Shown: one piece after another, positions 1 to 64,000 of the stretch | Numbering within the stretch: position 1 is the first letter of the stretch | Layout of the letters: each line of letters begins with the position of its first letter | NCBI GenBank assembly: GCA_963708115.1 | Contig: CAVPRX010000002.1 | Coordinates: forward strand, 452,092-516,091 | Direction: 5' to 3' | Source of the DNA: an uncultured Solirubrobacterales bacterium | Lineage (GTDB): Bacteria; Actinomycetota; Thermoleophilia; Solirubrobacterales; 70-9 | DNA length: 64,000 nucleotides | The notes under the pieces: model-generated | What the model was told of the DNA's origin: nothing | The model's database searches: none | Seen by the model: only the letters and a program-made list of their open reading frames with translations | Translations under genes and position numbers: made by a program

Positions 1-1
1 C

Positions 2-1033
2 ACCCACCAACTGCGGGTGAGCAACTGGGTCCCGATGGCGATCCTGACGCTGAACAGCGTCCTTTGGGGTGGCGCGGTGGTCTTCATCTTCGTCGCCGGC
101 GGTGGGCTGGTGCCGCTGGCGATCGCGATGACCGCCACCAGCATCTTGACGGCGACGCTGCAGGCGATCGCCGCGGTGAAGATCGCCCGGCCGAACCTGC
201 GCCCCTCGCGCGAGGCGACGATGAGGCTGGCACGTGTCGGGCTTCCAGTCGGCCTCTCTGGATTGCTGGTCTTGGCCTACGCCAGGATCGACCAGCTGCT
301 CGTCTTCGCGATCGCCGGCAGCACCGCGGCCGGCCTCTATGGCGCCGAGTACCGGATCGTCGAGCAGGCCCACCTGATTCCGGTCTCGGTGATGACCACG
401 CTGATGCCGATCCTGGCCGCCGCCTGGACTGTGAACCGCGAGCGCGCGCTGCGCATCACCTGGCTTGCCGCCGAGTACCTCACGGTCGCCTCGCTCGGCG
501 GCCTCGCCGTATCCCTTGTCGTCGCCAGGCCGCTCACCGTCCTCCTCTACGGCGAGGATTTCGCCAGCGCGGCACCTGCACTGCCGGTGCTTGCCGGTGC
601 GTTCGTGTTCATCTGCTTCGGCTACCTGACCGGCAACCTCGTGCTGATCGCGGGGCTGCAGCGGCGGCTCGTCGAGATCGGGCTGATCGGGCTCGTGGTG
701 AACGTGATCGGCAACGTGGTGCTGATCCCCGCCTGGGGCTTCATGGGCGCCGCCTGGATGACGCTGGCCACCGAGGCTGTGGTCGTGATCGCGACTGCGG
801 CGATGCTGCGCCGCCGCGTGGGGCTCACCTTGCCCCCGTTGGGTCGGATGGCGCGGGTGGTTCTCGCCGCGCTCGTGCTCGCCGCGCTGCTGCTTGCCGC
901 GGACGGGCTAGATGCCTCGCTTGCGATCCTGCTGCTGATCGCCGCGCTCGCATATCCCGCGCTGTTGCTGGGCTTGCGCGCCGTCGATCTAGACGAGCTC
1001 AGAGCGCTGCTTCGCGAGCGCGCGGCTGCCTGA
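2..1033 (+). CDS. MOP/Wzx-type polysaccharide-biosynthesis membrane protein (flippase family), C-terminal part; the 5' end lies left of the window
   Basis: ORF 17..1033 stays open back to base 2. It is strongly hydrophobic and multi-helix (Ala/Leu/Val/Gly rich), like polysaccharide biosynthesis C-terminal domain proteins. Family call is by recall only. Confidence 0.5.
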   Translation, partial: THQLRVSNWVPMAILTLNSVLWGGAVVFIFVAGGGLVPLAIAMTATSILTATLQAIAAVKIARPNLRPSREATMRLARVGLPVGLSGLLVLAYARIDQLLVFAIAGSTAAGLYGAEYRIVEQAHLIPVSVMTTLMPILAAAWTVNRERALRITWLAAEYLTVASLGGLAVSLVVARPLTVLLYGEDFASAAPALPVLAGAFVFICFGYLTGNLVLIAGLQRRLVEIGLIGLVVNVIGNVVLIPAWGFMGAAWMTLATEAVVVIATAAMLRRRVGLTLPPLGRMARVVLAALVLAALLLAADGLDASLAILLLIAALAYPALLLGLRAVDLDELRALLRERAAA

Positions 1034-1651
1034 GCCACCGCGATAAGCATTGCCTGTTGCGAGTGCTCTTTGTGCAGTCCGCAGGTTCGACTCGTGACGC
1101 CGGCGCTCGCGGTGAGAGCGGATCCGGTTTCCGGTGTGCGCCTCGACCTGGAGGCTCGCCGAGACGCATTTGACCTTGCGCCCGTCGATCGATCCGTTGG
1201 CCACGCTCGTTCCCAGGGCGGTCAGGCACATCGGGTGCAGGTCCACGACCCGCATCGCCGCGTCACGCATCACGACCACGTCGCCCTGCTTGCCATGCTC
1301 CAGGAAGGGAACCGGAGCTGGGTTGCGGAACCACTCTTCGAAGCCAAGTCCGCGTAGCGTGACGAGCGCCGTGTCGAGATCGCCGTGGTCGAGGATGAGG
1401 TCGATATCGCGGTGGGCGCGCTGCTGTTCGCCGACCAGGGCATCGATGCCCCAGCCGCCCATGACGACGGTGCCAACGCCGGCGCCGTCCAGCGTCTCGA
1501 GGACGAACAGCGCGGTGGAAACCGGCATCGGGGGGTTCTGGTAGACGATCCGGCTCAGCACCGCCTTCACTCTCCGTGGTGCGGGCAGGGCCCAGACGAG
1601 CACGTTGAGCCGATCGGTGAAGCGGGTCCGGTGACTGGCTCTCTCCCCCAC
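989..1651 (-). CDS. ANT(2'')-like nucleotidyltransferase family protein, paralogue 1
   Basis: The C-terminal part of ORF 989..2584 carries GGWGIDALVGEQQRAHRDIDL, the aminoglycoside-2''-adenylyltransferase-type motif. Start placed at GTG 1651, just after an AT-rich stretch. The upstream Arg/Pro-rich part of the ORF is taken as a high-GC artefact. Confidence 0.6.
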   Translation of the reverse strand: MGERASHRTRFTDRLNVLVWALPAPRRVKAVLSRIVYQNPPMPVSTALFVLETLDGAGVGTVVMGGWGIDALVGEQQRAHRDIDLILDHGDLDTALVTLRGLGFEEWFRNPAPVPFLEHGKQGDVVVMRDAAMRVVDLHPMCLTALGTSVANGSIDGRKVKCVSASLQVEAHTGNRIRSHRERRRHESNLRTAQRALATGNAYRGGSGSRALAKQRSELV

Positions 1652-1731
1652 GTGAAGATATTTAACAGGATGAGGGCCAGATGAGCCAAAACCTGTGCAT
1701 CGGGAACGGCGATGTAGGCGATCGAGCGAGG

Positions 1732-2367
1732 TCAGCGAGTCTTGTCGGAGGCTTGCGCCCGCGGCGTCGACTCGGCTGGGAGCGCTTGAGTGGCAGCCGC
1801 GAGGTTTTTCCGGTAGCGCCTCTTCACCCGGCGGGAGCGCGCGCGGCTTTTCGCGTTGGCCTGGATCTGAAGCTCCGCCGACATGCAGGGGACGCGACGG
1901 CCGCCGATCGTTCCCTCGGCAAGAGCGGGCCTCGGGTGATCGAAGCGCATCGAGTGGAGGTCGACCACGCGCATAGCCGGGTCGCGGACGACGACGGCGG
2001 CCTCCAGCTCCAGGTCGCCGAAGGGTGTCGGGGAGGCGTTGCGGAACCACTCCACGAAGCCGATCGCGTACAGCGCCATCAGGGCTTTGTCGAGGTGCTC
2101 GCGATTGACGATCAGGTCGAGGTCGTGGTGCGGTCGCAGCTGCTTTCCGGCCAGCGCGTCGGCCCCCCAGCCGCCCATCAGGGCCACTTCGATGCCGCCG
2201 GCTTCGAGTGCGGCCATGGCGATCAGGACGGTGGCGATCGGCATCGGCGGGTTCTGGTAGACGAGCCTGCTCAGCAGCGCCTTGAGTCGCCGTGGCGAAG
2301 GCAGCGCCCAGACGATCACGTTGATGCGGTGCGTGAACCTCGTCCAGAGTGGCGCGCGCTCCTCCAC
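1732..2367 (-). CDS. ANT(2'')-like nucleotidyltransferase family protein, paralogue 2
   Basis: The C-terminal part of ORF 1732..2775 has GGWGADALAGKQLRPHHDLDL and is collinear with paralogue 1 (RFT.R.NV.VWALP.PRR.KA.LSR.VYQNPPMP). Start placed at GTG 2367. Confidence 0.6.
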   Translation of the reverse strand: MEERAPLWTRFTHRINVIVWALPSPRRLKALLSRLVYQNPPMPIATVLIAMAALEAGGIEVALMGGWGADALAGKQLRPHHDLDLIVNREHLDKALMALYAIGFVEWFRNASPTPFGDLELEAAVVVRDPAMRVVDLHSMRFDHPRPALAEGTIGGRRVPCMSAELQIQANAKSRARSRRVKRRYRKNLAAATQALPAESTPRAQASDKTR

Positions 2368-2369
2368 GC

Positions 2370-2936
2370 TCAGTGAGCCTCGCCGGAGGCGTGGGCGGGA
2401 GGTCGCGACTCCTCGGCCAGCGAGGTGATCTCGAGCGGGCCGTTGGCGGCGGCTTCGAGCACCTCGGTCGCCTCTTCGGCCGAGCGGGCGTAGAGCTCGA
2501 CCAGCATGTGGACGACGATCCGCTCCTCGTCGTGCTTGTGAAAGCGGACGTGGGCGAAGAACTCGCGTACCCCTGCCTCGCCAAGGGCGCCGTAGGCGAG
2601 CAGCTCGGCCGCTTCGGGCCCGGCGCAGCTCTCGACCCGATCCTGATCGACGGTGACCGTGCAAGAGGCGACCCAGGGGGTGCCGGCGACCATCCTTTCC
2701 CAGCGATCCTCGATCGGCACGACGCGATCGTCCTGGAAGGTGAGGTGGGGCTGGTCGTGCATGCAGTCGAGGCACTGCACGACCGATTCCTGCACTTCGT
2801 CGATCCCTTCGGCCGGCACGCCGGTCTCGGGATCGACGCGGCGGATCGCGTCGTAATGGATCTGGATCTCGAGGTTGCTGGACCAGCAGCGGTAACAGCG
2901 CAGCCAGGCCGAGCGGTCCCCGTTCAGCTCGCTCAT
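2370..2936 (-). CDS. Hypothetical Cys-rich protein (CxxC...CxxC), translationally coupled to lhgO
   Basis: ATG 2936 overlaps the lhgO stop as ATGA. The last 188 aa of ORF 2370..3938 are acidic and have normal composition. No family recognised. Confidence 0.5.
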   Translation of the reverse strand: MSELNGDRSAWLRCYRCWSSNLEIQIHYDAIRRVDPETGVPAEGIDEVQESVVQCLDCMHDQPHLTFQDDRVVPIEDRWERMVAGTPWVASCTVTVDQDRVESCAGPEAAELLAYGALGEAGVREFFAHVRFHKHDEERIVVHMLVELYARSAEEATEVLEAAANGPLEITSLAEESRPPAHASGEAH

Positions 2937-4162
2937 CCCTGCATTGTCGCAGCCAGCTCGTCGGCGATCAGCCGGGCGATCGCCAGCGAGGAGGTTGCGG
3001 CGGGGGAGGGGGCATTGCGAACGTGGACCGCGCGCTCGGTGCGGTGGACGACGAAGTCGTCGACCAGGGTGCCGTCGCGATCGATCGCCTGGGCGCGGAC
3101 CCCGGCGGGGCCGGGTTCTGCGGCGACGCCACGCAGGGCGGGAACCAGGCGTGCCGCTTCGGCGGCGAACGCCCGCTTGCTGGCGGCATGGCGCATCTCG
3201 AGCAGCCCGGCGCGCCAGTTGCGCGCCGCCATCCGCCAGGTCCCGGGCCAGGCGAGCGTCTGGGCGACGTCGCGCGGTCGCACGGTCGAGAGCCGGTAGG
3301 CGTCGCGAGCCGGCGCAAGCAGGGCACTGGGACCGATCAGCACGCGGCCGTCGACGGTCGGGGTCAGGTGGGCGCCGAGGAACGGCAGGTCGGGATTTGG
3401 GACCGGGTAGACGTTGCCGCGGATCAGCCCGGCGGCCTCGCGTGGCAGGGCCAGGTAGCCACCGCGGAAGGGGACGATCCGCGGGCTCTTCGGCGCCCCG
3501 CAGGCGACGGCGAGGCGATCCGACCAGAGCCCGGCGCAGAAGACGGCACCCGACGCGATCGTCGTGCCCTGCGAGTGCCGCAAAGCGATCCGGCTGCCGC
3601 TCTCCGTAGCGGTGGCGACCGCAGCACCGGTGTGGATCGTGGCCCCGGCCTGGCGCAGGTCGGCGGCGTAGGACTCGGCGACGGCGCCGAAGTCGACGAT
3701 TCCGGTGCGCGGCGAGTGCAGGGCGGCGGCTCCCCGCGCAGCGGGCTCGACCTCCTGGATCTCCCCAGCGTCCAGGCGGCGCAGCCCCGGCACCTCGTTG
3801 GCGCGCCCGCGGCGCTCGAGCTCGTCGAGCCGCTCGAGCTCGCCCTCGTCGACCGCGACGATCAGCTTGCCGGACTGCTCGTAGTGGATCCCGCGCTCGT
3901 CGCAGTAGGCGTAAAGCTCGCGGGCCCCTTCGACGCACAGCCGCGCCTTCAGCGATCCCGGCTGGTAGTAGATGCCGGCGTGGATGACGCCGCTCGAGTG
4001 GCTGGTCTGGTGGCCGGCGAGCCGCTCTTCGGCCTCCAGCACGCAGAGCCGCGCGTCTGGGTTCCGGGCTAGCAGCTCACGGGCAACCGCCAGGCCGACG
4101 ATTCCACCGCCGACGACCGCGAGGTCGCACTCGGAGGGGGGAGGGCCGCCGGCGACGCTCAA
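2933..4162 (-). CDS. lhgO: L-2-hydroxyglutarate oxidase (FAD-dependent)
   Basis: Carries DLAVVGGGIVGLAVARELL...HQTSHSSGVIHAGIYYQPGSLKARLCVEG, the LhgO-type N-terminus. TTG 4162 overlaps the ecm stop as TTGA. About 409 aa, the expected size. Confidence 0.8.
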   Translation of the reverse strand: MSVAGGPPPSECDLAVVGGGIVGLAVARELLARNPDARLCVLEAEERLAGHQTSHSSGVIHAGIYYQPGSLKARLCVEGARELYAYCDERGIHYEQSGKLIVAVDEGELERLDELERRGRANEVPGLRRLDAGEIQEVEPAARGAAALHSPRTGIVDFGAVAESYAADLRQAGATIHTGAAVATATESGSRIALRHSQGTTIASGAVFCAGLWSDRLAVACGAPKSPRIVPFRGGYLALPREAAGLIRGNVYPVPNPDLPFLGAHLTPTVDGRVLIGPSALLAPARDAYRLSTVRPRDVAQTLAWPGTWRMAARNWRAGLLEMRHAASKRAFAAEAARLVPALRGVAAEPGPAGVRAQAIDRDGTLVDDFVVHRTERAVHVRNAPSPAATSSLAIARLIADELAATMQG

Positions 4163-6153
4163 GCGGTCGCGCCGGCTGTGGCGCGCTGCTCGATCAGGGA
4201 CGCGATCTCGCCCATGATCTTGTTGATGTCGAAGTCCTTCGGCGTGTAGACGCCGGCGACGCCGGCCTTGCGCAGCCGTTCGGCATCGGCGACGGGAATG
4301 ATCCCGCCGACGACGACCGGCACGTCGACGCCCTCGTCGCGCAGGCGGCGGACCACGTCGGGGACAAGCTCCAGGTGCGAGCCGGAGAGGATCGAGAGGC
4401 CGACTACGTCGACGTCCTCCTGCAGTGCCGACTCGGCGATCTCCTCCGGGGTGAGGCGGATCCCCTGGTAGATCACCTCCATGCCGGCGTCCCGGGCGCG
4501 CAGGGCGATCTGCTCGGAGCCGTTGGAGTGGCCGTCGAGGCCGGGCTTGCCGACGAGGATCTTGATCCGGTGGCCGATCTGCTCGGAGACCTCGTCGACG
4601 CGGCCGCGGATCTCCACCAGCGCCTCGCGGTCGCCGGGAGGCGCCGCGCCGTCGACCCCGGTGGGGGCGCGGTAGGCGCCGAAGGCATCGCGCAGCACCT
4701 CGGCCCACTCGCCGGTGGTCGCGCCGGCCTTCGCCGCGGCGATCGTCGCCGGCATCACGTTGGCGCTCTCGTCGGCGGCGACCCGGCCGAGCTCCTCCAG
4801 CGCGGCGCTTACGGCGTCGCCGTCGCGCTCGGCCTTCCATTGCGCCAGTGCCTCGACCCGTTCGCGCTCGACCTCGGGGTCTGGGGTGAGGATGCCGCCG
4901 TCGGCACCGGCGGTGAGGGGGGAGTCCTCGCTCTCCTTATAGGCGTTTTGGCCGACCACCACCAGCTCGCCGCTCTCGATTCGCCCCACCCGTTCGCGGT
5001 GGGACTCGACCAGGCGGGCCTTCATGTAGGGGACGGCGGCGACCGCGCCACCGTGCTCCTCGACCACGGCCATCTCCGCCCTGGCGCCCTCGGTCAGCTC
5101 GTCGACCAGGCCGTCCATGACGTGGGAGCCCGCGAAGATGTCTGGGTACTCGAGCAGGTCGGTCTCGTTGGCCAGGACCTGCTGGATGCGCAGGCTCCAC
5201 TGCTGATCCCAGGGACGGGGCAGGCCCATCGCCTCGTTCCAGGCCGGCAGCTGGATCGCGCGGGCACGCGCGTCGCGGCTCAAGGTCACCGCCAGCGCCT
5301 CGAGCACGATGCGCTGGATGTTGTTCTCCGGCTGGGCCTCGGTCAGGCCGAGCGAGTTGACCTGGACGCCGTAGCGGAAGCGCAGCATCTTCTCGTCGGT
5401 GACCCCGTAGCGTTCGCGGCCGATCTCGTTCCAGAGCCGGCCCATCGTGCGCAGCTTGGCGATCTCCTCGATCAGGCGGATGCCGGCGTTGACGAAGAAG
5501 GAGATGCGGCCGAAGACCCGCGGGAAATCGTCCTCGGCGACCTGGCCGCGTGCTTTCACTTCGTCGAGCACGGCGATCCCGGTCGAGAGCGCGTAGGCGA
5601 TCTCCTGCACAGGCGTCGCACCCGCCTCCTGGAGGTGGTAGCTGCAGATGTTGGTCGGGTTCCAGCTCGGCACCTCGTTGACGGTGAAGGCGACCATGTC
5701 GGCGATCAGCCGCATCGAGGGCTCCGGCGGGAAGGCGTAGGTGCCGCGCGAGAGGTACTCCTTGATGATGTCGTTCTGCGTCGTCCCGGTCAGCTTCGAT
5801 CGCTCGACGCCGTTCTCCTCGGCGACCGTGGCGTAGAGGCCGAGCAGCCAGGCGGCGGTCGCGTTGATCGTCATCGAGGTGTTCATCTCGTCGAGCGGGA
5901 TGCCGTCGAAGAGCTGGTGCATGTCGCCCTTGTGGGCGATCGAGACGCCGACCTTGCCGACCTCGCCGCGGGCGAGGATGTGGTCGGGGTCATAGCCGGT
6001 CTGCGTCGGCAGGTCGAAGGCGACCGAGAGGCCGGTCTGGCCCTTGGCGAGATTGCCCTTGTAGAGCTCGTTGGAGCGGCGGGCGTCGGAGTGGCCCGCG
6101 TAGGTGCGCATCACCCAGGGGCGGTCGCGCTCAGGCAGTCGGTGCTCGGACAT
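4159..6153 (-). CDS. ecm: Ethylmalonyl-CoA mutase (B12-dependent, fused catalytic and cobalamin-binding domains)
   Basis: RDRPWVMRTYAGHS...NLAKGQTGLSVAFDLPTQTGYDPDH is the Ecm/MeaA signature rather than the MutB one. The C-terminal KILVGKPGLDGHSNG is a B12-binding motif. ccr lies 4 kb away. ATG 6153 preferred over TTG 6174. Confidence 0.8.
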   Translation of the reverse strand: MSEHRLPERDRPWVMRTYAGHSDARRSNELYKGNLAKGQTGLSVAFDLPTQTGYDPDHILARGEVGKVGVSIAHKGDMHQLFDGIPLDEMNTSMTINATAAWLLGLYATVAEENGVERSKLTGTTQNDIIKEYLSRGTYAFPPEPSMRLIADMVAFTVNEVPSWNPTNICSYHLQEAGATPVQEIAYALSTGIAVLDEVKARGQVAEDDFPRVFGRISFFVNAGIRLIEEIAKLRTMGRLWNEIGRERYGVTDEKMLRFRYGVQVNSLGLTEAQPENNIQRIVLEALAVTLSRDARARAIQLPAWNEAMGLPRPWDQQWSLRIQQVLANETDLLEYPDIFAGSHVMDGLVDELTEGARAEMAVVEEHGGAVAAVPYMKARLVESHRERVGRIESGELVVVGQNAYKESEDSPLTAGADGGILTPDPEVERERVEALAQWKAERDGDAVSAALEELGRVAADESANVMPATIAAAKAGATTGEWAEVLRDAFGAYRAPTGVDGAAPPGDREALVEIRGRVDEVSEQIGHRIKILVGKPGLDGHSNGSEQIALRARDAGMEVIYQGIRLTPEEIAESALQEDVDVVGLSILSGSHLELVPDVVRRLRDEGVDVPVVVGGIIPVADAERLRKAGVAGVYTPKDFDINKIMGEIASLIEQRATAGATA

Positions 6154-6245
6154 CGCCACCAATGTTATTTGCAAGGGCGGGAAATACAGCGTTCATCCGT
6201 CACGATGCGCATCTTTTCCCCGAGGCTGTGTTTAGGCTCCGGACG

Positions 6246-6938
6246 ATGAGACTCCGAATAGCAGCCTGTTTTCTTGTTGTCGTTGCGGCGCTGGCCCTTG
6301 CCGGCAGCGCTGGGGCGGCATTGATCGGCGTCTACCGGAACAGCATGGAGTCGACCGCGCAGCGTGCCCAGATCGTCAAGCTGAACGGCGACCGCTGCGG
6401 GCGTGGCGGTTCCGATCACGCACTGCGCATCACGATCGGCAAGGCCACGCCAGAATGCGCCTACCGCACCCCGGTGCTCGGGCGCGACCTCGAGGTGGCC
6501 GCGATCGGCCGCGTGCTCGACACGACGCCGACCCCGGTCCAGCGCAAGGCATATCTCGCCGTCAACCTGCGCGCCGGTGGGGCCGGCGCCCGCTATCAAC
6601 TGGCGGTCTTCCCCCTGCAGCGCAAGGCGCAGCTGCGCAGGGTGGGGCCCGACGGCCGAGTCAGATACCTCCACGTCGCCCAGGGGGTCAGGACGAGAGG
6701 CCTCAACCAGGCCAACGAAATTCGCCTGCAGGCTTTCAACGTCACCAGCGGCCCGGAAAGGGGCAGCTGCCACATTCTCGCCTTCGTCGGGGGGCAGCTT
6801 GTCGCCGACATCACCGACCCCTCCTCGGGCGAGCTGCAAGGCCGAAGCTCGGGCGTCTCGCTGGGCGCGGTCGGCAATGCCAAGGGCGCCGTCGGCAGTT
6901 TTGACGATGTGGTCGTCCGCGTTCCCAGCCCCTTTTAG
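6246..6938 (+). CDS. Secreted hypothetical protein (signal peptide)
   Basis: ATG 6246 gives MRLRIAACFLVVVAALALAGSAGAA, a signal peptide. The rest of ORF 6162..6938 has coding-like composition. Confidence 0.55.
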   Translation: MRLRIAACFLVVVAALALAGSAGAALIGVYRNSMESTAQRAQIVKLNGDRCGRGGSDHALRITIGKATPECAYRTPVLGRDLEVAAIGRVLDTTPTPVQRKAYLAVNLRAGGAGARYQLAVFPLQRKAQLRRVGPDGRVRYLHVAQGVRTRGLNQANEIRLQAFNVTSGPERGSCHILAFVGGQLVADITDPSSGELQGRSSGVSLGAVGNAKGAVGSFDDVVVRVPSPF

Positions 6939-6952
6939 AGCCGTTCCGCATA

Positions 6953-7249
6953 ATGGCGTCGATGTCGACCACGATCGAGAAACCTCGCGAGGCCGGACCG
7001 GGCTCAGGCCTCGGCGGTGAGTGGCGCGTGATCGTGCGCAACGACAACCACAACACCTTCGATCACGTCGCCGAAACGCTGGCCCGCGTTCTGCCCGGCG
7101 TCACCATCGCCCGCGGCCACGAGATCGCCGATGCGATCCACACGACCGGGCAGGCGATCGTCTGGTCCGGCGCCCGCGAGCCCGCCGAGCACTACTGGGA
7201 GCAGCTCAAAGCCGCCGGTCTGACGCTCGCTCCGCTCGAGCGCGCGTAG
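6953..7249 (+). CDS. clpS: ATP-dependent Clp protease adaptor ClpS
   Basis: The 98-aa product contains WRVIVRNDNHNTFDHVAETLARVLPG...AIHTTGQAIVW, the typical ClpS core. Confidence 0.85.
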   Translation: MASMSTTIEKPREAGPGSGLGGEWRVIVRNDNHNTFDHVAETLARVLPGVTIARGHEIADAIHTTGQAIVWSGAREPAEHYWEQLKAAGLTLAPLERA

Positions 7250-7257
7250 GGTCCCCG

Positions 7258-9921
7258 GTGCGACGTGTACTCCTCTGTTCATTGCTGACCGCCTGTGCGG
7301 TTGCGCTGGCGCCCGGCCCGGCCGCCGCCGCGCCCGAGCTGCCGAGCGGGTTCCAGGACTCGATCGTGCTCAGCGAAGTCCCCGAACCGACGACGATGCG
7401 CTTCTCACCCGACGGGCGGGTCTTCGTCGCCACGAAGTCGGGACAGATCCTCGTCTACGGCGACCTCGACGACACCTCGCCCGAAGTGTTCGCCGACCTG
7501 CGAACGGAGGTCTACGACAACGGCGACCGGGGCCTGCTCGGGCTGGCGCTCGACCCGGACTTCGCGGGCAACCACTATGTCTACGCGCTCTACACCTACG
7601 ACCACATTCTCGGCGGGCAGGGGGAAGAAGGCAAAGTCCCGCGCTGGGGCACGCCGAACACGAGCGGTGACCCATGTCCCAAACCGGGCGGTGCCGACGT
7701 CGATGCCTGCCCGGTGAGCGGGCGCCTCGTGCGGCTCACTGCCGAAGGCAACCACGCGGAGCCGTCGTCCACCGCTCCGCAGGAGAAAGTCCTGCTCGAA
7801 GACTGGTGCCAGCAGTTCTCCTCGCACTCGATCGGCGACCTCCAGTTCGGCCCCGAGGGCGCGCTCTACGCGAGCGGGGGAGACGGGGCCAGCTTCAACA
7901 ACGCCGACTACGGCCAGTTCGGCTGGCCGCAGACGAACATGTGCGGGGATCCTCCGGGTTCGGTTGGTCAAGCGCTGTCGCCGCCCGGCGCCGAAGGCGG
8001 CGCGCTGCGCTCACAGGATCTGCGCACGCCCGCCGATCCGACGACCCTGGACGGATCCCTCATCCGGGTCGACCCCGAAACCGGGGCGGCGTGGCCGGGA
8101 AATCCGCTCTCCGCCAGCTCCGATCCGAACGCGCGGCGCATCGTCGGCTATGGCTTCCGCAACCCATTCCGTTTCACGATCGACCCCGCCAGCGGCGAGA
8201 TCTACGTCGGCAACGTCGGCTGGGATGCCTACGAGGAGATCGATCGCGTGCCCGCTGTCGGCACCCTGCCGGTGTTCAACTCCGGCTGGCCCTGTTACGA
8301 GGGGCCTGGGGAGAACCCGATCTACGCCGGGCTGGAACTGAGCCTCTGCAAATCGCTCTACGCCGAATCCAGCTCGACCACGCCGCCGCTCTTCTATTAC
8401 AAGCACCACGAGAACGTCATCCCCGAAGAAGCCTGCAACAGCGGCACGGGCTCGGCGCTCGCGGGGCTCGCCTTCTACCCCGGCGGGCCCTATCCCGACT
8501 CATACGACGGCGCGCTCTTCTTCGCCGACCCGGTCCGCGGCTGCATCTGGGTGATGCACCCCGACGACGACGGTCACCCCGACCCGCTCGATACGACGAC
8601 GTTCATGGCCAACGGCGGCCTCTACCCAGGAGTTGACCTGGAGGTCGGGCCCGAAGGCGACCTCTACTACGTGAAGCTCTTCGGTGACACGGAGGAAGGC
8701 ACGATCCACCGCATCTCCTACGACCCGAACGCGCCGGTCGCGAGGCTCGCCGCGGACTCGCTCTGGGGCCCGAAACCGCTCAAAGCCCATCTCGACGCGA
8801 GCGAGTCGAGCGATCCACACGGGAAAGCGCTCACCTTCAAGTGGGATCTCGACGGCAACGGCAGCTTCGAGACCGAAGGGAAAGAAGAGAGGGTCACCGA
8901 TCTCAACGTCAGCCACAACGTCGACGTCGCGGTCGAGGTCAGCAACGGGGAAAAGTCGAGCGTCGCCGAGCTGACCCTGTACCCGGACGACAGCCCGCCG
9001 CAGCCGGACATCGCCGTGCCCGCCGAGACCCTGACCTGGGGAGTCGGCCAGCGGATCGACTTCGCGGGGTCAGCCGATGACGTCGACGAGGGCGGCGAGC
9101 TCCCGCCGTCTGACCTCTACTGGAAGACCCGCCTCTATCACTGTCCCGGCGCCTGCCATGCCCACCCGCTTCAGGTCTTCCCGGCAACCGGCGGTGGAAG
9201 TCTGCTCGCGCCCGACCACGACTATCCCTCGCGCATCGAAATCAGCCTTACCGCGACCGACGAACGCGGCCTTACTGCGACGAAAGCGATATCGATCTAC
9301 CCACGCGCGGTCGATCTGAAAGTCGATTCCGATCCGGGTGGCATCGGCTTGACCGCGGGCCAGCTCAGTGGCTCGCTCCCAATCGAGTTCCGCGCCATCG
9401 AGGGCGCCCACGTCGGTCTCTCGGCGCCGCTCACCGCAAATGTAGGTGGGCGCGAGTACAGGTGGCAGTCCTGGTCTGACGGTGGCGCTCGGGCTCACAC
9501 GATCGTTGCCGATACCTCGGCGACGTACACGGCGAGCTACGCGCTGCCCGCCGGCGGATCGTCGCCCCCACCACCCCCATTGCGCCTACGGCGGCCACGC
9601 CCCGGGATCCACGCCCATCCACCCCGGTCCACCGCCAGGCGGAGTGCCGTCTTCTCGTTCTCTTCGCCCCAGCCCGGCGTCCGCTTCCGTTGCCGGCTCG
9701 ATGCCAGATCGTTCTCGGCCTGTGGCCGGACCAGCGCCTACAGGCATCTCGCGCTCGGCGGGCACGTCTTCCGTGTGATCGCTGTCGGTGGCGAAGACTG
9801 GACCGACTCGGCGCCGGCCGTATTCCACTGGAAGGTGGTCTGCGCGGCGAGCGAGCGCGCTACTCGGACGCGACGAGCGTGTGCCAGGCCGGCAGGATCG
9901 GCAGGTCGTAGAGGTCGATAG
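7258..9921 (+). CDS. Secreted PQQ-dependent sugar dehydrogenase-like beta-propeller protein with a PKD domain
   Basis: GTG 7258 gives a signal peptide (VRRVLLCSLLTACAVALAPGPAAAAP). It is followed by SGFQDSIV...MRFSPDGRVFVATKSGQILVY...GDRGLLGLALDPDF, a glucose/sorbosone dehydrogenase pattern. A PKD-like segment follows (LDASESSDPHGKALTFKWDLDGNG). The 3' tail overlaps the convergent gene by 62 nt. Confidence 0.7.
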   Translation: MRRVLLCSLLTACAVALAPGPAAAAPELPSGFQDSIVLSEVPEPTTMRFSPDGRVFVATKSGQILVYGDLDDTSPEVFADLRTEVYDNGDRGLLGLALDPDFAGNHYVYALYTYDHILGGQGEEGKVPRWGTPNTSGDPCPKPGGADVDACPVSGRLVRLTAEGNHAEPSSTAPQEKVLLEDWCQQFSSHSIGDLQFGPEGALYASGGDGASFNNADYGQFGWPQTNMCGDPPGSVGQALSPPGAEGGALRSQDLRTPADPTTLDGSLIRVDPETGAAWPGNPLSASSDPNARRIVGYGFRNPFRFTIDPASGEIYVGNVGWDAYEEIDRVPAVGTLPVFNSGWPCYEGPGENPIYAGLELSLCKSLYAESSSTTPPLFYYKHHENVIPEEACNSGTGSALAGLAFYPGGPYPDSYDGALFFADPVRGCIWVMHPDDDGHPDPLDTTTFMANGGLYPGVDLEVGPEGDLYYVKLFGDTEEGTIHRISYDPNAPVARLAADSLWGPKPLKAHLDASESSDPHGKALTFKWDLDGNGSFETEGKEERVTDLNVSHNVDVAVEVSNGEKSSVAELTLYPDDSPPQPDIAVPAETLTWGVGQRIDFAGSADDVDEGGELPPSDLYWKTRLYHCPGACHAHPLQVFPATGGGSLLAPDHDYPSRIEISLTATDERGLTATKAISIYPRAVDLKVDSDPGGIGLTAGQLSGSLPIEFRAIEGAHVGLSAPLTANVGGREYRWQSWSDGGARAHTIVADTSATYTASYALPAGGSSPPPPPLRLRRPRPGIHAHPPRSTARRSAVFSFSSPQPGVRFRCRLDARSFSACGRTSAYRHLALGGHVFRVIAVGGEDWTDSAPAVFHWKVVCAASERATRTRRACARPAGSAGRRGR

Positions 9922-17682: not shown

Positions 17683-18762
17683 GTGGTGCTGGCGGCGAAC
17701 CTGATCGCGATGCTGGTCCAGACCCAGTCGGCGAAGCTCGGCATCGCCACCGGCGAAAACCTCGCCGAGCTCTGCCGCCGATGCTTCCCTCGCGCTCGCA
17801 TCGGGCTCTGGCTGCAGGCTGAGCTGGTCGCGATGGCCTGCGACATCGCCGAGGTCGTCGGTGCCGCGCTGGGTCTCAACCTGCTCTTCGGCATCCCGCT
17901 CTTCCCGGCCGGGCTGATCGCCGGCGCCGGCGCTTTCGGAATCCTTGCCCTCCAGCAGCGGGGATTCCGCCGGCTGGAGGCGGGGATAACCGTGCTGGTC
18001 GGCGTGGTCGTCGCCTCCTTCGCGGTCGAGCTCTTCCACGCCAAGCCGGCCGCCGGCGAAGTCGCCAAGCACCTCGTCCTGCCGGGATTCTCTGGCACCG
18101 AGAGCCTCCTGCTTGCGACGGGGATCGTCGGTGCAACGGTGATGCCGCACGTCATCTACCTGCACTCGGCGCTGACCCAGAAGCGGATCGTCGGCCGCGA
18201 CGAGGCCGAGAAGAAGCGCATCCTCGGCTTCGAGAAGGTCGACGTGGTGATCGCACTCTCACTGGCCGGCATGGTCAACCTCTCGATGATGATCGTTGCC
18301 GCCGCTCTCTTCCACACCAGCGGCCTGACCGGCATCGACTCGATCGAAGGCGCCTTCGACGGGTTGAAGACGCTCGTCTCGGGCAATGCGGCAGCGATCT
18401 TCGGCGTCGCCCTGCTCGCCTCCGGCTTCGCCTCGTCCTCGGTCGGCACGATGGCCGGGCAGGTCGTGATGCAGGGCTTCATCCGTCGCACGATCCCGCT
18501 CTACCTGCGCCGTGCGATCACCCTCACCCCGGCGCTGATCGTCCTCGCCGTCGGCTTCAACCCGACCGACGCCCTCGTCCTCAGTCAGGTCGTCCTCTCC
18601 TTCGGCATCCCCTTTGCCCTGGTGCCGCTGCTGATGATCGCGAGGCGCCGCGACATCATGGGCTCGTTGGTCAACCCGGGATGGTTGACGGCGCTTGCGG
18701 GAGCGATCGCCACGCTGATCATCGGCCTCAACGTCTTCCTGATCGCCGACCTGTTCCTCTAG
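17683..18762 (+). CDS. mntH: Nramp-family Mn2+/Fe2+ transporter MntH. The listed start is the first canonical start codon; homology clearly extends upstream to at least 17575.
   Basis: In-frame upstream translation reads [34 protein letters not shown], which is Nramp TM1 with the DPGN metal site. No ATG, GTG or TTG exists in that frame between the stop at 17341 and 17683. See finding. Confidence 0.8.
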   Translation: MVLAANLIAMLVQTQSAKLGIATGENLAELCRRCFPRARIGLWLQAELVAMACDIAEVVGAALGLNLLFGIPLFPAGLIAGAGAFGILALQQRGFRRLEAGITVLVGVVVASFAVELFHAKPAAGEVAKHLVLPGFSGTESLLLATGIVGATVMPHVIYLHSALTQKRIVGRDEAEKKRILGFEKVDVVIALSLAGMVNLSMMIVAAALFHTSGLTGIDSIEGAFDGLKTLVSGNAAAIFGVALLASGFASSSVGTMAGQVVMQGFIRRTIPLYLRRAITLTPALIVLAVGFNPTDALVLSQVVLSFGIPFALVPLLMIARRRDIMGSLVNPGWLTALAGAIATLIIGLNVFLIADLFL

Positions 18763-18767
18763 GGGGC

Positions 18768-19082
18768 TTAGGCGAGGAGCTTGTCGACGAGCTGGGGGAG
18801 CTCACGGGCCATCCGGGAGCGGGGAACGGCGAGGTCGATGCCGGCCGCGTCGGCAGCTTGCTTGGTCTCGACGTCCACGTGCGAGTAGAAGCCGAGGGTA
18901 GGCACGTCTACTTGCGCGATTTCCCCGATGTCCACGGCGTCGAGGTCGCAGATGAGCAGGTCAGCCTCGACAGGGTCCGGGAGAGAGCTCACGACCGCGA
19001 CGTCGTGTCCCGCACTTCGCAGGCTCTCCGCGACTCTGCTGGACAGCATCAAATCGGGGACGATGGCCAGGACTCGGGCCAC
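18768..19082 (-). CDS. Hypothetical small protein (about 104 aa)
   Basis: GTG 19082 gives VARVLAIVPDLMLSS... The upstream part of ORF 18768..19325 is Arg/Cys-rich and judged non-coding. Confidence 0.4.
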   Translation of the reverse strand: MARVLAIVPDLMLSSRVAESLRSAGHDVAVVSSLPDPVEADLLICDLDAVDIGEIAQVDVPTLGFYSHVDVETKQAADAAGIDLAVPRSRMARELPQLVDKLLA

Positions 19083-19092
19083 TAGCGAGCCA

Positions 19093-19455
19093 CTAGATAG
19101 AGCGGCGCTGGCGGAACTCCTCGCGCACGCTCTCCGGCCGGCCCCACATCTGCACGACCTCGGACCGTCCCTCGCGCACCTCGCGAACCTGCATCTCACC
19201 GGCGACCCCGTCCGCGTCCAGCTTCTCCAGCACCCCCAAGACGCTCTCCGCAGCGGCGGCGTGTCCGAAGCTATGAGCAACCAGCAGCCGCCAGTCCCAG
19301 TCAGCTTCTGAGTACGGCTGGGCATTGACCTGACTCAGGGCCACAGCGGTATCTACGTATTGGCTCTCATCCTCGATCCGCAGATCGAGCTCCAGATCCG
19401 TCCAGTCGGACGGCAAGGAGTCGATCACCTGCCGGAAGTCGCCAGCCAAGCTCAT
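19093..19455 (-). CDS. Conserved-looking hypothetical protein (120 aa, acidic)
   Basis: Clean ATG ORF with normal composition. No family recognised. Confidence 0.5.
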   Translation of the reverse strand: MSLAGDFRQVIDSLPSDWTDLELDLRIEDESQYVDTAVALSQVNAQPYSEADWDWRLLVAHSFGHAAAAESVLGVLEKLDADGVAGEMQVREVREGRSEVVQMWGRPESVREEFRQRRSI

Positions 19456-19479
19456 GGACCAGAGCGTATCTGGGAGGCG

Positions 19480-20439
19480 CTACCGATTCAGCTGGAAGGC
19501 AGATTCGACATCGAGGGGCCTGTCGAGCAACCCGTGTTCGAGGTCCCAAGCCGCCCACTCGCGCAGCACGCCCGCATCGAACGGCGCGGGGTGCAGGTCG
19601 GGCAGAAGTGCGCGCATCTGCGCCGCCTGGTCGCCGCGGTCGAGGCTGGGCACTGCGGCGAGCAGGTCATCGAGCGCCTTGCCAGGGTGCTCTGAGGCGA
19701 ATTCATAGCCCTGCGTGGTCGCGGCGACCACCGCGTCGACCAGCTCAGGATCGCTGTCGATCGTGTGCTGGGACGCGGTCAGGATCAGCTCCGGGTAGGG
19801 CGGCGCGCCGTAGCGGTTCACCTTGAAGATCCGGACAGGGAGGCCCTGGCGGCGCAGCGCCACGCCCTCGGCGTTCCAGAAGCCCGTCGCCGCGTCGACC
19901 TTGCCGGCGGCCAGCGAGGCGACGGCGTTGAAGCCGATCGTCACCCGGTCGACGCGGGCCGGGTCGCCGCCGTCGGCGGATACCTCGGAGTCGACCACCG
20001 CTTCGTCGGAGGGGAGGCCGGTGACCCCGACCGTGTGGCCTTCGAGCTCGCGGGGCCGGCGCACCGGCCCGTTGCCGCGGGCGATCACCGCGGCGAGCGG
20101 GCGCTGCACGATCGGCATCGTCCCGACCACGTCGAGGCCGCGCTCGCGGGCGATCCCGAGGTCGTGGATGTCGAGGATGGCGAAGTCGGCGCGCCCCGCC
20201 TCGAGCAGCTTCGGGGCATCGGTCGATTCGCCCGGCTGGCGGATCGTCAGGTCGATCCCCCGGTCTCCGTAGTAGCCCTGGCGCTGCGCCGCGTAGATGC
20301 CCGAGTGGACCGCGTTGGGCACGAAATCGAGCACGAGCGCCACGCCTTTCGGCGCGCCCGGTTCTGCGCCGCCCCCTCCGCAACCGGCCATGCCGGTGAG
20401 CAGCAGGACGGCCGCCAGCAGCGCGACAGCACGTCTCAT
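19480..20439 (-). CDS. ABC-transporter substrate-binding lipoprotein, NMT1/THI5-like (NitT/TauT family)
   Basis: ATG 20439 gives MRRAVALLAAVLLLTGMAGC (lipobox). LDFVPNAVHSGIYAAQRQGYY is typical of NMT1-like binding proteins. Confidence 0.7.
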   Translation of the reverse strand: MRRAVALLAAVLLLTGMAGCGGGGAEPGAPKGVALVLDFVPNAVHSGIYAAQRQGYYGDRGIDLTIRQPGESTDAPKLLEAGRADFAILDIHDLGIARERGLDVVGTMPIVQRPLAAVIARGNGPVRRPRELEGHTVGVTGLPSDEAVVDSEVSADGGDPARVDRVTIGFNAVASLAAGKVDAATGFWNAEGVALRRQGLPVRIFKVNRYGAPPYPELILTASQHTIDSDPELVDAVVAATTQGYEFASEHPGKALDDLLAAVPSLDRGDQAAQMRALLPDLHPAPFDAGVLREWAAWDLEHGLLDRPLDVESAFQLNR

Positions 20440-20530
20440 TCGACAGGGAAAACTATTCAATCCCCATTCCGGATACACTCCCGCCCCGAAATCGAGTGTC
20501 AGGGATACGGGACTAGAGGAGGCGTAACCA

Positions 20531-21295
20531 GTGCAGCAACGAGGACTTTCGGCATATCTCGCCGAGCTGATCGGCACTTTCCTGTTGGTGTTCTTCATCT
20601 GCAGCGTGGTCATTCTGTTCGTGGCCACTGGAAGTCAGCCTCAGTTCGGATCGGACTTCGCGGTCGTTGGCCTCGTCCACGCCTTCCTGTTGTTCGGGTT
20701 GATCGTGATGTTCGGCGTCGCCAGCGGTGGCCATTTCAACCCCGCCGTGACCCTTGCCGCAGCGGCGATCAGACGGATCTCCGGGGTCGACGCGTTGATC
20801 TACATGCTCGCCCAGCTCTCCGGCGGCGTGCTCGGCGCGCTGCTCGCCAAGGGCCTGTTGCTCGACGAGGGAAGGGCTACGCACTACGGTGCCGCCACGG
20901 TCAGCCCGCTGCTCGGCGGTAACTTCCAGGGCTCGATCGTCGAGGCGATCGGGACCTTCTGCCTCGTCCTCGTGATCCTCGCCGCCGTCTACTCGAAAAA
21001 GAGCGTCAAGGACTGGGCGCCGCTGGCGATCGGCACCACGCTCGGTTTCATCGTCATGGTCGGCGGCCCGTTGACCGGCGGCTCCTTCAACCCCGCTCGC
21101 TGGTTCGGCCCCGCCCTGGTCGGCAACGAGTGGGGCGGCGTCTGGCCCTACCTGGTCGGTCCGATCGTCGGCTCGCTGCTTGCCGCGATCGTCTACAAGA
21201 TCGTGCTCGAGCCCGGCGGCGCCGCGCCGACCGAACCGCCCGAGCGGGTCAAGGCCCCGGCCGCGCCGAAGCCCGGCGCCGGCTCCACCGCCTGA
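20531..21295 (+). CDS. aqpZ: Aquaporin / MIP-family channel
   Basis: Two NPA boxes (GGHFNPAVT and GGSFNPARW). GTG start preceded by GGAGG. Confidence 0.85.
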   Translation: MQQRGLSAYLAELIGTFLLVFFICSVVILFVATGSQPQFGSDFAVVGLVHAFLLFGLIVMFGVASGGHFNPAVTLAAAAIRRISGVDALIYMLAQLSGGVLGALLAKGLLLDEGRATHYGAATVSPLLGGNFQGSIVEAIGTFCLVLVILAAVYSKKSVKDWAPLAIGTTLGFIVMVGGPLTGGSFNPARWFGPALVGNEWGGVWPYLVGPIVGSLLAAIVYKIVLEPGGAAPTEPPERVKAPAAPKPGAGSTA

Positions 21296-21362
21296 GCGCC
21301 CACCTCATCTAGCTGCATAGCCGCCGGGCCGACTGGTCCGGCGGCGCCATGCTTGCAGTAGC

Positions 21363-23654
21363 TTGGAAACCGTGCGCCGGGTCACCTTCTCGAGGAACTA
21401 CACGCTCTCCCTCTCCCGCACCTGCCAGTGCTACTGCAAGTACTGCGCCTTCGCGACGCATAAAGCTCATATCTACGCCCCGGATGAGGTCGAGCAGCGT
21501 CTCGACGAGGCTGAACGCCGCAATGCCAAGGAGCTGCTCGTCCTCACCGGCGAGCGTCCCGAGGTCAACCCGGTCGTTGCCGACAAGCTGACCCGATGGG
21601 GTCACCCCGACTTCACGTCCTACGTCGTCTGGGCCTGCGAGAGGGCGCTGGAGCGCGGCATCCTGCCGCACACCAACATCGGCGTTCTCAGCTCTGACGA
21701 TCTAGCCCGCCTGCGAGAGGTCACCGCCTCCCAAGGCCTGATGCTCGAGTCCGTCTCGGAGCGCCTGATGGACACCGTCCATGCCGGCTCTCCGACCAAG
21801 CACCCGGCCCAGCGGCTGGCGACGATCGAGGCCGCCGGCGCGCTGAAGATCCCTTTTACCAGCGGAATCCTGGTTGGGATCGGCGAGACCGAGGAAGAGC
21901 AGGTCGAGTCGCTTGAAGCTCTGGCTGAGCTCCATCGCGAGTACGGCCATCTGCAGGAGGTCATCCTGCAGAACTTCGTGCCTCATCCGCGGTACTACGG
22001 GCAGGAGGTCGCCGAGATCGCGGATGTGGCTTCACGCTTGCGGTGGGGGGAGGACGGGGGTGCCCCTCCGCTTGCTGGGTTTTCCGCCAGTGGCGCTGGG
22101 TCTTCGTCCGCGGGCGCCGGTGGTGCGGAAAACAGGACGCCGCTGCGCGGAGGGGCACCCCCGTCCTCCCTGCCAGAGTGGGCTAGCCCCGTTGGCGTTG
22201 GGGATATCGAACGATTGATCCGTGAATGCAAACGGCTGATGCCGGATGTCGGGGTTCAGGTGCCGCCGAACCTGTCTGACGCGTGGGCTGAGCTGGTTGA
22301 GGCAGGAGCTACGGATCTCGGAGGGCTGTCGGCCAATGGGGACCACATCTCTCCCGAGCATGCGTTTCCCAGCCCGCATGAGGTTCGGAAGGGGCTGGCG
22401 CCCAAGGGGTACGCGCTGACTGAGCGGCTTTGCGTCTACCCGCAATACATGGACTCCGAGTGGATGGAGCAGGGGGTTCTGGACGTCATCAAGCTCAAGT
22501 ACTGGAGCTTCATTCCGCGGAAAGGCTCAGGGCGTCGCAATGACGAGACGATCGATTCGAGGCTGGCGCCGCGTGCGATTGAGAAAGGTCGCGACGGGTT
22601 CGAGCTGACGGAGGATGAGCTGACGGCGCTGTTTGCCGAGACGCGGCCTGAGGTGATTGAGGAGATGCGGAGCGCTGCTGATGAGCTTCGTGAGGAGCTG
22701 GCTGGGGAGCGGGCTACGTTCGTCGTGAACCGCAACATCAACTTCACCAACATCTGCGTCGTCGGTTGTGCGTTCTGCGGGTTCGGGCAGGGGAAGCGGT
22801 CGCCCGACGCTTATGAGGTCTCCGAGGAGGACTTCGCGGCGCGGATTCGGGAAGCGGTCGACTTCGGCGCTACCGAGCTCTGCATGCAGGGTGGCATCCA
22901 CCCGGACCTGACCCTGGAGGAGTACGGCAAGTGGCTGCGCCTGGCGAAGGACGTGGCGCCGCAGCTCCACCTGCACGCCTACTCGCCGATGGAGGTCCAC
23001 TACATGTGCGAGCGCTCGGGGAAGGAGCCCGGCGAGGTCTTCGAGTACCTGCTCGAGTGCGGGCTCGGCTCGACTCCGGGGACCGCGGCCGAGGTGCTCG
23101 ACGACGGGGTGCGCCAGCGCATCTCCCCTAACAAGCTGCCGGCGCAGCGCTGGGTGGAGATCGTCGAAGCCTCACACCGGGCCGGGCTGCGTTCGACCTC
23201 GACGGTGATGTTCGGCCACATCGAGGAGCCGCGCGAGCTTGCCCGCCACATGCAGGTGGTGCGTGCCCTGCAGGAGCGGACCGGCGGGATCACCGAGTTC
23301 GTGCCGCTCAGCTTCATCCCCTTCAACACGATGCTTGGGCGTACCCACGGCATCGAGGAGATCTCGGCGGGCGAGAACCTCAAGCACACCGCCGCTTTTC
23401 GCCTCGCCCTGGGGCGGACGATCCCCAACCTGCAGGCGAGCTGGGTGAAGATGGGCCTCGAGGCCGCAACCGAGGCGCTGCGCTGGGGGGTCAACGACCT
23501 CGGCGGCACGCTGATGGAGGAGAACATCTCCCGCATGGCCGGCTCCCAGCACGGCGTCCGGCTGGAGCCCGAGCAGCTGATCGAGGCGGCGCGCGCGGCC
23601 GGCCGCATTCCCGCTCAGCGCACGACGCTCTACGAGGTCGTCGAGACCTATTGA
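21363..23654 (+). CDS. fbiC: Bifunctional FO synthase (CofG+CofH fusion), F420 chromophore biosynthesis
   Basis: Two radical-SAM cores (CQCYCKYCAF and CVVGCAFCGF) in one 763-aa protein. This is the actinobacterial FbiC architecture. Confidence 0.9.
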   Translation: METVRRVTFSRNYTLSLSRTCQCYCKYCAFATHKAHIYAPDEVEQRLDEAERRNAKELLVLTGERPEVNPVVADKLTRWGHPDFTSYVVWACERALERGILPHTNIGVLSSDDLARLREVTASQGLMLESVSERLMDTVHAGSPTKHPAQRLATIEAAGALKIPFTSGILVGIGETEEEQVESLEALAELHREYGHLQEVILQNFVPHPRYYGQEVAEIADVASRLRWGEDGGAPPLAGFSASGAGSSSAGAGGAENRTPLRGGAPPSSLPEWASPVGVGDIERLIRECKRLMPDVGVQVPPNLSDAWAELVEAGATDLGGLSANGDHISPEHAFPSPHEVRKGLAPKGYALTERLCVYPQYMDSEWMEQGVLDVIKLKYWSFIPRKGSGRRNDETIDSRLAPRAIEKGRDGFELTEDELTALFAETRPEVIEEMRSAADELREELAGERATFVVNRNINFTNICVVGCAFCGFGQGKRSPDAYEVSEEDFAARIREAVDFGATELCMQGGIHPDLTLEEYGKWLRLAKDVAPQLHLHAYSPMEVHYMCERSGKEPGEVFEYLLECGLGSTPGTAAEVLDDGVRQRISPNKLPAQRWVEIVEASHRAGLRSTSTVMFGHIEEPRELARHMQVVRALQERTGGITEFVPLSFIPFNTMLGRTHGIEEISAGENLKHTAAFRLALGRTIPNLQASWVKMGLEAATEALRWGVNDLGGTLMEENISRMAGSQHGVRLEPEQLIEAARAAGRIPAQRTTLYEVVETY
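22048..22170. repeat. 123-nt palindromic element (24-bp perfect arms, 75-nt partly self-pairing loop) lying in frame inside the fbiC inter-domain linker
   Basis: GGGAGGACGGGGGTGCCCCTCCGC at 22048-22071 pairs with GCGGAGGGGCACCCCCGTCCTCCC at 22147-22170. The length is 41 codons and it encodes GEDGGAPPLAGFSASGAG...RGGAPPSS. Confidence 0.75.
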
Positions 23655-23719
23655 GGCAAGGGCTAGCTGGACGTTTGATCTAGCGGTATCGTGTTCAAAT
23701 CGCTTCGCGTTCTGCAGCG

Positions 23720-24568
23720 GTGGGGAATGGGTTCCCGGGGTTGGCGGTCGTCTCTGTGATCGCTCTGCTTGTCGCGCTCGGAGTCGGAGCGCTGGCGATT
23801 CTGCAGCCGTGGGAGACCGACACCGCTGCGCCGCAGCTGAGCATTGCGCCCGGGCTTGGGGTCGGATTGGGCGACTCGGTGGTCGTTGCGCGGGACCGAC
23901 AACTTGCCGTTGAGCCGGCCCAGCCCGCTGCTGGCGCCGCGCCGAGATTCGCCGCCGCCGACGTCGCAGTCGACAGCGGCGAACCGAAGCCGCGGTTGGG
24001 CATAGCCGCCGCTCGCGTCGTGGCGAGCCGGCAGCCTGGCGCCCCCTCGCAGGGTTCCCCGCAGCCATCCCAGCCCGAACCCACGCCTGCGCCGCCGCCC
24101 ACTCCGGTGCCGGTGGCCGTTCCGGTCGCTGCTCCGCCTCCCCCGGCTGAACCGGTTGCCGCGCCGCCCACCCGCGGCGCGGGTGGCGGTACGTCCGGAC
24201 CCATCGGCGCGGGCGGCGGTGGCGAGGAAGAAGAAGGTGGGACAGGCGAGGTCGAGGTCTGCGAGGGCGACGACTACATCCTGTCGCTTTCGCAGCTGGA
24301 AGCTGTGGAAGGGAGCGAAGCCCCGCCCGTCGTTTCCCACGACCTGACCGTCTACTTCGGCAGCTCGGGCGAAGGAACGGGATTCCACCTCGTCCTCTTC
24401 GACGGTCAGCCGGTCGAATTAGGAGAAGACGCCGTCCCGACCGAACCGGGCAAGCGCTGCGCGCAGGTCGACCTCGGGTCTCTGCTCGGCGAATCGACCG
24501 AAGTCGGGACCGAGATCCACATCGAAGCGGTGACGCTCGGCGAAGCATTGGAGCCCGTCGTACCCTGA
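23720..24568 (+). CDS. Hypothetical membrane-anchored Pro/Ala-rich protein
   Basis: N-terminal TM helix (GLAVVSVIALLVALGVGALAIL), a proline-rich spacer and an acidic C-terminal domain. Confidence 0.45.
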   Translation: MGNGFPGLAVVSVIALLVALGVGALAILQPWETDTAAPQLSIAPGLGVGLGDSVVVARDRQLAVEPAQPAAGAAPRFAAADVAVDSGEPKPRLGIAAARVVASRQPGAPSQGSPQPSQPEPTPAPPPTPVPVAVPVAAPPPPAEPVAAPPTRGAGGGTSGPIGAGGGGEEEEGGTGEVEVCEGDDYILSLSQLEAVEGSEAPPVVSHDLTVYFGSSGEGTGFHLVLFDGQPVELGEDAVPTEPGKRCAQVDLGSLLGESTEVGTEIHIEAVTLGEALEPVVP

Positions 24569-24572
24569 GTCG

Positions 24573-25562
24573 ATGCGGGCGATGGTCCTGGAGCGGCAGC
24601 GTGAGCCTCTGCGGCTTGCCGAGCTGCCCGATCCAGAGCCGGGGCCCGGCCAGGTTCTACTTTCGGTGGCTGCCTGCGGGGTCTGTCGCACCGATCTTCA
24701 CATCGTCGACGGTGAGCTCAGCGAGCCGAAGCTGCCGCTGGTGCCCGGGCACCAGATCGTCGGCACGGTTGCGGGGGTGGGGGAGGCCGCCGGGCGCTTC
24801 GCCCTGGGAGAGCGTGTCGGAGTGCCCTGGCTGGCCTGGGCCGACGGGACCTGCCGCTACTGCGTCAGCGGTCGCGAGAACCTCTGCGACCGCGCCCGTT
24901 TCACCGGCTATGACGTCGACGGCGGCTATGCCGAGCTCGCGCTCGCCGACGAGCGCTTCTGCTTCCCGATCCCGCCGAACCTGTCGGATGAGGAGGCGGC
25001 GCCGCTACTCTGCGCCGGGCTGATCGGCTACCGGGCGCTGCGCTTAGTTGGGGACGCGGAGCGGGTCGGCTTCTACGGCTTCGGCGCGTCCGCTCACATC
25101 CTTTGCCAGCTCGCGGTGCACCAGGGTCGGCGCGTCTTCGTCTTCACCCGCGAGGGCGACGAGGAGGGTCAGGAGTTCGCCCGCAGCCTCGGCGCCGAGT
25201 GGGCCGGCGCTTCGGGCGAGTCGCCTCCGGAGGAGCTCGACGGGGCGATCGTCTTTGCCCCGGTGGGGTCGCTGATGACCGAGGCCCTGCGGGTCAGCGC
25301 CAAGGGAGCGCGGATCGTCAGCGCCGGCATCCACATGAGCGACATCCCGTCCTTTCCCTACGAGCGGCTCTGGGGCGAGCGAACCCTGGGCTCAGTCGCC
25401 AACCTGACGCGGCTCGACGGCGAGGAGTTCCTCGATCTGGCACCGCAGGTACCGATCCGGACCGAGGTCGAGGTCCACCCGCTGGAGGCAGCCAACGAGG
25501 CGCTCGACTCGATCCGCGATGGCAGCTTGCGCGGGGCAGCCGTGCTGCGGCTAGCGAAATAG
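24573..25562 (+). CDS. Zinc-dependent alcohol dehydrogenase family protein
   Basis: AACGVCRTDLHIVDGE, GHQIVG and the structural-zinc CRYCVSGRENLC motif. Confidence 0.8.
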   Translation: MRAMVLERQREPLRLAELPDPEPGPGQVLLSVAACGVCRTDLHIVDGELSEPKLPLVPGHQIVGTVAGVGEAAGRFALGERVGVPWLAWADGTCRYCVSGRENLCDRARFTGYDVDGGYAELALADERFCFPIPPNLSDEEAAPLLCAGLIGYRALRLVGDAERVGFYGFGASAHILCQLAVHQGRRVFVFTREGDEEGQEFARSLGAEWAGASGESPPEELDGAIVFAPVGSLMTEALRVSAKGARIVSAGIHMSDIPSFPYERLWGERTLGSVANLTRLDGEEFLDLAPQVPIRTEVEVHPLEAANEALDSIRDGSLRGAAVLRLAK

Positions 25563-26357
25563 ATCCTCGTCGCGAGGACGGCGCATGGCGGCGGCGCCGG
25601 GGCCGTCGTCGGCACTGACGAAGCGCTCCAGGCCCCGGACGATGGCCGCCGGAACGCGGCTCGTCTTGTCGCGCACGAGGTCGGCCGCCGCCGCCGCCTC
25701 GTCGGCGACTGCGATCAGGGTTGCTTCAAGCTCACGGCCACCGGAGTCCGTGCGACCGCGCCAATCATCCAGCGGGGTGAGCCCCGCGCACCCGATTGCC
25801 ACCTCGACCTGGCCAAGTCGCCATGCGCGTCCGAAACTGTCGGAAATCACGACCGCGATGTCAGGGGGCCGGGGGTAGGGGTCGGCGGACACTCCATCTG
25901 ATCGTCCGCCGACCCCTACCCCCGGCCCCCCCACTATCTCGGCCCTGATACGGCGGGCCGAGGCGTCCGGGTTCTCGGGCAGCAACGAGACCGTGCCCTC
26001 CTCCGGCAGGTTGGAGGTGTCGATGCCGGCGTTGGCGCAGACGAAGCCGTGATGCGTCTCGACGATCAGCACGCCGCGCTCGGCCCGCAGCACCTCGCGG
26101 CTCTCGGCGAGGATCAGCTCGACCAGCGCCGGCTCCTTGCCGAGCACCGCGGCCAGCCGCCGGGCTTCACTGCCCGGGATCGCCGAGGAGAGCCGTCGGA
26201 CCCGGCCCTCGGCCTTGGAGACGATCTTCTGCGAGACGACGACGACGTCGCCGTCGAGCAGCTCCGCGCGCGCCCCGATCTCGGCCCCGATCGACGTTTG
26301 CGCGGAGAACTCGGGTAGGCCCGCGACGGGCACTACGCGCAGCTCGCCGGCGCTCAT
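25551..26357 (-). CDS. cofE: Coenzyme F420-0:L-glutamate ligase
   Basis: VVVVSQKIVSKAEGR, HGFVCANAGIDTSN and ISDSFGRAWRLGQVEVAIG are CofE/FbiB N-domain motifs. ATGA overlap with cofC. Confidence 0.8.
   Translation of the reverse strand: MSAGELRVVPVAGLPEFSAQTSIGAEIGARAELLDGDVVVVSQKIVSKAEGRVRRLSSAIPGSEARRLAAVLGKEPALVELILAESREVLRAERGVLIVETHHGFVCANAGIDTSNLPEEGTVSLLPENPDASARRIRAEIVGGPGVGVGGRSDGVSADPYPRPPDIAVVISDSFGRAWRLGQVEVAIGCAGLTPLDDWRGRTDSGGRELEATLIAVADEAAAAADLVRDKTSRVPAAIVRGLERFVSADDGPGAAAMRRPRDEDLFR
25864..25930. repeat. 67-nt perfect palindrome (27-bp arms, 13-nt loop) inside the cofE reading frame
   Basis: GGGGGCCGGGGGTAGGGGTCGGCGGAC pairs with GTCCGCCGACCCCTACCCCCGGCCCCC. It encodes GGPGVGVGGRSDGVSADPYPRPP between two conserved CofE blocks. 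Confidence 0.8.
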
Positions 26358-26997
26358 ATCCCGAGCGCCTTCGCCGTCCGCTTGGCGCGGCCCGAGCCCG
26401 CTTCGTCGAGGACGCGGGTCAGCGCCACGACGTCCGCCGGCGTGTCGAGGTCAAGGCCGAGGGAGGGCAGCTCCTCGACCGCATAGGGCACGCCGGCCTC
26501 GCGGGCGGCGGCGACGTGACGAGCGCAGCTGCCCTCGCCGAAGGCCGGCCGGATTGCCCAGGCGGGGCGAGGGCGAGAGCGTTGGTGCCGGTGCCGTGGC
26601 GGTCGGGGACGATGGCGACGAAGCGCTCCGGCAGGCCCGTCAACAGTCTGTCCAGCTCCCTGGGGTCGAGCAGCGGGCAGTCCCCCGGCAGGAGGACGAC
26701 GCACTCGGCGCCGTCCGCTTCCGCCCGGGCGATCCCGGCCAGCGCAGCCGGCACGTGGCCCTCGTCGAAGGGATCGGGAAGCACCTCCGCGGCGCTCGCC
26801 GCGACGATCTCCTGCGCCATCGGGTCGCCGCTGACCACGATCGTCCGCTCGATCGACCGCGCCCCGGCGATCGCTTCGAGCGTGTCTTCCAGCATCGCCG
26901 CGACCAACGCCTCGCGCCGTTCGTCGTCGATTCCCGCGGCAAGGCGCCGCTTCGCCCCGGAGAAGCGCTTCACCGGCAGTACCGCGGTTGCCCTCAC
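26354..26997 (-). pseudogene. cofC: 2-phospho-L-lactate guanylyltransferase (CofC/FbiD) with an apparent 1-nt frameshift near 26565
   Basis: The N-terminal 140 aa are in the frame of ORF 26419..27489 (VLPVKRFSGAKRRL...LLPGDCPLL...GTGTNALALAPPG). The C-terminal 70 aa are in the frame of ORF 26354..27049 (IRPAFGEGSCARHVAAAREAGV...LDLDTPADV). The total length of 644 nt is one short of a multiple of 3. GTGA overlap with cofD. Confidence 0.7.
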
Positions 26998-27920
26998 CCT
27001 TCGGCGAGGTCGGCGGCGTAGTCGAGCACGATCCGTGCCAGGCGGGCACGGCCCGCGGCGCCGTCCATCAGCGTCGGCGCGGCGAGGGTCGGGATCCCCT
27101 CCGGAGGCGGATCGGGATCGTCCGCGTCGGCGACCATCGCGTCGATCAGGCCGGTGTAGAGCGAGGCGACGCCGGCCGCGGTCGAGGGGCGGCCGAGGGC
27201 TGCCATGAAACGCTCCGTCGGTCCCTTGACGACCGCGCCCGCGACGAAGGGGCTGACGGCGACCACGGGCGCTTCGGAGGCGGCGATCGCCTCGCGCATG
27301 CCGGGCACGGCGAGGATCGGCCCGATGCTGATCACCGGGTTCGACGGCCCGATCACGATCGCCTCGGCGTCCTTCAGCGCTGCCAACACCTCCGCGCTCG
27401 GCTCCGCCTCGGCGATCCCGTCCAGCTCGACGCCCTGCACGTCGGCGGCGCCGCCGTCGAGGATCAGGTACTCCTGCAGCCCACGCCACCCGGCCTCGGT
27501 CAGCACTCTGGTCCGCACCGGCGCGTCGCTCATCGGCAAGACCCGGGCGGCGACGCCGAGCCCGCGGGAGATCTGCGCCTGCGCGTCGGTCTGTCGCCCG
27601 CCCTCGTCGATGAACTGGCGCCGGTAGAGGCAGGCGGCGAGGTCGCGGTCGGAGAGGCTGAACCAGTCCGGTGCCCCCAGCCGTGAGAGCCGCTCGAAGA
27701 CGGTGAAGCTGTCGTCGCGGATTCCCCAGCCACGCTCGGCGTCGATCTCGCCGCTGAGCCAGTAGGTGACCAGGTCGGGGTCGGGGGAGACGTGGACGCC
27801 GAGCACCTCGACGTCGTCGGCGGTGTTGGCGATCACCGCCAGATCGGCGCCGATCTCCTCCTGTATGCCGGCACCGAGCTTGGCGCCGCCGGTGCCGCCG
27901 GCGAGCAGCGCGACCCTCAT
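26994..27920 (-). CDS. cofD: 2-phospho-L-lactate transferase
   Basis: MRVALLAGGTGGAKL...IANTADD...SGWGIRDDSF...IGPSNPVISIGPIL is the CofD/FbiA signature. Confidence 0.85.
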   Translation of the reverse strand: MRVALLAGGTGGAKLGAGIQEEIGADLAVIANTADDVEVLGVHVSPDPDLVTYWLSGEIDAERGWGIRDDSFTVFERLSRLGAPDWFSLSDRDLAACLYRRQFIDEGGRQTDAQAQISRGLGVAARVLPMSDAPVRTRVLTEAGWRGLQEYLILDGGAADVQGVELDGIAEAEPSAEVLAALKDAEAIVIGPSNPVISIGPILAVPGMREAIAASEAPVVAVSPFVAGAVVKGPTERFMAALGRPSTAAGVASLYTGLIDAMVADADDPDPPPEGIPTLAAPTLMDGAAGRARLARIVLDYAADLAEG

Positions 27921-27936
27921 CGCGGCCCGCTCCGCT

Positions 27937-28629
27937 TCACGCCCAGTGGTCTCCCTCCGGGAGCCCGGTGAGCTTGATCCCGGCGTGGGTCTTGTAGCGG
28001 ACGTTGACCGAGATCAGCAGCGGGGTCAGCTGCTCGACGATCCGCGCGGTCTCCAGCGGGCCGGCGTTTACGGGGTGCAAGCCGGGGATCAGCTCGATCA
28101 GGCGGGCGACTCGCGCCTTGTCGGCCTTGCGGTCGCCGCAGACCAGCACGTCCTCGTCCAGCACGGCGTCGGGGTCGTTGAGGCTGGGCGCACCGACCGT
28201 GTGCAGGGCGGCTACCACGGTGACCCCGTCCGGCACCATCTCCTGCGCCTGCTGCGCAGCCGACCCCTGCCAGACGCCCAGGGTCCGGGTCGCTTTGCCG
28301 CTCACCGCCGCAGCGAGCGGAACGGTGCAGTCGACCAGGATCTGGCCGGGCTGCAGCGCCTCGCGCAGGTTGTTCAAGTTCTCCGACTGGGCCCGGAAGG
28401 GGACAGTGAGGAAGACGACCTCGGCCCTCTTCGCGGCCTCCTCGTTGAGCAGGCCCTCGACCTCCGCGCCGGGCACGGCCTCGCGCAGCTTCGCCGCCGC
28501 CTCCTCGGCCCGCTCCGCCGAGCGCGAGCCGAGCACAACCGAGCGCCCCGCCTTCGCCCAGCGCAGGGCGAGGCCGGCGCCGAGGGCGCCGGTGCCACCG
28601 ACGATCGGGATCGGTTCGAGATCGCTCAC
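27937..28629 (-). CDS. npdG: NADPH-dependent F420 reductase
   Basis: IPIVGGTGALGAGLALRWAKAG, about 230 aa, located immediately upstream of cofD. Confidence 0.75.
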   Translation of the reverse strand: MSDLEPIPIVGGTGALGAGLALRWAKAGRSVVLGSRSAERAEEAAAKLREAVPGAEVEGLLNEEAAKRAEVVFLTVPFRAQSENLNNLREALQPGQILVDCTVPLAAAVSGKATRTLGVWQGSAAQQAQEMVPDGVTVVAALHTVGAPSLNDPDAVLDEDVLVCGDRKADKARVARLIELIPGLHPVNAGPLETARIVEQLTPLLISVNVRYKTHAGIKLTGLPEGDHWA

Positions 28630-28657
28630 AGGCGCGCCAGTCTATGCTCACCGCCCT

Positions 28658-29392
28658 ATGAGGCTGGAGGGACGAAAGGCGCTGGTCACCGGCGGCGCCA
28701 GCGGAATCGGCGCTGCGATCGCGGCGCGGCTCGCCGCCGAGGGCGCCGAGGTCTGGGTCGGCGACATCGACACCGAGGGCGCCGAGCGCATCGCCGGCGA
28801 GGTCAACGGCCACGCGCTGGCCCTCGACGTGACCGATCTCGACTCGGCAAGAGCGGCGGTGGAGGAGATCGGGACGCTCGACGTCCTCGTCAACAACGCC
28901 GGCACCGACGAGTTCGGCTTCTTCACCTACACGGCGCCCGAGCAGTGGCAGAAGGTGCTCGCGGTCAACCTCGGCGGCGTCCTCAACTGCACCCACGCCG
29001 CCCTGCCGGGAATGCAGCAGGCCGGCTACGGCCGCATCGTCAGCCTCTCTTCGGAGGCGGGCCGGGTCGGCTCCAAGGGGTCGGCCGTCTACTCGGCAGC
29101 CAAGGGCGGCATCGTCGCCTTCATGAAGGCGATCGCCCGCGAGAACGCCCGCTACGGCATCACCGCCAACTCGATCGCCCCGGGACCGATCGAGACTCCG
29201 CTGCTGATGGGCGCCAAGGAGTTCGGCGAGATCGGCGAGAAATTGATCGAGAACATGAAAGAGGGAACGCAGATGAAGCGCCTCGGTCAGCCCGACGAGG
29301 TAGCGGCGGCAGTCGCCTTCTTTGCCTCGGACGACGCCACCTACGTGACGGGGGAGACCCTCGGCGTAAGCGGCGGCCTCGGAATGGTCTGA
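28658..29392 (+). CDS. SDR-family oxidoreductase
   Basis: ATG 28658. Contains TGGASGIG, NNAG and YSAAK motifs. Confidence 0.8.
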   Translation: MRLEGRKALVTGGASGIGAAIAARLAAEGAEVWVGDIDTEGAERIAGEVNGHALALDVTDLDSARAAVEEIGTLDVLVNNAGTDEFGFFTYTAPEQWQKVLAVNLGGVLNCTHAALPGMQQAGYGRIVSLSSEAGRVGSKGSAVYSAAKGGIVAFMKAIARENARYGITANSIAPGPIETPLLMGAKEFGEIGEKLIENMKEGTQMKRLGQPDEVAAAVAFFASDDATYVTGETLGVSGGLGMV

Positions 29393-29483
29393 TGGCCGCG
29401 TAGTGGGCCAAGCGTCCCCTCCAACCACCTAGCGAGAGCCACCAAGGGGGGAGAATCGACGCATCTGACGCCTTTATGACCCT

Positions 29484-30407
29484 ATGGGGTCATCAACGCG
29501 TCATAAGTTGGGGCCGGGCGTCTGGCGGCTGGCCGCCATGCAGCACGGGGTGGTGACGCGAGGGCAGCTGCTCGAGCGTGGTTTGAGCGCCCAGGCGATT
29601 CAGCACCGGATCGGGAGGGGACGGCTGCACCCGGTCGAGCGGGGCGTCTACGCGGTGGGAAGGTCAGAGCTCAGTCAACGAGGCTGGTGGATGGCAGCGA
29701 CTTTGAGCTGTGGGTCTCGAGCTGCGCTGAGCTACGGCAGCGCCGCTGCCCTCTGGGGATTCGAGCGGGAGCGGCAAGGTCTAATCGAGATCTCGACCTC
29801 GTCACGCTCAGTTCGCCCACGTGACCGATTGCTGGTATATCGCCGGCCGAACCTGCGTGTGTGGGACGTGGTCATCGAGAGCGGGATACCCGTGACCTCC
29901 GTCGTGCGTACCCTCGTCGACGTCGCCGCGAGGCTCGACCGCGCGGCCCTGGAGCGGGCCGTGAGTGAAGCCGACAGGCTCGGTCTCATCGACCCAGAGG
30001 CGCTCGCCGAAGCGCTTTGCGATTACTCCGGCAAGCGCGGTGTCGGGCCCCTACGCGAGTTGCTGGAGGATCGCGCGTTTCGCCTCACCGATTCTGAGCT
30101 GGAGCGGCGGTTCATTCCGATTGCCCTCGAGGCGGGCCTTCCACCGCCGCTTACCCGTCAGCGAGTCAACGGATTTCGGGTTGACTTCGTCTGGCCGGAT
30201 CTCGGCTTAGTGGTGGAGACCGATGGACTGCGCTACCACCGCACTCCTGCTCAACAGGCGCGCGATCGTCTCCGCGACCAGACTCACACGGCTGCGGGCT
30301 TGACTCCGTTGCGGTTCACCCATGCGCAGGTCTGTTTCGAAGCCAAGCACGTTCGGGAGACGCTTCATTCTGTCGGGGTCAGGCTGGGCCAGGGGTGGAT
30401 TCGTTGA
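29484..30407 (+). CDS. DUF559 (Vsr-like endonuclease fold) protein with an AbiEi-type N-terminal HTH
   Basis: N-terminus has GVVTRGQLLERGLS...I..R...G.L..V..GVY. C-terminus has VDFVWPDLGLVVETDG..YH....Q...D..R, typical of DUF559. Confidence 0.65.
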   Translation: MGSSTRHKLGPGVWRLAAMQHGVVTRGQLLERGLSAQAIQHRIGRGRLHPVERGVYAVGRSELSQRGWWMAATLSCGSRAALSYGSAAALWGFERERQGLIEISTSSRSVRPRDRLLVYRRPNLRVWDVVIESGIPVTSVVRTLVDVAARLDRAALERAVSEADRLGLIDPEALAEALCDYSGKRGVGPLRELLEDRAFRLTDSELERRFIPIALEAGLPPPLTRQRVNGFRVDFVWPDLGLVVETDGLRYHRTPAQQARDRLRDQTHTAAGLTPLRFTHAQVCFEAKHVRETLHSVGVRLGQGWIR

Positions 30408-30459
30408 TCTCGAGCCACTTGCTCGTGAGGTACCGGATCGCACGGCATAAGCTCCGCCT

Positions 30460-31389
30460 ATGGACGAACTGCCGCGCAGCGTGCGGATCCGCGAGGTCGG
30501 TCCCCGCGACGGGTTCCAGAACGAGCCGGAGACGATCCCCACGGCCGAGAAGGTGCGGCTGATCGACATGCTCTCCGCCTCGGGGCTGAGGCGGCTCGAG
30601 GTGACTTCCTTCGTGCGGCCGGACGTGATCCCGCAGCTCTCCGACGCGGAGGAGGTGCTGGCAGCGGTGCAGCGTCGCGAGGGTGTCTCCTTCTCGGTCC
30701 TGATCCCAAACGAGCGGGGACTGGAGCGGGCGCTGGGCTTGCGCGACCGCTTCGATGAGATCAACGTCTTCGTCTCCGCTTCGGAGACCCACAACCGCAA
30801 GAACGTCAACCGCACGGTCGAAGAGTCGCTCGCCGGGCTGGAGCGGACGCTGGCGAGTGCGCGCGAGGCGGGGCTGCGCTGCGAGGGAGTGATCTCGACC
30901 TCCTTCGGCTGCCCCTACGAGGGCGAGGTTCCGTCAGACCGGGTCTTCGCGATCGCGGAGCAGCTTGCCGCCGCGGGTTGTGAGGAGATCGGCTTCGGCG
31001 ACACGACCGGGATGGCCAACCCGGTGCAGGTCGGTGAGTTCTTCGCCGCCGCACGCGAGCGACTTGGTGGCGCCGAGCTGACCGCGCACTTCCACAACAC
31101 GCGCGGCCAGGGCCTCGCCAACGTGCTGGCCGCGCTGGAGCAGGGCGTCGACTCCTTCGAGTCGAGCTTCGGCGAGCTCGGCGGCTGTCCGGTGCCCCCG
31201 GGCGCGACCGGCAACGTCTCCAGCGAGGACGTCGTCTCGATGCTGCACGAGATGGGGATCGAGACCGGGATCGACTTGTCGCGGCTGATCGAGGCCTCGC
31301 GTGCGGCACAGGAGACGCTCGGCCGCACGCTCGGCGCTCATGTGCTGACGGCCGGACCGGTTGACTGGCATCACGTCGCGGCCGAATAG
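30460..31389 (+). CDS. Hydroxymethylglutaryl-CoA lyase
   Basis: VRIREVGPRDGFQNE, EVTSFV, GDTTGMANP and HFHNTRGQGLAN motifs. Confidence 0.85.
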   Translation: MDELPRSVRIREVGPRDGFQNEPETIPTAEKVRLIDMLSASGLRRLEVTSFVRPDVIPQLSDAEEVLAAVQRREGVSFSVLIPNERGLERALGLRDRFDEINVFVSASETHNRKNVNRTVEESLAGLERTLASAREAGLRCEGVISTSFGCPYEGEVPSDRVFAIAEQLAAAGCEEIGFGDTTGMANPVQVGEFFAAARERLGGAELTAHFHNTRGQGLANVLAALEQGVDSFESSFGELGGCPVPPGATGNVSSEDVVSMLHEMGIETGIDLSRLIEASRAAQETLGRTLGAHVLTAGPVDWHHVAAE

Positions 31390-32920
31390 GCTCCCGCCCG
31401 TGACCGATTTCGCAAAGGCACTGGAGGCTGCGCTCGCCGGCGGGCCGCAGCGCCACCACGAGAAGACCGCCGAGCAGGGCAAGCTGCCGGTACGCGAGCG
31501 GGTCGAGCGCTTGGTCGACCCCGGCTCCTTCGCCGAGGAGGCTCTGCTGGCCAACTGGAACGAGGAGGGCCTCGGCGCCGACGGGGTCGTCACCGGACTG
31601 GCGACGATCGACGGTCGCCGCGTCGCGCTGATGGCCAACGACCCGACCGTGAAGGCGGGCTCGTGGGGGCCGAAGACGGTGGAGAAGATCCTCCGCATCC
31701 AGGAACGGGCGCTCTCGTTGCAGCTGCCGATGGTCTACCTGGTCGACTCGGCGGGGGCGCGGATCACCGACCAGGTGCAGATGTTCCCGGGCCGTCGCGG
31801 CGCCGGGCGGATCTTCCACAACGAGGTGCGGCTCTCGGGGCAGGTGCCGCAGATCTGCCTGCTGTTCGGGCCGAGCGCCGCCGGCGGCGCCTACATCCCG
31901 GCTTTCTGCGACGTGGTGATCATGCGCGAGGGCAACGCCTCGATGTACCTGGGGTCGCCGCGAATGGCCGAGATGGTGATCGGCGAGAAGGTGACGCTGG
32001 AGGAGATGGGCGGGGCGAAGATGCACACCGGCGTCTCCGGCTGCGGCCACTTCCTGGTCAAGAGCGACGAGGAGGCGATCGACCTCGCCAAGCGCTACCT
32101 CTCTTACATGCCGGGGAGCTGGCAGGAGGAGCCGCCGTCGACCGACCCGGTCGCGCCGGCTTCCGACACCGCGATCGCCGAGATCGTCCCCGCCGACGAG
32201 AACCAGCCCTTCGACATGCGCGAGGTCCTCGACGTCCTGCTCGATGCCGACTCGTTCCTCGAAGTCCACAAGCGCTGGGCCAAAGAGCTGATCGTCGGCT
32301 ACGGGCGGCTCGACGGCCGCGTCGTCGGCGTCGTCGCCAACCAGCCGCGCCAGAAAGGCGGCGTGCTCTTCGTCGACTCGGCCGACAAGGCGGCGCGCTT
32401 CATCCAGACCTGCAACGCCTTCAACGTGCCGCTGCTCTTCCTCGCCGACGTGCCCGGCTTCATGATCGGCACCGCGGTCGAGCGCCAGGGGATCATCCGC
32501 CACGGGGCGAAGATGATCAGCGCCGTCTCCGAGGCGACCGTGCCCAAGCTCAGCGTTGTCATCCGCAAGGCCTACGGCGCCGGCCTCTACGCGATGGCCG
32601 GGCCGGCCTTCGAGCCCGACTGCTGCATCGCCCTGCCGAGCGCCTCGATCGCCGTGATGGGGCCCGAGGCAGCGATCAACGCCGTCTTCTACAACCAAAT
32701 CCAGGCGATCGAGGACGAGACCGAGCGGGCCGCGTTCGTCGAGCGCAAACGCGAGGAGTACGCGGCCGACATCGACATCCTCCACCTCGCCTCGGAGATG
32801 GTCGTCGACGCGGTGGTCCAGCCGGAGGACCTGCGCGCCGAGATCGTGCGCCGCTTCGCGATGGCGGCGAGCAAGGATCGCTCCTTCGCCGAGCGACGCA
32901 ATCCCGTCACCCCCGCCTGA
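31361..32920 (+). CDS. Acyl-CoA carboxylase carboxyltransferase (methylcrotonoyl-CoA carboxylase beta-like) subunit
   Basis: Two carboxyltransferase halves (ANDPTVKAGSWGP, GPSAAGGAYIPAF, FLADVPGFMIG). The start is uncertain: TTG 31361 or GTG 31400. Confidence 0.8.
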   Translation: MTGITSRPNRLPPVTDFAKALEAALAGGPQRHHEKTAEQGKLPVRERVERLVDPGSFAEEALLANWNEEGLGADGVVTGLATIDGRRVALMANDPTVKAGSWGPKTVEKILRIQERALSLQLPMVYLVDSAGARITDQVQMFPGRRGAGRIFHNEVRLSGQVPQICLLFGPSAAGGAYIPAFCDVVIMREGNASMYLGSPRMAEMVIGEKVTLEEMGGAKMHTGVSGCGHFLVKSDEEAIDLAKRYLSYMPGSWQEEPPSTDPVAPASDTAIAEIVPADENQPFDMREVLDVLLDADSFLEVHKRWAKELIVGYGRLDGRVVGVVANQPRQKGGVLFVDSADKAARFIQTCNAFNVPLLFLADVPGFMIGTAVERQGIIRHGAKMISAVSEATVPKLSVVIRKAYGAGLYAMAGPAFEPDCCIALPSASIAVMGPEAAINAVFYNQIQAIEDETERAAFVERKREEYAADIDILHLASEMVVDAVVQPEDLRAEIVRRFAMAASKDRSFAERRNPVTPA

Positions 32921-32929
32921 GCCGGCGGC

Positions 32930-34909
32930 TCAGGCGTCCAGCGAGCCGGCAAGCTCGACGAACCAGTCGAGCGCGGCCGGGTTGGCCAGCGAGTCGCGGC
33001 TGGCGGCCTTCTCGGGCGGGGTGCCCATCAGGATTCGTTTGACCGGCACCTCGAGCACCTTGCCGCTGAGCGTGCGCGGCACCTCGGCGATCGGGAAGAC
33101 CTCGTCGGGGACGTGGCGCGGCGAGCAGTGCTCGCGCACGCGCCGGGCGATCTCGCGGCGCAGATCGTCATCCAGCTCGGTGCCCTCGCGGAGGACGACG
33201 AAGAGCGGCATCCAGCCCTCGGTGCCTGGGCGGGGGATGTCGACGACCAGCGCGTCGACGATCGCGTCGATGCCGAGCACGGCGCGGTAGATCTCGCTCG
33301 TCCCCATGCGGATGCCGGAGCGGTTGATGGTCGAGTCGGAGCGGCCGTAGATGACGGCGGTGCCGCGTGAGGTGATTTCGATCCAGTCGCCGTGCCGCCA
33401 GACGCCGGGGTACTGCTCGAAGTAGCTGGCGCGGTAGCGGCTGCCGTCGGGATCGCCCCAGAAGTAGACGGGCATCGAGGGCATCGGCTCGGTGACGACG
33501 AGCTCGCCGACTTCGTCGATCACCGAGTTGCCGTCCTCGTCCCAGGCCTCGACCGCGGCACCGAGCGCCCGTGCCTGCAGCTCGCCGCGGTAGACCGGCA
33601 GCAGCGGCGTGCCGCCGACGAAGGCCGTGCAGAGGTCGGTGCCGCCACTGGTCGAGAAGAGCCAGGTGTCGGCACCGAGCTGCTCGTAGATCCAGTCGAA
33701 GCCCTCGGGAGAGAGGGGGGAGCCGGTCGAGCCGACCGCCTTCAGGCGGCTGAGGTCGCGGCCTGCCGCGGGCTCGACGCCATCCTTCATGCAGGCGGCG
33801 ATGTAGGAGGCGCTGGTGCCGAACATCGTCACCTTGGCACGGGCAGCGAGGTCCCAGAGCACGCTCATGTCGGGGTGGCCGGGGCTGCCGTCATAGAGGA
33901 CGATCGCCGCCCGGGTCAGCAGTCCGGAGACGAGGAAGTTCCACATCATCCAGCCGGTCGTCGTGAACCAGAAGAGGCGGTCGCCGGGGTGGGCGTCGAC
34001 GTGGAGGTGGAGCTTCTTCAGGTGCTCCAACAGGATGCCGCCTTGGCCTTGCACGATCGCCTTCGGCAACCCGGTGGTCCCGGATGAGTAGAGGACCCAG
34101 AGCGGGTGCTCGAAGGGCACTCGCTCGAAGCCGAGCTCGGCCCCCTCGCCGGCGGCGAGCAGCTCGTCCCAGCGCGTCGCGTCGCGCAGTGACGAGAGGT
34201 CGGGGTTCGGGTCGAGGTAGGGGAGGACGACGGTGCGTCGCAGGCTCGGCATCGACGCCTGTAGCTCGGCGATCACATCGCGGCGGTCGAAGTCCTTGCC
34301 GCCGTAGCGGTAGCCGTCAACGGCGAAGAGCACCTTGGGCTCGATCTGGGCGAAGCGGTCGATCACGCTGGCTGGGCCGAAGTCGGGCGAGCAGCTCGAC
34401 CAGACGGCACCTATCGAGGCGGTGGCGAGGAAGGCGACGATCGCCTCGGGGATGTTGGGGACGTAGGCGACGACACGGTCGCCGCGCTCGACCCCGAGCT
34501 CGCGCAGTCCGGCGGCGACCGCCGCGACCTGGGCGCGCAACTCGCCCCAGCTCAGCTGGGCGAGCTCGCGCAGCTCCGAGGCGTGCAGGATGGCCGGCTC
34601 TGCGTCGTCCTTCCCGGCGAAGACGTGCTCGGCGTAGTTGAGGCGAGCGCCGGCGAACCACTCGGCCCCCGGCATCTCGCGCCTGTCGAGCACACCGTCA
34701 TAGCCGCCGTCGGCCTGCACTTCGAAGAAGTCCCAGATCGAGGCCCAGAAGCCCTCGACGTCCTCGACCGACCATTGCCAGAGCGCGTCGTAGTCGCCGA
34801 GCTCGAGCCCGCGATCGGTCGCCAACCAGCGCATGTACTCGGTCAGTCGCGCCCGCTCGATCAGCTCGGCCGGCGGCTCCCAGAGCTTTTCGGGCTTCGA
34901 GGCGCTCAC
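32930..34909 (-). CDS. Acetoacetate-CoA ligase (acetoacetyl-CoA synthetase)
   Basis: 659 aa. The N-terminus is LWEP...ERARLTEYMRWL...YDALWQWSVEDVEGFW, with the AMP-binding motif YSSGTTGLPK. Confidence 0.85.
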   Translation of the reverse strand: MSASKPEKLWEPPAELIERARLTEYMRWLATDRGLELGDYDALWQWSVEDVEGFWASIWDFFEVQADGGYDGVLDRREMPGAEWFAGARLNYAEHVFAGKDDAEPAILHASELRELAQLSWGELRAQVAAVAAGLRELGVERGDRVVAYVPNIPEAIVAFLATASIGAVWSSCSPDFGPASVIDRFAQIEPKVLFAVDGYRYGGKDFDRRDVIAELQASMPSLRRTVVLPYLDPNPDLSSLRDATRWDELLAAGEGAELGFERVPFEHPLWVLYSSGTTGLPKAIVQGQGGILLEHLKKLHLHVDAHPGDRLFWFTTTGWMMWNFLVSGLLTRAAIVLYDGSPGHPDMSVLWDLAARAKVTMFGTSASYIAACMKDGVEPAAGRDLSRLKAVGSTGSPLSPEGFDWIYEQLGADTWLFSTSGGTDLCTAFVGGTPLLPVYRGELQARALGAAVEAWDEDGNSVIDEVGELVVTEPMPSMPVYFWGDPDGSRYRASYFEQYPGVWRHGDWIEITSRGTAVIYGRSDSTINRSGIRMGTSEIYRAVLGIDAIVDALVVDIPRPGTEGWMPLFVVLREGTELDDDLRREIARRVREHCSPRHVPDEVFPIAEVPRTLSGKVLEVPVKRILMGTPPEKAASRDSLANPAALDWFVELAGSLDA

Positions 34910-35799
34910 CCGGTCGCCGTCGGGGTGCCGGCCTTCGCCTGTTCGCGCGCCAGCTCGTGCGGGTCGTGTGAGCAGAGGAGGGTGATCTCTTCGCCGTGGC
35001 GGGCGGCCAGCTCCTGCAGTCGGTCGCGGTTGCGCCTGCGGGCCTTGCCGTCGTCGGCGTTGAGGAGCTGGAAGAAGCGCAGTCCGGGCGGGCAGCTCGG
35101 CGGCGTCTCGATCTCACCGTGGTTGAAGTAGGCGTCGCCGCAGTGCAAGAGCCAGCCGTCGCCCGTCCGCAGCGCCACGCCGGTGTGGCCGCGCGAGTGG
35201 CCGAAGAGCGGGATCAGCAGCACCTCGGAGTCGAGGCCGGGCAGGATGCGGACGCTCTCGAAGCCGAACCACTCGTCGCCGTCGCGGTCGTGCCTGACCC
35301 AGCGCGGGCCGTGCTTCCAGTGGACGGCCGGGTAGCGCAGCTTGTCCTTGAAGCTCGGCTGTAGCGCCGCGTCGAGCTCGGTGGAGAGAATGTGCACCTC
35401 GGCTTGGGGGAAGTCGGGCAGCCCGCCGGAGTGGTCGGGGTCGAGATGGGTGACGACGATCTGGCGCACGTCGGCGGCGCCGAAGCCGAGCGCCTCGAGC
35501 TGTTTCAGCGCCGTGGTCTCGGGCTTGGGTTCGGCGTTCATCAGCCCGAAGATCGCGCCGAGCTGGCGCGGGTTGCGCGCGTCCTCGATGCCGAAGCCGG
35601 TATCGACCAGGACCAGCCCCTCGCCGGTCTCGATCGCCAGGCAGTGGCAGACGACGTGGCCCTTTTCGCGTAGCCCGCCCTCGCCGTTGATCAGGCGTCT
35701 GCCGTGGGGGCAGAGCGAGCCGCAGTTGAGGTGGTGCACCTTCACCGGCGCGAGTCTAGTGCGGAACCGCGAATGCGCGGTCCAGGTTTGATCCGGCAT
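34906..35799 (-). CDS. MBL-fold metallo-hydrolase
   Basis: Contains the VTHLDPDHSGG metallo-beta-lactamase motif. Stop overlaps the next start as GTGA. ATG 35799 preferred to TTG 35808. Confidence 0.7.
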   Translation of the reverse strand: MPDQTWTAHSRFRTRLAPVKVHHLNCGSLCPHGRRLINGEGGLREKGHVVCHCLAIETGEGLVLVDTGFGIEDARNPRQLGAIFGLMNAEPKPETTALKQLEALGFGAADVRQIVVTHLDPDHSGGLPDFPQAEVHILSTELDAALQPSFKDKLRYPAVHWKHGPRWVRHDRDGDEWFGFESVRILPGLDSEVLLIPLFGHSRGHTGVALRTGDGWLLHCGDAYFNHGEIETPPSCPPGLRFFQLLNADDGKARRRNRDRLQELAARHGEEITLLCSHDPHELAREQAKAGTPTATG

Positions 35800-35844
35800 G
35801 CGGCGCAAACCTCGACCGCACTCGCGGTCTATCGTTCGGCCCGC

Positions 35845-35928
35845 GCCGGAGTGGCGGAATTGGCATACGCGATCGGCTCAAAATCGATTGCCCTTACGGG
35901 CTTGTGGGTTCGAGTCCCACCTCCGGCA
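35845..35928 (+). tRNA. tRNA-Leu(CAA)
   Basis: Acceptor GCCGGAG/CTCCGGC. Anticodon arm ATCGG-CTCAAAA-TCGAT. Long extra arm GCCC-TTAC-GGGC. T-arm GTGGG-TTCGAGT-CCCAC. Discriminator A. Confidence 0.85.
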
Positions 35929-35936
35929 TCCCTGGC

Positions 35937-35996
35937 GACGCCGCACGCTGCGCGGTGCGGCGTCCTCAGTCGGCCAAATAGCGCTGCTATTCGGCC
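35937..35996. terminator. Two GC-rich hairpins between tRNA-Leu and the convergent membrane-protein gene
   Basis: GACGCCGCAC-N8-GTGCGGCGTC at 35937-35964 and GGCCAAATAGC-GCT-GCTATTCGGCC at 35972-35996. There is no clear U-tract. Confidence 0.35.
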
Positions 35997-36037
35997 TCCC
36001 TGCGTCCTTGCCCCGCTTGGTCCGGCGCCGCCAGGAC

Positions 36038-36583
36038 CTACGCGGGCTGAGGAGCGTCGGGGTCCGGCCGTGCGCCGGCGCCGTAGTCCTCGCCGGAGCC
36101 GATCGGGCGCTCCTCCTCGACGTGCCAGTCCTGGCTGAAGCCGTAGAAGCAGGCGACGACCAGGATGATCTGGAGCAGCATCAGGATGATCACCAGCAGG
36201 CCGATCAGCGAGACCGGGATCAGCGCGTCTTCGAAGCCCGGCTTGTCGCGAGCGAACCAGCTGTTGGCGCCGACCGCGCAGAAGATCGCCAGGATCGTCG
36301 AGAGCGAGGCGGCGACGGGGAGGATGCCGCGGCTCCAGCGCAGCCCGACGAGATAGGAGAAGAAGGCGTAGAGGCCGGCGAAGATCAGGCAGAGGGCGCC
36401 CATCGCACCACCCCCGCTGAGCAGCGAGAAGCCGCCGATCGTCACCAGGGCGGCAACTACAGCCGTTGCGAGCATCAGAAATGCGATCACGAACCTGGTC
36501 GTGATCACGTCGGCCTTCTCCCGATTCGGGTGCCAGAGCTCGTACCCCGGCGTTACCTCTCCTACCGCCACGCCGACGATCAT
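36038..36583 (-). CDS. Hypothetical integral membrane protein (4-5 TM helices)
   Basis: Clean ORF with hydrophobic helices and an acidic tail. Confidence 0.55.
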   Translation of the reverse strand: MIVGVAVGEVTPGYELWHPNREKADVITTRFVIAFLMLATAVVAALVTIGGFSLLSGGGAMGALCLIFAGLYAFFSYLVGLRWSRGILPVAASLSTILAIFCAVGANSWFARDKPGFEDALIPVSLIGLLVIILMLLQIILVVACFYGFSQDWHVEEERPIGSGEDYGAGARPDPDAPQPA

Positions 36584-36638
36584 AGAATCTATGCGCGACG
36601 ATGCGGCATTGGCCGCTGGTTAAGCACCGCAAGGGTGG

Positions 36639-37385
36639 CTATTGCTTCAGGCCGACGAACTCGTCAAGCAGCGCGACGGAGGCCTTGCGATAGATGGCGA
36701 TCTGGATGTCCGACGGTCGCGTCCACTGGACACCGATCGCGTCGCAGCTGGCGCAGAACAGCCGCTTGATGTCCTCGGATCTATTGCTGAAGGCGTATCG
36801 CGGCGCCCGCCGCACATAGGAGCCCTTGCGCTCTGTGGCGATGATCCGTGTGCCGTCGCTGTGGATTAGGCCCCTGATGAACGGCTTGTGATTCGCATCG
36901 ACGATCTCCTGCTGCCACTCGGCCAGATATATCGGCCGTAAGTGCTTGCGGCCGGGGCCATGCTGCGGAAAGAAGCATGGCCAGTGCTTCGAGTACATCG
37001 AGACCTCGACGCAGTTGCAGTCGCGCCGCTTGCCCCCGCGCGCGGTCTTGTCAGGAAAAACCGCCTCCAGCGCTGCGCAGCACTCGGCGATGATTCCGGG
37101 ATAGGACGCATCGAGCGCGATGCGCATGCAGAAGACACCGCGACGAGCGGCGCTGATGCAGCCGTCACCGAGGTACATGCCGAGCAGGTACGCGTACTGC
37201 GTTGGTGAAAGACGTGAGAAATCGTGTCTTGCTTCCCCGCGACCGCCACATTCGGCTCGGCTGCGGATGCGGCTTTCGCCCCGCCGCCAGCCGGAAATCG
37301 TCCGGCGTGGAATACCCGTCATCCGCGCGATCTCCTGATCGCACTGGCCCGCTTCAATAAGCCGTTCAACCCTGAGGAATTCCAC
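36639..37385 (-). CDS. Free-standing LAGLIDADG-type homing-endonuclease-like protein with an N-terminal HTH
   Basis: Two LAGLIDADG-like motifs (YLLGMYLGDGCI and FIRGLIHSDGT) and the HTH GQCDQEIARMTGIPRRTISGW. G+C is visibly lower than the surroundings, and the gene abuts tRNA genes. Confidence 0.65.
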   Translation of the reverse strand: MEFLRVERLIEAGQCDQEIARMTGIPRRTISGWRRGESRIRSRAECGGRGEARHDFSRLSPTQYAYLLGMYLGDGCISAARRGVFCMRIALDASYPGIIAECCAALEAVFPDKTARGGKRRDCNCVEVSMYSKHWPCFFPQHGPGRKHLRPIYLAEWQQEIVDANHKPFIRGLIHSDGTRIIATERKGSYVRRAPRYAFSNRSEDIKRLFCASCDAIGVQWTRPSDIQIAIYRKASVALLDEFVGLKQ

Positions 37386-37419
37386 CGGGGATCTCAGCGG
37401 TCCACTCTCGTATTCATAG

Positions 37420-37433
37420 CGAACATATGTTCG
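37420..37433 (-). promoter_or_regulatory. LexA (SOS/Cheo) box CGAACATATGTTCG, 35 nt upstream of the LAGLIDADG gene
   Basis: Perfect match to the Gram-positive/actinobacterial GAAC-N4-GTTC SOS box. Confidence 0.55.
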
Positions 37434-37487
37434 ATAGTAGCTAGCAGGTCAGACAAAACGGCTCTACGTCTAAGATTGGGGCAACGC

Positions 37488-37572
37488 GCGGGCGTGGTGA
37501 AATTCGGGAAACACGCCGGCTTTAGGTGCCGGTGCTCGCAAGAGCTTGGGGGTTCGAGTCCCTCCGCCCGCA
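37488..37572 (+). tRNA. tRNA-Leu(TAG)
   Basis: Acceptor GCGGGCG/CGCCCGC. Anticodon arm CCGGC-TTTAGGT-GCCGG. Extra arm GCTC-GCAA-GAGC. T-loop TTCGAGT. Confidence 0.85.
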
Positions 37573-37587
37573 TAGAATCAGCTGCCT

Positions 37588-37661
37588 GGGGCAGTGGCCA
37601 AACTGGTTAAGGCGTCGGTCTCCAAAACCGAAGATTCTAGGTTCGAGTCCTAGCTGCCCCG
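37588..37661 (+). tRNA. tRNA-Trp(CCA)
   Basis: Acceptor GGGGCAG/CTGCCCC. Anticodon arm TCGGT-CTCCAAA-ACCGA. T-arm CTAGG-TTCGAGT-CCTAG. Confidence 0.85.
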
Positions 37662-37717
37662 TTTGATTTGCTTTGGCTCTACGGGCCGCTGTAATGGAGT
37701 GGCAAGGAGGAGCGAGC

Positions 37718-38578
37718 ATGGAAGCCAAGGCGATCGACCCGATCGACTTCCGCGAAGCGCAACACAAGCACTGGGACTCTGCTGCGGTGGGATGGAAGGA
37801 GTGGAGCGAGTTCAATGACAGAGCAGACGGGCGCATCAGCGAGCGGCTGGTGGAGCTCGCTGACGTGCAGTCGGGAAGCCGGGTCCTGGACGTCGCCGCC
37901 GGCTATGGCGAGCCGGCGCTTACCGCCGCGCGCAAGGCCGGCCCGGAGGGCCGCGTTGTGGCCACGGACATCTCCGCCGAGATGCTCGCGTTCGGGCGTG
38001 AACGCGCGGCGGCGGTCGGCTTGGGCACCGTGGAGTTCATTGAGTCGGACGCCTCCAGCCTCGATTTTCCGCAGGCGAGCTTCGACGCCGCCGTCTCGCG
38101 CTGGGGAATCATCTTCGAGCCTGACGCAGAGGCCGCCGCGGGGCGCATCCGAGGCTTCCTCAAGCCGGGCGCGCGGATGGCGATCAGCTCGTGGGGCGAG
38201 CCCGATCAGGTCCCCTTCCTCTCGATTCCGATGAGGACGACGATGGAGCGGCTGGATGTACCCCCGCCCCCGGCCGGAACGCCCGGCCCCCTCTCCCGGC
38301 CCACCCCCGCTGCAATCGGCGGGCTGCTCGAAGGAGGCGGCTTCTCGAAGGTCTCCGTGGAGCGGGACGAGGTCACCTTCGAGTTCGACTCCCCGGAGCA
38401 TTTCACCGCTTACATCAGGGCGATCTCCGCCCCGATCCGGGCGATGATCGAGCAGCACGCAGGCGAGACCCAAGAAGAGGCCTGGGCCGCGATCACGCAG
38501 GCCGCAGCGGATGCAGGGGGCCGCTCGAAGCCGCTGAGCTTCTCGAACGTGGTGCTGCTCGCCTCGGCAACCGCCTAG
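37718..38578 (+). CDS. Class I SAM-dependent methyltransferase
   Basis: VLDVAAGYGEPA (motif I) and ARMAISSWG. ATG 37718 preferred; earlier in-frame starts at 37673 and 37694 are possible. Confidence 0.75.
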   Translation: MEAKAIDPIDFREAQHKHWDSAAVGWKEWSEFNDRADGRISERLVELADVQSGSRVLDVAAGYGEPALTAARKAGPEGRVVATDISAEMLAFGRERAAAVGLGTVEFIESDASSLDFPQASFDAAVSRWGIIFEPDAEAAAGRIRGFLKPGARMAISSWGEPDQVPFLSIPMRTTMERLDVPPPPAGTPGPLSRPTPAAIGGLLEGGGFSKVSVERDEVTFEFDSPEHFTAYIRAISAPIRAMIEQHAGETQEEAWAAITQAAADAGGRSKPLSFSNVVLLASATA

Positions 38579-38687
38579 CGCCCCAGGGTGGTCGCGAGCA
38601 ACATTGCGCGCCCCGCTATACGAGTGGCGTAGGCCTTACGTCCAGACCGGTTGACGTTTTTCAAGCCTTGATCGTCGGCGCCGAGTA

Positions 38688-40331
38688 ATGCCGTTGGACC
38701 GAGAGGTCCGTTCCGGCATGGCGATCCCTCAGGCGACACCCAGCGCGTCCAGGCCGAAACGCGGGCCCAAGCCGGGGCGTCGCCCCAGGCACTGGCACCT
38801 CTGGAAGGACAAGCACTATCGCTGGGTTCCGGATGGCGAGTGCGGCTGGCGGGTCCAGGGCTACATCGTCCGCCACAGGCACAAGCCGCCCAGGCACCAC
38901 CATCGCGGTCCCGGGCCGAGGCCGGCGGACCGCTGCGCGCCGAAGGCGTTCGCCGGCATCGCCCCGCCTCCCAACCCGGATCCCCGCCCACCGGGTACCT
39001 ACCAGGGCCCGTTCGGGCCGGCGCAGGCGACGCGGCTGCTGGAACGGGCCGGGTTCGGTGCGCTGCCGGGGCAGGCGGAGCAACTGGCCACGCGCGGGCT
39101 GCTCGGCGCGGTCCAGTCCCTGACCCGGCCCAGCGGCGGCGCGATGCTGCATGGGCCCGCGCCGGTTGACAGCGACGGCACCCCGATCGCCCCCGCCGAC
39201 GCCTGGGGCCACGACCACCTCTGGTTCCTCGACCGGATGGTGCGCAGCGACCAGCCGCTGGTCGAGCGGATGGCGCTCGTCTTTCACGACTGGTTCGCGA
39301 CCTCCAACGCCGGCGTCTCCAAGCAGCAGCAGATGATCGACCAGTCGAACCTCTTCCGCTCGGCTTGCTTCGGCTCCTTCCTCGACCTCTTCAAGGCGGT
39401 CACCGTCGACCCGGCGATGCTGCAGTGGCTGAACGGTGCCGAAAACACCAAGCAGGCGCCGAACGAGAACTACGGCCGGGAGATGATGGAGCTGTTCTCC
39501 CTCGGGGCCGATCGGGGCGCCTACGGCGAGGACGACATCCGCGAACAGGCGCGGGCGCTGACCGGGTGGCGCTACGACTGGTCGGGGGAGTTCGGCGCCT
39601 ACAACTTCCGCTTCGACCCGAAACGCCACGACACCGGGCTGAAGACTGTCTTCGGTCAGAAAGGCAACTGGGGCTGGGAAGACTCCTGCCGCCTCTGCGT
39701 CGAGAACCCCCTCCATCCATCCTTCTTCGTCGAGAAGCTGTGGAGCTACTTCGTCCCCCAGCCACCTTCCGGCAGCGTCGCGGACGGACTGATGAGGACC
39801 TACCGCGACTCGGGGTGGGCGATCCGGCCGGTGCTCGAGGCGATCCTGAGCGGCCCCGACCTCTACGAAGGCCCACCGATGGTGAAACCCCCCGCCGTGC
39901 AGCTCGCCGGCATGCTGCGCTCGCTCGGACGCGGCATCGACACCGAGGCCTGGACCTGGCTCTGCGAACAGGCCGGGCAGATGCTCTTCTGGCCGCCGAA
40001 CGTCTCCGGCTGGGACGACACCCGCTGGCTTGACACCTCGCGGCTGCGTGCCCGTTGGAACATCGTCGACTACGTGCTCGACCCGATCGCGGTGGACGCC
40101 TGGGGTGGCAGCTACAGCACCACCGAGACGGCCCAGGAAGCGCTGGACCGGGCGACGGCCGCCTGGGGCTCCCCGGCCATGCGCGACGAGCACCGGGCCG
40201 AGCTGCTCGACTTCGCCAAACGCAGCGAAAAACTCGCCGTCGCCAACTGGCAGCAGGGCCCTTACCGCGCAATGCGCCAGAACGCGCTGCTGCAGCTGAT
40301 CGGCGTCAGCCCGGACCTGATCCTGCAATGA
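38688..40331 (+). CDS. DUF1800 domain protein
   Basis: FHDWFATSN...MLQWLNGAENTKQAPNENYGREMMELFSLG is the DUF1800 hallmark. Confidence 0.75.
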   Translation: MPLDREVRSGMAIPQATPSASRPKRGPKPGRRPRHWHLWKDKHYRWVPDGECGWRVQGYIVRHRHKPPRHHHRGPGPRPADRCAPKAFAGIAPPPNPDPRPPGTYQGPFGPAQATRLLERAGFGALPGQAEQLATRGLLGAVQSLTRPSGGAMLHGPAPVDSDGTPIAPADAWGHDHLWFLDRMVRSDQPLVERMALVFHDWFATSNAGVSKQQQMIDQSNLFRSACFGSFLDLFKAVTVDPAMLQWLNGAENTKQAPNENYGREMMELFSLGADRGAYGEDDIREQARALTGWRYDWSGEFGAYNFRFDPKRHDTGLKTVFGQKGNWGWEDSCRLCVENPLHPSFFVEKLWSYFVPQPPSGSVADGLMRTYRDSGWAIRPVLEAILSGPDLYEGPPMVKPPAVQLAGMLRSLGRGIDTEAWTWLCEQAGQMLFWPPNVSGWDDTRWLDTSRLRARWNIVDYVLDPIAVDAWGGSYSTTETAQEALDRATAAWGSPAMRDEHRAELLDFAKRSEKLAVANWQQGPYRAMRQNALLQLIGVSPDLILQ

Positions 40332-40344
40332 GGGGACGCTGACC

Positions 40345-41694
40345 ATGCACAACTGCTGCAAGAACTACACGCGCTCCCAGCTGTTGCGCTCGGCGGCGGC
40401 CGAAGCCGGCAAAGGTCTGCCGGCGATCGAGGCGGGCATGCCCGAGCCCGCCGGGACCGGCCTCTCGAGGCGCACCTTTCTCTCCTGGAGCGCCGGCCTG
40501 GCAATGGCTGTCTACGGCGCCTCAAAGATCCCCCTGGCCGCCTTTGAGGAGGGGATCGCCCAGGCGGCCCAGACCGACAAGATCCTCGTCTCGGTCTTCT
40601 TCGACGGCGGCATCGACGCGCTCAGCGTGCTGGCGCCGACCGGCGACCCGCGCTACTCGCAGCTGCGGCCGAACTTGGCGCTCGCCCCCGACGCGGGGAC
40701 GGAATTCGCCGAGGACCCGCGCCTGCGCTGGCATCCCTCGGCCGCCGGACTGGCCACGCTGCACGAAGAGGGCAAGGTCAGCGCCTTCCCGGCGATCGGC
40801 TACGACCACCCGGATCAGTCGCACTTCACCTCGCGCCACTACTACGAGATCGGCGAGCTCGACGTCGGTTTTCACACCGGCTGGCTGGGCCGCTACATCG
40901 ACGACGTCGGCGACGACGACAACCCCCTGCAGGGGCTCTCGATGGACGGCTCCCTGTCGCCGATGATCGCCACCGCGAACCGACCGGTGGCGGCGATCGA
41001 CAGCGTCGACGGCTACGACCTATGGTCGCCCGTCAGCCAGCCGATCTCCGACGAGATGTTCAAGAGCTTCGCCCGCTTCGGCTCGCTGCCCTCGGACTCC
41101 CCGGGCCTGGCGCAGGTGCGGCGCGCCACGGCCCAGACCGACAAGCTGCGCACCGACCTGGGCGGGATCGGCGGCTTCACGAGCCCGATCACGTATCCCG
41201 ACACGTACTTCTCTCACAAGCTCGCCGGCCTCGCCGCCTTCATCGCCGCCGGCCTGCCGATGCGGGTGGTGACGATCCGGGCCTCGGGCGGCTACGACAC
41301 CCACGCTGAGGAGGCCGAAGACCTCTCGCGGGGCCTGCGCGAGACCTGCGAGGGAGTGCTCGCCTTCCAGCGCGACCTCGAAGCACGCGGTCTCGAGGAC
41401 CGGGTCATGGTGGAGATGTGGAGCGAGTTCGGGCGCCGCCCGGAGGAGAACGCCTCGCTCGGCACCGACCACGGCGCCGCCGGCTGCGCCTTCGTCGTCG
41501 GCTCCAAAGCCAAGGGGGAGATGGTCGGCGAGTTCCCCGGCCTGGGGCAGCTCGACCAAAACGAAAACGTCCGGGTGACCAGCGACTTCCGGGCGATGTA
41601 CTGCTCTCTGCTCGAGCAGTGGCTGGGGCACGACGCCGCGTCGATCATTCCCGGGGCGTCCTCGTTCGAACGGCCGACCCTGGTGAAGCCGTGA
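40345..41694 (+). CDS. DUF1501 domain protein (sulfatase-like fold) with a Tat signal
   Basis: SRRTFLSWSAGLAMAVYGA, GGIDALS and GGYDTHA...GTDHG motifs. This is the usual partner of DUF1800. Confidence 0.75.
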   Translation: MHNCCKNYTRSQLLRSAAAEAGKGLPAIEAGMPEPAGTGLSRRTFLSWSAGLAMAVYGASKIPLAAFEEGIAQAAQTDKILVSVFFDGGIDALSVLAPTGDPRYSQLRPNLALAPDAGTEFAEDPRLRWHPSAAGLATLHEEGKVSAFPAIGYDHPDQSHFTSRHYYEIGELDVGFHTGWLGRYIDDVGDDDNPLQGLSMDGSLSPMIATANRPVAAIDSVDGYDLWSPVSQPISDEMFKSFARFGSLPSDSPGLAQVRRATAQTDKLRTDLGGIGGFTSPITYPDTYFSHKLAGLAAFIAAGLPMRVVTIRASGGYDTHAEEAEDLSRGLRETCEGVLAFQRDLEARGLEDRVMVEMWSEFGRRPEENASLGTDHGAAGCAFVVGSKAKGEMVGEFPGLGQLDQNENVRVTSDFRAMYCSLLEQWLGHDAASIIPGASSFERPTLVKP

Positions 41695-42302
41695 GGAGGG
41701 CGGCTGCGAGGTCGAGCTGTCTGGGACTGGTCGGTTTTGCGGTGGCGGCGATGGCGATGGCGAGCGGCCCGATGGCCGGCGCCGACGCGGTGGCGCCGGA
41801 AGGCTGCACCTGGCAGCGGCACGCCAAGCGCATGATCAAGCACGTAAAGCGACATGGTCGCGTGCAACGGGTCAGGCGAGTGAAGCACTGGTGGACCTGC
41901 GACAGCCAGCCTGCTGTGTCCGCGCTCCCAGCACCCCCACTGGCATCGCCGCCTCCGTCAACCAACGCCCTCCCGCCCGAAGAACCGCAACCGGAAGGCA
42001 CCGCCTCCCATCTCGGCGTCAAAGCAGTCGAGTGGAGCTACACCCTCTCCCGTCCCGCAGTGACCGCCGGCACAGTGATCGTCGAGCTCAACAACCAGGG
42101 CGAAGACAACCACAATCTCAAGCTCCAGCGCGAAGGCAGTGGGGATCCGCCACTGGTCGTTCCAGAAGCGGCGCCCGACGAACACACGACCGCCAGCTTC
42201 AACCTGCCCGCCGGCACCTACCGCCTCTACTGCAGCCTGTTCGAACACGACGCAAAAGGCATGCACGCGACGTTGGTGGTCGGCACGACCGAATCCGGCT
42301 AG
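41691..42302 (+). CDS. Secreted cupredoxin-like protein
   Basis: GTGA overlap with the DUF1501 gene. Has a signal peptide. The C-terminus (NQGEDNHNLKL...YRLYCSLFEHDAKGMHATLVV) carries a His...Cys...His...Met blue-copper ligand pattern. Confidence 0.6.
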   Translation: MRRAAARSSCLGLVGFAVAAMAMASGPMAGADAVAPEGCTWQRHAKRMIKHVKRHGRVQRVRRVKHWWTCDSQPAVSALPAPPLASPPPSTNALPPEEPQPEGTASHLGVKAVEWSYTLSRPAVTAGTVIVELNNQGEDNHNLKLQREGSGDPPLVVPEAAPDEHTTASFNLPAGTYRLYCSLFEHDAKGMHATLVVGTTESG

Positions 42303-42321
42303 GCGGATTTGCGCTGCCGGC

Positions 42322-42663
42322 TCACCTTGAAGGGGGCGACTGCTCGGCGTCCCTCCGCACGATCACGGTCCTGCCGTCGTCGAGGCGATAGACCATGCCG
42401 AGCGGCTTGCCGTGTCCCACGATTCGCTGCCCGGGACGCAGCTTCACCGGTTTGACGTGCTGGTCTCGGTCGGCCACCACGGGCGCAGCCTGCGACCGGG
42501 CTTTTGGCTTGTCGGTGAGGGACGAGGTGAGGTGAAGCGAGGAGAGCGCGGCGAGCAGGAATGCGACCGAGAGCACGATTCCCAGGTCGAAGAGGTTGAC
42601 GAGGCCGTCGAGCGGGTCGCCTGCCCGGTCCTCTCGGCTGCGTGCCCGCGGCGTGACCTTCAC
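42322..42663 (-). CDS. DUF2149-like small membrane protein (ExbD-position partner of the ExbB-like channel)
   Basis: GTGA overlap with the upstream MotA/ExbB-like gene. Single TM helix DGLVNLFDLGIVLSVAFLLAAL followed by a beta-rich tail. Family call is by recall. Confidence 0.55.
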   Translation of the reverse strand: MKVTPRARSREDRAGDPLDGLVNLFDLGIVLSVAFLLAALSSLHLTSSLTDKPKARSQAAPVVADRDQHVKPVKLRPGQRIVGHGKPLGMVYRLDDGRTVIVRRDAEQSPPSR

Positions 42664-43319
42664 GGGGCGACGGCCCAGTGGCTGGGGGGGACGGGGACGC
42701 CGTTGCCGGCCGGAGCGCTGAGGCTGGCGGCCACGTACTCGACGTCGGAGTAGTCCTGGGCGTAGAGGCGATCGCGGACGAGGGAGATCGCGAAGGCGAA
42801 GGCGCCGATCATCAGCCCGGCGACGGTGACGCTGAAGGCGACCCGGAGGTTCTCGGTGAGGGTGGCGACGTCGCCGTCGGCGAGGCCGGCGAGAGCCGGC
42901 GAGAGTGGGATCAAGGTCCCCATCAGACCCAGCGCCGGGCCCATGCGGACGAGGATGCGGGTGCGCTCGAGGCGGCGCAGCGAGAGGTAGTCGTACTCGG
43001 CCAGGCGCTTGGCGAGGCGGGCCTCGGAATGCGGCCGGCCGCACTGCTCGACGATCCCGGCGAGCACATCTTCCATTCGCTGGTTCCAGGCGAACGGCAG
43101 CAGCGCCGCCAGCGCCTCCGCCGGCATCCCGGCGGCGAGCCGGCCCCGGCACTCCTCGACCGCGCGCTCCAGGCCCCAGAGGCTGCGGTGGCGCCGTCGC
43201 CGCACCTCCACCAGCAGGGCGCCGGCTTCGACGACGACGACCCCCAACGCCGCCACGGTGAGGATCAGGACCGGGACGAGCAGGGCGTTGGCGACGTCGA
43301 AGAGGAGCTGCTCGATCAT
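42660..43319 (-). CDS. MotA/TolQ/ExbB proton-channel family protein
   Basis: 219 aa. RMGPALGLMGTLIPLSPAL...ENLRVAFSVTVAGLMIGAFAF is the ExbB/TolQ C-terminal signature. Confidence 0.75.
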   Translation of the reverse strand: MIEQLLFDVANALLVPVLILTVAALGVVVVEAGALLVEVRRRRHRSLWGLERAVEECRGRLAAGMPAEALAALLPFAWNQRMEDVLAGIVEQCGRPHSEARLAKRLAEYDYLSLRRLERTRILVRMGPALGLMGTLIPLSPALAGLADGDVATLTENLRVAFSVTVAGLMIGAFAFAISLVRDRLYAQDYSDVEYVAASLSAPAGNGVPVPPSHWAVAP

Positions 43320-44470
43320 TGGAGCAGGCTCCTGGCCTCGATCAGGGCGCCGGTGCCGAGCAGGCTGAGGGTGGCGAGCAGGCCCCAGGCGGCGCCGGGG
43401 ATCCCGCCGCTGCCGCCATCGTCCTCGAGCTGGCCGCTGCGCGCGGCCGCTTGCTTCGCCGTGACCGGGGGAGCGGTGGCGTTGGCCCTGACCAGCTCTC
43501 CGACGACGCGTTCGCCGCGGGCCGGTCGTTGCTCGGGCTCGGGTGCGGGCGGGGCGGTCGTAGTGGGCTCAGCAGCGGGAGGGCTGGCGGCACTGCCGGC
43601 GCCGGGTCGGGATCGGTCGGCGGCGCCGTGGTCAGGTGCGCCCACGTTGTCGTTGTAGCCGCCGCCCTTGCGGTCCGGGCCGGCCAACGGCGCCCCGACT
43701 TGAATCGTCACCACCGCCGAGGCACCGGTGTCATCGCCGTCGCTGGTGACGCCGAGGACGACGTCGTAGCTGCCGCGCCTGGCGAAGCTGTGCGTGGCCT
43801 CGGCACCCGCGGCCGAGCTGCCGTCATCGAAGTACCAGGAGTAGGTCAGCTGCTCGCCGGACCCGGCTTGCTCGATGACGGCGTTGAAGTGGACTGGACG
43901 GCCGGAGCGGGTTCGCAGCGTCGAAGCCCTGGCCCGAATCCTCAGCCGTGAGCCTTTGTGCAGGACGATCGAGATCCCTTGGGGGGCCTCGAAGCAATCG
44001 CTTGCGTTGAGGTCGTCCGACCCGGCGCTCGGTCGCAGGAAGCCGGTGCCGGAGGCGGTCGCGTAGACGACCGGCGGGCCGTCGGCGAAGGCGCCGGGGT
44101 CGAGCGCCTGGTCACGGCTCAGCAGCACCGCGCCACCGGCCGGACGCTGGACTTCCAGGTAGGAGAAGCCGTAGGGGTCGGCGCCGGCGGCGTCGAGGAG
44201 GGCAGCCAGGGAGAAGCCGCTGAGCGCCCGCGTGCTCTCGCCGCTGGACGAGCGCACAGCGTAGGTCCGGTCGAGCACGTCCTCAGAGCCGGCCAGCGCG
44301 GCGAGCGAGAGCGTCTGCACGGTGCCGCCGGGGGAGGTGACGGTGACCTGGGCGACGTCGGCGCGGACCGCCGTCGCCCAGGGCGAGGCCAGGGCCGCCG
44401 ATGCGACCAGCGAGAACGTGGCCAGCACGGCCGCGGTCAGCCTGCGGTCGAGAACGAGACCGTTGCGCAT
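43316..44470 (-). CDS. Secreted PKD-domain protein with a C-terminal membrane anchor
   Basis: Has a signal peptide, a PKD-like block (LTYSWYFDDGSSAAGAEATHSFARRGSYDVVLGVTSDGD), a Pro-rich spacer and a terminal TM helix. ATGA overlap with the ExbB-like gene. Confidence 0.65.
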   Translation of the reverse strand: MRNGLVLDRRLTAAVLATFSLVASAALASPWATAVRADVAQVTVTSPGGTVQTLSLAALAGSEDVLDRTYAVRSSSGESTRALSGFSLAALLDAAGADPYGFSYLEVQRPAGGAVLLSRDQALDPGAFADGPPVVYATASGTGFLRPSAGSDDLNASDCFEAPQGISIVLHKGSRLRIRARASTLRTRSGRPVHFNAVIEQAGSGEQLTYSWYFDDGSSAAGAEATHSFARRGSYDVVLGVTSDGDDTGASAVVTIQVGAPLAGPDRKGGGYNDNVGAPDHGAADRSRPGAGSAASPPAAEPTTTAPPAPEPEQRPARGERVVGELVRANATAPPVTAKQAAARSGQLEDDGGSGGIPGAAWGLLATLSLLGTGALIEARSLLQ

Positions 44471-45681
44471 CCGAAGTCGGTGCCGGGGGCGTAGAAGCCG
44501 GCGAAGGTCGAGGCTGCGGTGCCGGAGGGGATCGCACCCGGCACCCGTTCGTAGGTGAAGCTGTTGCCGCTGACGCCGATCGATCCGGCGCGGGAGAGGT
44601 CGAGGTTGATCAGGACCTGCCGCTGGGGCGCTCCGCCCGACTCAGAGATCGAGAAGATCGCCCGCGACCCGGCTCCGGCAATCTCGATTTCCGGTTCCGC
44701 CGTGGTCAGGTCGATGCCGTGACCGCTGTAGTGGAAGCGGACGGCGCCGCCGAAGCGCACCAGGGCGCTGTCGTCGGCGGGGTCGGCAAGATTGGCGCCG
44801 GCGTCGTGCCAGCCTGTGGCGAAGGGGAAGTGGAAGCCGTAGCTGAGCGCCGCCGAGGTGCCCGGTGCCAGTAGCGGCGGGTCTGCGGTGGCGCCGCCCG
44901 AGACGCTCGTCCCCTCACCGGTGCCGATGTAGCGGATGAAGGATTCGCGTACCTGCCAGTCGATCGTGGCAGCGGTGATGTCCGTTGCCGCCGGTGGCCG
45001 AGTAGCCACCGGGAGTGGATCTTCTGGGGCGGGACCGCCGCCGCTGGGCAGCGGGCAGGCGGTCGATTTCTGGGCGCCGCCAGGGGCGGAGGGGCCACCG
45101 GCGGCGGGAGCGCCGCTGTCGCCGCGGGTCAGTCCGGCGAGATCGGTGGAGAGGGTGCCGAAGCGGCGAGTCGGCAGCGGCTCCAGCTCCAGTCGCCGGG
45201 AGATCGCACGGGCGCCGGCGCGGGTCAGCTTCAGCCGCAGGCCGTCGAGGCGGACCCTCCCGGTTGCCGCGCTGATCTCGCGCTTGCCGCCGCGCAGGAC
45301 CTTGAAGAGGTCGATCTCTTCGCCGTCCAGCCTGGCCTCGACCAGCGCCCGCTCGCCGAGCAAGAGGCTGAGTCTCGTCAAGCGCATCCTGCCGCCACCC
45401 GTCGCCTCCAGTGAGATTCCGCCGCGGTGGCGCAGCAGGGTCGTGCTCGAACCGGCGAGGCCGGCGGCAACCGGCAGGGAGACCCTGCGGTTGCCGCCGC
45501 TCGCGGGTTTGAGCGGGACGACGCGAACACCCTGCTCTCGCAGGGCATTCGCCGCCGGGCCGTCCAGCGTCAGCTTCGTCTCGCCGCTGGCGCCGAGCGC
45601 CGGGGCGGGGAGAGCGATCGCGGCGGCGACGATAGCCACCGTCGCAAAGGCGCCGAGTCGGCTGGCCGGCCCCCGTCTCAT
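44437..45681 (-). CDS. HtaA-domain haem-binding surface protein 1
   Basis: ATG 45681 (ATGA overlap with the upstream gene) gives a signal peptide. IDWQVRESFIRYIG...FHFPF...GAVRFHYSGHGIDL matches the HtaA conserved-region pattern. The rest of the 857-aa ORF is an artefact. Confidence 0.65.
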   Translation of the reverse strand: MRRGPASRLGAFATVAIVAAAIALPAPALGASGETKLTLDGPAANALREQGVRVVPLKPASGGNRRVSLPVAAGLAGSSTTLLRHRGGISLEATGGGRMRLTRLSLLLGERALVEARLDGEEIDLFKVLRGGKREISAATGRVRLDGLRLKLTRAGARAISRRLELEPLPTRRFGTLSTDLAGLTRGDSGAPAAGGPSAPGGAQKSTACPLPSGGGPAPEDPLPVATRPPAATDITAATIDWQVRESFIRYIGTGEGTSVSGGATADPPLLAPGTSAALSYGFHFPFATGWHDAGANLADPADDSALVRFGGAVRFHYSGHGIDLTTAEPEIEIAGAGSRAIFSISESGGAPQRQVLINLDLSRAGSIGVSGNSFTYERVPGAIPSGTAASTFAGFYAPGTDFGCATVSFSTAG

Positions 45682-46868
45682 TCGGTGTCCACCGAGATCG
45701 TCACCGGGTCGAGCTGCTGACCGTCCGGGTAGCCGGCGCCGAACGCCGCGGCTCCGGCTGCGGTCAGTTTTGCCGGGATAGCGCTCCAGGTGATCGTCTT
45801 GTCGCCGGCCGAGTAGGTCGGGGAGACGGCGCTGACGTCCAGAGTGGCGAAGTCGACGCCGGCGGTCGGCACTGCCGGCACGTCGGTGCAGCTCATCCCC
45901 GCCGGGGTGTCGATGTCGTATATCGAGTCGAGATCGATCCCCGAGTTGGCGCCGTCGATCGTCAGCTCCAGGTCGGAGAGCTTGACTTCGACGATGCAGT
46001 GGCCGGGCTTGGCGAATTTGACGCTGCCCGCCGTGTGCAGGGTGAGCCGGTCGGCGTTGCCGCCGAGCCCCTTCTCGTAGCTGCCGCTCGCGGCCGGGAA
46101 GCTGAAGAAGGCGCTCGATTCCGAGAGCGTCCCGGTTGAGGTGGCGCCTTCGGCAGTGGTGATCGTGCCAACCGAGCCGGGGCCGAAGTTGCCGAGCACG
46201 TAGCTGCGCCAGCTGGCCAGCACACCCCAATCGGCGCCCCCGGAGACGATCGCCTTGGCGGCGGCGTAGGGGGGCTTTAGCGGTTCTGGTGCCGGGGCGG
46301 CCGGGGCGGTGGCGCCGGTCCGCGCGGCGAGCCAGACCATGCCGACGCCCCGCTTGGTCAGGTTCCGCTCCAGACCGAGCTTCCGCTCGAGGGCGCTCGC
46401 CGCCTCGCTGGTGAGCTGCAGCTTGCCTTCCTCGAGGCCGACCGAGTCGGCGCTGACGATCGGTGCCGCGCCTAGCTTGAAGACGGGGATCTCGCTCTCG
46501 CCCAGCTTGCCAACCAGCGTCCCGGCGGCGAGGTCGAAGCGAATCCCGCTCAGCGCCATCGTCTTCTTGCCGCGCTTGAAGTTGAGGCCGGCGCTGCTGG
46601 TTGCCGAGGGCTGAGCGCCGGGGTCGAGCGCGGCGATCGGCAGGGTCAGCCTGTCTGCCTGACCGGTTGCGCCGGTGCCGGGGAGCAGCTTCACGCCCTG
46701 GCCGCTGAGCGTGCGTCCCTTGCTGTGCTTGGCGACGACGATTACGGCCTCGCCTTGACCGCTGGCGGCGGCGGCCGGGGCTGCCAGGGCGGTGGCCATC
46801 GCTGCCGTGGCGGCGAGCGCGAGCAGGCTGGCGACCAGCCGGCTCCTTCTCGGTTCGTTTGAGCTCAT
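45678..46868 (-). CDS. HtaA-domain haem-binding surface protein 2
   Basis: Has a signal peptide. The HtaA-like block is GGADWGVLASWRSYVLG...FFSFP...GSVKFAKPGHCI. Its N-terminal domain is paralogous to that of protein 1. Confidence 0.65.
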   Translation of the reverse strand: MSSNEPRRSRLVASLLALAATAAMATALAAPAAAASGQGEAVIVVAKHSKGRTLSGQGVKLLPGTGATGQADRLTLPIAALDPGAQPSATSSAGLNFKRGKKTMALSGIRFDLAAGTLVGKLGESEIPVFKLGAAPIVSADSVGLEEGKLQLTSEAASALERKLGLERNLTKRGVGMVWLAARTGATAPAAPAPEPLKPPYAAAKAIVSGGADWGVLASWRSYVLGNFGPGSVGTITTAEGATSTGTLSESSAFFSFPAASGSYEKGLGGNADRLTLHTAGSVKFAKPGHCIVEVKLSDLELTIDGANSGIDLDSIYDIDTPAGMSCTDVPAVPTAGVDFATLDVSAVSPTYSAGDKTITWSAIPAKLTAAGAAAFGAGYPDGQQLDPVTISVDTE

Positions 46869-46930
46869 TCTCGAAAGGTCTCCTTGTTTCTAGGCGCACC
46901 GAGTGCGCTGGACTCGACGGTGACCATGAA

Positions 46931-46983
46931 TTAGGGCACCCTAAGAAATCCACACTAACAAAGTAGGAATTAGGGTGCCCTAA
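46931..46983 (-). promoter_or_regulatory. Two 14-bp palindromic iron-box-like operators upstream of the htaA operon
   Basis: TTAGGGCACCCTAA at 46931-46944 and TTAGGGTGCCCTAA at 46970-46983. The same motif recurs at 49933, 49947 and 50312. The arms resemble DtxR/IdeR TTAGG..CCTAA half-sites. Confidence 0.55.
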
Positions 46984-47767
46984 CGCCTGTCTCGCGAAGC
47001 CAGGCGACATGCAGGGCGGTACGGCCCTCGTGCGCGGTCAGCCGCGCGTCGGCGCCCCAGACGGAGCCCAGCAGCTCGGCGCTCAAGACCTCCTCGGCTG
47101 CCCCGGTCGCGACGGTGCGGCCCGCCGAGACGACCACGACGGTGTCGGCGACCGCCGCCGCCAGGGCCAGGTCGTGGACGACCAGGAGCACCGCCAGGCC
47201 TTCGGCGGCCAGGTCGCGAAGCAGTCCGGCGACGCCGATCGTGGCGCCGAGATCGAGTTGGGAGGTCGGCTCGTCGGCGATCAAGACGGGCGCCTCCTGC
47301 GCCAGCCCGATCGCGATCTGCACTCGCTGCATCTCTCCCCCCGAGAGCGTCGTCAGCGCCCGCTCGGCGAAGCGGGTGACGCGGGCCCGCTCCATCGCTC
47401 GCTCGATCCCCTCGCGATCGGCGGCAGTGAGGCGTCGCAGCGGTCGCAGCCGCGCCGAGCGGCCGATCGTCACCGCTTCCCGCACCGTGATCCCCGCCGG
47501 CACCGGCATCCGCTGTGGCACGAAGGCGCGCAGCCCGGCCAGCTCGCGCCCGCGCATATCGCCGACCTCACGCCCGTCCCAACGAGCGCTGCCGGCGGTG
47601 AGCCGCTGCAGCCCGGAGATGGCCCGCACCAGCGTCGACTTGCCCGCCCCGTTGGGCCCGACCACGGCGACCAGGCGGCCGCGCTCGAGGCGCAGGTCGG
47701 CCCCGCGCAGGATCGGCACGCCGCCGATCTCGACTTCGATTCCCTGGGCATCCAGCAGTGGCGCCAT
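46970..47767 (-). CDS. hmuV: Haem/iron-siderophore ABC transporter ATP-binding protein
   Basis: Walker A GPNGAGKST, signature LSGGEMQRV and Walker B LIADEP. TGATG overlap with the permease. Confidence 0.8.
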   Translation of the reverse strand: MAPLLDAQGIEVEIGGVPILRGADLRLERGRLVAVVGPNGAGKSTLVRAISGLQRLTAGSARWDGREVGDMRGRELAGLRAFVPQRMPVPAGITVREAVTIGRSARLRPLRRLTAADREGIERAMERARVTRFAERALTTLSGGEMQRVQIAIGLAQEAPVLIADEPTSQLDLGATIGVAGLLRDLAAEGLAVLLVVHDLALAAAVADTVVVVSAGRTVATGAAEEVLSAELLGSVWGADARLTAHEGRTALHVAWLRETGVRAP

Positions 47768-49608
47768 CAGACCGCCTTGCGCAGCAGCCAGAGGAAGAGG
47801 GGGACGCCGAGCAGAACCATGAAGGGGCCGACGGGCATCTCGATCGGGGCCCGCAGGGTGCGGGCGAGGGTGTCGCCGGCGGCGAGCAGAGCGGCGCCGC
47901 CGATCGCCGAGGCCGGCACGACGAAGGTGTGGCTGGAGCTGCCGCCGGCCATGCGGACGACGTGGGGCACGACCAAGCCGAGGAAGCCGAGCAGGCCGGC
48001 GATCGCCGCCGAGGCGGCCGCCAGCAGCGCCGCCGCGATCCCGGCCCCGAGCCGGATCAGCTGCGGGCGGGAGCCGAGCGAGGCGGCGACGTCGTCGCCC
48101 AGGGCCAGCCGGTCCAGCGGCCGGATCAAGCAGGCGGCGATGAGGAAGCCGACGGCGAAGTAGGGCCAGATCGTCTCCATCTCCTGCCAACCGCTGGAGG
48201 TGAGGCCGCCGGCGATGAAGAAGATCGCCGAGGGCGCCCGCTCCGGGTAGGCGGCGAGCAGCCCGGTCGTCCCCGCCGTGAACAACGAGAGCATCGCGAT
48301 CCCGGCCAGGATCACCTTGCCGGTGCTGCCGCGGTTGCGCCCCGACCAGGCGAAAGCGAAGACCAGCGTCGCGGCCAGCAGGCCGAAGAAGAGGGCGCCG
48401 ACCGGCAGCAGCGCGATCGAGCCGGGGAAGAGGATGATGATCAGGATTGCCCCGAAGCCGGCGCCGCCGGTGACCCCGATCACGTCGGGAGAGGCGAGCG
48501 GGTTGGCCAGCGCCCCCTGCAGGATCGCCCCGGCGATGCCGAGCGCGGCACCGACGATCAGCGCCTCGACCGTGCGCGGCAGCCGCAGCGCCTCGATGAT
48601 CTGTTGGTCGGTGCCGCCGCCGCCCTTGCCGAGCAGGATGTCGATCACCTCGCCCGCCGGCACCTTGACCGCACCCAGCGCCAGCGAAGCCACGATGGCG
48701 AGGGCGAGGGCGGCGAGCAGCGCCGCGAAGACCAGGGCACGGCGCGCCACCTGGGTCAGTTCTTCAGGTAGGCGCGGCGGACCTTGCGGATCGTGCGCGG
48801 CGATGTCGGTCCCCGCCTGCAGCAGCGAGTTGTCGACCGAGACGTAGACCTGGCCGGTCCGCGCCGCCGTGGTGCTCGCCCAGGCTGGGTTGTCGCGCAG
48901 GTATTCGGTGAGGCTGGGGATGTCGTCGGCGCTGGCGTGCGGGACGGCGATGATGATGTCGGGGTCTTCGGCGACCACGACTTCGTCGGAGATCCGCTCG
49001 AAGCCCGAGTTGGACTTGACGCCGCCGGTGAGCAGCTCGCCGCCGGCCTTGCTGACGATGTCGCCACCCCAGCTGTTGGGCAGGAAGGTGAAGGGAGTGC
49101 GGCCGACGCCGAGGATCAGCATCACCTTCGGGTGTTTGTCGATCCCTTTGGTAGCGGCCTCGACCTGCTTGCGCATCGACTGCAACAGATCGCGGGCGTA
49201 GTGCTTGCGGCCGACGATCGTGCCGATCTTGAAGGTGTCGGCGAGGGCGCCGTCGACCGAGCGCGGGTCGTTGAGGACGACGTCGATCCCCAGGCTCTTC
49301 ATCGCCTGGTTTCCCTTGGCCCAGGTCCGGGAGGAGAAGACGAGATCGGGATCGAGCGAGGCGAGCTGCTCGAGGTTGGGCCCGTTCGGGTGCGAAAGCG
49401 GCAGCGTGGTGACCCCCTCCAGCTTCGGCGAGAAGCGTTCGGCGCCACCCAGCGTTTCGCCGATCCCGACCGGCGTCACCCCGAGCTTTGCCAGCGTGTT
49501 GGCGGCGAACGGCGTCAGCGCGACGATCCGCTTTGGGGGCGCCGCCTGACTCGTAGCCGGCAGGCAGAGCGCCACCAGGAGCAGGACGAGGCCGAGTGGC
49601 TTCCTCAC
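47767..49608 (-). CDS. Haem/iron ABC transporter: periplasmic-binding-protein domain (HmuT-like) fused as read to the FecCD-family permease (HmuU-like)
   Basis: GTG 49608 (GTGA overlap with the isdG-like gene) gives a signal peptide and then RIVALTPFAANTLAKLG. From about 48750 there are ten TM helices with FecCD motifs. An alternative frame ends the binding protein at 48756. See finding. Confidence 0.7.
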   Translation of the reverse strand: MRKPLGLVLLLVALCLPATSQAAPPKRIVALTPFAANTLAKLGVTPVGIGETLGGAERFSPKLEGVTTLPLSHPNGPNLEQLASLDPDLVFSSRTWAKGNQAMKSLGIDVVLNDPRSVDGALADTFKIGTIVGRKHYARDLLQSMRKQVEAATKGIDKHPKVMLILGVGRTPFTFLPNSWGGDIVSKAGGELLTGGVKSNSGFERISDEVVVAEDPDIIIAVPHASADDIPSLTEYLRDNPAWASTTAARTGQVYVSVDNSLLQAGTDIAAHDPQGPPRLPEELTQVARRALVFAALLAALALAIVASLALGAVKVPAGEVIDILLGKGGGGTDQQIIEALRLPRTVEALIVGAALGIAGAILQGALANPLASPDVIGVTGGAGFGAILIIILFPGSIALLPVGALFFGLLAATLVFAFAWSGRNRGSTGKVILAGIAMLSLFTAGTTGLLAAYPERAPSAIFFIAGGLTSSGWQEMETIWPYFAVGFLIAACLIRPLDRLALGDDVAASLGSRPQLIRLGAGIAAALLAAASAAIAGLLGFLGLVVPHVVRMAGGSSSHTFVVPASAIGGAALLAAGDTLARTLRAPIEMPVGPFMVLLGVPLFLWLLRKAV

Positions 49609-49904
49609 GCCGGCACCCTCGTGTCGATCACGTCGTAGTTGCGAACCTCGCTGCCGTGGGCGAGCTCGCCGTCGGCGTGTCGGTGGCTCATCTTGAAGAG
49701 GTCGCTGTTGACCCACTCCCGGAAGGCGTCCTCGTTCTCCCAGCGGCTCAGCACCACGTACTCGCCATCGCGGTCGCGCCGCAGCAGCTCAAAGCCGGCG
49801 AACCCCTCGGCTTTGTGGACGTGGCTCTCGCGCTCCAGAAACGCCCGCTCGAACGCCTCCCGTCGCTCCTCGTGTACATGGACAACGTTCATCACCAGAT
49901 ACAA
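49605..49904 (-). CDS. IsdG/MhuD-like haem-degrading monooxygenase (ABM family)
   Basis: 99 aa with NVVHV....R..FE..F......V....GF..FELL, the ABM pattern. It is the first gene of the hmu operon. Confidence 0.6.
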   Translation of the reverse strand: MYLVMNVVHVHEERREAFERAFLERESHVHKAEGFAGFELLRRDRDGEYVVLSRWENEDAFREWVNSDLFKMSHRHADGELAHGSEVRNYDVIDTRVPA

Positions 49905-49932
49905 GGGCCCGCTCCTTTCGAAAAGGGGCCAC

Positions 49933-49960
49933 TTAGGGCGCCCTAATTAGGTTGCCCTAA
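49933..49960 (-). promoter_or_regulatory. Tandem iron-box-like palindromes upstream of the isdG-hmuTUV operon
   Basis: TTAGGGCGCCCTAA at 49933-49946, immediately followed by TTAGGTTGCCCTAA at 49947-49960. Confidence 0.55.
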
Positions 49961-50018
49961 GAAAGGTAGCCGAAGACGGCCGGGCAGGTCGCCCAGGTCA
50001 CTCGGGTCGCCGGCAGCG

Positions 50019-50309
50019 CTACTTGCCCAGCGCGGCGCGAGCTCGCTTGGCGAGCTTGACCGTTGCCATGCGAAGGCCCTCGGGGCCCTCGATCGGCTCG
50101 CCGTAGGAAACGCGGACGGGAGCCTCGCCGGCGGCGGATTGGATCACCAGGTCGAGGCCAAGGCGGTCGGCGTCGACGCAGCGTGCGGCAGTCGCCTGGG
50201 GCGCGCCGCCGAGCGCGCGCGCCATGTCCAGCAGGGCGTCGGCGTGGTCATCGTTGAGATGGTCGATGGCGTGCGCGGCGCCACGGCTCACTGGGTCGTC
50301 CTGCTTCAT
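50019..50309 (-). CDS. DUF2470-like haem-utilisation protein
   Basis: 96 aa. AIDHLNDDHADALLDMAR is typical of DUF2470 (the HugZ C-terminal-like domain). Sits in a haem gene context. Confidence 0.55.
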   Translation of the reverse strand: MKQDDPVSRGAAHAIDHLNDDHADALLDMARALGGAPQATAARCVDADRLGLDLVIQSAAGEAPVRVSYGEPIEGPEGLRMATVKLAKRARAALGK

Positions 50310-50311
50310 GG

Positions 50312-50325
50312 TTAGGGCACCCTAA
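50312..50325 (-). promoter_or_regulatory. Iron-box-like palindrome abutting the DUF2470 start codon
   Basis: TTAGGGCACCCTAA begins 2 nt upstream of ATG 50309. Confidence 0.5.
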
Positions 50326-50385
50326 TGGATAGGTCTGTCTGCCTGCGGCTCGCGGGGTGGCTGCGCCTTTGGGAACATCCGCCAC

Positions 50386-51918
50386 GTGGAGGAGGAGCGA
50401 AGCGGGGGAGGGGAGCGGGACGATCTCGCCGAGCTGCTGCGGCGCGAGGCGCTGACCCGCGACGAGGCGCGGCCGGAGGCGGTGCGGCGACGGCATCAGG
50501 CTGAAGGGCGAACCGCGCGGGAGAACATCGACGACCTGGTCGACTCGGGCTCCTTCGTCGAGTACGGCCGCTTCGCGATCGCCGCGCAGCGCGGGCGGCG
50601 TGAGCTCGAGGATCTGATCGAGCGCACGCCGGCCGACGGGCTGGTGGGCGGCACTGCGCGGATCAACGGCGAGCTCTTCGGCGAGCGCGCCGCTTGCGCC
50701 GTGCTCTCCTACGACTACACGGTCCTCGCCGGCACGCAGGGGGCGCTGGGCCACCGCAAGAAGGACCGCCTCTTCGAGTTGATCGAGCGGATGCGCCTGC
50801 CGGCCGTGCTCTTCGCCGAGGGCGGTGGCGGGCGGCCTGGGGACACCGACTACCCCGTCGTCTCCGCTCTCGACACCCGCGCTTTCGCGCTCTGGGCGCG
50901 GCTGTCGGGCGTGGTGCCGCGGATCGCCGTCGTCGCCGGTCGCTGCTTCGCCGGCAACGCGGTGCTTGCCGGCTGCTCGGATCTGATCGTCGCCACGGAG
51001 AACGTCTCGCTGGGGATGGGCGGCCCGGCGATGATCGAGGGCGGTGGGCTGGGCAAGGTCGACCCGGATGAGGTCGGCCCGCTCGGGATGCAGGAGCGCA
51101 ACGGGGTGGTCGATCTGGCCGTCGCCGACGAGGCGGCGGCCGTCGCCGCGGCGAAGCGCCTGCTCGCCTACTTCCAGGGCCCGACTCAGCCCGGTCCCGA
51201 ACCCGACCAGACCGCTCTGCGCGAGATCGTCCCCGAGCGCGAGCGTCGCGCCTACCCGGTGGGGCCGGTGATCGAGACGCTCGCCGATATCGGCTCGGTC
51301 ACCTTCCTGCGCGAGCGCTTCGCGCCGGAGATGGTCACGGCGCTGGGGCGGATCGAGGGCCGCCCACTCGGCTTCATCGCCAACGACTCGATGCACATGG
51401 CCGGGGCGATCACCAGCGAGGCCTCCGACAAGGCGGCTCGCTTCTTGCGGCTCTGCGACTCGTTTGGACTCCCGGTCGTCTCGCTGATCGACACGCCGGG
51501 CTTCATGGTCGGCCCCGAGGCGGAGGCAACCGGTCTGGTCCACCATGCTTCGCGGCTGCTGATTGGCGGCGCCACGTTGCGGGTGCCGCTGATCGCCGTG
51601 ATCCTGCGTCGCGGCTACGGCCTCGGCGCGCAAGCGATGGCCGGCGGCAGCCTGCACGAGCCGCTGCTGACGATCGCCTGGCCGGCGGCCCACCTCGGGC
51701 CGATGGGGCTGGAGGGTGCGGTGCGGCTGGCGCTGCGCAAGGAGCTGGAGGAAATCGAGGACGTGGGAGAGCGCGAGCAACGCGTCCGCGACCTGACCGC
51801 CGCCGCCGAGGACAACGCGAAGGCGATCAACGCGGCGATGCTCTTCGAGCTCGACGACGTCGTCGACCCAGTGCAGACCCGCTCCCTGATCGCCTCGACC
51901 CTGTCGGCAGCGGTCTAG
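50386..51918 (+). CDS. Acyl-CoA carboxylase carboxyltransferase domain protein
   Basis: SYDYTVLAGTQG, GRCFAGNA and LIDTPGFMVGPEAE are carboxyltransferase motifs. Confidence 0.8.
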   Translation: MEEERSGGGERDDLAELLRREALTRDEARPEAVRRRHQAEGRTARENIDDLVDSGSFVEYGRFAIAAQRGRRELEDLIERTPADGLVGGTARINGELFGERAACAVLSYDYTVLAGTQGALGHRKKDRLFELIERMRLPAVLFAEGGGGRPGDTDYPVVSALDTRAFALWARLSGVVPRIAVVAGRCFAGNAVLAGCSDLIVATENVSLGMGGPAMIEGGGLGKVDPDEVGPLGMQERNGVVDLAVADEAAAVAAAKRLLAYFQGPTQPGPEPDQTALREIVPERERRAYPVGPVIETLADIGSVTFLRERFAPEMVTALGRIEGRPLGFIANDSMHMAGAITSEASDKAARFLRLCDSFGLPVVSLIDTPGFMVGPEAEATGLVHHASRLLIGGATLRVPLIAVILRRGYGLGAQAMAGGSLHEPLLTIAWPAAHLGPMGLEGAVRLALRKELEEIEDVGEREQRVRDLTAAAEDNAKAINAAMLFELDDVVDPVQTRSLIASTLSAAV

Positions 51919-51930
51919 GAGGATCTAGCC

Positions 51931-52794
51931 CTAGAGGAGGTGCTGGCGCAGGAAGGCGATCTCGTCGGCGACGACTGCCTCGTGCTGGGGACCGTCATAG
52001 ATGTCGAAGTGGTCGACGTCGGGATAGGTGCGCAGCTCGCCCTGGGGCGCCCGGCGGGCCGCGGCAATCGCCGGGCCTGGCTTGGCGACCCGGTCGGCCT
52101 CGCCGACACAGGCGAGCCACGGACAGTGGAGCTTCGCCGCGTGGCGGGCCGGACGGTAGGGACGGCCGAGTAGCCAGCGGGCCGAGACCCGGTTGCGCCA
52201 GCGCGAGTCCTCGCCGGTCGCGACGACGTGGCGCCAGCCCTCCTCGCCACCGGGTGCGTTGATGAACGCCGCCTCGTCCGGCTGTCCGACCGCCGGCAGG
52301 TGACGCCCCATGACTGCGGCAAGCACCGCTTGCGCGGTGACCAGGGGCGAGGAGCGATGGGCCTGGCGCCACATGTCGAGGAAGGGGACCTGGCTGATCG
52401 CTGCGGCAACTCGGGGATCGTCCGCGGCGGCGGCGAGCGCGTTGCCGCCGCCCATCGAGGAGCCGAAGGTGGCGATGCGATCGGGATCGATGCCGGGCAG
52501 CGAACGGGCAAAGGCGATCGCCGCGCGCCAGTCCTCGAGCTGGCGGGAGGGACGGAAGAGGTCGGGCTCGCCGCCGCTGTCGCCGAAGCCGCGATGATCG
52601 AAGAGGAGGGCAGCGACGCCCGCCTCGGAGAAGCGCTCGGCGAACGGGCCGAGCCGGTCCCGCCGGGTCCCCGACAGGCCATGAGCCATGACGACAAGCG
52701 GCGCGACGGCCTCGCCTCCCGTGGCCGGATACAGCCACGCCGCGCAGGCGTCGCCATCGACCTGAAAGCTGAGATCTCGCCTCTCCATATCCAC
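51931..52794 (-). CDS. Alpha/beta hydrolase
   Basis: VVMAHGLSG, nucleophile elbow GSSMGG and DHRGFGDSGG. The start is GTG 52794 or ATG 52788. Confidence 0.75.
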   Translation of the reverse strand: MDMERRDLSFQVDGDACAAWLYPATGGEAVAPLVVMAHGLSGTRRDRLGPFAERFSEAGVAALLFDHRGFGDSGGEPDLFRPSRQLEDWRAAIAFARSLPGIDPDRIATFGSSMGGGNALAAAADDPRVAAAISQVPFLDMWRQAHRSSPLVTAQAVLAAVMGRHLPAVGQPDEAAFINAPGGEEGWRHVVATGEDSRWRNRVSARWLLGRPYRPARHAAKLHCPWLACVGEADRVAKPGPAIAAARRAPQGELRTYPDVDHFDIYDGPQHEAVVADEIAFLRQHLL

Positions 52795-52840
52795 TACAAC
52801 GAGCCTATGCGCGGAAACGTGAGAGGGCGACTAGCGGGAT

Positions 52841-53302
52841 TCAATCCTCACCTGATCCATCGCCCGTTTTATGAGCAAGCACCACGGAGCGGATGAAGCC
52901 TCCCCGACGATTTGTACGGCGTCGATGGCAATTGGCGCAGACGACCTCGCACTTCTCGATCTCGGCGAGGATGTCTTTCCAGGGCCGTTCGCGCATGCCC
53001 TTGCCGATGCCGAACCGTTTTTCTCCCAGGTGGTCGAACTCCAAGACGAGCGGATCGCCCTCCCCGCAATCCACGCATGGATGCTCGCGAAAGGAGACGA
53101 GATAGGCGGTGCGCTCGGCGACGATTCTCTTCGTGCGCCGACGGGCGGAATCGATGTAGCGCTGCTTGTTGCTGGAGTAGTGCTCGTGCTTGTAGGCGGT
53201 TCGGCAGGACCGGCAGTAGTTGTCACGCTGTCCACGGGCTTTTCGCCGCCAAGCGAATTCGTCCAGCGATTTCTTCTCCTTGCAGCGTCCACATAGCCTC
53301 AT
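52841..53302 (-). CDS. Stand-alone HNH endonuclease
   Basis: CGRC...CRSC zinc ribbon plus HPCVDCGE...LEFDH...CANCHRRR, an HNH core. G+C is lower than the surroundings. ATG 53302. Confidence 0.7.
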   Translation of the reverse strand: MRLCGRCKEKKSLDEFAWRRKARGQRDNYCRSCRTAYKHEHYSSNKQRYIDSARRRTKRIVAERTAYLVSFREHPCVDCGEGDPLVLEFDHLGEKRFGIGKGMRERPWKDILAEIEKCEVVCANCHRRRTNRRGGFIRSVVLAHKTGDGSGED

Positions 53303-53316
53303 GCGCGGCAACCTAT

Positions 53317-53340
53317 CGATACGAACAGACGTTCGTATCG
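53317..53340 (-). promoter_or_regulatory. LexA (SOS) box within a 24-bp perfect palindrome, 15-20 nt upstream of the HNH gene
   Basis: CGATACGAAC-AGAC-GTTCGTATCG. The core CGAACAGACGTTCG fits GAAC-N4-GTTC. Confidence 0.55.
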
Positions 53341-53366
53341 CGCCCTCCTGGCGGCGGATTCTGGTA

Positions 53367-53437
53367 AGCGGCGGACGGGAATTGAACCCGCATCATCGCC
53401 TTGGAAGGGCGAGGCTCTACCGTTGAGCTACCACCGC
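53367..53437 (-). tRNA. tRNA-Gly(TCC)
   Basis: Acceptor GCGGTGG/CCGCCGC. Anticodon arm TCGCC-CTTCCAA-GGCGA. T-arm GCGGG-TTCAATT-CCCGT. Discriminator U. Confidence 0.85.
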
Positions 53438-53513
53438 GTGCGCGAGTCGCCTTCATATGGGATCCGCGTCGCCTAGGTAGTTTGCCCGAATCCGTCAGAA
53501 TGCGGAGCAGCCA

Positions 53514-53587
53514 CGGGGAGTGGCGCAGTCTGGTAGCGCACTCGGCTGGGGGCCGAGCGGTCGCAGGTTCAAATCCTGTCTCCCCGA
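53514..53587 (+). tRNA. tRNA-Pro(GGG)
   Basis: Acceptor CGGGGAG/CTCCCCG. Anticodon arm CTCGG-CTGGGGG-CCGAG. T-arm GCAGG-TTCAAAT-CCTGT. Confidence 0.85.
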
Positions 53588-53730
53588 TATTCCGATATTT
53601 CAGAGCCGGCTTGGGAAGCGGCTTGAGGCCCAAGCGGCTTGATGAAGCCGTGCGGAGTTGCCGCCTCGAGACCCGCTAGGGTCAGTCCGGAGCGGAGCTA
53701 CGCCTGACCCTTCGCCCCGGAGAACTGGAC

Positions 53731-54750
53731 GTGACCGCTGCGAACCGCAACCTCCAAGACGCCAAGAAGGCCAAGGAGGACGAGTTCTACACGCAGCTCG
53801 GGGACATCGAGCGCGAGTTGCGTAACTACAAGTCCCATTTCAAGGGCAAGGTGGTCTATTGCAACTGCGACGACCCGCGCGTGAGCAACTTCTTCCACTA
53901 CTTTTCCTACAACTTCGAAAAGCTGGGGTTGAAGAAGCTCATCACGACGTGCTACCGGAGCCAGCGAGCCGACGCCTTCAGTCAGAACGACTCCGAGCAG
54001 GCGATCTACCTGCAGTACGACGGTGACGGGAATCACAACAACGTTCCCGATCCCGAGGAGATTGGCGTCAAGGCGTTGAAGGGCGATGGTGACTTCCGCA
54101 GCGCGGAGAGCGTCGATCTTCTCAAGCAGGCAGACATCGTTGTGACTAATCCGCCGTTCTCGATGTTCCGCGAGTTCGTGGTGCAGCTCATCGCCTTCGA
54201 GAAGAACTTCCTCATCGTCGGCAACCAGAACGCGATCACCTACAAGGAGATTTTCCAGCTAATCCAGAATAACGAGGTCTGGGTTGGCGTAAATAGTGGC
54301 GACATGGAGTTTCGGGTCCCGGACTACTACCCGCCAAGGAAGACTCGGTATTGGGAAGTTGAAGGAAAGAAGTGGCGCAGCCTCGGTAATGCCTGTTGGT
54401 TTACCAACCTTGACTTCTCGAAGCGCCACGAGGACCTGATCCTCTTCAAGGCATATAACCCCACCGACTACCCCACCTATGCGAATTACGACGGCATCGA
54501 GGTAGGGAAGACGGTCGATATTCCAGTGGACTACGACGGCCCCATGGGAGTGCCGATCACGTTTCTCAACAAGTACAACCCCGATCAGTTCGAGATCCTG
54601 GGCAACAGCCGCGAACTTGGAGCGCCTATGGCGAGCATCGCAAAGAAGGACGCATATCAGCAGGGCGGCCCTAGGTTCTACCTCCCCAACGGCGACGGCA
54701 CCTACCGCCGCTTGTACGACAGGATCGTCATTAGGAACAAGGGCCTATGA
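53731..54750 (+). CDS. EcoRI-family N6-adenine DNA methyltransferase
   Basis: VVTNPPFS (motif IV) and the N-terminal AKKAKEDEFYTQL.DIE.EL..Y..HFKGKVVYCNCDDP pattern of the EcoRI-methylase family. About 339 aa. Markedly lower G+C. Confidence 0.75.
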   Translation: MTAANRNLQDAKKAKEDEFYTQLGDIERELRNYKSHFKGKVVYCNCDDPRVSNFFHYFSYNFEKLGLKKLITTCYRSQRADAFSQNDSEQAIYLQYDGDGNHNNVPDPEEIGVKALKGDGDFRSAESVDLLKQADIVVTNPPFSMFREFVVQLIAFEKNFLIVGNQNAITYKEIFQLIQNNEVWVGVNSGDMEFRVPDYYPPRKTRYWEVEGKKWRSLGNACWFTNLDFSKRHEDLILFKAYNPTDYPTYANYDGIEVGKTVDIPVDYDGPMGVPITFLNKYNPDQFEILGNSRELGAPMASIAKKDAYQQGGPRFYLPNGDGTYRRLYDRIVIRNKGL

Positions 54751-55829
54751 AGATCGAGCTAAAGGAGATGAAGGTCCGCGATCTCACCGAGGGCTATCAG
54801 GACAACGACGAGGCAGGCGTCGTCGGCTACTCGGGCAAGTTGGACATTCGCCCGCCGTATCAGCGTGAGTTCATCTACAAGGACAAGCAGCGGGACGCGG
54901 TCATCGACACGATCACCCGGGACTTCCCCCTCAATGTCATGTACTGGGCAGTGCGGGATGGCGGCGACTATGAGGTCATCGATGGGCAGCAGCGCACGAT
55001 CTCTGTATGTCAGTACGTAGAGGGAGATTTTGCCTTCGAGGGTCGCTACTTCCACAACCTTCAGTTGGATGAGCAGCAGCGCATCCTCGACTACAAGCTG
55101 ATGGTCTACCTATGCAGCGGGACTGACAGCGAGAAGCTCGAGTGGTTCAAAACCATCAACATCGCGGGGGAGAAACTCACCGACCAGGAGCTGCGCAACG
55201 CGGTGTATGCGGGGTCGTGGGTGTCTGACGCCAAGCGCTACTTCAGTAAGAACGGCTGCCCCGCCTACAGCATCGGCAGCGATTACATGACCGGCACCCC
55301 CATCCGTCAGCACTACTTGGAGACGGTGATCGAGTGGATCAACGGCGGTGACGTCGAGGGCTACATGGCCAAGCAGCAGCACAAGCCCAATGCGAACGAG
55401 CTTTGGCTCTACTTTCAGAATGTGATGGCGTGGGTGACAGCCAGCTTCCCAAAGCACCGCAAGGAGATGAAGACGGTCCATTGGGGCGAGCTCTTCAACG
55501 AGTTTGAGGGCACGGAGTTGGACTCGGCGATGCTCGAGGAGCAGGTCGCGACGCTGATGGCCGACGAGGACGTAACCAACAAGCGGGGCATTTACTCCTA
55601 TGTGCTCAATGGGCAGGAGAAGCACTTGAACATCAGGGCGTTCAGCCCGAACCAGAAGCGTGAGGCCTATGAGCGTCAAGAAGGTCTTTGCCCCGTATGT
55701 GGAAAGCGCTTCGAGCTCGAGGAGATGGAGGGCGACCACATCACGCCCTGGCATGACGGTGGCAAGACGGAGGCTGCGAACTGTCAGATGTTGTGTCGCG
55801 ACGACAACCGCAGGAAGGGCGGCGTCTAG
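54747..55829 (+). CDS. DUF262 (GmrS/ParB-like) domain fused to a C-terminal HNH nuclease
   Basis: ATGA overlap with the methylase. IRPPYQREF and VIDGQQRTISV are the DUF262 DGQQR motif. The C-terminal CPVCGK...GDHITPWHDGGKTEAANCQMLCRDDNRRKG is an HNH domain. Confidence 0.75.
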   Translation: MKIELKEMKVRDLTEGYQDNDEAGVVGYSGKLDIRPPYQREFIYKDKQRDAVIDTITRDFPLNVMYWAVRDGGDYEVIDGQQRTISVCQYVEGDFAFEGRYFHNLQLDEQQRILDYKLMVYLCSGTDSEKLEWFKTINIAGEKLTDQELRNAVYAGSWVSDAKRYFSKNGCPAYSIGSDYMTGTPIRQHYLETVIEWINGGDVEGYMAKQQHKPNANELWLYFQNVMAWVTASFPKHRKEMKTVHWGELFNEFEGTELDSAMLEEQVATLMADEDVTNKRGIYSYVLNGQEKHLNIRAFSPNQKREAYERQEGLCPVCGKRFELEEMEGDHITPWHDGGKTEAANCQMLCRDDNRRKGGV

Positions 55830-55878
55830 CGCCTCGGCCTCTTGACTTCCGCGCAGACGAGGTGGAAGGTAGGCCGAG

Positions 55879-56379
55879 ATGAGCAGCGCAGAGACGAGTG
55901 GCGAAGGCACCGCCGGTACCCCGCCGGTCAGCGCCGGTGAGGTGAAGCTCGAGGTAGTGGTCCTGCCGGTTTCAGATGTCGATCGGGCGAAGCGCTTCTA
56001 CGAGGGATTGGGGTGGCGCCTCGACGCCGACTTGGCGGTCGAGGATGGATACCGGGTGGTGCAGCTGACGCCGCCGGGGTCCGCGTGCTCGATCATCTTC
56101 GGCGAGGGGGTCGCGTCCGCGCCGCCAGGCTCCTCCGAGGGGCTGCAGCTCTCGGTCTATGACATCGACGCGGCCCGCGCCGACCTCGTCGCGCGCGGGG
56201 TCGAGGTCAGCGAGACGTTCCACGATGTGACGGGGATATTCCACCATGCCGGTCCCGACGGGCGTGTCAGCGGGCCGGCGCCGGGGCATGCCGACTATGG
56301 CTCGTTCGTAGCCTTCAGCGATCCGGACGGCAACGGCTGGCTGCTCCAGGAGATCAAGGCCCGGCTTCCGGGCCGTTGA
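55879..56379 (+). CDS. VOC (glyoxalase/bleomycin-resistance) family protein
   Basis: LEVVVLPVSDVDRAKRFYEGLGW...FSDPDGNGWLLQE. Confidence 0.75.
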   Translation: MSSAETSGEGTAGTPPVSAGEVKLEVVVLPVSDVDRAKRFYEGLGWRLDADLAVEDGYRVVQLTPPGSACSIIFGEGVASAPPGSSEGLQLSVYDIDAARADLVARGVEVSETFHDVTGIFHHAGPDGRVSGPAPGHADYGSFVAFSDPDGNGWLLQEIKARLPGR

Positions 56380-56391
56380 GGGGAGAGGCCG

Positions 56392-56559
56392 ATGGCGACG
56401 ACCTATGAGTCCGTAGAAGACCTGGCGGAGGCGCTAAGACGGGCAGCCGCGGCACACGGCAAGCACGAGGAGCGAACGGGCGCGGAGGACCCGAATTGGC
56501 CGGACTGGTACGCGCTGTACATGGTGCGGGAGCGGGGCGACGAAGAGCTGCCGGAGTAA
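56392..56559 (+). CDS. Small conserved-looking protein (55 aa) below the ORF-track length cut-off
   Basis: The ATG is preceded by GAGGGGAGAGG. The product is MATTYESVEDLAEALRRAAAAHGKHEERTGAEDPNWPDWYALYMVRERGDEELPE, with good third-position G+C. Confidence 0.5.
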   Translation: MATTYESVEDLAEALRRAAAAHGKHEERTGAEDPNWPDWYALYMVRERGDEELPE

Positions 56560-56583
56560 GAGCGCAGTCGGGACGGTAATTTT

Positions 56584-58281
56584 GTGGCCATGTCCGTTCC
56601 CGTCCTCTTTGCCGTCGACGAAGACGCGAGTTCGCTGCGCGACGTCGAACGCGAGCTGGTCGACCGGTACTCACAGAGCTACCGGGTCGTCTGCGTCTCC
56701 TCGGCGGAGGACGCGATGGTCGAGCTCGAGGCGCTTGCGGCGGCGGGCGACGACGTCGCGCTCGTCCTCGCTGCGCAGCGGCTCGGCGAGACGCCTGGGG
56801 GCGAGCTGCTGGGCAAGGTACGAGATCTCCACGCACACGCCCAGCGTGGGCTGCTGATCGAGTGGGGTAGCTGGGGCGACGGTCTGACCGCTGAGGAGAT
56901 CTTCCAGGCGATGGCGCGGCGGCAGATCGAGTACTACGTGATCAGGCCGTCGCAATCGCCTGACGAGCTCTTCCACCAGTCGGTCTCGACCTTTCTGCTC
57001 GAGTGGGCCCATGCGCGACGGGTCTCACCGCACACCGTTCACATCGTCAGCGAGTCGTGGACCGGCAGGGCTCATGAGCTGAAAGAGGTCCTCGGCCGCT
57101 GCGCGGTGCCGCACGCGTTTCTTCTCGCCGATTCGCCCAAGGGCCGCGCGCTGGTGGCGGAATCGGGCAACGGAGAGCCGCTTCCTCTCGTCGTCTTCCC
57201 AAACGGCACCGTTCTCGCGAACCCGACCAAGCTGGAGCTTGCGAGTGCCGCGGGTGCCACCATCGACCCCGATCGGCGCGAGTACGACGTCGTCATCGTC
57301 GGCGGCGGGCCGACCGGCCTCTCGGCGGCGGTCTATGGCGCCTCGGAGGGCTTCCGGACGCTGGTCGTCGACGACGGCGGCATCGGCGGCCAGGCGACCT
57401 CGAGCTCGCTGATCCGCAACTACCTGGGCTTTCCGCGCGGAGTCAGCGGTCGCCGTTTGGCGGAGAGCGCCTACGAGCAGGCTTGGGTCTTCGGCGCCAA
57501 GTTCGCCTTCATGCACGACGCGATCGGGATCCGACGCGAGGGCGACCGTCTTCATGTCGCGCTCTCCGACGGCGGCGAGGTCAGCGCCCGGGCGGTCATT
57601 CTCGCCACGGGCGCCACCTATCGCCGGCTCGGCGTCCCCGAGCTCGAGGCTCTGGTCGGCGCAGGGGTCTTCTACAGCGGGCCCGCCTCCGAGGCGCCCA
57701 CCACGGTCGATGAGGAGGTGTACGTCGTCGGCGGGGCGAACTCAGCCGGTCAGGCGGCGCTGCACCTGGCCGAATTCGCCCGCCGGGTGACGCTCGTGGT
57801 GCGGGCCGAGTCGCTCGACAAGGGGATGTCGCATTACCTGGTGAAGCAGGTCGAAGGCGCGCCCAACATCGATGTGCGCATCGGGACCGAGGTCGTTGGC
57901 GGGTCCGCAGGCGGGGACGGTTGGCTGGAGCGCCTGGTCCTCCGTTCTCGCGTCGACGGGGTGACGGAGGAGGTCGAAGCCGAGGAGCTCTTCCTGATGA
58001 TCGGCGCGCACCCGAACACGGACTGGCTACCGGCCGAGCTCGCGCGGGGGGACGGTGGATTCATTCGCACCGGGACGGACCTGGAGGGCGGGGGCTGGCC
58101 CCTCGAAGAGCGCCGCCCGCTCTCGCTCGAGACCAGCATGCCCGGCGTCTTCGCCGCGGGAGATGTCCGCCACGGGTCGATGAATCGCGTTGCCTCCGCG
58201 GTCGGCGAGGGCTCGATCGCGATCAAGCTGGTCCACGAGCTCTTCGCGGCTGAGCAGATCCATCCGCGCGACCGGGTCTGA
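56584..58281 (+). CDS. Thioredoxin-reductase-like FAD/NAD(P) oxidoreductase with an N-terminal receiver-like and thioredoxin-like extension
   Basis: C-terminal half: YDVVIVGGGPTGLSAAVYGASEG, GGANSAGQAALHL and GVFAAGDVR. N-terminus: VLFAVDEDASSLRDVEREL.... Confidence 0.75.
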   Translation: MAMSVPVLFAVDEDASSLRDVERELVDRYSQSYRVVCVSSAEDAMVELEALAAAGDDVALVLAAQRLGETPGGELLGKVRDLHAHAQRGLLIEWGSWGDGLTAEEIFQAMARRQIEYYVIRPSQSPDELFHQSVSTFLLEWAHARRVSPHTVHIVSESWTGRAHELKEVLGRCAVPHAFLLADSPKGRALVAESGNGEPLPLVVFPNGTVLANPTKLELASAAGATIDPDRREYDVVIVGGGPTGLSAAVYGASEGFRTLVVDDGGIGGQATSSSLIRNYLGFPRGVSGRRLAESAYEQAWVFGAKFAFMHDAIGIRREGDRLHVALSDGGEVSARAVILATGATYRRLGVPELEALVGAGVFYSGPASEAPTTVDEEVYVVGGANSAGQAALHLAEFARRVTLVVRAESLDKGMSHYLVKQVEGAPNIDVRIGTEVVGGSAGGDGWLERLVLRSRVDGVTEEVEAEELFLMIGAHPNTDWLPAELARGDGGFIRTGTDLEGGGWPLEERRPLSLETSMPGVFAAGDVRHGSMNRVASAVGEGSIAIKLVHELFAAEQIHPRDRV

Positions 58282-58291
58282 CCCCGGGAGA

Positions 58292-61200
58292 TCAGCTGAC
58301 CCTGATGGCCTGCGCGCCGCTGCAGCTGCCCTTGTATCGGCGGTTGCGCTGGTCGCCGGAGTAGCCGACGATGAGACGGTAGATGCCTGATTTGGGCGCG
58401 AGGTACTGAGCGAGTGGAAAGTTGCCATTTGACTTGACCGTGATGCCACCGCTGAACGCGGGCTTGCGCCTGCAGTGCTTGTCGCCTGGGCTGTAGAGGC
58501 GAAAGGTGATCCTGCCGGAAGGAGAGACGCCCCCCGAAAGGTGGGCGCGAATCGAGATCCGCCCGCCTCCCATCAGAAGCGCGCGCGGCTTCACTTTCGG
58601 CGCTCGCTTCTGCACTTTGACTACCTGGCCAGCCGAGTCGCATGGCTCGGTTGCCCCTCTGTTTGCGGAGTCACCCGAGTAGCTGGCGACGAAGCTGTAG
58701 CGACCGGGGTGCTTCGGGACGAACGGATCCGAGCTGACCGTGCCGTTTCCGGCGGCCGCGACGGTGTTGACGAACGCCGGCTTGGCACAGCCCGCTGCGA
58801 CTGGGCCGTAGATCTGGAACGTGATCGTGCCGCCGGGCGAGTAGCCCCCTTTCAGCGTCGCCGTGTCCTGAAAGGGAGTGCCAACGGTGACTTGCTGCTT
58901 GACCGCCCCGGCGATCGAGGGCCCTGCCTGAGTGACGCTCGACGTCGCTTTTCCACAGCCGATCGTGGTCGGGACGTGGTTAACATCGCCCGAGTAGCTG
59001 ACTGTCCATCGGAAGGCGCCGACCCGAGTAGGCACGAAGGTACTGGAGCGATACTGGCCGTTCCCCGAGACGCTGACGGTTGAGTTGAACGCCGCGGCCC
59101 CGGAGCACGACGCGTCGCTCGGGGAGAAAGCCTTGAACGTGATCTGCCCGGTCGGGATCGCTCCTTCCTGGAGCGTTGCCGTAGCGTTGACCGGGTCGCC
59201 CACCGTGCCGCCGGTGGCGCTGACCGCCAAGGTCACGTTGACCGCGCCCACCGCCGAGGCCTGGTTAGTAGCCCCGCAGCCCAAGGCGGCGGTGGCGTTG
59301 TTCGCATCGCCTTCGTACTCGACGCTCCACCGATACAGTCCCGCCCCCGGCGCAAAGCCCGCCGGCGAGTAGGGGCCGTTGCCGCTGACCGGCACCGTCG
59401 CTTCGTACTTGGCAGCGTTGGCGCAACTCTGATCCCCCGGCCCGTAGGCGCGGAAGACGAGCTGGCCGCCCGCCGCAAAGCCATCGGCAAGGGTCACGTT
59501 GTCGGTGATCGAGAGCCCGACTTTGGCCGCGGAGGTCGCCGTTCCCGAGAGGGCCGGAGAGGCCTTGCCGACGGTCGAAGCCTGGTTGGTTGCCCCGCAG
59601 CCCAAGGCGGTCGCTTCGTTGTTCGCATCACCTTCGTACTCGACCGTCCAGCGGAATTCGCCGGCCTGTTGGGCGAGAAAATCCGCCGAGGTGGCGTGGT
59701 CGCCCTGGAGCGGGACGGCGGCCGTTTTCAACGGCGTCGAGCAACCGGTGTCCGTCGGGCCGTAGACCGAGAAAGTCACTTCTCCCGTGGGAGAGAAGCC
59801 TCCGGCAAGGGTCACGCTGTCGGTGATCGAGAGACCAGGTTTGACTGCGGAGGCCGCCGTCCCCGAGAGGGTCGGGGTGGCCTTGTTGACGGTTGAGCCC
59901 TGGTTGGTCGCCCCGCAGCCCAGGACAGCCGCTTCGTTGTTCGTGTCGCCTGCGTATTCGACGGTCCACCGATATAGCCCCGCCCCCGGCGCAAAGCCCG
60001 CCGGGGAGTAAGTGCCGTTGCCGTTGACGGAAACCGCCGCTTCGTAAGCGGCAGCGCTGGCGCAACTCTGATCCCCTGGCCCGTAGGCGTGGAAGACGAG
60101 CTGGCCGCCCGCCGTAAAGCCGCTGGCAAGGGTCACGCTGTCGGTGATCGTGACGCCGGCTTTGACGGGGGAGGTCGCTATCCCCGAGAGGGTCGGGGTG
60201 GCCTTGTTGACGGTCGAGCTCTGGTTGGCGGTCCCACAGGTCAAGGCGGCCGCTTCGTTGTCCGCGTCGCCTTCGTATATGACGGTCCAGCGATACGACC
60301 CCGCCGCCCCCGGCGTAAAGCCCGCCGGGGAGTAGGTGCCGTTGCCGCTGACGGGCACCGTCGCTTCGTACTTGGCCGCAGTGACGCAGGTCGGATCGCC
60401 AGGTCCATAAGCGCGGAAGAGGAGCTGGCCGCCGGGCCCAGAGCCGCCGGCGAGGGTCACGCTATCGGTGATCGGGAGGCCGACTTTGATTGCGGGCGTC
60501 GCTGTCCCCGAAAGGGTCGGCGTGGCCTTGCTGACGGTCGAGGCCTGGTTGGGCGTCCCACAGCCCAAGACAGCCGCTTCGTTGTTCGTGTCGCCCGCGT
60601 ATTCGACGGTCCACCGATATAGCCCCGCCCCCGGGGCGAAACCCGGTGGGGAGTAGGCGTCGTTGCCGCTGACAGGCACCGTCGCTTCGTACTTGGCCGC
60701 AGTGGTGCAGGTCGGATCCCCCGGCCCGTAAGCGCGGAAGACGAGCTGGCCGCCAGCAGCAAAGCCATCGGCAAGGGTCACGTTGTCGGTGATCGTCAGG
60801 CCGACTTTGGCCGCGGAGGTCGCCGTTCCCGAGAGGGCCGGAGAGGCTTTGCCGACGGTCGAAGCCTGGTTGGTCGCCCCGCAGCTCAGGACAGCCGCTT
60901 CGTTGTTCGCATCGCCTTCGTACTCGGCCGTCCAGCGGAATTTGCCGGCCTGCTGGGCGAAGAAATCCGCCGAGGTGGCGTGGCCGCCTTGGAGCGGTAC
61001 GGTGGCCGTTTTCAACGGCGTCGAGCAGCCGGTGTCCGTCGGGCCGTAGACCGAGAAAGTCACTTCTCCCGTGGGGGAGAAGCCGCCGGTCACGGTCGCT
61101 TCATCGTGAATCGCGGTGCCGACCACGCCGCTGCTTGCGCTGCCCGTCAATACGGGGCTTGCTTTTCCCACCGACGAGATCGCGGAGCAGGTGGATTCGG

Positions 61201-61579
61201 CGGGGGGGTTTGCGAGGTCGCCCGAGTAGTGGGCGCTCCAGTAATAGGTGCCCGCGGTGGACGGGGTGATATCTCCGGAGACGTATTCGCCTTCGCCGGT
61301 TACCAAGGCCGAATCTGGGGCCGGGATGAGGGCTGGTCCAGAGCAGGTTTCGTCGCCGGGGCCGAAGACCTCGAAGGAGATGTCTCCGGAGGCTTCCGGG
61401 CTTTCGGAGAGTTCCGCGGTTGCGTGAATCGATTGCCCGACGACCGCGTTGGTCGCCGTGACAGTAAGGCGCGGTGGATCGGCCGGGGCGGCGACGGTGA
61501 GGAAAAGGGCCAGGGCCATCACAATCCCCACGCTCGCCAATCCTCCGAGCGTTCCCCGGCGAGAAACTCGAATCCTCAA
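58292..61579 (-). CDS. Secreted surface protein made of about 10 tandem Ig-like repeats (about 95 aa each, two Cys per repeat)
   Basis: Has a signal peptide. The repeat unit is (G/N/S)KA(S/T)P.LSG.A.........D.V.L.GG..P.G...F..YGP.D..C.........V.V.GNG.Y.S..F.P...G.YRW...Y.GD.NN.....CG. Confidence 0.7.
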   Translation of the reverse strand: MRIRVSRRGTLGGLASVGIVMALALFLTVAAPADPPRLTVTATNAVVGQSIHATAELSESPEASGDISFEVFGPGDETCSGPALIPAPDSALVTGEGEYVSGDITPSTAGTYYWSAHYSGDLANPPAESTCSAISSVGKASPVLTGSASSGVVGTAIHDEATVTGGFSPTGEVTFSVYGPTDTGCSTPLKTATVPLQGGHATSADFFAQQAGKFRWTAEYEGDANNEAAVLSCGATNQASTVGKASPALSGTATSAAKVGLTITDNVTLADGFAAGGQLVFRAYGPGDPTCTTAAKYEATVPVSGNDAYSPPGFAPGAGLYRWTVEYAGDTNNEAAVLGCGTPNQASTVSKATPTLSGTATPAIKVGLPITDSVTLAGGSGPGGQLLFRAYGPGDPTCVTAAKYEATVPVSGNGTYSPAGFTPGAAGSYRWTVIYEGDADNEAAALTCGTANQSSTVNKATPTLSGIATSPVKAGVTITDSVTLASGFTAGGQLVFHAYGPGDQSCASAAAYEAAVSVNGNGTYSPAGFAPGAGLYRWTVEYAGDTNNEAAVLGCGATNQGSTVNKATPTLSGTAASAVKPGLSITDSVTLAGGFSPTGEVTFSVYGPTDTGCSTPLKTAAVPLQGDHATSADFLAQQAGEFRWTVEYEGDANNEATALGCGATNQASTVGKASPALSGTATSAAKVGLSITDNVTLADGFAAGGQLVFRAYGPGDQSCANAAKYEATVPVSGNGPYSPAGFAPGAGLYRWSVEYEGDANNATAALGCGATNQASAVGAVNVTLAVSATGGTVGDPVNATATLQEGAIPTGQITFKAFSPSDASCSGAAAFNSTVSVSGNGQYRSSTFVPTRVGAFRWTVSYSGDVNHVPTTIGCGKATSSVTQAGPSIAGAVKQQVTVGTPFQDTATLKGGYSPGGTITFQIYGPVAAGCAKPAFVNTVAAAGNGTVSSDPFVPKHPGRYSFVASYSGDSANRGATEPCDSAGQVVKVQKRAPKVKPRALLMGGGRISIRAHLSGGVSPSGRITFRLYSPGDKHCRRKPAFSGGITVKSNGNFPLAQYLAPKSGIYRLIVGYSGDQRNRRYKGSCSGAQAIRVS

Positions 61580-61678
61580 GCTTTTCTCGCTCCTAGCGAC
61601 CTTTTTTGGCAGCTTTTTGACAACATTGAATTAGGATATCTGTCCACCTATTCGATTTACGACCGAACGAGCCGCCAG

Positions 61679-62458
61679 ATGAGAAAATTGCGTCGTCGCC
61701 GTTGTCTCGAGCTTTTCATCGTTGTCGCGGCAATGGCTCTGATCGCTGTGGCGCCGGCCGGTGCACTGGCCGGTGAAGAATCCAGCGGCGGCGGGGCGGT
61801 GGGAGAAACCGGCACCGAATCTTCGAGCGGCTCGACGGGGTCCGCTCCCCCAGCCTCCGAAGAGTCCCCGACGACGGCTACGCCGCCGGCTTCGACCGGT
61901 TGGGTCCCCCAGGGCGAAGGCACGGAAGCTTCCAGTCACGAAGCCGCGTCGACCCGGCGTGGCAGCTCGCTGGGTAGTGGCGCCAGCCCGAAGCAGCCCG
62001 GGTCAACCAGCGAGCAGGCCGGATCGACCGGCGAAGAGCCTTCATCCAACGGCAGCTCGAGCGGCTACTACGAACCGGAATCGTCGACCCCGTCGACCGT
62101 CGAAGAGCCTGCGAGCAAGCCTCGAGCGGCGAGCCCGGCTGACCCAGTGGAACCGCAGCCCGCCGCGGAGCCCGCCCCCGTCGAAGGCGGCCATGCCGCC
62201 GTCGGCGTTGCGACCCCGGTGGCTTTGCCGGTTTCCCCGCAGGTCGCCGACACGGGCTCCGCGCCTCCCGCAGCAGCGCTCGTGGGCACGCCCGATCGGG
62301 TGGCCTCGGGTTCTGGGGGTCTGCCGTTGCCGATCCTGATCGTCGGCCTCCTGATCCTTGTCTACGCAGGCGCGCGGTTGCTGCTCGGCCCGGTCGAACC
62401 CGACCTCTTCAGGTCAGGACCACTCCAGCGCGTTCGCCGCGTGCTCTCTCGAGTCTGA
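61679..62458 (+). CDS. Secreted Ser/Pro/Gly-rich low-complexity protein with a C-terminal TM anchor
   Basis: ATG 61679 gives MRKLRRRRCLELFIVVAAMALIAVAPAGALA. The C-terminus has GLPLPILIVGLLILVYAGARLLL. It is divergent from the Ig-repeat gene. Confidence 0.5.
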   Translation: MRKLRRRRCLELFIVVAAMALIAVAPAGALAGEESSGGGAVGETGTESSSGSTGSAPPASEESPTTATPPASTGWVPQGEGTEASSHEAASTRRGSSLGSGASPKQPGSTSEQAGSTGEEPSSNGSSSGYYEPESSTPSTVEEPASKPRAASPADPVEPQPAAEPAPVEGGHAAVGVATPVALPVSPQVADTGSAPPAAALVGTPDRVASGSGGLPLPILIVGLLILVYAGARLLLGPVEPDLFRSGPLQRVRRVLSRV

Positions 62459-62539
62459 CGCTCGGCGTCGCCTGCCTCGGATCACGCCACGGCCTCCGAC
62501 CGCCATCATGGGCTGGACACGACCGAAGGAGGCATCTGA

Positions 62540-62911
62540 ATGGACTTCAAGCTCGAGTTGATCGCGGTTCCGGTCTCTGACGTCGATCGCGCGAAGGCCT
62601 TCTATGTTGAGCAGGCAGGGTTCGTCGCCGAACACGACCACACGGTTAGCGACGAGATTCGCTTCGTCCAACTGACCCCTCCCGGATCGGCATGCTCGAT
62701 CGCGATCGGGAAGGGTGTGACGGAGGTGGCGCCGGGATCGCTGCGGGGTTTGCAGCTCGTCGTCGAGGACGTCGAAGCCGCCCGGGAGGAGCTGCTCGGG
62801 CGCGGGGTGGAGGTGGGGGAGGTTGAGAAGTTCCCCTGGGGCTCATTCGTCTTCTTCAGCGACCCCGACGGCAACGGTTGGGCTGTGCAGGAGCTGCCGC
62901 CGCGAGGCTAG
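62540..62911 (+). CDS. VOC (glyoxalase) family protein
   Basis: LELIAVPVSDVDRAKAFYVEQAGF...FFSDPDGNGWAVQE. It is a paralogue of 55879..56379. Confidence 0.8.
   Translation: MDFKLELIAVPVSDVDRAKAFYVEQAGFVAEHDHTVSDEIRFVQLTPPGSACSIAIGKGVTEVAPGSLRGLQLVVEDVEAAREELLGRGVEVGEVEKFPWGSFVFFSDPDGNGWAVQELPPRG

Positions 62912-64000: not shown

Follow-up and report, generated by a model that had tools for sequence, protein, structure and literature searches.

Palindromic Repeats in Frame within cofE and Other Genes in a Genus of Uncultured Solirubrobacterales

Results

The stretch of DNA analysed here, referred to as the window, comprises 64,000 nucleotides (G000:C2:452092-516091). It belongs to a genome (G000) of 2.73 Mb with 67.7% G+C, which is assembled in two contigs and about 90% complete and whose relatives are uncultured Solirubrobacterales MAGs. 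Among the genes of the window is cofE, encoding F420-0:gamma-glutamyl ligase (positions 25551 to 26357, minus strand). Its open reading frame is intact, and the product of 268 amino acids matched PF01996 F420_ligase with an E value of 4.4e-60 and 203 bits (cut-off 25) and the structures PDB 7ULD/2PHN with an E value of ~1.5e-41. The PF01996 match was broken into two stretches by an insert. At this point the gene hosts a palindrome with a left arm of 27 nt (GGGGGCCGGGGGTAGGGGTCGGCGGAC, positions 25864 to 25890), a loop of 13 nt (ACTCCATCTGATC on the plus strand, 25891 to 25903), which is a variant of the family loop CTCCNYGCTGTT, and a right arm of 27 nt (GTCCGCCGACCCCTACCCCCGGCCCCC, 25904 to 25930) that is the perfect complement of the left arm (100% over 27 nt). 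The original prediction of a 67-nt perfect palindrome lying in frame in cofE was reproduced with respect to coordinates and pairing. Together, 23 codons (69 nt, 25863 to 25931, minus strand) specify the extra CofE loop GGPGVGVGGRSDGVSADPYPRPP, which is flanked by ...ARRIRAEIV and DIAVVISDSFGRAWR. The arms stand in codon register, so that their codons are mutual reverse complements (GGG/CCC, GTA/TAC, GTC/GAC, GGC/GCC, and GGA/TCC). As judged by loop polarity, the element of G000 is inverted relative to cofE.

The palindrome is not a product of chance. When the larger contig of 1.85 Mb was simulated by a first-order Markov model, no hairpin arm exceeded 17 nt, even with two mismatches allowed. 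The folding energy of the cofE element was -44.2 kcal/mol as DNA and -77.6 kcal/mol as RNA (z ~ -10 for both), and none of 200 shuffled sequences folded as well. The palindrome is real and is one copy of a small hairpin-forming repeat family that is confined to one uncultured soil-actinobacterial genus.

The segment GGPGVGVGGRSDGVSADPYPRPP had been proposed to be extra relative to ordinary CofE and possibly to form a surface loop. Both points held on comparison with orthologues and solved structures and on inspection of a structural model. All eight CofE orthologues taken from other families of the order were devoid of the insert. The linker counts 32 residues (...AEIRAATGxxPAVIVSDSFGRAW) in these outgroups and in 67 of 147 distinct alleles examined, and 50 residues in G000. 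In the solved structures of A. fulgidus CofE, the site is a turn at which the helix ...RRRILELTGKR is followed by the strand VGVIITD with nothing extra between them. Conservation of the segment at the protein level in unrelated taxa was not seen, as outgroup and PDB CofE proteins lack it. An AlphaFold model of G000 CofE (mean pLDDT 78) placed a helix at residues 130-143, coil at 144-167 (pLDDT 47-59), and a strand at 168-174, i.e. the insert was modelled as low-confidence coil in a helix-to-strand surface turn. A translated, disordered, Gly/Pro-rich loop at this place would probably be tolerated by CofE.

The site was then compared across the genus, which is represented by 162 species genomes, 155 of them with cofE. 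The linker was taken from 188 loci, 147 of which were distinct. These alleles fell into 67 with the standard linker, 46 with a palindrome (PAL), 27 with a linker of 27-31 residues (SHORT), and 7 intermediates. The palindrome was present at the cofE site in ~45 species, and most species of the genus as well as all examined outgroups were without it. Arms of PAL alleles measured 20-31 nt, mostly with 0-2 mismatches, and their sequences varied from species to species. The frame was preserved in every cofE palindrome, that is in ~45 independent assemblies. PAL alleles were found in Illumina assemblies (MEGAHIT and SPAdes MAGs: L124, L144, L152, and L168) and in long-read assemblies. In several fragmented MAGs the contig breaks exactly at the cofE site, and the element family probably contributes to assembly breaks in the genus.

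A cofE tree of 146 rows was calculated with the linker left out. It contained a clade of 44 alleles that were exclusively PAL or SHORT (support 98). G000 and G100 (both PAL) and G008 (SHORT) were nested elsewhere, in a clade otherwise made up of standard-linker alleles (support 95). Forcing all PAL and SHORT alleles into one clade cost 147.5 lnL units and gave a p-AU of 0.0013 for a group that was named after the tree had been seen; a single origin of these alleles was rejected on this basis. More than one gain or transfer of the element has occurred at cofE. The SHORT alleles vary in length and junction and keep the residues that flank the palindrome in relatives; the one of G008 retains CTCCCT of the right arm. 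By their sequence, SHORT linkers look like near-precise deletions that left a scar. From end to end, the G000 linker could be aligned with the linker of L027, a distant PAL allele, and there are flanking codons common to PAL alleles that are missing from their standard-linker sisters. According to the linker alignment, the event at the cofE site was a replacement and not a plain insertion. A recombination mosaic around the insert was considered and discarded, since 30-nt windows of identity put G000 nearer to its insert-less sisters on both sides. In the same windows, no imported tract longer than ~15 nt was detected around the G000 insert. The repeated appearance at cofE may be due to short-tract recombination or to re-insertion.

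For an analysis of arm symmetry, 45 cofE elements and four other G000 copies were oriented by loop polarity and aligned (alignment A1), such that column i pairs with column 81-i. In the resulting helix of 30 pairs, 92.2% of the cells were paired, and changes on both sides were found in 26 of the 30 pairs (211 cells). The covariation score was 0.424 as compared to 0.125 after shuffling (reached in 0 of 500 trials), and slid controls gave 0.05-0.12. Of the 51 arm mismatches, 25 were C·C or G·G and 12 were A·C, whereas G·T accounted for only 4. In an RNA helix under selection, G·U pairs would be preferentially tolerated. Because arm changes were mirrored on both sides and G·T was not favoured, the symmetry is kept at the level of DNA. 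The element lay in one orientation relative to cofE in 25 cases and in the other in 20. At least 12 flips of orientation were counted on the cofE tree, a number near the shuffled expectation of 15. A C·C mismatch located six pairs from the loop (A1 columns 27/54) was present in 24 of 49 elements, and its polarity tracked that of the loop, showing that the whole core inverts and not the loop alone.

Some further details of the stems and loops were noted. At independent loci, namely in the fbiC elements L218 and L253 and in the G162 orthologue of the copy at C2:709644, the stem is again mismatched at the position of the C·C mismatch, 6-7 pairs away from the loop. The inner-stem sequence CCGG is a potential C5-methylation site. 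In the cofE elements L045, L049, L060, and L067 it was changed to CCAG/CTGG on both arms by a mirrored transition. A 16-nt loop, ACTCAGCGCGAAGCGC (L012, L035, and others), holds a mini-hairpin GCGC-GAA-GCGC, for which L124 has GCCC-GAA-GGGC, a compensated change.

Divergence was very unevenly distributed within the element. Between species, p at fourfold-degenerate sites was ~0.49 across cofE and 0.60-0.61 (saturated) in the codons adjoining the insert. Within the element, p was 0.38 in the outer arm, 0.22-0.25 in the inner stem, and 0.10-0.13 in the mid-arm. For the type-A loop it was as low as 0.064 over 28 species and both orientations, which encode QKRGV or HSPLL. Hence, the core is constrained as nucleic acid, and coding cannot account for the conservation of the loop. 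As evident from the adjoining codons, fourfold divergence showed no dip near the insert among PAL alleles, indicating that the alleles are old; a recent sweep and homing with co-conversion were dismissed for the same reason. Something constrains or refreshes the core, and this speaks more than any other finding against an insert that is purely passive.

A covariance model (R1) built from the element alignment matched six loci of G000: cofE, window positions 14488-14559, C2:709641, C2:361890, C1:228944, and C1:1438798. Of 109 genomes of the genus, 102 had a match, and in some the number of loci reached about 15-20. R1 had no match in any of 32 sister-genus genomes and gave one weak case in 120 other genomes sampled from the order. 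The unit of the family is GC-rich and consists of arms of ~27 nt and a loop of 11-13 nt, adding up to ~66-69 nt or 22-23 codons. From locus to locus the loop stays conserved (AACAGCGGGGAG or AAAGCGGGGAG, or the complement of either), and each locus has arms of its own. Loop types recur: the 16-nt loop of the intergenic G000 copy at C2:361890 equals the cofE loop of six other species, and the 24-nt loop of the copy at C1:1438800 resembles the cofE loop of L152. The other G000 copies are syntenic in close relatives, and arm changes were mirrored there as well, including at orthologous intergenic copies. Contigs were observed to end at element copies (G035:C73, G071:C37, and G045:C82) or to start at them (G012:C67, G088:C112, and G051:C94).

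The intergenic family member of the window (14488 to 14559) has perfect 27-nt arms (14491-14556) and a 12-nt loop, CTTCACGGCTGT. It is flanked by a divergent GCV_T/YgfZ-like gene and a gene with a Tat signal, an arrangement that is syntenic in G100, G168, and G008. The geometry shared with the cofE palindrome had been pointed out at the outset, and the cofE-derived model R1 recognized this copy with 59.2 bits. From in-frame palindromes in two F420 genes of the window, a family of small mobile hairpins had been postulated. A dispersed family is indeed present, with six loci in G000, up to ~20 in relatives, and filled as well as empty sites; what speaks for mobility is this distribution. The site at C2:709644 is empty in G008 and G168, where a stop codon directly precedes the ribosome-binding site of the next gene; in this single comparison of filled and empty sites, a repeat of TA or TTA at most was apparent. 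The copy lies within the 11 nt that separate the stop codon from the next start. The ribosome-binding site reads GGAG at the empty site and GACAG in genomes with the element. PF01797 (Y1/RAYT) was absent from G000, with controls positive, and so was PF07282 (TnpB). A search for a parent insertion sequence bounded by the arms revealed no pair of arm motifs spaced 150-6000 nt apart in G000 (about 90% complete). As no transposase, parent element, or clear target-site duplication was found, the evidence for mobility is indirect. A phage origin was rejected, as the exact core pattern had 0 matches in viral contigs. Membership in a known RNA family was rejected too, because Rfam 15 returned only generic miRNA-precursor hairpins with 20-42 bits against gathering scores of 55-120.

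Genome-wide, G000 contains other hairpin families, for example at C1:285414, C1:1475836, and C2:625570. In one, about 15 copies combine a conserved 18-nt loop, CGGACGGGTGAGTCCGCT, with G-rich arms that are hypervariable and end in GTT; further families have the arms GCCGACGGGCCTCAAAGTG, CGAGACCGCAAAAACCC, and CGCGGTCGAGGTTTG.

A second palindrome of the window lies in frame in the linker between CofG and CofH of fbiC (22048 to 22170, plus strand). It has perfect arms of 24 nt, GGGAGGACGGGGGTGCCCCTCCGC, and a loop of 75 nt. R1 did not match it, i.e. it is related but distinct. When the fbiC linker was examined in 38 species of the genus (loci L215-L254), 37 were found to have a palindrome there, whatever their cofE state, and several of these palindromes showed an architecture of the R1 type. 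Their arms measured 18-30 nt and varied between species, and their loops measured 12-14, 23, 50-53, 63, or 75-79 nt. Some fbiC linkers contain two elements. As judged from the encoded peptides, an inner hairpin, GTTTTCCGC/GCGGAAAAC, appears to be common to the elements with a 75-nt loop, which would then constitute a second family.

The original prediction had drawn attention to in-frame palindromes in two F420 genes of one window. These were confirmed for cofE and fbiC. A special link to F420 genes did not hold up, since related palindromes are in frame in at least seven other G000 genes; the gene beside the copy at 14491 is of the GCV_T/YgfZ type (Pfam) and bears no relation to F420. In-frame palindromes with G-rich arms in G000 reside in genes for BirA-like, Lhr-like, PabA-PabB-like, PyrK-PyrD, NuoG-like, CCG-domain, and membrane proteins. 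Their positions are C1:1261875 (membrane protein), C1:1400646 (BirA-like), C1:1438800 (CCG-domain oxidoreductase), C1:1513275 (NuoG-like), C1:1647817 (Lhr-like helicase), and C2:404235 (PabA-PabB-like). The element at C1:946259, upstream of a SurE-like start, was listed as in frame and is probably non-coding. Among 24 R1 copies sampled outside cofE in five other genomes, at least 7 were in frame in open reading frames. The in-frame counts are lower bounds, because the GC3-based coding classifier misses fbiC even in its loosened version.

Outside the window, a palindrome with 28-nt arms and a 45-nt loop bridges pyrK and pyrD of G000 (C2:784828-784928) in one frame without a stop codon. When this junction was compared (loci L284 and L286-L308), a stop codon and a change of frame were found in the outgroups and in seven species of the genus. 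The frame was continuous in six palindrome-bearing species and in two with a non-palindromic remnant. On comparison of these sequences, pyrK-pyrD looks like an element-mediated gene fusion.

Discussion

The explanation that we favour, with a probability of about 0.7, is that the cofE insert belongs to a genus-specific, GC-rich hairpin repeat, an RPE-like "coding palindrome," that is translated as part of a CofE surface turn and whose evolution is that of a DNA palindrome. The element would be selfish or near-neutral DNA without effect on CofE, and it would persist in genes only as a harmless insert that is in frame, free of stop codons, and flexible. A change in one arm would be copied to the other by hairpin-templated correction, either quasipalindrome template switching or inter-arm gene conversion, and in this way the arms would drift yet remain complementary. 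Recombination between the arms would invert the whole core, and slippage across the hairpin base would delete the element, giving rise to a shortened linker. Quasipalindrome template switching predicts symmetry of the Watson-Crick kind only, changes that are mirrored between the arms, inversion, and deletion at the base of the hairpin (PMC7202029), and the pattern found here matches this prediction. Two findings are at odds with this explanation. The C·C mismatch is still present in 24 of 49 elements, although efficient correction would be expected to eliminate it. Furthermore, divergence is low in the loop (0.064) and in the mid-arm (0.10) as compared to 0.60 at fourfold sites, whereas a decaying insert should lose its loop.

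A second, more tentative explanation treats the core (loop CTCCCCGCTKTT, inner stem CCGGAC/GTCCGG, and the fixed C·C) as a signal under selection at the level of DNA, which would be recognized in the form of a hairpin, cruciform, or duplex by a recombinase of its own or by a host factor. Use of the site would then be what preserves the cofE copy, with the coding loop as a by-product; this overlaps with the favoured explanation and adds a present-day function. The contrast between loop and flanking fourfold sites (0.064 as compared to 0.60-0.61) without a synonymous dip, and hence without a recent sweep, fits such a signal. So do the conservation of the loop in both orientations although the peptides differ (QKRGV or HSPLL), the recurrence of the same loop types across loci and species on arms that are particular to each locus, and the polarity of the C·C mismatch tracking the orientation of the loop; independence of orientation is in accord with recognition of DNA. 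However, no candidate protein was identified, the element was lost in many species with no obvious consequence (27 SHORT alleles and the empty site), copies are few and occupy mixed positions (in genes and at their 5' and 3' ends), and gene conversion among copies could produce part of the conservation. It is conceivable, at similarly modest odds, that loop, inner stem, and C·C are the recognition site of a hairpin-specific DNA enzyme active in the genus, and that the element represents a new kind of minimal mobile element. If this is true, its only "cargo" would be a translatable linker. Such an element would maintain the symmetry of its locus-specific arms, exchange loop types among loci, and invert without restriction; it could also join adjacent genes, as at pyrK-pyrD.

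A role of the hairpin at the level of the cofE mRNA, for instance as an RNase III site, stabiliser, or ribosome pause that tunes CofE expression, is improbable. A perfect RNA helix of 27 bp with -77.6 kcal/mol is a strong structure within a message, and fbiC, the second F420 gene of the window, also carries an in-frame palindrome; yet G·U was not favoured over true mismatches (4 G·T as compared to 12 A·C), and with at least 12 flips of orientation the loop in the mRNA alternates between a sequence and its complement. Moreover, the same family occurs in intergenic DNA and in unrelated genes, and the cofE element is missing from most species of the genus and from all examined outgroups. Equally little credit can be given to the idea that the insert provides CofE with an adaptive loop and that selection acts on its peptide. 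The insert is in frame and stop-free in ~45 species, and the arm-encoded motifs GVG and HP recur, but the peptide is highly variable between species, its central residues differ with orientation, and no arm can change without a non-synonymous change in its partner. The segment was modelled as low-confidence coil and has been lost repeatedly, and the conservation of third codon positions in the loop is not explained by selection on the peptide. The chance that the palindrome is an artefact of long-read assembly is negligible. G000 does appear to be a two-contig MAG of the long-read type, and fragmented assemblies break at the cofE site. Against this stand homologous palindromes with different arms at the same codon position in ~45 independent assemblies, including Illumina MEGAHIT/SPAdes assemblies, and the frame that is always preserved; contig breaks are to be expected from a multi-copy palindrome.

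A literature search revealed no description of such palindromic repeats for Solirubrobacterales. The closest counterparts are RPE-1 to RPE-10 of Rickettsia (Ogata et al. 2000, via PMC10969869), which are summarised there as short palindromic repeats, many of them in frame in housekeeping genes. Several traits are shared. Palindromic repeats are dispersed within one genus, here in 102 of 109 genomes with 6 to ~20 loci each. A large share is in frame in unrelated genes at positions compatible with the protein fold, here in cofE, in at least 7 of 24 copies, and in more G000 genes. No transposase is known, and orthologous copies are retained across species. Differences are seen as well. The host here is a free-living actinobacterium with 68% G+C, whereas Rickettsia is an AT-rich obligate intracellular alphaproteobacterium, and the elements here, at 66-69 nt, are half the size of the ~100-150 bp given for RPEs. 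RPE families are described there as encoding a conserved peptide, whereas here the arm-encoded residues vary and the loop peptide differs with orientation. In addition, the arms are near-perfect and locus-specific with the loop as the conserved part, and both orientations occur at one site. By analogy, the solirubrobacterial family may be said to work like RPEs without being filed as a member; given host, G+C content, and size, homology is unlikely.

Other known systems are less similar. REP/REPIN-RAYT elements are also small GC-rich hairpin repeats with maintained stem pairing that often lie at gene ends, but G000 has no Y1/RAYT gene, copies number 6-20 and not hundreds, many are intragenic and translated, and a conserved 5' tetranucleotide was not seen. 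MITEs (e.g. Coxiella QMITE1, PMC5896051; PMC10969869) are non-autonomous inverted repeats that are read through and add residues to host proteins. Their tips, however, are conserved, transposase-bound, and associated with target-site duplications, whereas here conservation is lowest in the outer arm (p = 0.38), and neither a parent IS nor a clear duplication was found. PARCELs (PMC2996958) are palindromic coding repeats translatable on either strand, but they are tandem intragenic modules of amphipathic surface proteins, in contrast to the single dispersed hairpins in enzyme loops described here. Quasipalindrome template switching has been studied with E. coli thyA and lacZ reporters (PMC7202029) as a laboratory mutational hotspot at which imperfect inverted repeats are converted to perfect ones. 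The mirrored Watson-Crick changes of the present elements are exactly as expected from it, and for these elements we infer it from 45 diverged natural alleles; the conserved loop and the persistent C·C mismatch are left unexplained by it.

For the annotation of Solirubrobacterales MAGs, the family accounts for odd Gly/Pro-rich inserts and probably for contig breaks. The cofE site, a single orthologous position at which a palindrome has drifted, been inverted, and been deleted in ~45 species, provides an unusually clean natural data set. With it, one can test whether it is template-switch correction or selection that preserves perfect palindromes in vivo, and why the conservation of the loop goes far beyond neutral expectation. 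The same applies to the question whether new protein linkers and gene fusions arise from such elements, and pyrK-pyrD suggests that they do. If our favoured explanation is correct, selfish DNA inside protein-coding genes, which is best known from Rickettsia, would also exist in abundant free-living soil actinobacteria.

Follow-up and report, generated by a model that had tools for sequence, protein, structure and literature searches.

What work might an ExbB-like membrane protein and its small DUF2149 partner perform in the haem locus of a bacterium without an outer membrane? The question is raised by a 64,000-nt stretch of DNA (the window) from the genome of an uncultured soil actinobacterium of the Solirubrobacterales. 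The earlier note on this DNA had supposed a monoderm host, and this is borne out both by placement in a monoderm lineage within Actinomycetota and by the envelope described for that lineage, which lacks an outer-membrane target (PMC10746217). Five translationally coupled minus-strand genes (42322-46868) encode two HtaA proteins, a PKD-domain protein, the ExbB-like protein and a DUF2149 protein (Table 1). They are chained as the note described: ATGA overlaps join htaA-1 to htaA-2 and the PKD gene to the exbB-like gene, a GTGA overlap leads into the GTG-initiated DUF2149 gene, and the PKD gene and htaA-2 overlap by 34 nt. A GC3 frame plot backs these reading frames, and the note's domain calls hold for all five proteins, each of which exceeds its Pfam gathering score. 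Its placement of the run after hmuTUV genes is likewise correct, with an hmuT-hmuU fusion, hmuV and haem-degradation genes lying upstream on the same strand.

Table 1. Genes and operator copies of the haem locus, in window coordinates.
Feature	Position	Strand	Assignment and remarks
DUF2149 gene (hmuV-like)	42322..42663	-	Pfam PF09919, 1e-11; 113 aa, single TM
exbB-like gene (hmuU-like)	42660..43319	-	Pfam PF01618 MotA_ExbB, 3.2e-8; 219 aa, 3 TM
PKD gene	43316..44470	-	Pfam PKD_4, 1.9e-14; C-tail-anchored ectoprotein, 384 aa
htaA-2	44437..45681	-	Pfam HtaA, 5.1e-17; 414 aa; start placed at 45681
htaA-1	45678..46868	-	Pfam HtaA, 3.7e-29, residues 210-392; 396 aa
Operator TTAGGGYRCCCTAA, two copies	46931-46944, 46970-46983	.	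between hmuV end and htaA-1 start
hmuV, ABC ATPase	46970..47761	-	Pfam ABC_tran, 2.4e-29
hmuT-hmuU in-frame fusion	47767..49716	-	Peripla_BP_2, 1e-30, and FecCD, 3.7e-77, in one ORF
IsdG/HmuQ-like ABM haem-degrading monooxygenase gene	49605..49904	-	Pfam ABM, 1.4e-18
Operator, two adjacent copies	49933-49960		beside ABM gene
DUF2470 (HugZ-associated domain) gene	50019..50325	-	Pfam DUF2470, 4.8e-18
Operator, one copy	50312-50325		at DUF2470 gene

The window contains a haem-acquisition regulon of a monoderm Solirubrobacterales bacterium. HtaA-1 is a predicted secreted haem-binding protein with an N-terminal signal peptide and neither lipobox nor C-terminal anchor, in which W214, S219 and Y223 are invariant across 20 aligned homologues; hydropathy finds no C-terminal transmembrane (TM) helix in HtaA-1 or HtaA-2. 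By crude hydropathy and regular-expression searches of ORFs that we called ourselves, the HtaA proteins and the TupA-like binders of related loci appear to be secreted and unanchored: none of 24 HtaA and 27 TupA-like proteins has a C-terminal TM helix, and a lipobox-like motif occurs in three and one of them, respectively. In the hmuT-hmuU fusion the translation contains no stop codon between the binding part, best matched by IsdE, and the permease domain, and its true start probably lies downstream of 49716. HmuV finds its top NCBIfam match in a haem ABC transporter ATP-binding protein (1.2e-62, under the equivalog cut-off). The ABM protein matches HmuQ (2.1e-16) and IsdG (5e-9), both under the cut-offs, and the DUF2470 protein gives a partial match to HugZ (1.5e-6).

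A 14-bp operator, the palindrome TTAGGGYRCCCTAA (form TTAGGG-YR-CCCTAA), is shared by the two htaA genes, the HmuT-U/HmuV importer, the IsdG/HmuQ-like enzyme and the three-gene module of PKD, exbB-like and DUF2149 genes; it is found five times in the window, where chance alone would give 0.2 copies. The pair before htaA-1, set 39 bp apart centre to centre, had been described as iron boxes, a name that is not established. Both palindromes are real and lie upstream of htaA-1, but only four bases separate their TTAGG and CCTAA arms. An IdeR/DtxR box has nine bases between its arms, and we rejected the IdeR/DtxR-type assignment on this spacing; the operator also differs from the corynebacterial 19-bp DtxR box. 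Paired operators recur at 38-39 bp spacing in L002, L003, L005, L006 and L009. Among the fetched loci, the palindrome is confined to those of haem type and to L017, L025 and L029, and it stands directly upstream of the PKD or exbB-like gene in L001, L009, L011, L031, L025 and L029. Co-regulation of the module with the haem genes through this common palindrome is supported.

A single-sequence comparison aligns the ExbB-like protein with Serratia ExbB over its full length, as a weak match (E ~0.09). Profile alignment with ExbB/TolQ (hhalign, probability 77%) pairs P128, G131, T135 and T165 with ExbB P141, G144, T148 and T181, and the equivalents of T148 and T181 are invariant or nearly invariant. 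DUF2149 has the N-in, single-TM topology of ExbD, with its helix at residues 17-49 in the AlphaFold2 model and a motif, GDPLDGLVNLFD, that is at least 90% conserved. Its conserved TM aspartate, D26, is placed on ExbD D25 by hhalign; this and the topology uphold the assignment of DUF2149 to the ExbD position. Unlike ExbD, it is not a sequence member of that family: the ExbD Pfam family does not match it, and its alignment with ExbD/TolR by hhalign reaches a probability of 15%, a weak match. The outer part of DUF2149 is a tiny domain for which AlphaFold2 gives a poor model. The dN/dS ratios of the ExbB-like protein (0.26-0.50) and DUF2149 (~0.25) are similar to that of HmuV and below that of HtaA. 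In some distant relatives, the N-terminus of the ExbB-like protein, which faces outward, is fused straight to an extracellular domain.

Such a pair in a haem operon is not unprecedented. In the iron-regulated hmuYRSTUV haem operon of Bacteroidota, exemplified by Porphyromonas gingivalis PG1554-1556 and Bacteroides thetaiotaomicron BT_0491-0493, the adjacent HmuU and HmuV are a MotA/TolQ/ExbB-family protein and a DUF2149 protein (PMC11681262, PMC10434189, PMC12583661; gut locus L140). Adjacency, gene order and both Pfam families agree with the window, the ExbB-like protein shares 31% identity with gut HmuU, and the NLFD motif containing the DUF2149 aspartate is common to Actinomycetota, the gut Bacteroidota-type locus and the archaeal locus. 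For HmuTUV of Bacteroidota, too, the function is a prediction (PMC12583661, PMC12094164). The novelty of the present case lies in where the pair occurs: in a monoderm, with neither a TonB-dependent receptor nor CobN. The Bacteroidota operon includes HmuR (a TonB-dependent receptor), HmuY (a lipoprotein hemophore), HmuS (a CobN-type dechelatase) and a polytopic HmuT, whereas the 82 actinobacterial loci hold no homologue of any of these, nor of CobN or DUF2162; in the window their place is taken by HtaA-type binders and a C-tail-anchored ectoprotein with a PKD domain and a predicted sulfite-oxidase-like N-domain. Single-membrane archaea, the Methanosarcinaceae and relatives, also carry an ExbB-like protein of this subfamily (33% identity) next to DUF2149, in DUF2162-MotA_ExbB-DUF2149-CobN clusters. 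There the pair is accompanied by a polytopic DUF2162 protein and by a CobN-like protein of 1731 aa and, unlike in the window, there is no HtaA, PKD-anchored protein or adjoining haem ABC importer. We know of no described function for these clusters.

The PKD protein is a conserved third member of the module and not an incidental neighbour. In 58 of 82 loci, spread over context types A, B, D and others, the exbB-like start coincides with the end of an ORF of 150 aa or more; because the gene upstream of exbB-like usually belongs to the core, the conserved actinobacterial core is a triad. Among non-haem upstream proteins, 34 of 41 match the PKD-domain HMM and 10 of 41 the N-domain HMM, and 43 of 54 upstream proteins carry the anchor motif (a TM helix with G-x(2-4)-E-x-R/Q), compared with 2 of 983 controls. 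In the window protein, whose Met1 is at least 90% conserved (57 homologues), a signal helix (3-28) is followed by an undescribed beta-rich N-domain (41-171), the PKD domain (177-258), a disordered Pro/Ala/Gly-rich linker of ~100 residues (260-358) and a C-terminal TM helix (359-383) with conserved G374, A375 and E378. Both folded domains are modelled by AlphaFold2 at pLDDT >90. No Pfam family covers the N-domain, for which a sulfite-oxidase-like fold is predicted: the top Foldseek match of the protein is a sulfite oxidase (E 6e-8), a remote likeness at a TM-score of 0.27.

More than 599 genome loci are found among the matches listed, and each of the 81 fetched actinobacterial loci has DUF2149 next after the ExbB-like gene. 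The triad is not tied to haem, with one clade in HtaA/Hmu operons and another in TupABC-like operons. Co-conservation of the pair with haem genes, which the earlier note had proposed as a check, stands for the closest clade but not overall: the HtaA/Hmu context accounts for only ~16 of 82 actinobacterial loci, whereas ~33 of 82 lie inside TupABC-like tungstate/molybdate (oxyanion) importer operons, Nocardioides fonticola being one carrier of this type, a sister clade accompanied by Mop/TOBE regulators. The whole haem arrangement is kept in L001-L009, L011-L013, L022, L031 and L043. Context type follows the ExbB-like phylogeny, and the associations are therefore stable. In importers of these two unrelated substrate classes, the module has the binding-protein gene on one side and the permease genes on the other.

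We propose, tentatively and at a little short of an even chance, that the triad works as a TonB/Has-like proton-driven motor, removing ligand from binders that the cell secretes. To judge from their topology and retained residues, the ExbB-like protein and DUF2149 would form an ExbB/ExbD-type motor in the cytoplasmic membrane, with D26 as the protonatable aspartate and T135 and T165 of the ExbB-like protein lining the proton path. Gene context suggests the remaining steps. The anchored PKD protein would serve as the output arm, in the manner of an inverted TonB, its long linker spanning the wall and its ectodomain docking an unanchored secreted binder (HtaA here, TupA-like in sister clades). 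Work driven by protons may then set free the ligand, which is tightly held, or else the binder once emptied, and the ABC importer would receive haem at its HmuT domain. The scheme would, we infer, parallel the HasA/HasR hemophore system, which TonB energises, but in the absence of an outer membrane, and its occurrence in such a host suggests that Gram-positives may draw scarce nutrients from secreted scavengers using membrane voltage. A mycomembrane-like layer, which the earlier note had entertained, is indicated by nothing in the analysis.

The resemblance to TonB-ExbB-ExbD of Gram-negative bacteria, and above all to the HasA/HasR/HasB system, lies in an ExbB-family channel, a small single-TM partner bearing a conserved TM aspartate, a third protein that is anchored in the membrane and joins a long Pro-rich/disordered spacer to an outward globular domain, a scarce, tightly bound nutrient and a secreted binder needing unloading. 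On the other side, the host lacks an outer membrane, neither a TonB-dependent receptor nor a TonB homologue was found at the loci searched, and the downstream acceptor is the binding domain of an ABC importer. The third protein has domains unrelated to TonB and is anchored C-terminally rather than N-terminally; this opposite orientation counts against the motor proposal, as do the weak matches of DUF2149 and the ExbB-like protein to their counterparts, the tiny outer domain of DUF2149 and the FhuF-associated clade (type C), in which no PKD gene adjoins the pair. Corynebacterial HtaA and HtaB are anchored by a C-terminal TM helix and are not known to involve an ExbB-like motor. The window resembles that system in its actinobacterial host and its W/S/Y-signature HtaA proteins beside an hmuTUV-type ABC importer, but its HtaA proteins appear unanchored and are co-operonic with the motor module, and its haem degradation is of IsdG/HmuQ type rather than HmuO type.

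In Bacteroidota and archaea the pair adjoins DUF2162/HmuT and CobN-type (de)chelatases (gut locus L140, archaeal locus L089), which hints at a role in chemistry rather than in receptor energisation, and haem dechelatase activity has been demonstrated for HmuS (PMC12583661). The motor might thus drive extracytoplasmic metal or tetrapyrrole processing (haem-iron reduction, dechelation or oxyanion release) instead of pulling, with the predicted sulfite-oxidase-like N-domain as a putative catalytic or cofactor-binding part; the structural match to sulfite oxidases and the sister clade's tie to molybdate/tungstate uptake would fit. We consider this unlikely, given the lack of CobN, DUF2162 and HmuT homologues in the 82 actinobacterial loci, the remoteness of the structural likeness, the lack of an Oxidored_molyb sequence signal in 57 homologues and the sole cysteine, C159, which is not conserved (consensus Ser); moreover, an importer of whole haem and an intracellular IsdG/HmuQ-like enzyme for degrading it are already present at the locus. 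An envelope role, Tol-like or secretion-related, is improbable in our estimation. Here the module would move, position or release HtaA and large binding proteins through the thick wall, or tether them near the importer independently of energy, which suits the anchored PKD protein with its long linker and the seemingly anchorless binders, and TolQR-type motors do work on diderm envelope structure (PMC12905483). A passive tether, however, would make the conserved proton-path Asp/Thr set superfluous, and the module is embedded in importer operons and controlled by the haem-locus operator.

Ton motors participate in surface signalling in diderms, and the module is linked to a regulon, but it is very improbable that the triad senses outside binder or ligand occupancy and signals inward in the style of Ton-dependent FecA/FecR: the PKD protein extends only about 5-25 residues into the cytoplasm, and haem-type and Tup-type loci show no conserved sigma/anti-sigma or kinase gene beside the module. 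Finally, the 'incomplete Ton systems' of Actinobacteria have been viewed as vestigial or non-functional (PMC12204202). The host's envelope accords with such a remnant, as does a tblastn search of the window and 81 related loci (1.52 Mb), of limited sensitivity and confined to local context, in which, as the earlier note had stated for TonB and its receptors, no TonB, ExbD, TolR, TolA or TonB-dependent receptor was found. We nevertheless find a non-functional relic scarcely credible for a pair that is so widespread and invariably adjacent, whose key residues do not vary between classes or even between domains of life, which is under purifying selection resembling that on the ABC ATPase, and whose genes retain 4-nt overlaps and an operator-controlled position.

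Third-position GC and ORF analysis of the window (G+C ~69%) recovered exactly the five minus-strand genes described in the earlier note, chained by short overlaps: two htaA genes, a PKD gene, an exbB-like gene and a DUF2149 gene (see table). All five products score above the Pfam gathering thresholds, with E-values of 3.7e-29 (htaA-1) and 5.1e-17 (htaA-2) for HtaA, 1.9e-14 for PKD_4, 3.2e-8 for MotA_ExbB and 1e-11 for DUF2149. Upstream of htaA-1, four further genes on the same strand encode HmuV, an ABC ATPase whose top NCBIfam match is a haem ABC ATPase; a binding protein-FecCD fusion; an ABM protein whose top matches are the haem-degrading HmuQ and IsdG; and a protein with the HugZ-associated domain DUF2470. 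The fusion joins Peripla_BP_2 (best match IsdE) to a FecCD permease with no intervening stop, while some relatives (e.g. locus L001) carry the two as separate genes. On the opposite strand, a DUF1800/DUF1501 pair and an ORF without a family match converge on the end of the DUF2149 gene; we saw no link between this stretch and the haem locus.

Positions of the haem-locus genes, operator copies and surrounding features in the window
Feature	Positions	Strand	Details
htaA-1	45678-46868	-	396 aa
htaA-2	44437-45681	-	414 aa; ATGA overlap with htaA-1
PKD gene	43316-44470	-	384 aa; 34-nt overlap with htaA-2
exbB-like gene	42660-43319	-	219 aa; ATGA overlap with PKD gene
DUF2149 gene	42322-42663	-	113 aa; GTG start; GTGA overlap with exbB-like gene
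Binding protein-FecCD fusion	47767-49716	-	single ORF
Operator copies TTAGGGYRCCCTAA	46931, 46970, 49933, 49947, 50312		haem locus
Stretch converging on DUF2149 gene	38688-42302	+
DUF1800/DUF1501 pair	38688-40331, 40345-41694	+
ORF without family match	41418-42302	+
Low-GC stretch	53367-55829		G+C 0.58 vs ~0.69
EcoRI-like adenine methyltransferase	53731-54750
GmrSD_N/HNH endonuclease	54747-55829
tRNA-Val(GAC) call (ARAGORN)	12830-12923	-	94 nt

Word-indexed searches returned thousands of close relatives of both the ExbB-like and the DUF2149 protein, those with names being almost all from Solirubrobacterales. By the names of its homologues, the organism belongs to this order, in the class Thermoleophilia of the Actinomycetota. 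Searched exhaustively with the ExbB-like protein, 1.84 billion cluster representatives gave only 1078 matches at E <= 1e-3, which marks a small, divergent subfamily rather than mainstream ExbB/TolQ/MotA; its distant representatives include Methanosarcinaceae, Gimesia and Solirubrobacteraceae. At least 599 loci were found in a scan of GTDB species genomes, and the best 80 of these are all from Actinomycetota, including the isolates Conexibacter arvalis, C. stalactiti, Nocardioides fonticola and Aeromicrobium stalagmiti. The exbB-like gene is followed by a DUF2149 gene in 81 of 81 fetched actinobacterial loci.

The surroundings of this pair track the ExbB-like phylogeny and fall into several types, whose counts (window included) are approximate, as they depend on our own rough GC3-based calling of genes in the fetched loci. 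Type A (~16 loci) has the order HmuT-HmuU-HmuV-HtaA(-HtaA)-PKD-ExbB-DUF2149, HmuT-V being ABC importer components, and holds every non-truncated relative at 72% identity or above; co-conservation with haem genes, proposed as a check on the original claim, was thus found for the window's clade. In type B (~33 loci) the triad of PKD, exbB-like and DUF2149 genes lies between a TupA-like gene and genes for a TupB-like permease and ATPase, with a MerR-Mop/TOBE regulator nearby, an arrangement confirmed in the isolate N. fonticola. These are tungstate/molybdate-type importer loci with a proton-motor module. Examples among loci L032-L078 are L058 (7338-12500, Nocardioides fonticola JCM 16703) and L053 (6321-13383), and the TupA-like binding proteins of this type, 458-720 aa long, have beta-rich extensions at the C-terminus but lack an anchor. 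Type C (13 loci) has the pair alone, divergent from an FhuF-like gene; in the L014-L030 clade (e.g. L017, 1831-3689) the PKD gene is lacking, the FhuF-like gene encodes a siderophore-iron reductase C-terminal domain, and metH is close by. Type D (6 loci) has PKD-ExbB-DUF2149 amid housekeeping genes. In Conexibacter, the haem-locus operator precedes a solitary triad; an ORF of 1124-1176 aa abuts the triad (L029, 11197-14727; L025, 11173-14547), on the same strand in L029, where it has no Pfam match, and on the opposite strand in L025 by our own gene call. The triad module is not haem-specific, since other context types exist.

The ExbB-like protein scores 33.8 bits against PF01618 (gathering score 22.9), an annotation precomputed on 120 of 120 homologues among the matches listed. 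It has the three-TM layout of ExbB/TolQ and aligns end to end (residues 9-199) with the solved Serratia ExbB; profile-profile comparison with ExbB/TolQ by hhalign gave a probability of 77%. That alignment places P128, G131, L132, G134 and T135, which form the TM2 motif P-x-x-G-L-x-G-T, on ExbB P141, G144, L145, G147 and T148, and T165 in TM3 on T181. In ExbB, T148 and T181 face Asp25 of ExbD. The proton-path residues are retained: across 45 diverse relatives no column of the TM2 motif or the TM3 Thr falls below 90% conservation, T135 being invariant and T165 at least 90% conserved. A flagellar stator was rejected, given the 219-aa length, the ExbB/TolQ-like layout, the uptake operons and a partner without an OmpA-like domain. 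Some distant relatives are larger: in P0320 (703 aa) and P0345 (640 aa) the ExbB-like domain carries, fused to its outward-facing N-terminus, a signal peptide plus an extracellular region of ~400-450 residues that includes a Thr/Pro-rich linker, and P0295 and P0321 carry extra C-terminal membrane domains.

The DUF2149 protein (45.4 bits against PF09919, gathering score 27.1) has a basic N-terminus and a single N-in TM helix (residues 17-49, high pLDDT), with D26 of an invariant NLFD motif near its cytoplasmic end. Across 82 actinobacterial copies the motif GDPLDGLVNLFD-GIVL shows at least 90% conservation, and a gut HmuV and an archaeal copy also have the NLFD Asp. DUF2149 shares with ExbD the N-in single TM and its conserved Asp, but is not a member of that family by sequence. 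Pfam gave no ExbD/TolR (PF02472) match at E <= 0.01, and hhalign of 48 DUF2149 sequences against ExbD plus TolR gave a weak match, at a probability of 15% over 32 columns, that sets D26 on ExbD D25. No sequence match was found in the PDB. Nor is there an ExbD-like periplasmic alpha/beta domain of ~90 residues: about 60 DUF2149 residues lie outside the membrane, modelled as a small three-stranded unit at pLDDT 42-64. Judged by these sequence features, the pair looks like a working ExbB/ExbD-type motor.

The functional unit here is the triad, with the PKD protein included. An AlphaFold2 model of this protein (57-sequence alignment, mean pLDDT 75.7) shows a signal helix, a confident beta-rich N-domain (41-171), a PKD domain (177-258), ~100 disordered Pro/Ala/Gly-rich residues and a C-terminal TM helix. 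No Pfam family covers the N-domain in any of the 57 homologues. Its top structural matches are sulfite oxidases (E 6e-8), at a TM-score of only 0.27; the Oxidored_molyb signature is found in 0 of 57 homologues, and the sole Cys that might ligate Mo, C159, is Ser in the consensus, with no Cys conserved. The likeness is therefore one of fold only, and a true molybdoenzyme was rejected. In types A, B, D and others, the gene immediately ahead of the exbB-like gene encodes a protein of the same architecture; outside haem contexts, 34 of 41 match a PKD-domain HMM and 10 of 41 the N-domain HMM. An HMM of the C-terminal anchor was too short to score (0 matches), and we instead counted a motif against controls: a C-terminal TM ending G-x(2-4)-E-x-R/Q occurs in 43/54 upstream proteins vs 2/983 controls. 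For an otherwise simple anchor to keep an acidic residue suggests that it makes some specific contact within the membrane, for which the motor is the obvious candidate.

Against the HtaA domain (PF04213, gathering score 24) the two window proteins score 102.8 and 63.4 bits. Among 20 homologues, Y223 never varies and H290 is kept in 70-90%. We take the conserved Tyr to be the haem ligand, following the corynebacterial literature. Whereas the anchored receptor of corynebacterial type has a C-terminal TM anchor, a crude hydropathy test on our own ORF calls found no C-terminal hydrophobic segment or TM anchor in any of 24 HtaA or 27 TupA-like proteins, and an equally crude test found a lipobox-like motif in only 3/24 and 1/27, respectively. 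By these tests, the HtaA and TupA-like binders look unanchored. Unanchored binding proteins are unusual in a monoderm, where they would call for a docking site. The window's HmuT, in contrast, is fused to its permease. A docking domain common to the HtaA N-termini and the TupA-like C-terminal extensions was rejected, at a profile-profile probability of 0.8%; a single blastp match between them had an E-value of 0.033.

The two palindromes reported upstream of htaA-1 are real, belonging to a 14-bp element, TTAGGGYRCCCTAA, with five copies in 64 kb vs 0.2 expected, all in the haem locus. Their labelling as iron boxes was not borne out: the IdeR/DtxR box, which we take to be the 19-bp palindrome TTAGGTTAGGCTAACCTAA, has a different spacing and only the TTAGG/CCTAA arms in common. 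No regulator gene for TTAGGGYRCCCTAA was identified near the haem locus, and a look for transcript evidence turned up no public run covering this stretch. Among fetched loci the element is confined to those in haem context and to L017, L025 and L029, and is often paired at a spacing of 38-39 bp. It lies directly upstream of the PKD or exbB-like gene in L001, L009, L011, L031 and two Conexibacter isolates, which places the motor module in the same regulon as the haem genes. In L017, a type C locus, an operator-like site lies 48 nt upstream of the exbB-like gene.

ExbB/ExbD-type proton-driven motors are the textbook energisers of the Gram-negative outer membrane. The module belongs to an already known family, that of the ExbB/ExbD-like, HmuUV-type motors, but its partner protein and its monoderm setting are undescribed. 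In the literature, DUF2149 turned up in only seven papers. Annotations of the iron-induced hmuYRSTUV operon in P. gingivalis, P. intermedia and B. thetaiotaomicron give hmuU as MotA/TolQ/ExbB and hmuV as DUF2149 (PMC11681262, PMC10434189), and their role has only been assumed, as energising HmuR (PMC12583661) or inner-membrane transport (PMC12094164). This Bacteroidota HmuU-HmuV order is that of the window's pair, but the HmuR receptor, the CobN-type dechelatase HmuS and the polytopic HmuT that accompany it were found in none of 82 actinobacterial loci. A gut metagenome locus, L140 (369-8914), verifies the Bacteroidota hmuTUV architecture, with a TonB-dependent receptor, CobN in two ORFs, a 235-aa polytopic HmuT, HmuU and HmuV; the archaeal-type metagenome contig of L089 (7309-14427) encodes DUF2162, MotA_ExbB and DUF2149 followed by a CobN-like protein of 1731 aa. 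Both loci link the pair to CobN-type (de)chelatases. Homology of the PKD protein to HmuT or DUF2162 was rejected: tblastn with these two gave no match in the window or the 81 loci, and they are polytopic rather than C-tail-anchored.

Within the local context covered by tblastn, the window and 81 loci (1.52 Mb), we found no match to CobN, DUF2162/HmuT, ExbD, TolR or TonB-dependent receptors, and no complete Ton system, with E. coli TonB/TolA and gut HmuR giving no match. A 2025 survey deemed the 'incomplete Ton systems' of Actinobacteria likely non-functional (PMC12204202), and Actinobacteria outside Corynebacteriales, including flagellated Thermoleophilia, are considered monoderm (PMC10746217). 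Papers naming both HtaA and ExbB do so only in surveys of separate systems.

The observation of an ExbB-like/DUF2149 pair in an HtaA operon was therefore confirmed, and its reading as a proton-motive-force-driven haem step is partly supported, with three corrections: the pair was already annotated in Bacteroidota haem operons, the unit includes the PKD protein, and the haem link stands for type A, but the module is also used with tungstate/molybdate-type importers. The analysis shows the gene content, the translational coupling, the shared regulon, the conserved triad and the retained proton-path residues. On the leading, still uncertain reading, the ExbB-like and DUF2149 proteins would form a proton-driven motor and the PKD protein would be its output arm, acting as TonB does but in the opposite membrane orientation. 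The arm would dock secreted HtaA or, in sister clades, TupA-like binders, motor work freeing the ligand or the emptied binder for hand-off to the ABC importer. Such a cycle would resemble the TonB-dependent HasA/HasR hemophore cycle, here without an outer membrane. A bolder version, possible though less likely, is that monoderm Actinomycetota possess a previously unrecognised, TonB-independent, proton-powered nutrient-capture machine. In it, a 5:2 motor of ExbB-like and DUF2149 proteins would be coupled, through the conserved Glu of the C-terminal anchor, to a wall-spanning ectoprotein, the PKD protein with its predicted sulfite-oxidase-like N-domain and its PKD domain, which would dock secreted, unanchored scavengers (HtaA hemophores or TupA-like tungstate/molybdate binders) and unload them mechanically onto ABC importers.

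Other roles are less likely. An enzymatic or dechelation-type role is suggested by the linkage to CobN elsewhere and by the sulfite-oxidase-like fold of a domain that has neither the signature nor a conserved Cys of those enzymes. The module might also serve the envelope or tethering, or it might signal. A vestigial remnant fits the conservation data poorly. Pairwise dN/dS, at 0.26-0.50 for the exbB-like gene and ~0.25 for DUF2149, is close to that of HmuV and below that of HtaA, which argues against decay.

Within nutrient-uptake operons of cells without an outer membrane, the putative motor is conserved and subject to purifying selection, with co-regulation and translational coupling. DUF2149 always accompanies it, as one particular anchored surface protein usually does. 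Should it work as proposed, it would explain, in a way open to test, how Gram-positive cells empty secreted binders that hold haem or metal very tightly, would carry the Ton principle over to cells lacking an outer membrane, and would add a new type of output to the 5:2 motor family. It would also assign a function to DUF2149 and to HmuTUV, an unstudied portion of the Bacteroidota haem operon, which is abundant in the human gut, and would suggest that HmuUV/DUF2149 motors in archaea and Bacteroidota ancestrally worked on extracytoplasmic proteins that handle metals or tetrapyrroles. Cultivable carriers exist in Conexibacter (C. arvalis DSM 23288 and C. stalactiti, whose triads are under the haem-locus operator), Nocardioides fonticola and Aeromicrobium, and a Solirubrobacter isolate has the HtaA context.

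Elsewhere in the window, the low-GC stretch adjoining tRNA-Gly and tRNA-Pro, which encodes the methyltransferase and endonuclease listed in the table, is probably an acquired restriction-modification or defence islet. The tRNA-Val(GAC) call, which Rfam's tRNA model does not return at gathering score, could be either an atypical tRNA or a false positive.

Follow-up and report, generated by a model that had tools for sequence, protein, structure and literature searches.

A probable Type II restriction-modification cassette pairing an EcoRI-family methylase with a DUF262-HNH nuclease in a Solirubrobacterales chromosome

The window analysed here, a 64,000-nucleotide stretch of a Solirubrobacterales (Actinomycetota) chromosome, carries two overlapping genes that, with a probability that we put at about 0.8 from sequence and model comparisons, form a Type II restriction-modification (R-M) cassette in which the methylase would protect and the DUF262-HNH nuclease would cut unmethylated DNA. 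The pair is not a new defence logic but one of a kind already known to defence-annotation tools and, as the standard tools already call it Type II R-M, the impact on genome annotation is small. The features of the locus, in window positions, are the following.

53367-53437, minus strand: tRNA-Gly(TCC) (ARAGORN), in the conserved flank outside the cassette, shortly before tRNA-Pro(GGG)
53514-53587, plus strand: tRNA-Pro(GGG) (ARAGORN), whose 3' end is the limit of synteny with cassette-free relatives
53655-53730, plus strand: conserved leader (~75 nt) that moves along with the cassette (blastn against L091 and L088)
53731-54750, plus strand: EcoRI-family N6-adenine DNA methyltransferase, 339 aa, GTG start (Pfam, PADLOC, identity to M.EcoRI)
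54747-54750, plus strand: ATGA overlap of methylase stop and nuclease start (sequence GGCCTATGAAGATC)
54747-55829, plus strand: DUF262-HNH nuclease ORF, 360 aa (Pfam GmrSD_N and HNH)
54747-55157, plus strand: nuclease N-terminal ParB/Srx-like (DUF262/GmrS) alpha/beta domain, aa 1 to ~137 (Pfam, AF2, Foldseek)
55158-55646, plus strand: nuclease central all-helical region, aa ~138-300 (AF2 secondary structure)
55647-55829, plus strand: nuclease C-terminal zinc-ribbon HNH (beta-beta-alpha-Me) domain, aa 301-360 plus stop codon (Pfam HNH, PDB 4h9d)

The original prediction, made from the bare sequence, had placed the pair directly 3' of tRNA-Pro(GGG) with an ATGA overlap, and both ARAGORN and the ORF analysis confirm this. 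The TGA of the methylase and the ATG of the nuclease share these four nucleotides, an arrangement that suggests translational coupling of the two genes. A GGAG Shine-Dalgarno sequence lies ~8 nt upstream of the GTG start of the methylase, in a leader whose alignment with relatives shows the conserved blocks CCGCCTCGAGACCCGCTAG and CCGGAGAACTGGACGTG.

The first gene does encode, as had been proposed, an EcoRI-type N6-adenine methylase with an NPPF motif. Its product matches the Pfam EcoRI_methylase profile PF13651 in full (profile positions 1-345 of 345, E 6e-136) and the PADLOC MTase_II profile over its whole length (E 7e-125), and the catalytic NPPF (aa 140-143, nt 54148-54159) sits in a DIVVTNPPFS stretch that shows no variation in 45 homologues. 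It is 51% identical over 312 residues (E 6e-106) to genuine M.EcoRI, the gene of which adjoins that of R.EcoRI. Furthermore, M.EcoRI shares 43-69% identity with methylases linked to DUF262-HNH nucleases and falls inside the clade of methylases with this type of partner in 96 of 100 neighbour-joining bootstraps. Because of this nesting, our best guess is that the methylase would recognise GAATTC or a close relative. Neither GAATTC nor AATT is avoided in 883 kb of carrier-genome sequence, where the observed/expected ratio of GAATTC is 0.78 (rank 30 of 64).

The fusion of a DUF262 domain (DGQQR) to an HNH nuclease that had been read in the second gene was also recovered, with Pfam matches to GmrSD_N/DUF262 (E 6.5e-19) and to HNH PF01844 (aa 315-358, E 1.8e-13) and none to DUF1524. 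The PADLOC REase_II profile PDLC03418, which may derive partly from REBASE predictions rather than from characterised enzymes, covers the protein almost completely (aa 1-357 of 360, profile positions 1-369 of 372, E 1.3e-138). The AF2 model (pLDDT 91.7) contains ParB-like, helical and HNH domains; the top PDB matches of the N-domain in Foldseek are ParB-CTPgammaS (7bnr), Noc and BrxU (7p9k), and the HNH domain matches the Gme HNH protein 4h9d by sequence (E 1.7e-4) and also by fold. YQR (aa 38-40) and DGQQR (aa 79-83, nt 54981-54995) are predicted to be NTP-binding motifs, and Q39, R40 and D79-R83 are invariant in 80 of 80 homologues. When the HNH residues were checked for degeneracy, D330, H331, N345 and N354 proved to be equally invariant (80/80), and the zinc-ligand cysteines (CxxC...CxxxC; C315, C318, C346, C350) are kept in 79-80 of the 80. 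The central region, modelled as helices between residues 146 and 288 (pLDDT mostly >85), has no Pfam match and no significant PDB fold match; it contains many invariant residues (N138, Q147, E148, N151 and W229 among them), and we infer that it serves in DNA or target recognition.

The association of both genes is not peculiar to this genome. When their co-occurrence was checked in 80 related genome loci, which come from many bacterial phyla and some archaea, 78 proved to have a homologue of the methylase next to the nuclease; the methylase is almost always upstream and abuts or overlaps the nuclease, which mostly starts 0-30 nt past the end of the methylase match. The identities of the two proteins co-diverge (Spearman 0.58, p 9e-8), and in P0159 an EcoRI_methylase, a GmrSD_N and an HNH domain are joined in a single M-R polypeptide. 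Linkage, co-divergence, fusion and invariant catalytic residues support the suggestion, already in the original prediction, of an R-M pair whose DUF262-HNH member restricts unmethylated DNA, and the locus has adjacent co-oriented M and R genes, a methyltransferase catalytic motif and an REase_II profile match, as Type II systems do. The label 'atypical' given to the pair was overstated, as PDLC03418 covers the nuclease end to end, the family comprises 533 clusters at 50% identity and REBASE lists BanLI as Type II, and the other option offered, that of a defence module working by an undescribed logic, finds no support, since PADLOC Type II profiles match both proteins. As for a REBASE listing of such an architecture, BanLI comes close, but no biochemically characterised close member was found. 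In all 71 loci compared, conservation is higher in the nuclease than in the methylase, which is the opposite of the usual R-M pattern. The protein sequence of the pair is extraordinarily conserved across phyla, and the pair is also found on plasmids, commonly very small ones, and in the Flavobacterium phage laban6-1. The cassette is very common across bacteria and the present copy is one of thousands.

With respect to its genomic context, the cassette had been described as a tRNA-flanked island of low G+C. Homology in blastn to the cassette-free close relatives L094 and L095, in which tRNA-Gly(TCC) is 88-89% identical, stops at window position 53589/53590, that is, at the 3' end of tRNA-Pro; because synteny breaks there, the site 3' of tRNA-Pro(GGG) is apparently a variable integration hotspot. 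In L088 the cassette lies in a different context and likewise 3' of a tRNA-Pro(GGG). Identity in blastn starts at 53655 against L091 and at 53716 against L088, and the unit common to different contexts is 53655-55830 only, a bare ~2.2 kb made of leader, methylase and nuclease. This bare cassette occurs at 85-91% protein identity in unrelated contexts without integrase or repeats, and one copy lies in the dcw cell-division cluster between mraY and murD, adjoining a PIN/PhD toxin-antitoxin pair. In agreement with the original prediction, no integrase was found in the ORFs between 52.8 and 58.3 kb, and the cassette locus was searched with a negative result for an att-like repeat that copies the 3' end of the tRNA gene.

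The lower G+C was likewise upheld by a windowed profile, in which the cassette (0.573; the window averages 0.686 with an sd of 0.028) is the lowest of all 2.1 kb windows of the 64 kb taken in 100-nt steps. Thus the synteny break supports the island, but the low G+C is no sign of recent transfer: the GC3 of the two genes (0.81 and 0.84) is within the range of host genes (0.81-0.91), so the dip lies in codon positions 1 and 2 and mirrors the conserved Lys/Asn/Tyr/Phe-rich composition of the proteins, and the host-like GC3 indicates that the acquisition is old. The syntenic L087 copy is 87% identical in DNA over the cassette versus 81% for the flanking Pyr_redox gene, which indicates purifying selection, and by these comparisons the cassette appears as an old and stably syntenic resident of the host lineage.

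All these data can be brought together in a model in which the EcoRI-family gamma-class methylase would mark a short target sequence wherever it occurs in the host DNA (most probably GAATTC or something close to it), the DUF262 domain with its YQR and DGQQR motifs would bind NTP, the central helical region would read the target and the C-terminal zinc-ribbon HNH domain would cut DNA without the methyl mark. The cassette has been resident for so long that its third codon positions now resemble those of the host. Methylation would block cleavage by the nuclease and, by analogy with GmrSD, BrxU and SspE, the DUF262 domain may gate or stimulate cleavage through nucleotide binding. In the literature searched there is no close relative of the nuclease proven biochemically to cut unmethylated DNA and, to the best of our knowledge, all characterised DUF262 nucleases with a solved structure (BrxU, SspE and GmrSD) sense modified DNA. 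Type II cleavage takes Mg2+ alone and no NTP, and the invariant QR and DGQQR raise the possibility that this nuclease departs from such NTP-independence. Tentatively, and we would sooner bet against it than for it, DUF262-HNH could be a modification-blocked, sequence-specific enzyme gated by nucleotide binding or hydrolysis, for example through a CTP/GTP-dependent clamp or a dimer switch.

Three other explanations have to be weighed against the Type II R-M reading. A Type IV, modification-dependent nuclease of the GmrSD/BrxU kind, next to a methylase that is independent of it or whose self-mark it ignores, would need no methylase, whereas one stands directly upstream, often overlapping, in 78 of 80 loci and is even fused to the nuclease in one polypeptide. 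Although GmrSD, BrxU and SspE are typified by a DUF262 N-domain with DGQQR and BrxU 7p9k is among the top fold matches, the full-length structural match to these enzymes is weak (TM 0.26 or less, 0.26 for BrxU), the chain has 360 aa versus ~560-580 residues in BrxU and SspE, the nuclease domain is a classical zinc-ribbon HNH PF01844 without DUF1524 match, and the full-length PADLOC match is REase_II, with no Type IV REase profile among the PADLOC matches. The locus L074, where an intact nuclease lies inside another R-M locus and the 6 kb to each side contain no EcoRI-family methylase, is the one solitary case that speaks for modification dependence, which we regard as quite improbable.

The pair could also be mainly a selfish addiction or mobility module rather than a phage defence, cassette loss killing the cell via residual nuclease or, in a variant, the HNH nuclease aiding spread by breaking cassette-free DNA in a homing-like manner. 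Molecularly this overlaps the Type II R-M reading and the selective rationale alone differs; addiction and defence are in fact compatible in Type II R-M systems. Selfish spread is favoured by the bare cassette in unrelated contexts without integrase or repeats, including the dcw copy beside PIN/PhD, by the Gordonia pGKT1 copy, which adjoins RelE/PhD, by its frequency on very small plasmids and by the extraordinary conservation across phyla, but the cassette is old and stably syntenic here (L087; ameliorated GC3) and BanLI restricts phage measurably, though weakly, and we consider it unlikely as the main role. That the copy studied here is an inactive relic, with one or both genes unexpressed or non-functional, is highly improbable, as neither ORF is truncated or disrupted and none of the catalytic residues is missing, and the higher identity of the cassette to L087 than of Pyr_redox indicates purifying selection. 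No sigma-70 consensus promoter was found upstream of the cassette, which would fit a relic, but the scan does not cover actinobacterial promoters; methylases of the same type with GAATTC predicted by REBASE are 'Not Detected' in two SMRT methylomes, and in Bifidobacterium choerinum pBC, which carries an EcoRI-family methylase and a nuclease homologue each 40% identical to the present proteins, a resistance gene has inserted into the nuclease gene and split it.

Taken as a Type II R-M system, the cassette revises the widespread view that nucleases of the DUF262/GmrS type all depend on modification, as the same NTP-binding module seems to be coupled here to a methylase-protected and presumably modification-blocked HNH enzyme. 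Moreover, the textbook EcoRI methylase belongs to a large clade usually partnered by DUF262-HNH and not by R.EcoRI, so that the family is a natural example of one nuclease replacing another while the methylase is conserved. Biochemical work on it should be easy, as M.EcoRI and EcoRI can be bought as controls. If the nuclease were indeed NTP-gated, it would define an NTP-dependent 'Type II-like' class, the methylases of the EcoRI family would in nature have DUF262-HNH as their most frequent partner and R.EcoRI as a rare replacement, and a structurally unrelated isoschizomer or neoschizomer of EcoRI would exist across most bacterial phyla; should a nucleotide cofactor be needed, the definition of Type II enzymes would require a footnote.

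Several known systems resemble the cassette in part. HNH-type Type II enzymes such as KpnI, Hpy99I, PacI, HpyAV and others have, like the present nuclease, a methylase partner and a catalytic domain of the beta-beta-alpha-Me/HNH type, in which zinc-binding pairs of Cys are frequent, but we know of no ParB/Srx (DUF262) NTP-binding domain in them, which is what sets the present nuclease apart. In GmrSD, BrxU and SspE, as in the present nuclease, this domain is N-terminal, carries DGQQR and precedes helices and a His-Me finger nuclease at the C-terminus; these enzymes, however, have a DUF1524 nuclease domain instead of the zinc-ribbon HNH, stand alone or are linked to BREX or Ssp, and, being Type IV or phosphorothioate-sensing, act on modified DNA, whereas the present nuclease nearly always has a methylase partner. 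The EcoRI system has in common with the cassette a methylase of the true M.EcoRI family and the format of a compact two-gene Type II cassette on small mobile replicons. R.EcoRI, with its PD-(D/E)XK fold, is in contrast unrelated to the ParB-like plus HNH nuclease (no similarity in BLASTP, E 24), the gene order is R then M on the E. coli plasmid and M then R here, and the GAATTC site is established there while the specificity of the present cassette is inferred.

The nearest precedent is BanLI of Bifidobacterium animalis subsp. lactis, in which a gene for an adenine methylase (41.7 kDa) precedes that for a ~43.5 kDa DUF262 domain-containing REase and whose G+C is below the host level (PMC3990576; PMC13091528). 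REBASE lists this DUF262 protein (BanLI/Ban8145ORF124P) as a Type II REase, its site is RTCAGG, and the cloned system gave RTC(m6A)GG methylation by SMRT sequencing and ~10-fold restriction of phage P1 (PMC13091528; PMC3990576). Gene order and low G+C are as in the present cassette; on the other hand, BanLI methylates one strand of an asymmetric site and adjoins an integrase, with none beside the present cassette. According to the annotation, the protein sizes and the B. choerinum pBC homologue, BanLI is a probable and partly characterised relative of the cassette described in this work and, if it belongs to the family, it reads a different, asymmetric site, so that specificity in the wider family is not fixed.

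The two genes begin 143 nt downstream of a tRNA-Pro(GGG) gene, in the following arrangement:

53367-53437, reverse strand, tRNA-Gly(TCC) (ARAGORN)
53514-53587, forward strand, tRNA-Pro(GGG) (ARAGORN)
53731-54750, forward strand, methylase ORF of 339 aa with a GTG start (ORF call; Pfam EcoRI_methylase)
54747-55829, forward strand, nuclease ORF of 360 aa (ORF call; GmrSD_N/DUF262 plus C-terminal HNH)

The methylase covers the entire Pfam EcoRI_methylase profile (E 6e-136), and the nuclease carries a GmrSD_N/DUF262 domain followed by an HNH domain at its C-terminus. As the junction between them reads GGCCTATGAAGATC, the methylase stop and the nuclease start share ATGA. The G+C content of the two genes is 0.573 against a window mean of 0.686 (sd 0.028), the minimum among all 2.1 kb windows across the 64 kb, so that the computation agrees with the low G+C that had been judged by eye. 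In fact, every detail of the original prediction of a tRNA-Pro-adjacent, low-G+C methylase and DUF262-HNH pair overlapping by ATGA was borne out by ARAGORN, the ORFs, Pfam and base composition. The GC3 values of both genes (0.81 and 0.84) are comparable to those of the neighbouring housekeeping genes (0.81-0.91); it is the first and second codon positions that are poor in G+C, owing to the conserved amino-acid make-up of both proteins, and the deficit is no sign of recent transfer. A sigma-70 promoter scan, which is ill-suited to the host phylum, gave no match upstream of the cassette.

Among 80 nuclease homologues, Q39, R40, D79-G-Q-Q-R83, D330, H331, N345 and N354 are invariant and the four zinc-ribbon cysteines of the HNH domain are kept in 79-80, while the DIVVTNPPFS motif is invariant across the methylases compared. 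Degeneracy of the HNH residues, which the original prediction had named as a finding that would count against it, is therefore not observed, D330, H331, N345 and N354 being all intact. An AlphaFold2 model of the nuclease built from a diverse alignment (pLDDT 91.7, pTM 0.68), which replaced one of pLDDT 71 made with a shallow alignment, has three parts:

aa 1 to ~137, alpha/beta N-domain
aa ~138-300, all-helical middle
aa 301-360, beta-beta-alpha HNH end

A Foldseek search of the PDB with this model returned nothing at E <= 1e-3 and no solved structure with the entire architecture. The matches were at the domain level only, to ParB-CTPgammaS (7bnr), Noc, sulfiredoxin, BrxU (7p9k, TM 0.26) and, weakly, SspE, and on the HNH side to Gme HNH (4h9d), McrA and the Cas9 HNH. 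In a viral structure library the best matches (TM ~0.5) came from giant viruses and phages and were proteins with a GmrSD_N domain, about as long as the nuclease. A PDB sequence search with the methylase found no solved relative, and neither protein belongs to an NCBIfam family, weak Cas9/IscB HNH matches apart.

At least 8000 proteins in a 90%-clustered database are related to the nuclease; the best 120 are all ~360 aa long and 75-100% identical. When 1.84 billion 50%-identity representatives were searched exhaustively, 533 clusters fell within E <= 1e-30, almost all of them 360-410 aa long and aligning end to end. In a set of 80 genome loci from Actinomycetota, Bacteroidota, Campylobacterota, Pseudomonadota, Spirochaetota, Acidobacteriota, Patescibacteria and some archaea, an EcoRI-family methylase adjoins the nuclease in 78, nearly always directly upstream on the same strand, and the nuclease start is mostly 0-30 nt past the end of the methylase match. 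The two exceptions are a locus cut by the contig end (L052) and an intact solitary nuclease adjoining a C5-methylase/NgoFVII-type R-M system (L074). The pair is also plasmid-borne, among others on cryptic plasmids of 7-10 kb from lactobacilli and enterococci, where PGAP names the proteins 'adenine-specific methyltransferase EcoRI family protein' and 'DUF262 domain-containing protein', and it is carried by Flavobacterium phage laban6-1. A metagenomic protein of 688 aa (P0159) joins EcoRI_methylase, GmrSD_N and HNH in one polypeptide, and it could be either a natural fusion or a frameshift artefact in assembly at the overlapping stop and start. The identities of both partners co-vary across loci (Spearman 0.58, p 9e-8). 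In all 71 loci compared, the nuclease is the more conserved of the two, averaging 69% identity to its counterpart in the window vs 59% for the methylase, the reverse of the usual situation in Type II systems, in which the nuclease is less conserved than the methylase.

Additional genes were seen at a few of these loci. In three alphaproteobacterial/Rickettsiales MAGs (L022:5134-5997, L034 and L037) a nearly identical Bro-N-domain gene of 272-287 aa is inserted between methylase and nuclease, an XRE-type HTH gene lies upstream of the methylase in L022, and an ORF6N/Rha-type gene is found just ahead of the solitary nuclease of L074. These genes could be regulators or hitch-hiking phage genes.

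The 3' side of tRNA-Pro is a variable hotspot. Two close relatives (L094 and L095) have in common with the window the carboxyltransferase gene (all of whose named top matches are Solirubrobacterales proteins, with 87-94% identity), the hydrolase gene and the tRNA-Gly/tRNA-Pro pair, with DNA identities of 86-91%; the homology ends at 53589/53590, the tRNA-Pro 3' end, beyond which each genome has different genes. The idea of a tRNA-flanked island is supported by synteny breaking precisely at this point. Furthermore, the cassette is found again 3' of a tRNA-Pro(GGG) but in reversed orientation in three loci (L088-L090; nuclease 91% identical), and in another (L091; nuclease 85% identical) it lies within the dcw cluster, with mraY and murD on either side and adjoining a PIN/PhD toxin-antitoxin pair. 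DNA similarity across these contexts is limited to 53655-55830. This span takes in both genes and, ahead of them, a leader of ~75 nt bearing a GGAG ribosome-binding site; it ends at the nuclease stop codon, and the unit common to the different contexts is the bare 2.2 kb cassette. No integrase was found among the ORFs at the cassette locus and no att-like direct repeats of the tRNA-Pro 3' end, ORF inspection and a repeat search confirming what had been noticed originally. A related genome (L087) is syntenic (tRNA-Gly, tRNA-Pro, methylase, nuclease, Pyr_redox), with 87% DNA identity to the window in the cassette and 81% in the flanking Pyr_redox gene, which indicates that the cassette is an old resident under purifying selection.

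Several other observations concern these loci and further tRNA-associated sites. On the Solirubrobacterales-like contig with the dcw insertion (L091:4079-9719), the cassette is accompanied by a metallo-beta-lactamase-fold gene and two unknown genes as well as the PIN/PhD pair. In the window, a glyoxalase/bleomycin-resistance-family gene (55879-56379, forward strand; no record by exact-sequence look-up) stands between the nuclease and Pyr_redox genes; it is missing from the otherwise syntenic L087, where Pyr_redox directly follows the nuclease. On the reverse strand, 52841-53311 encodes a Cys-rich protein of 156 aa that is a free-standing phage-type HNH endonuclease (PHROG 2255, E 1e-32), with no above-threshold Pfam or NCBIfam match. 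Its G+C (0.60) and GC3 (0.72) are below those of host genes, its place is taken in L094 and L095 by a PQQ beta-propeller gene, and a 69%-identical copy sits between the two tRNA genes of L087; it appears to be a small mobile gene distinct from the cassette and sharing its tRNA hotspot. In L094 and L095 the carboxyltransferase gene comes immediately after a tRNA-Leu(TAG)/tRNA-Trp(CCA) pair, and by this comparison the window has an extra ~12.7 kb (37669-50342) directly 3' of tRNA-Trp. The products of this stretch include a SAM methyltransferase as well as DUF1800/DUF1501, PKD- and HtaA-domain proteins; its G+C is host-like and no integrase was seen. As DUF1800/DUF1501 genes occur at the same place in a further genome (L096), this is a second variable region beside a tRNA. 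Finally, the tRNA-Val(GAC) called by ARAGORN (12830-12923, reverse strand) is 94 nt long, unusually long for a bacterial tRNA-Val, and the tRNA-Pro(GGG) of L088 was called at 96 nt; both could be mis-calls or tRNAs with insertions.

The original prediction left two alternatives, an R-M pair or a defence module of undescribed logic. The PADLOC Type II methylase profile matches the methylase (E 7e-125), and residues 1 to 357 of the nuclease match PDLC03418, a Type II REase profile (E 1.3e-138), while the NsnA, PD-T4-2_A and HEC-05 matches cover only its DUF262 core; standard defence annotation would consequently already call the locus 'RM type II', although the REase profile may derive in part from REBASE predictions. 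Together with the linkage in 78 of 80 loci, these matches support the first alternative, and the second is not supported given the same profiles and such a widespread linked pair. The DUF262 proteins covered in the Menshen, GmrSD-phylogenomics and RM-review papers are modification-sensing ones only, and the nuclease might on that precedent be a Type IV, modification-dependent enzyme. The near-obligate linkage to a methylase contradicts this, as do the fusion in P0159 (possibly a frameshift artefact), the absence of DUF1524, the small size of the nuclease and its REase_II profile match. An inactive relic is also unlikely, as both ORFs are intact and the cassette is conserved more strongly than the flanking genes. 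That the main role of the pair is selfish addiction has some support from the insertion in the dcw cluster and the toxin-antitoxin genes nearby, and it is compatible with the same biochemistry.

We conclude that the cassette is most probably a Type II R-M pair of an already profiled and very widespread sort, with a probable, partly characterised relative. In the mechanism that we propose for it, the methylase would be translated first, protecting the host sites, and the nuclease, translated by coupling, would cut unprotected DNA through its HNH centre, methylation presumably blocking cleavage. Sequence recognition would probably come from the central helical region of the nuclease. In ParB, sulfiredoxin and the GmrSD family, YQR and DGQQR are motifs through which the ParB/Srx fold binds nucleotide phosphates (PMC4619093, PMC12707154), and from their invariance here we infer, by analogy, that a nucleotide may gate or stimulate cleavage. 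The pair is still of interest because of this ParB-like NTP module within what looks like a modification-blocked restriction enzyme, and because its nuclease is conserved more strongly than its methylase.

In the literature searched, the exact pairing of this methylase with a DUF262-HNH nuclease is described nowhere, the BanLI lead apart; TdeIII of Treponema denticola (the TDE0911 lead) we take to be an unrelated GGNCC enzyme. The REBASE Type II REase of BanLI, from Bifidobacterium animalis, is a 'DUF262 domain-containing protein' (PMC13091528). BanLI has low G+C, its adenine methylase (41.7 kDa) precedes its REase (43.5 kDa), SMRT sequencing shows RTC(m6A)GG methylation, and when cloned in E. 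coli the system restricted phage P1 ~10-fold (PMC3990576). The B. choerinum plasmid pBC (NZ_CP018045.1; L092 and L093) encodes an EcoRI-family methylase of a size matching that of BanLI, and then a nuclease homologue 40% identical to ours. These features and the homologous pair on pBC make BanLI a probable distant member of the family, as compared by its description and by the pBC homologue. The pBC homologue is itself split, its N-terminal 107 residues coming directly after the intact methylase and residues 104-358 lying ~2.4 kb further, annotated 'HNH endonuclease signature motif containing protein', with a cmx chloramphenicol-efflux gene between the halves; judged from the sequence, this nuclease was inactivated by insertion and the methylase retained.

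The other known system to be compared is EcoRI, whose methylase is of the same family as ours but whose restriction enzyme is unrelated to the DUF262-HNH nuclease. The methylase encoded adjacent to the 'type-2 restriction enzyme EcoRI' on a 4 kb E. coli plasmid is 51% identical to the window methylase over 312 residues (E 6e-106), and the window nuclease shows no similarity to R.EcoRI. M.EcoRI shares 43-69% identity (median 52%) with the DUF262-HNH-linked methylases and falls within their group in a neighbour-joining tree (bootstrap 96/100), beside the methylases of L012 and L034 (62/100 for this specific sister group). The simplest reading is that the clade including the window enzyme methylates GAATTC or a very close site, and the RTC(m6A)GG site of BanLI indicates that more distant members can differ in target. 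Maximal-order Markov O/E ratios for all 4- and 6-bp palindromes gave no signal of avoidance in the 883 kb carrier sequence (GAATTC 0.78, rank 30/64; AATT 0.94). In the methylome supplements of Blow et al. 2016, the RAATTY enzymes are D12-class, two REBASE-predicted GAATTC methylases are 'Not Detected', and none of the strains studied here is among those listed. If the clade does methylate GAATTC, R.EcoRI and the DUF262-HNH enzymes would be alternative, unrelated nucleases serving one methylase family, whose usual partner appears to be the DUF262-HNH nuclease and not R.EcoRI.
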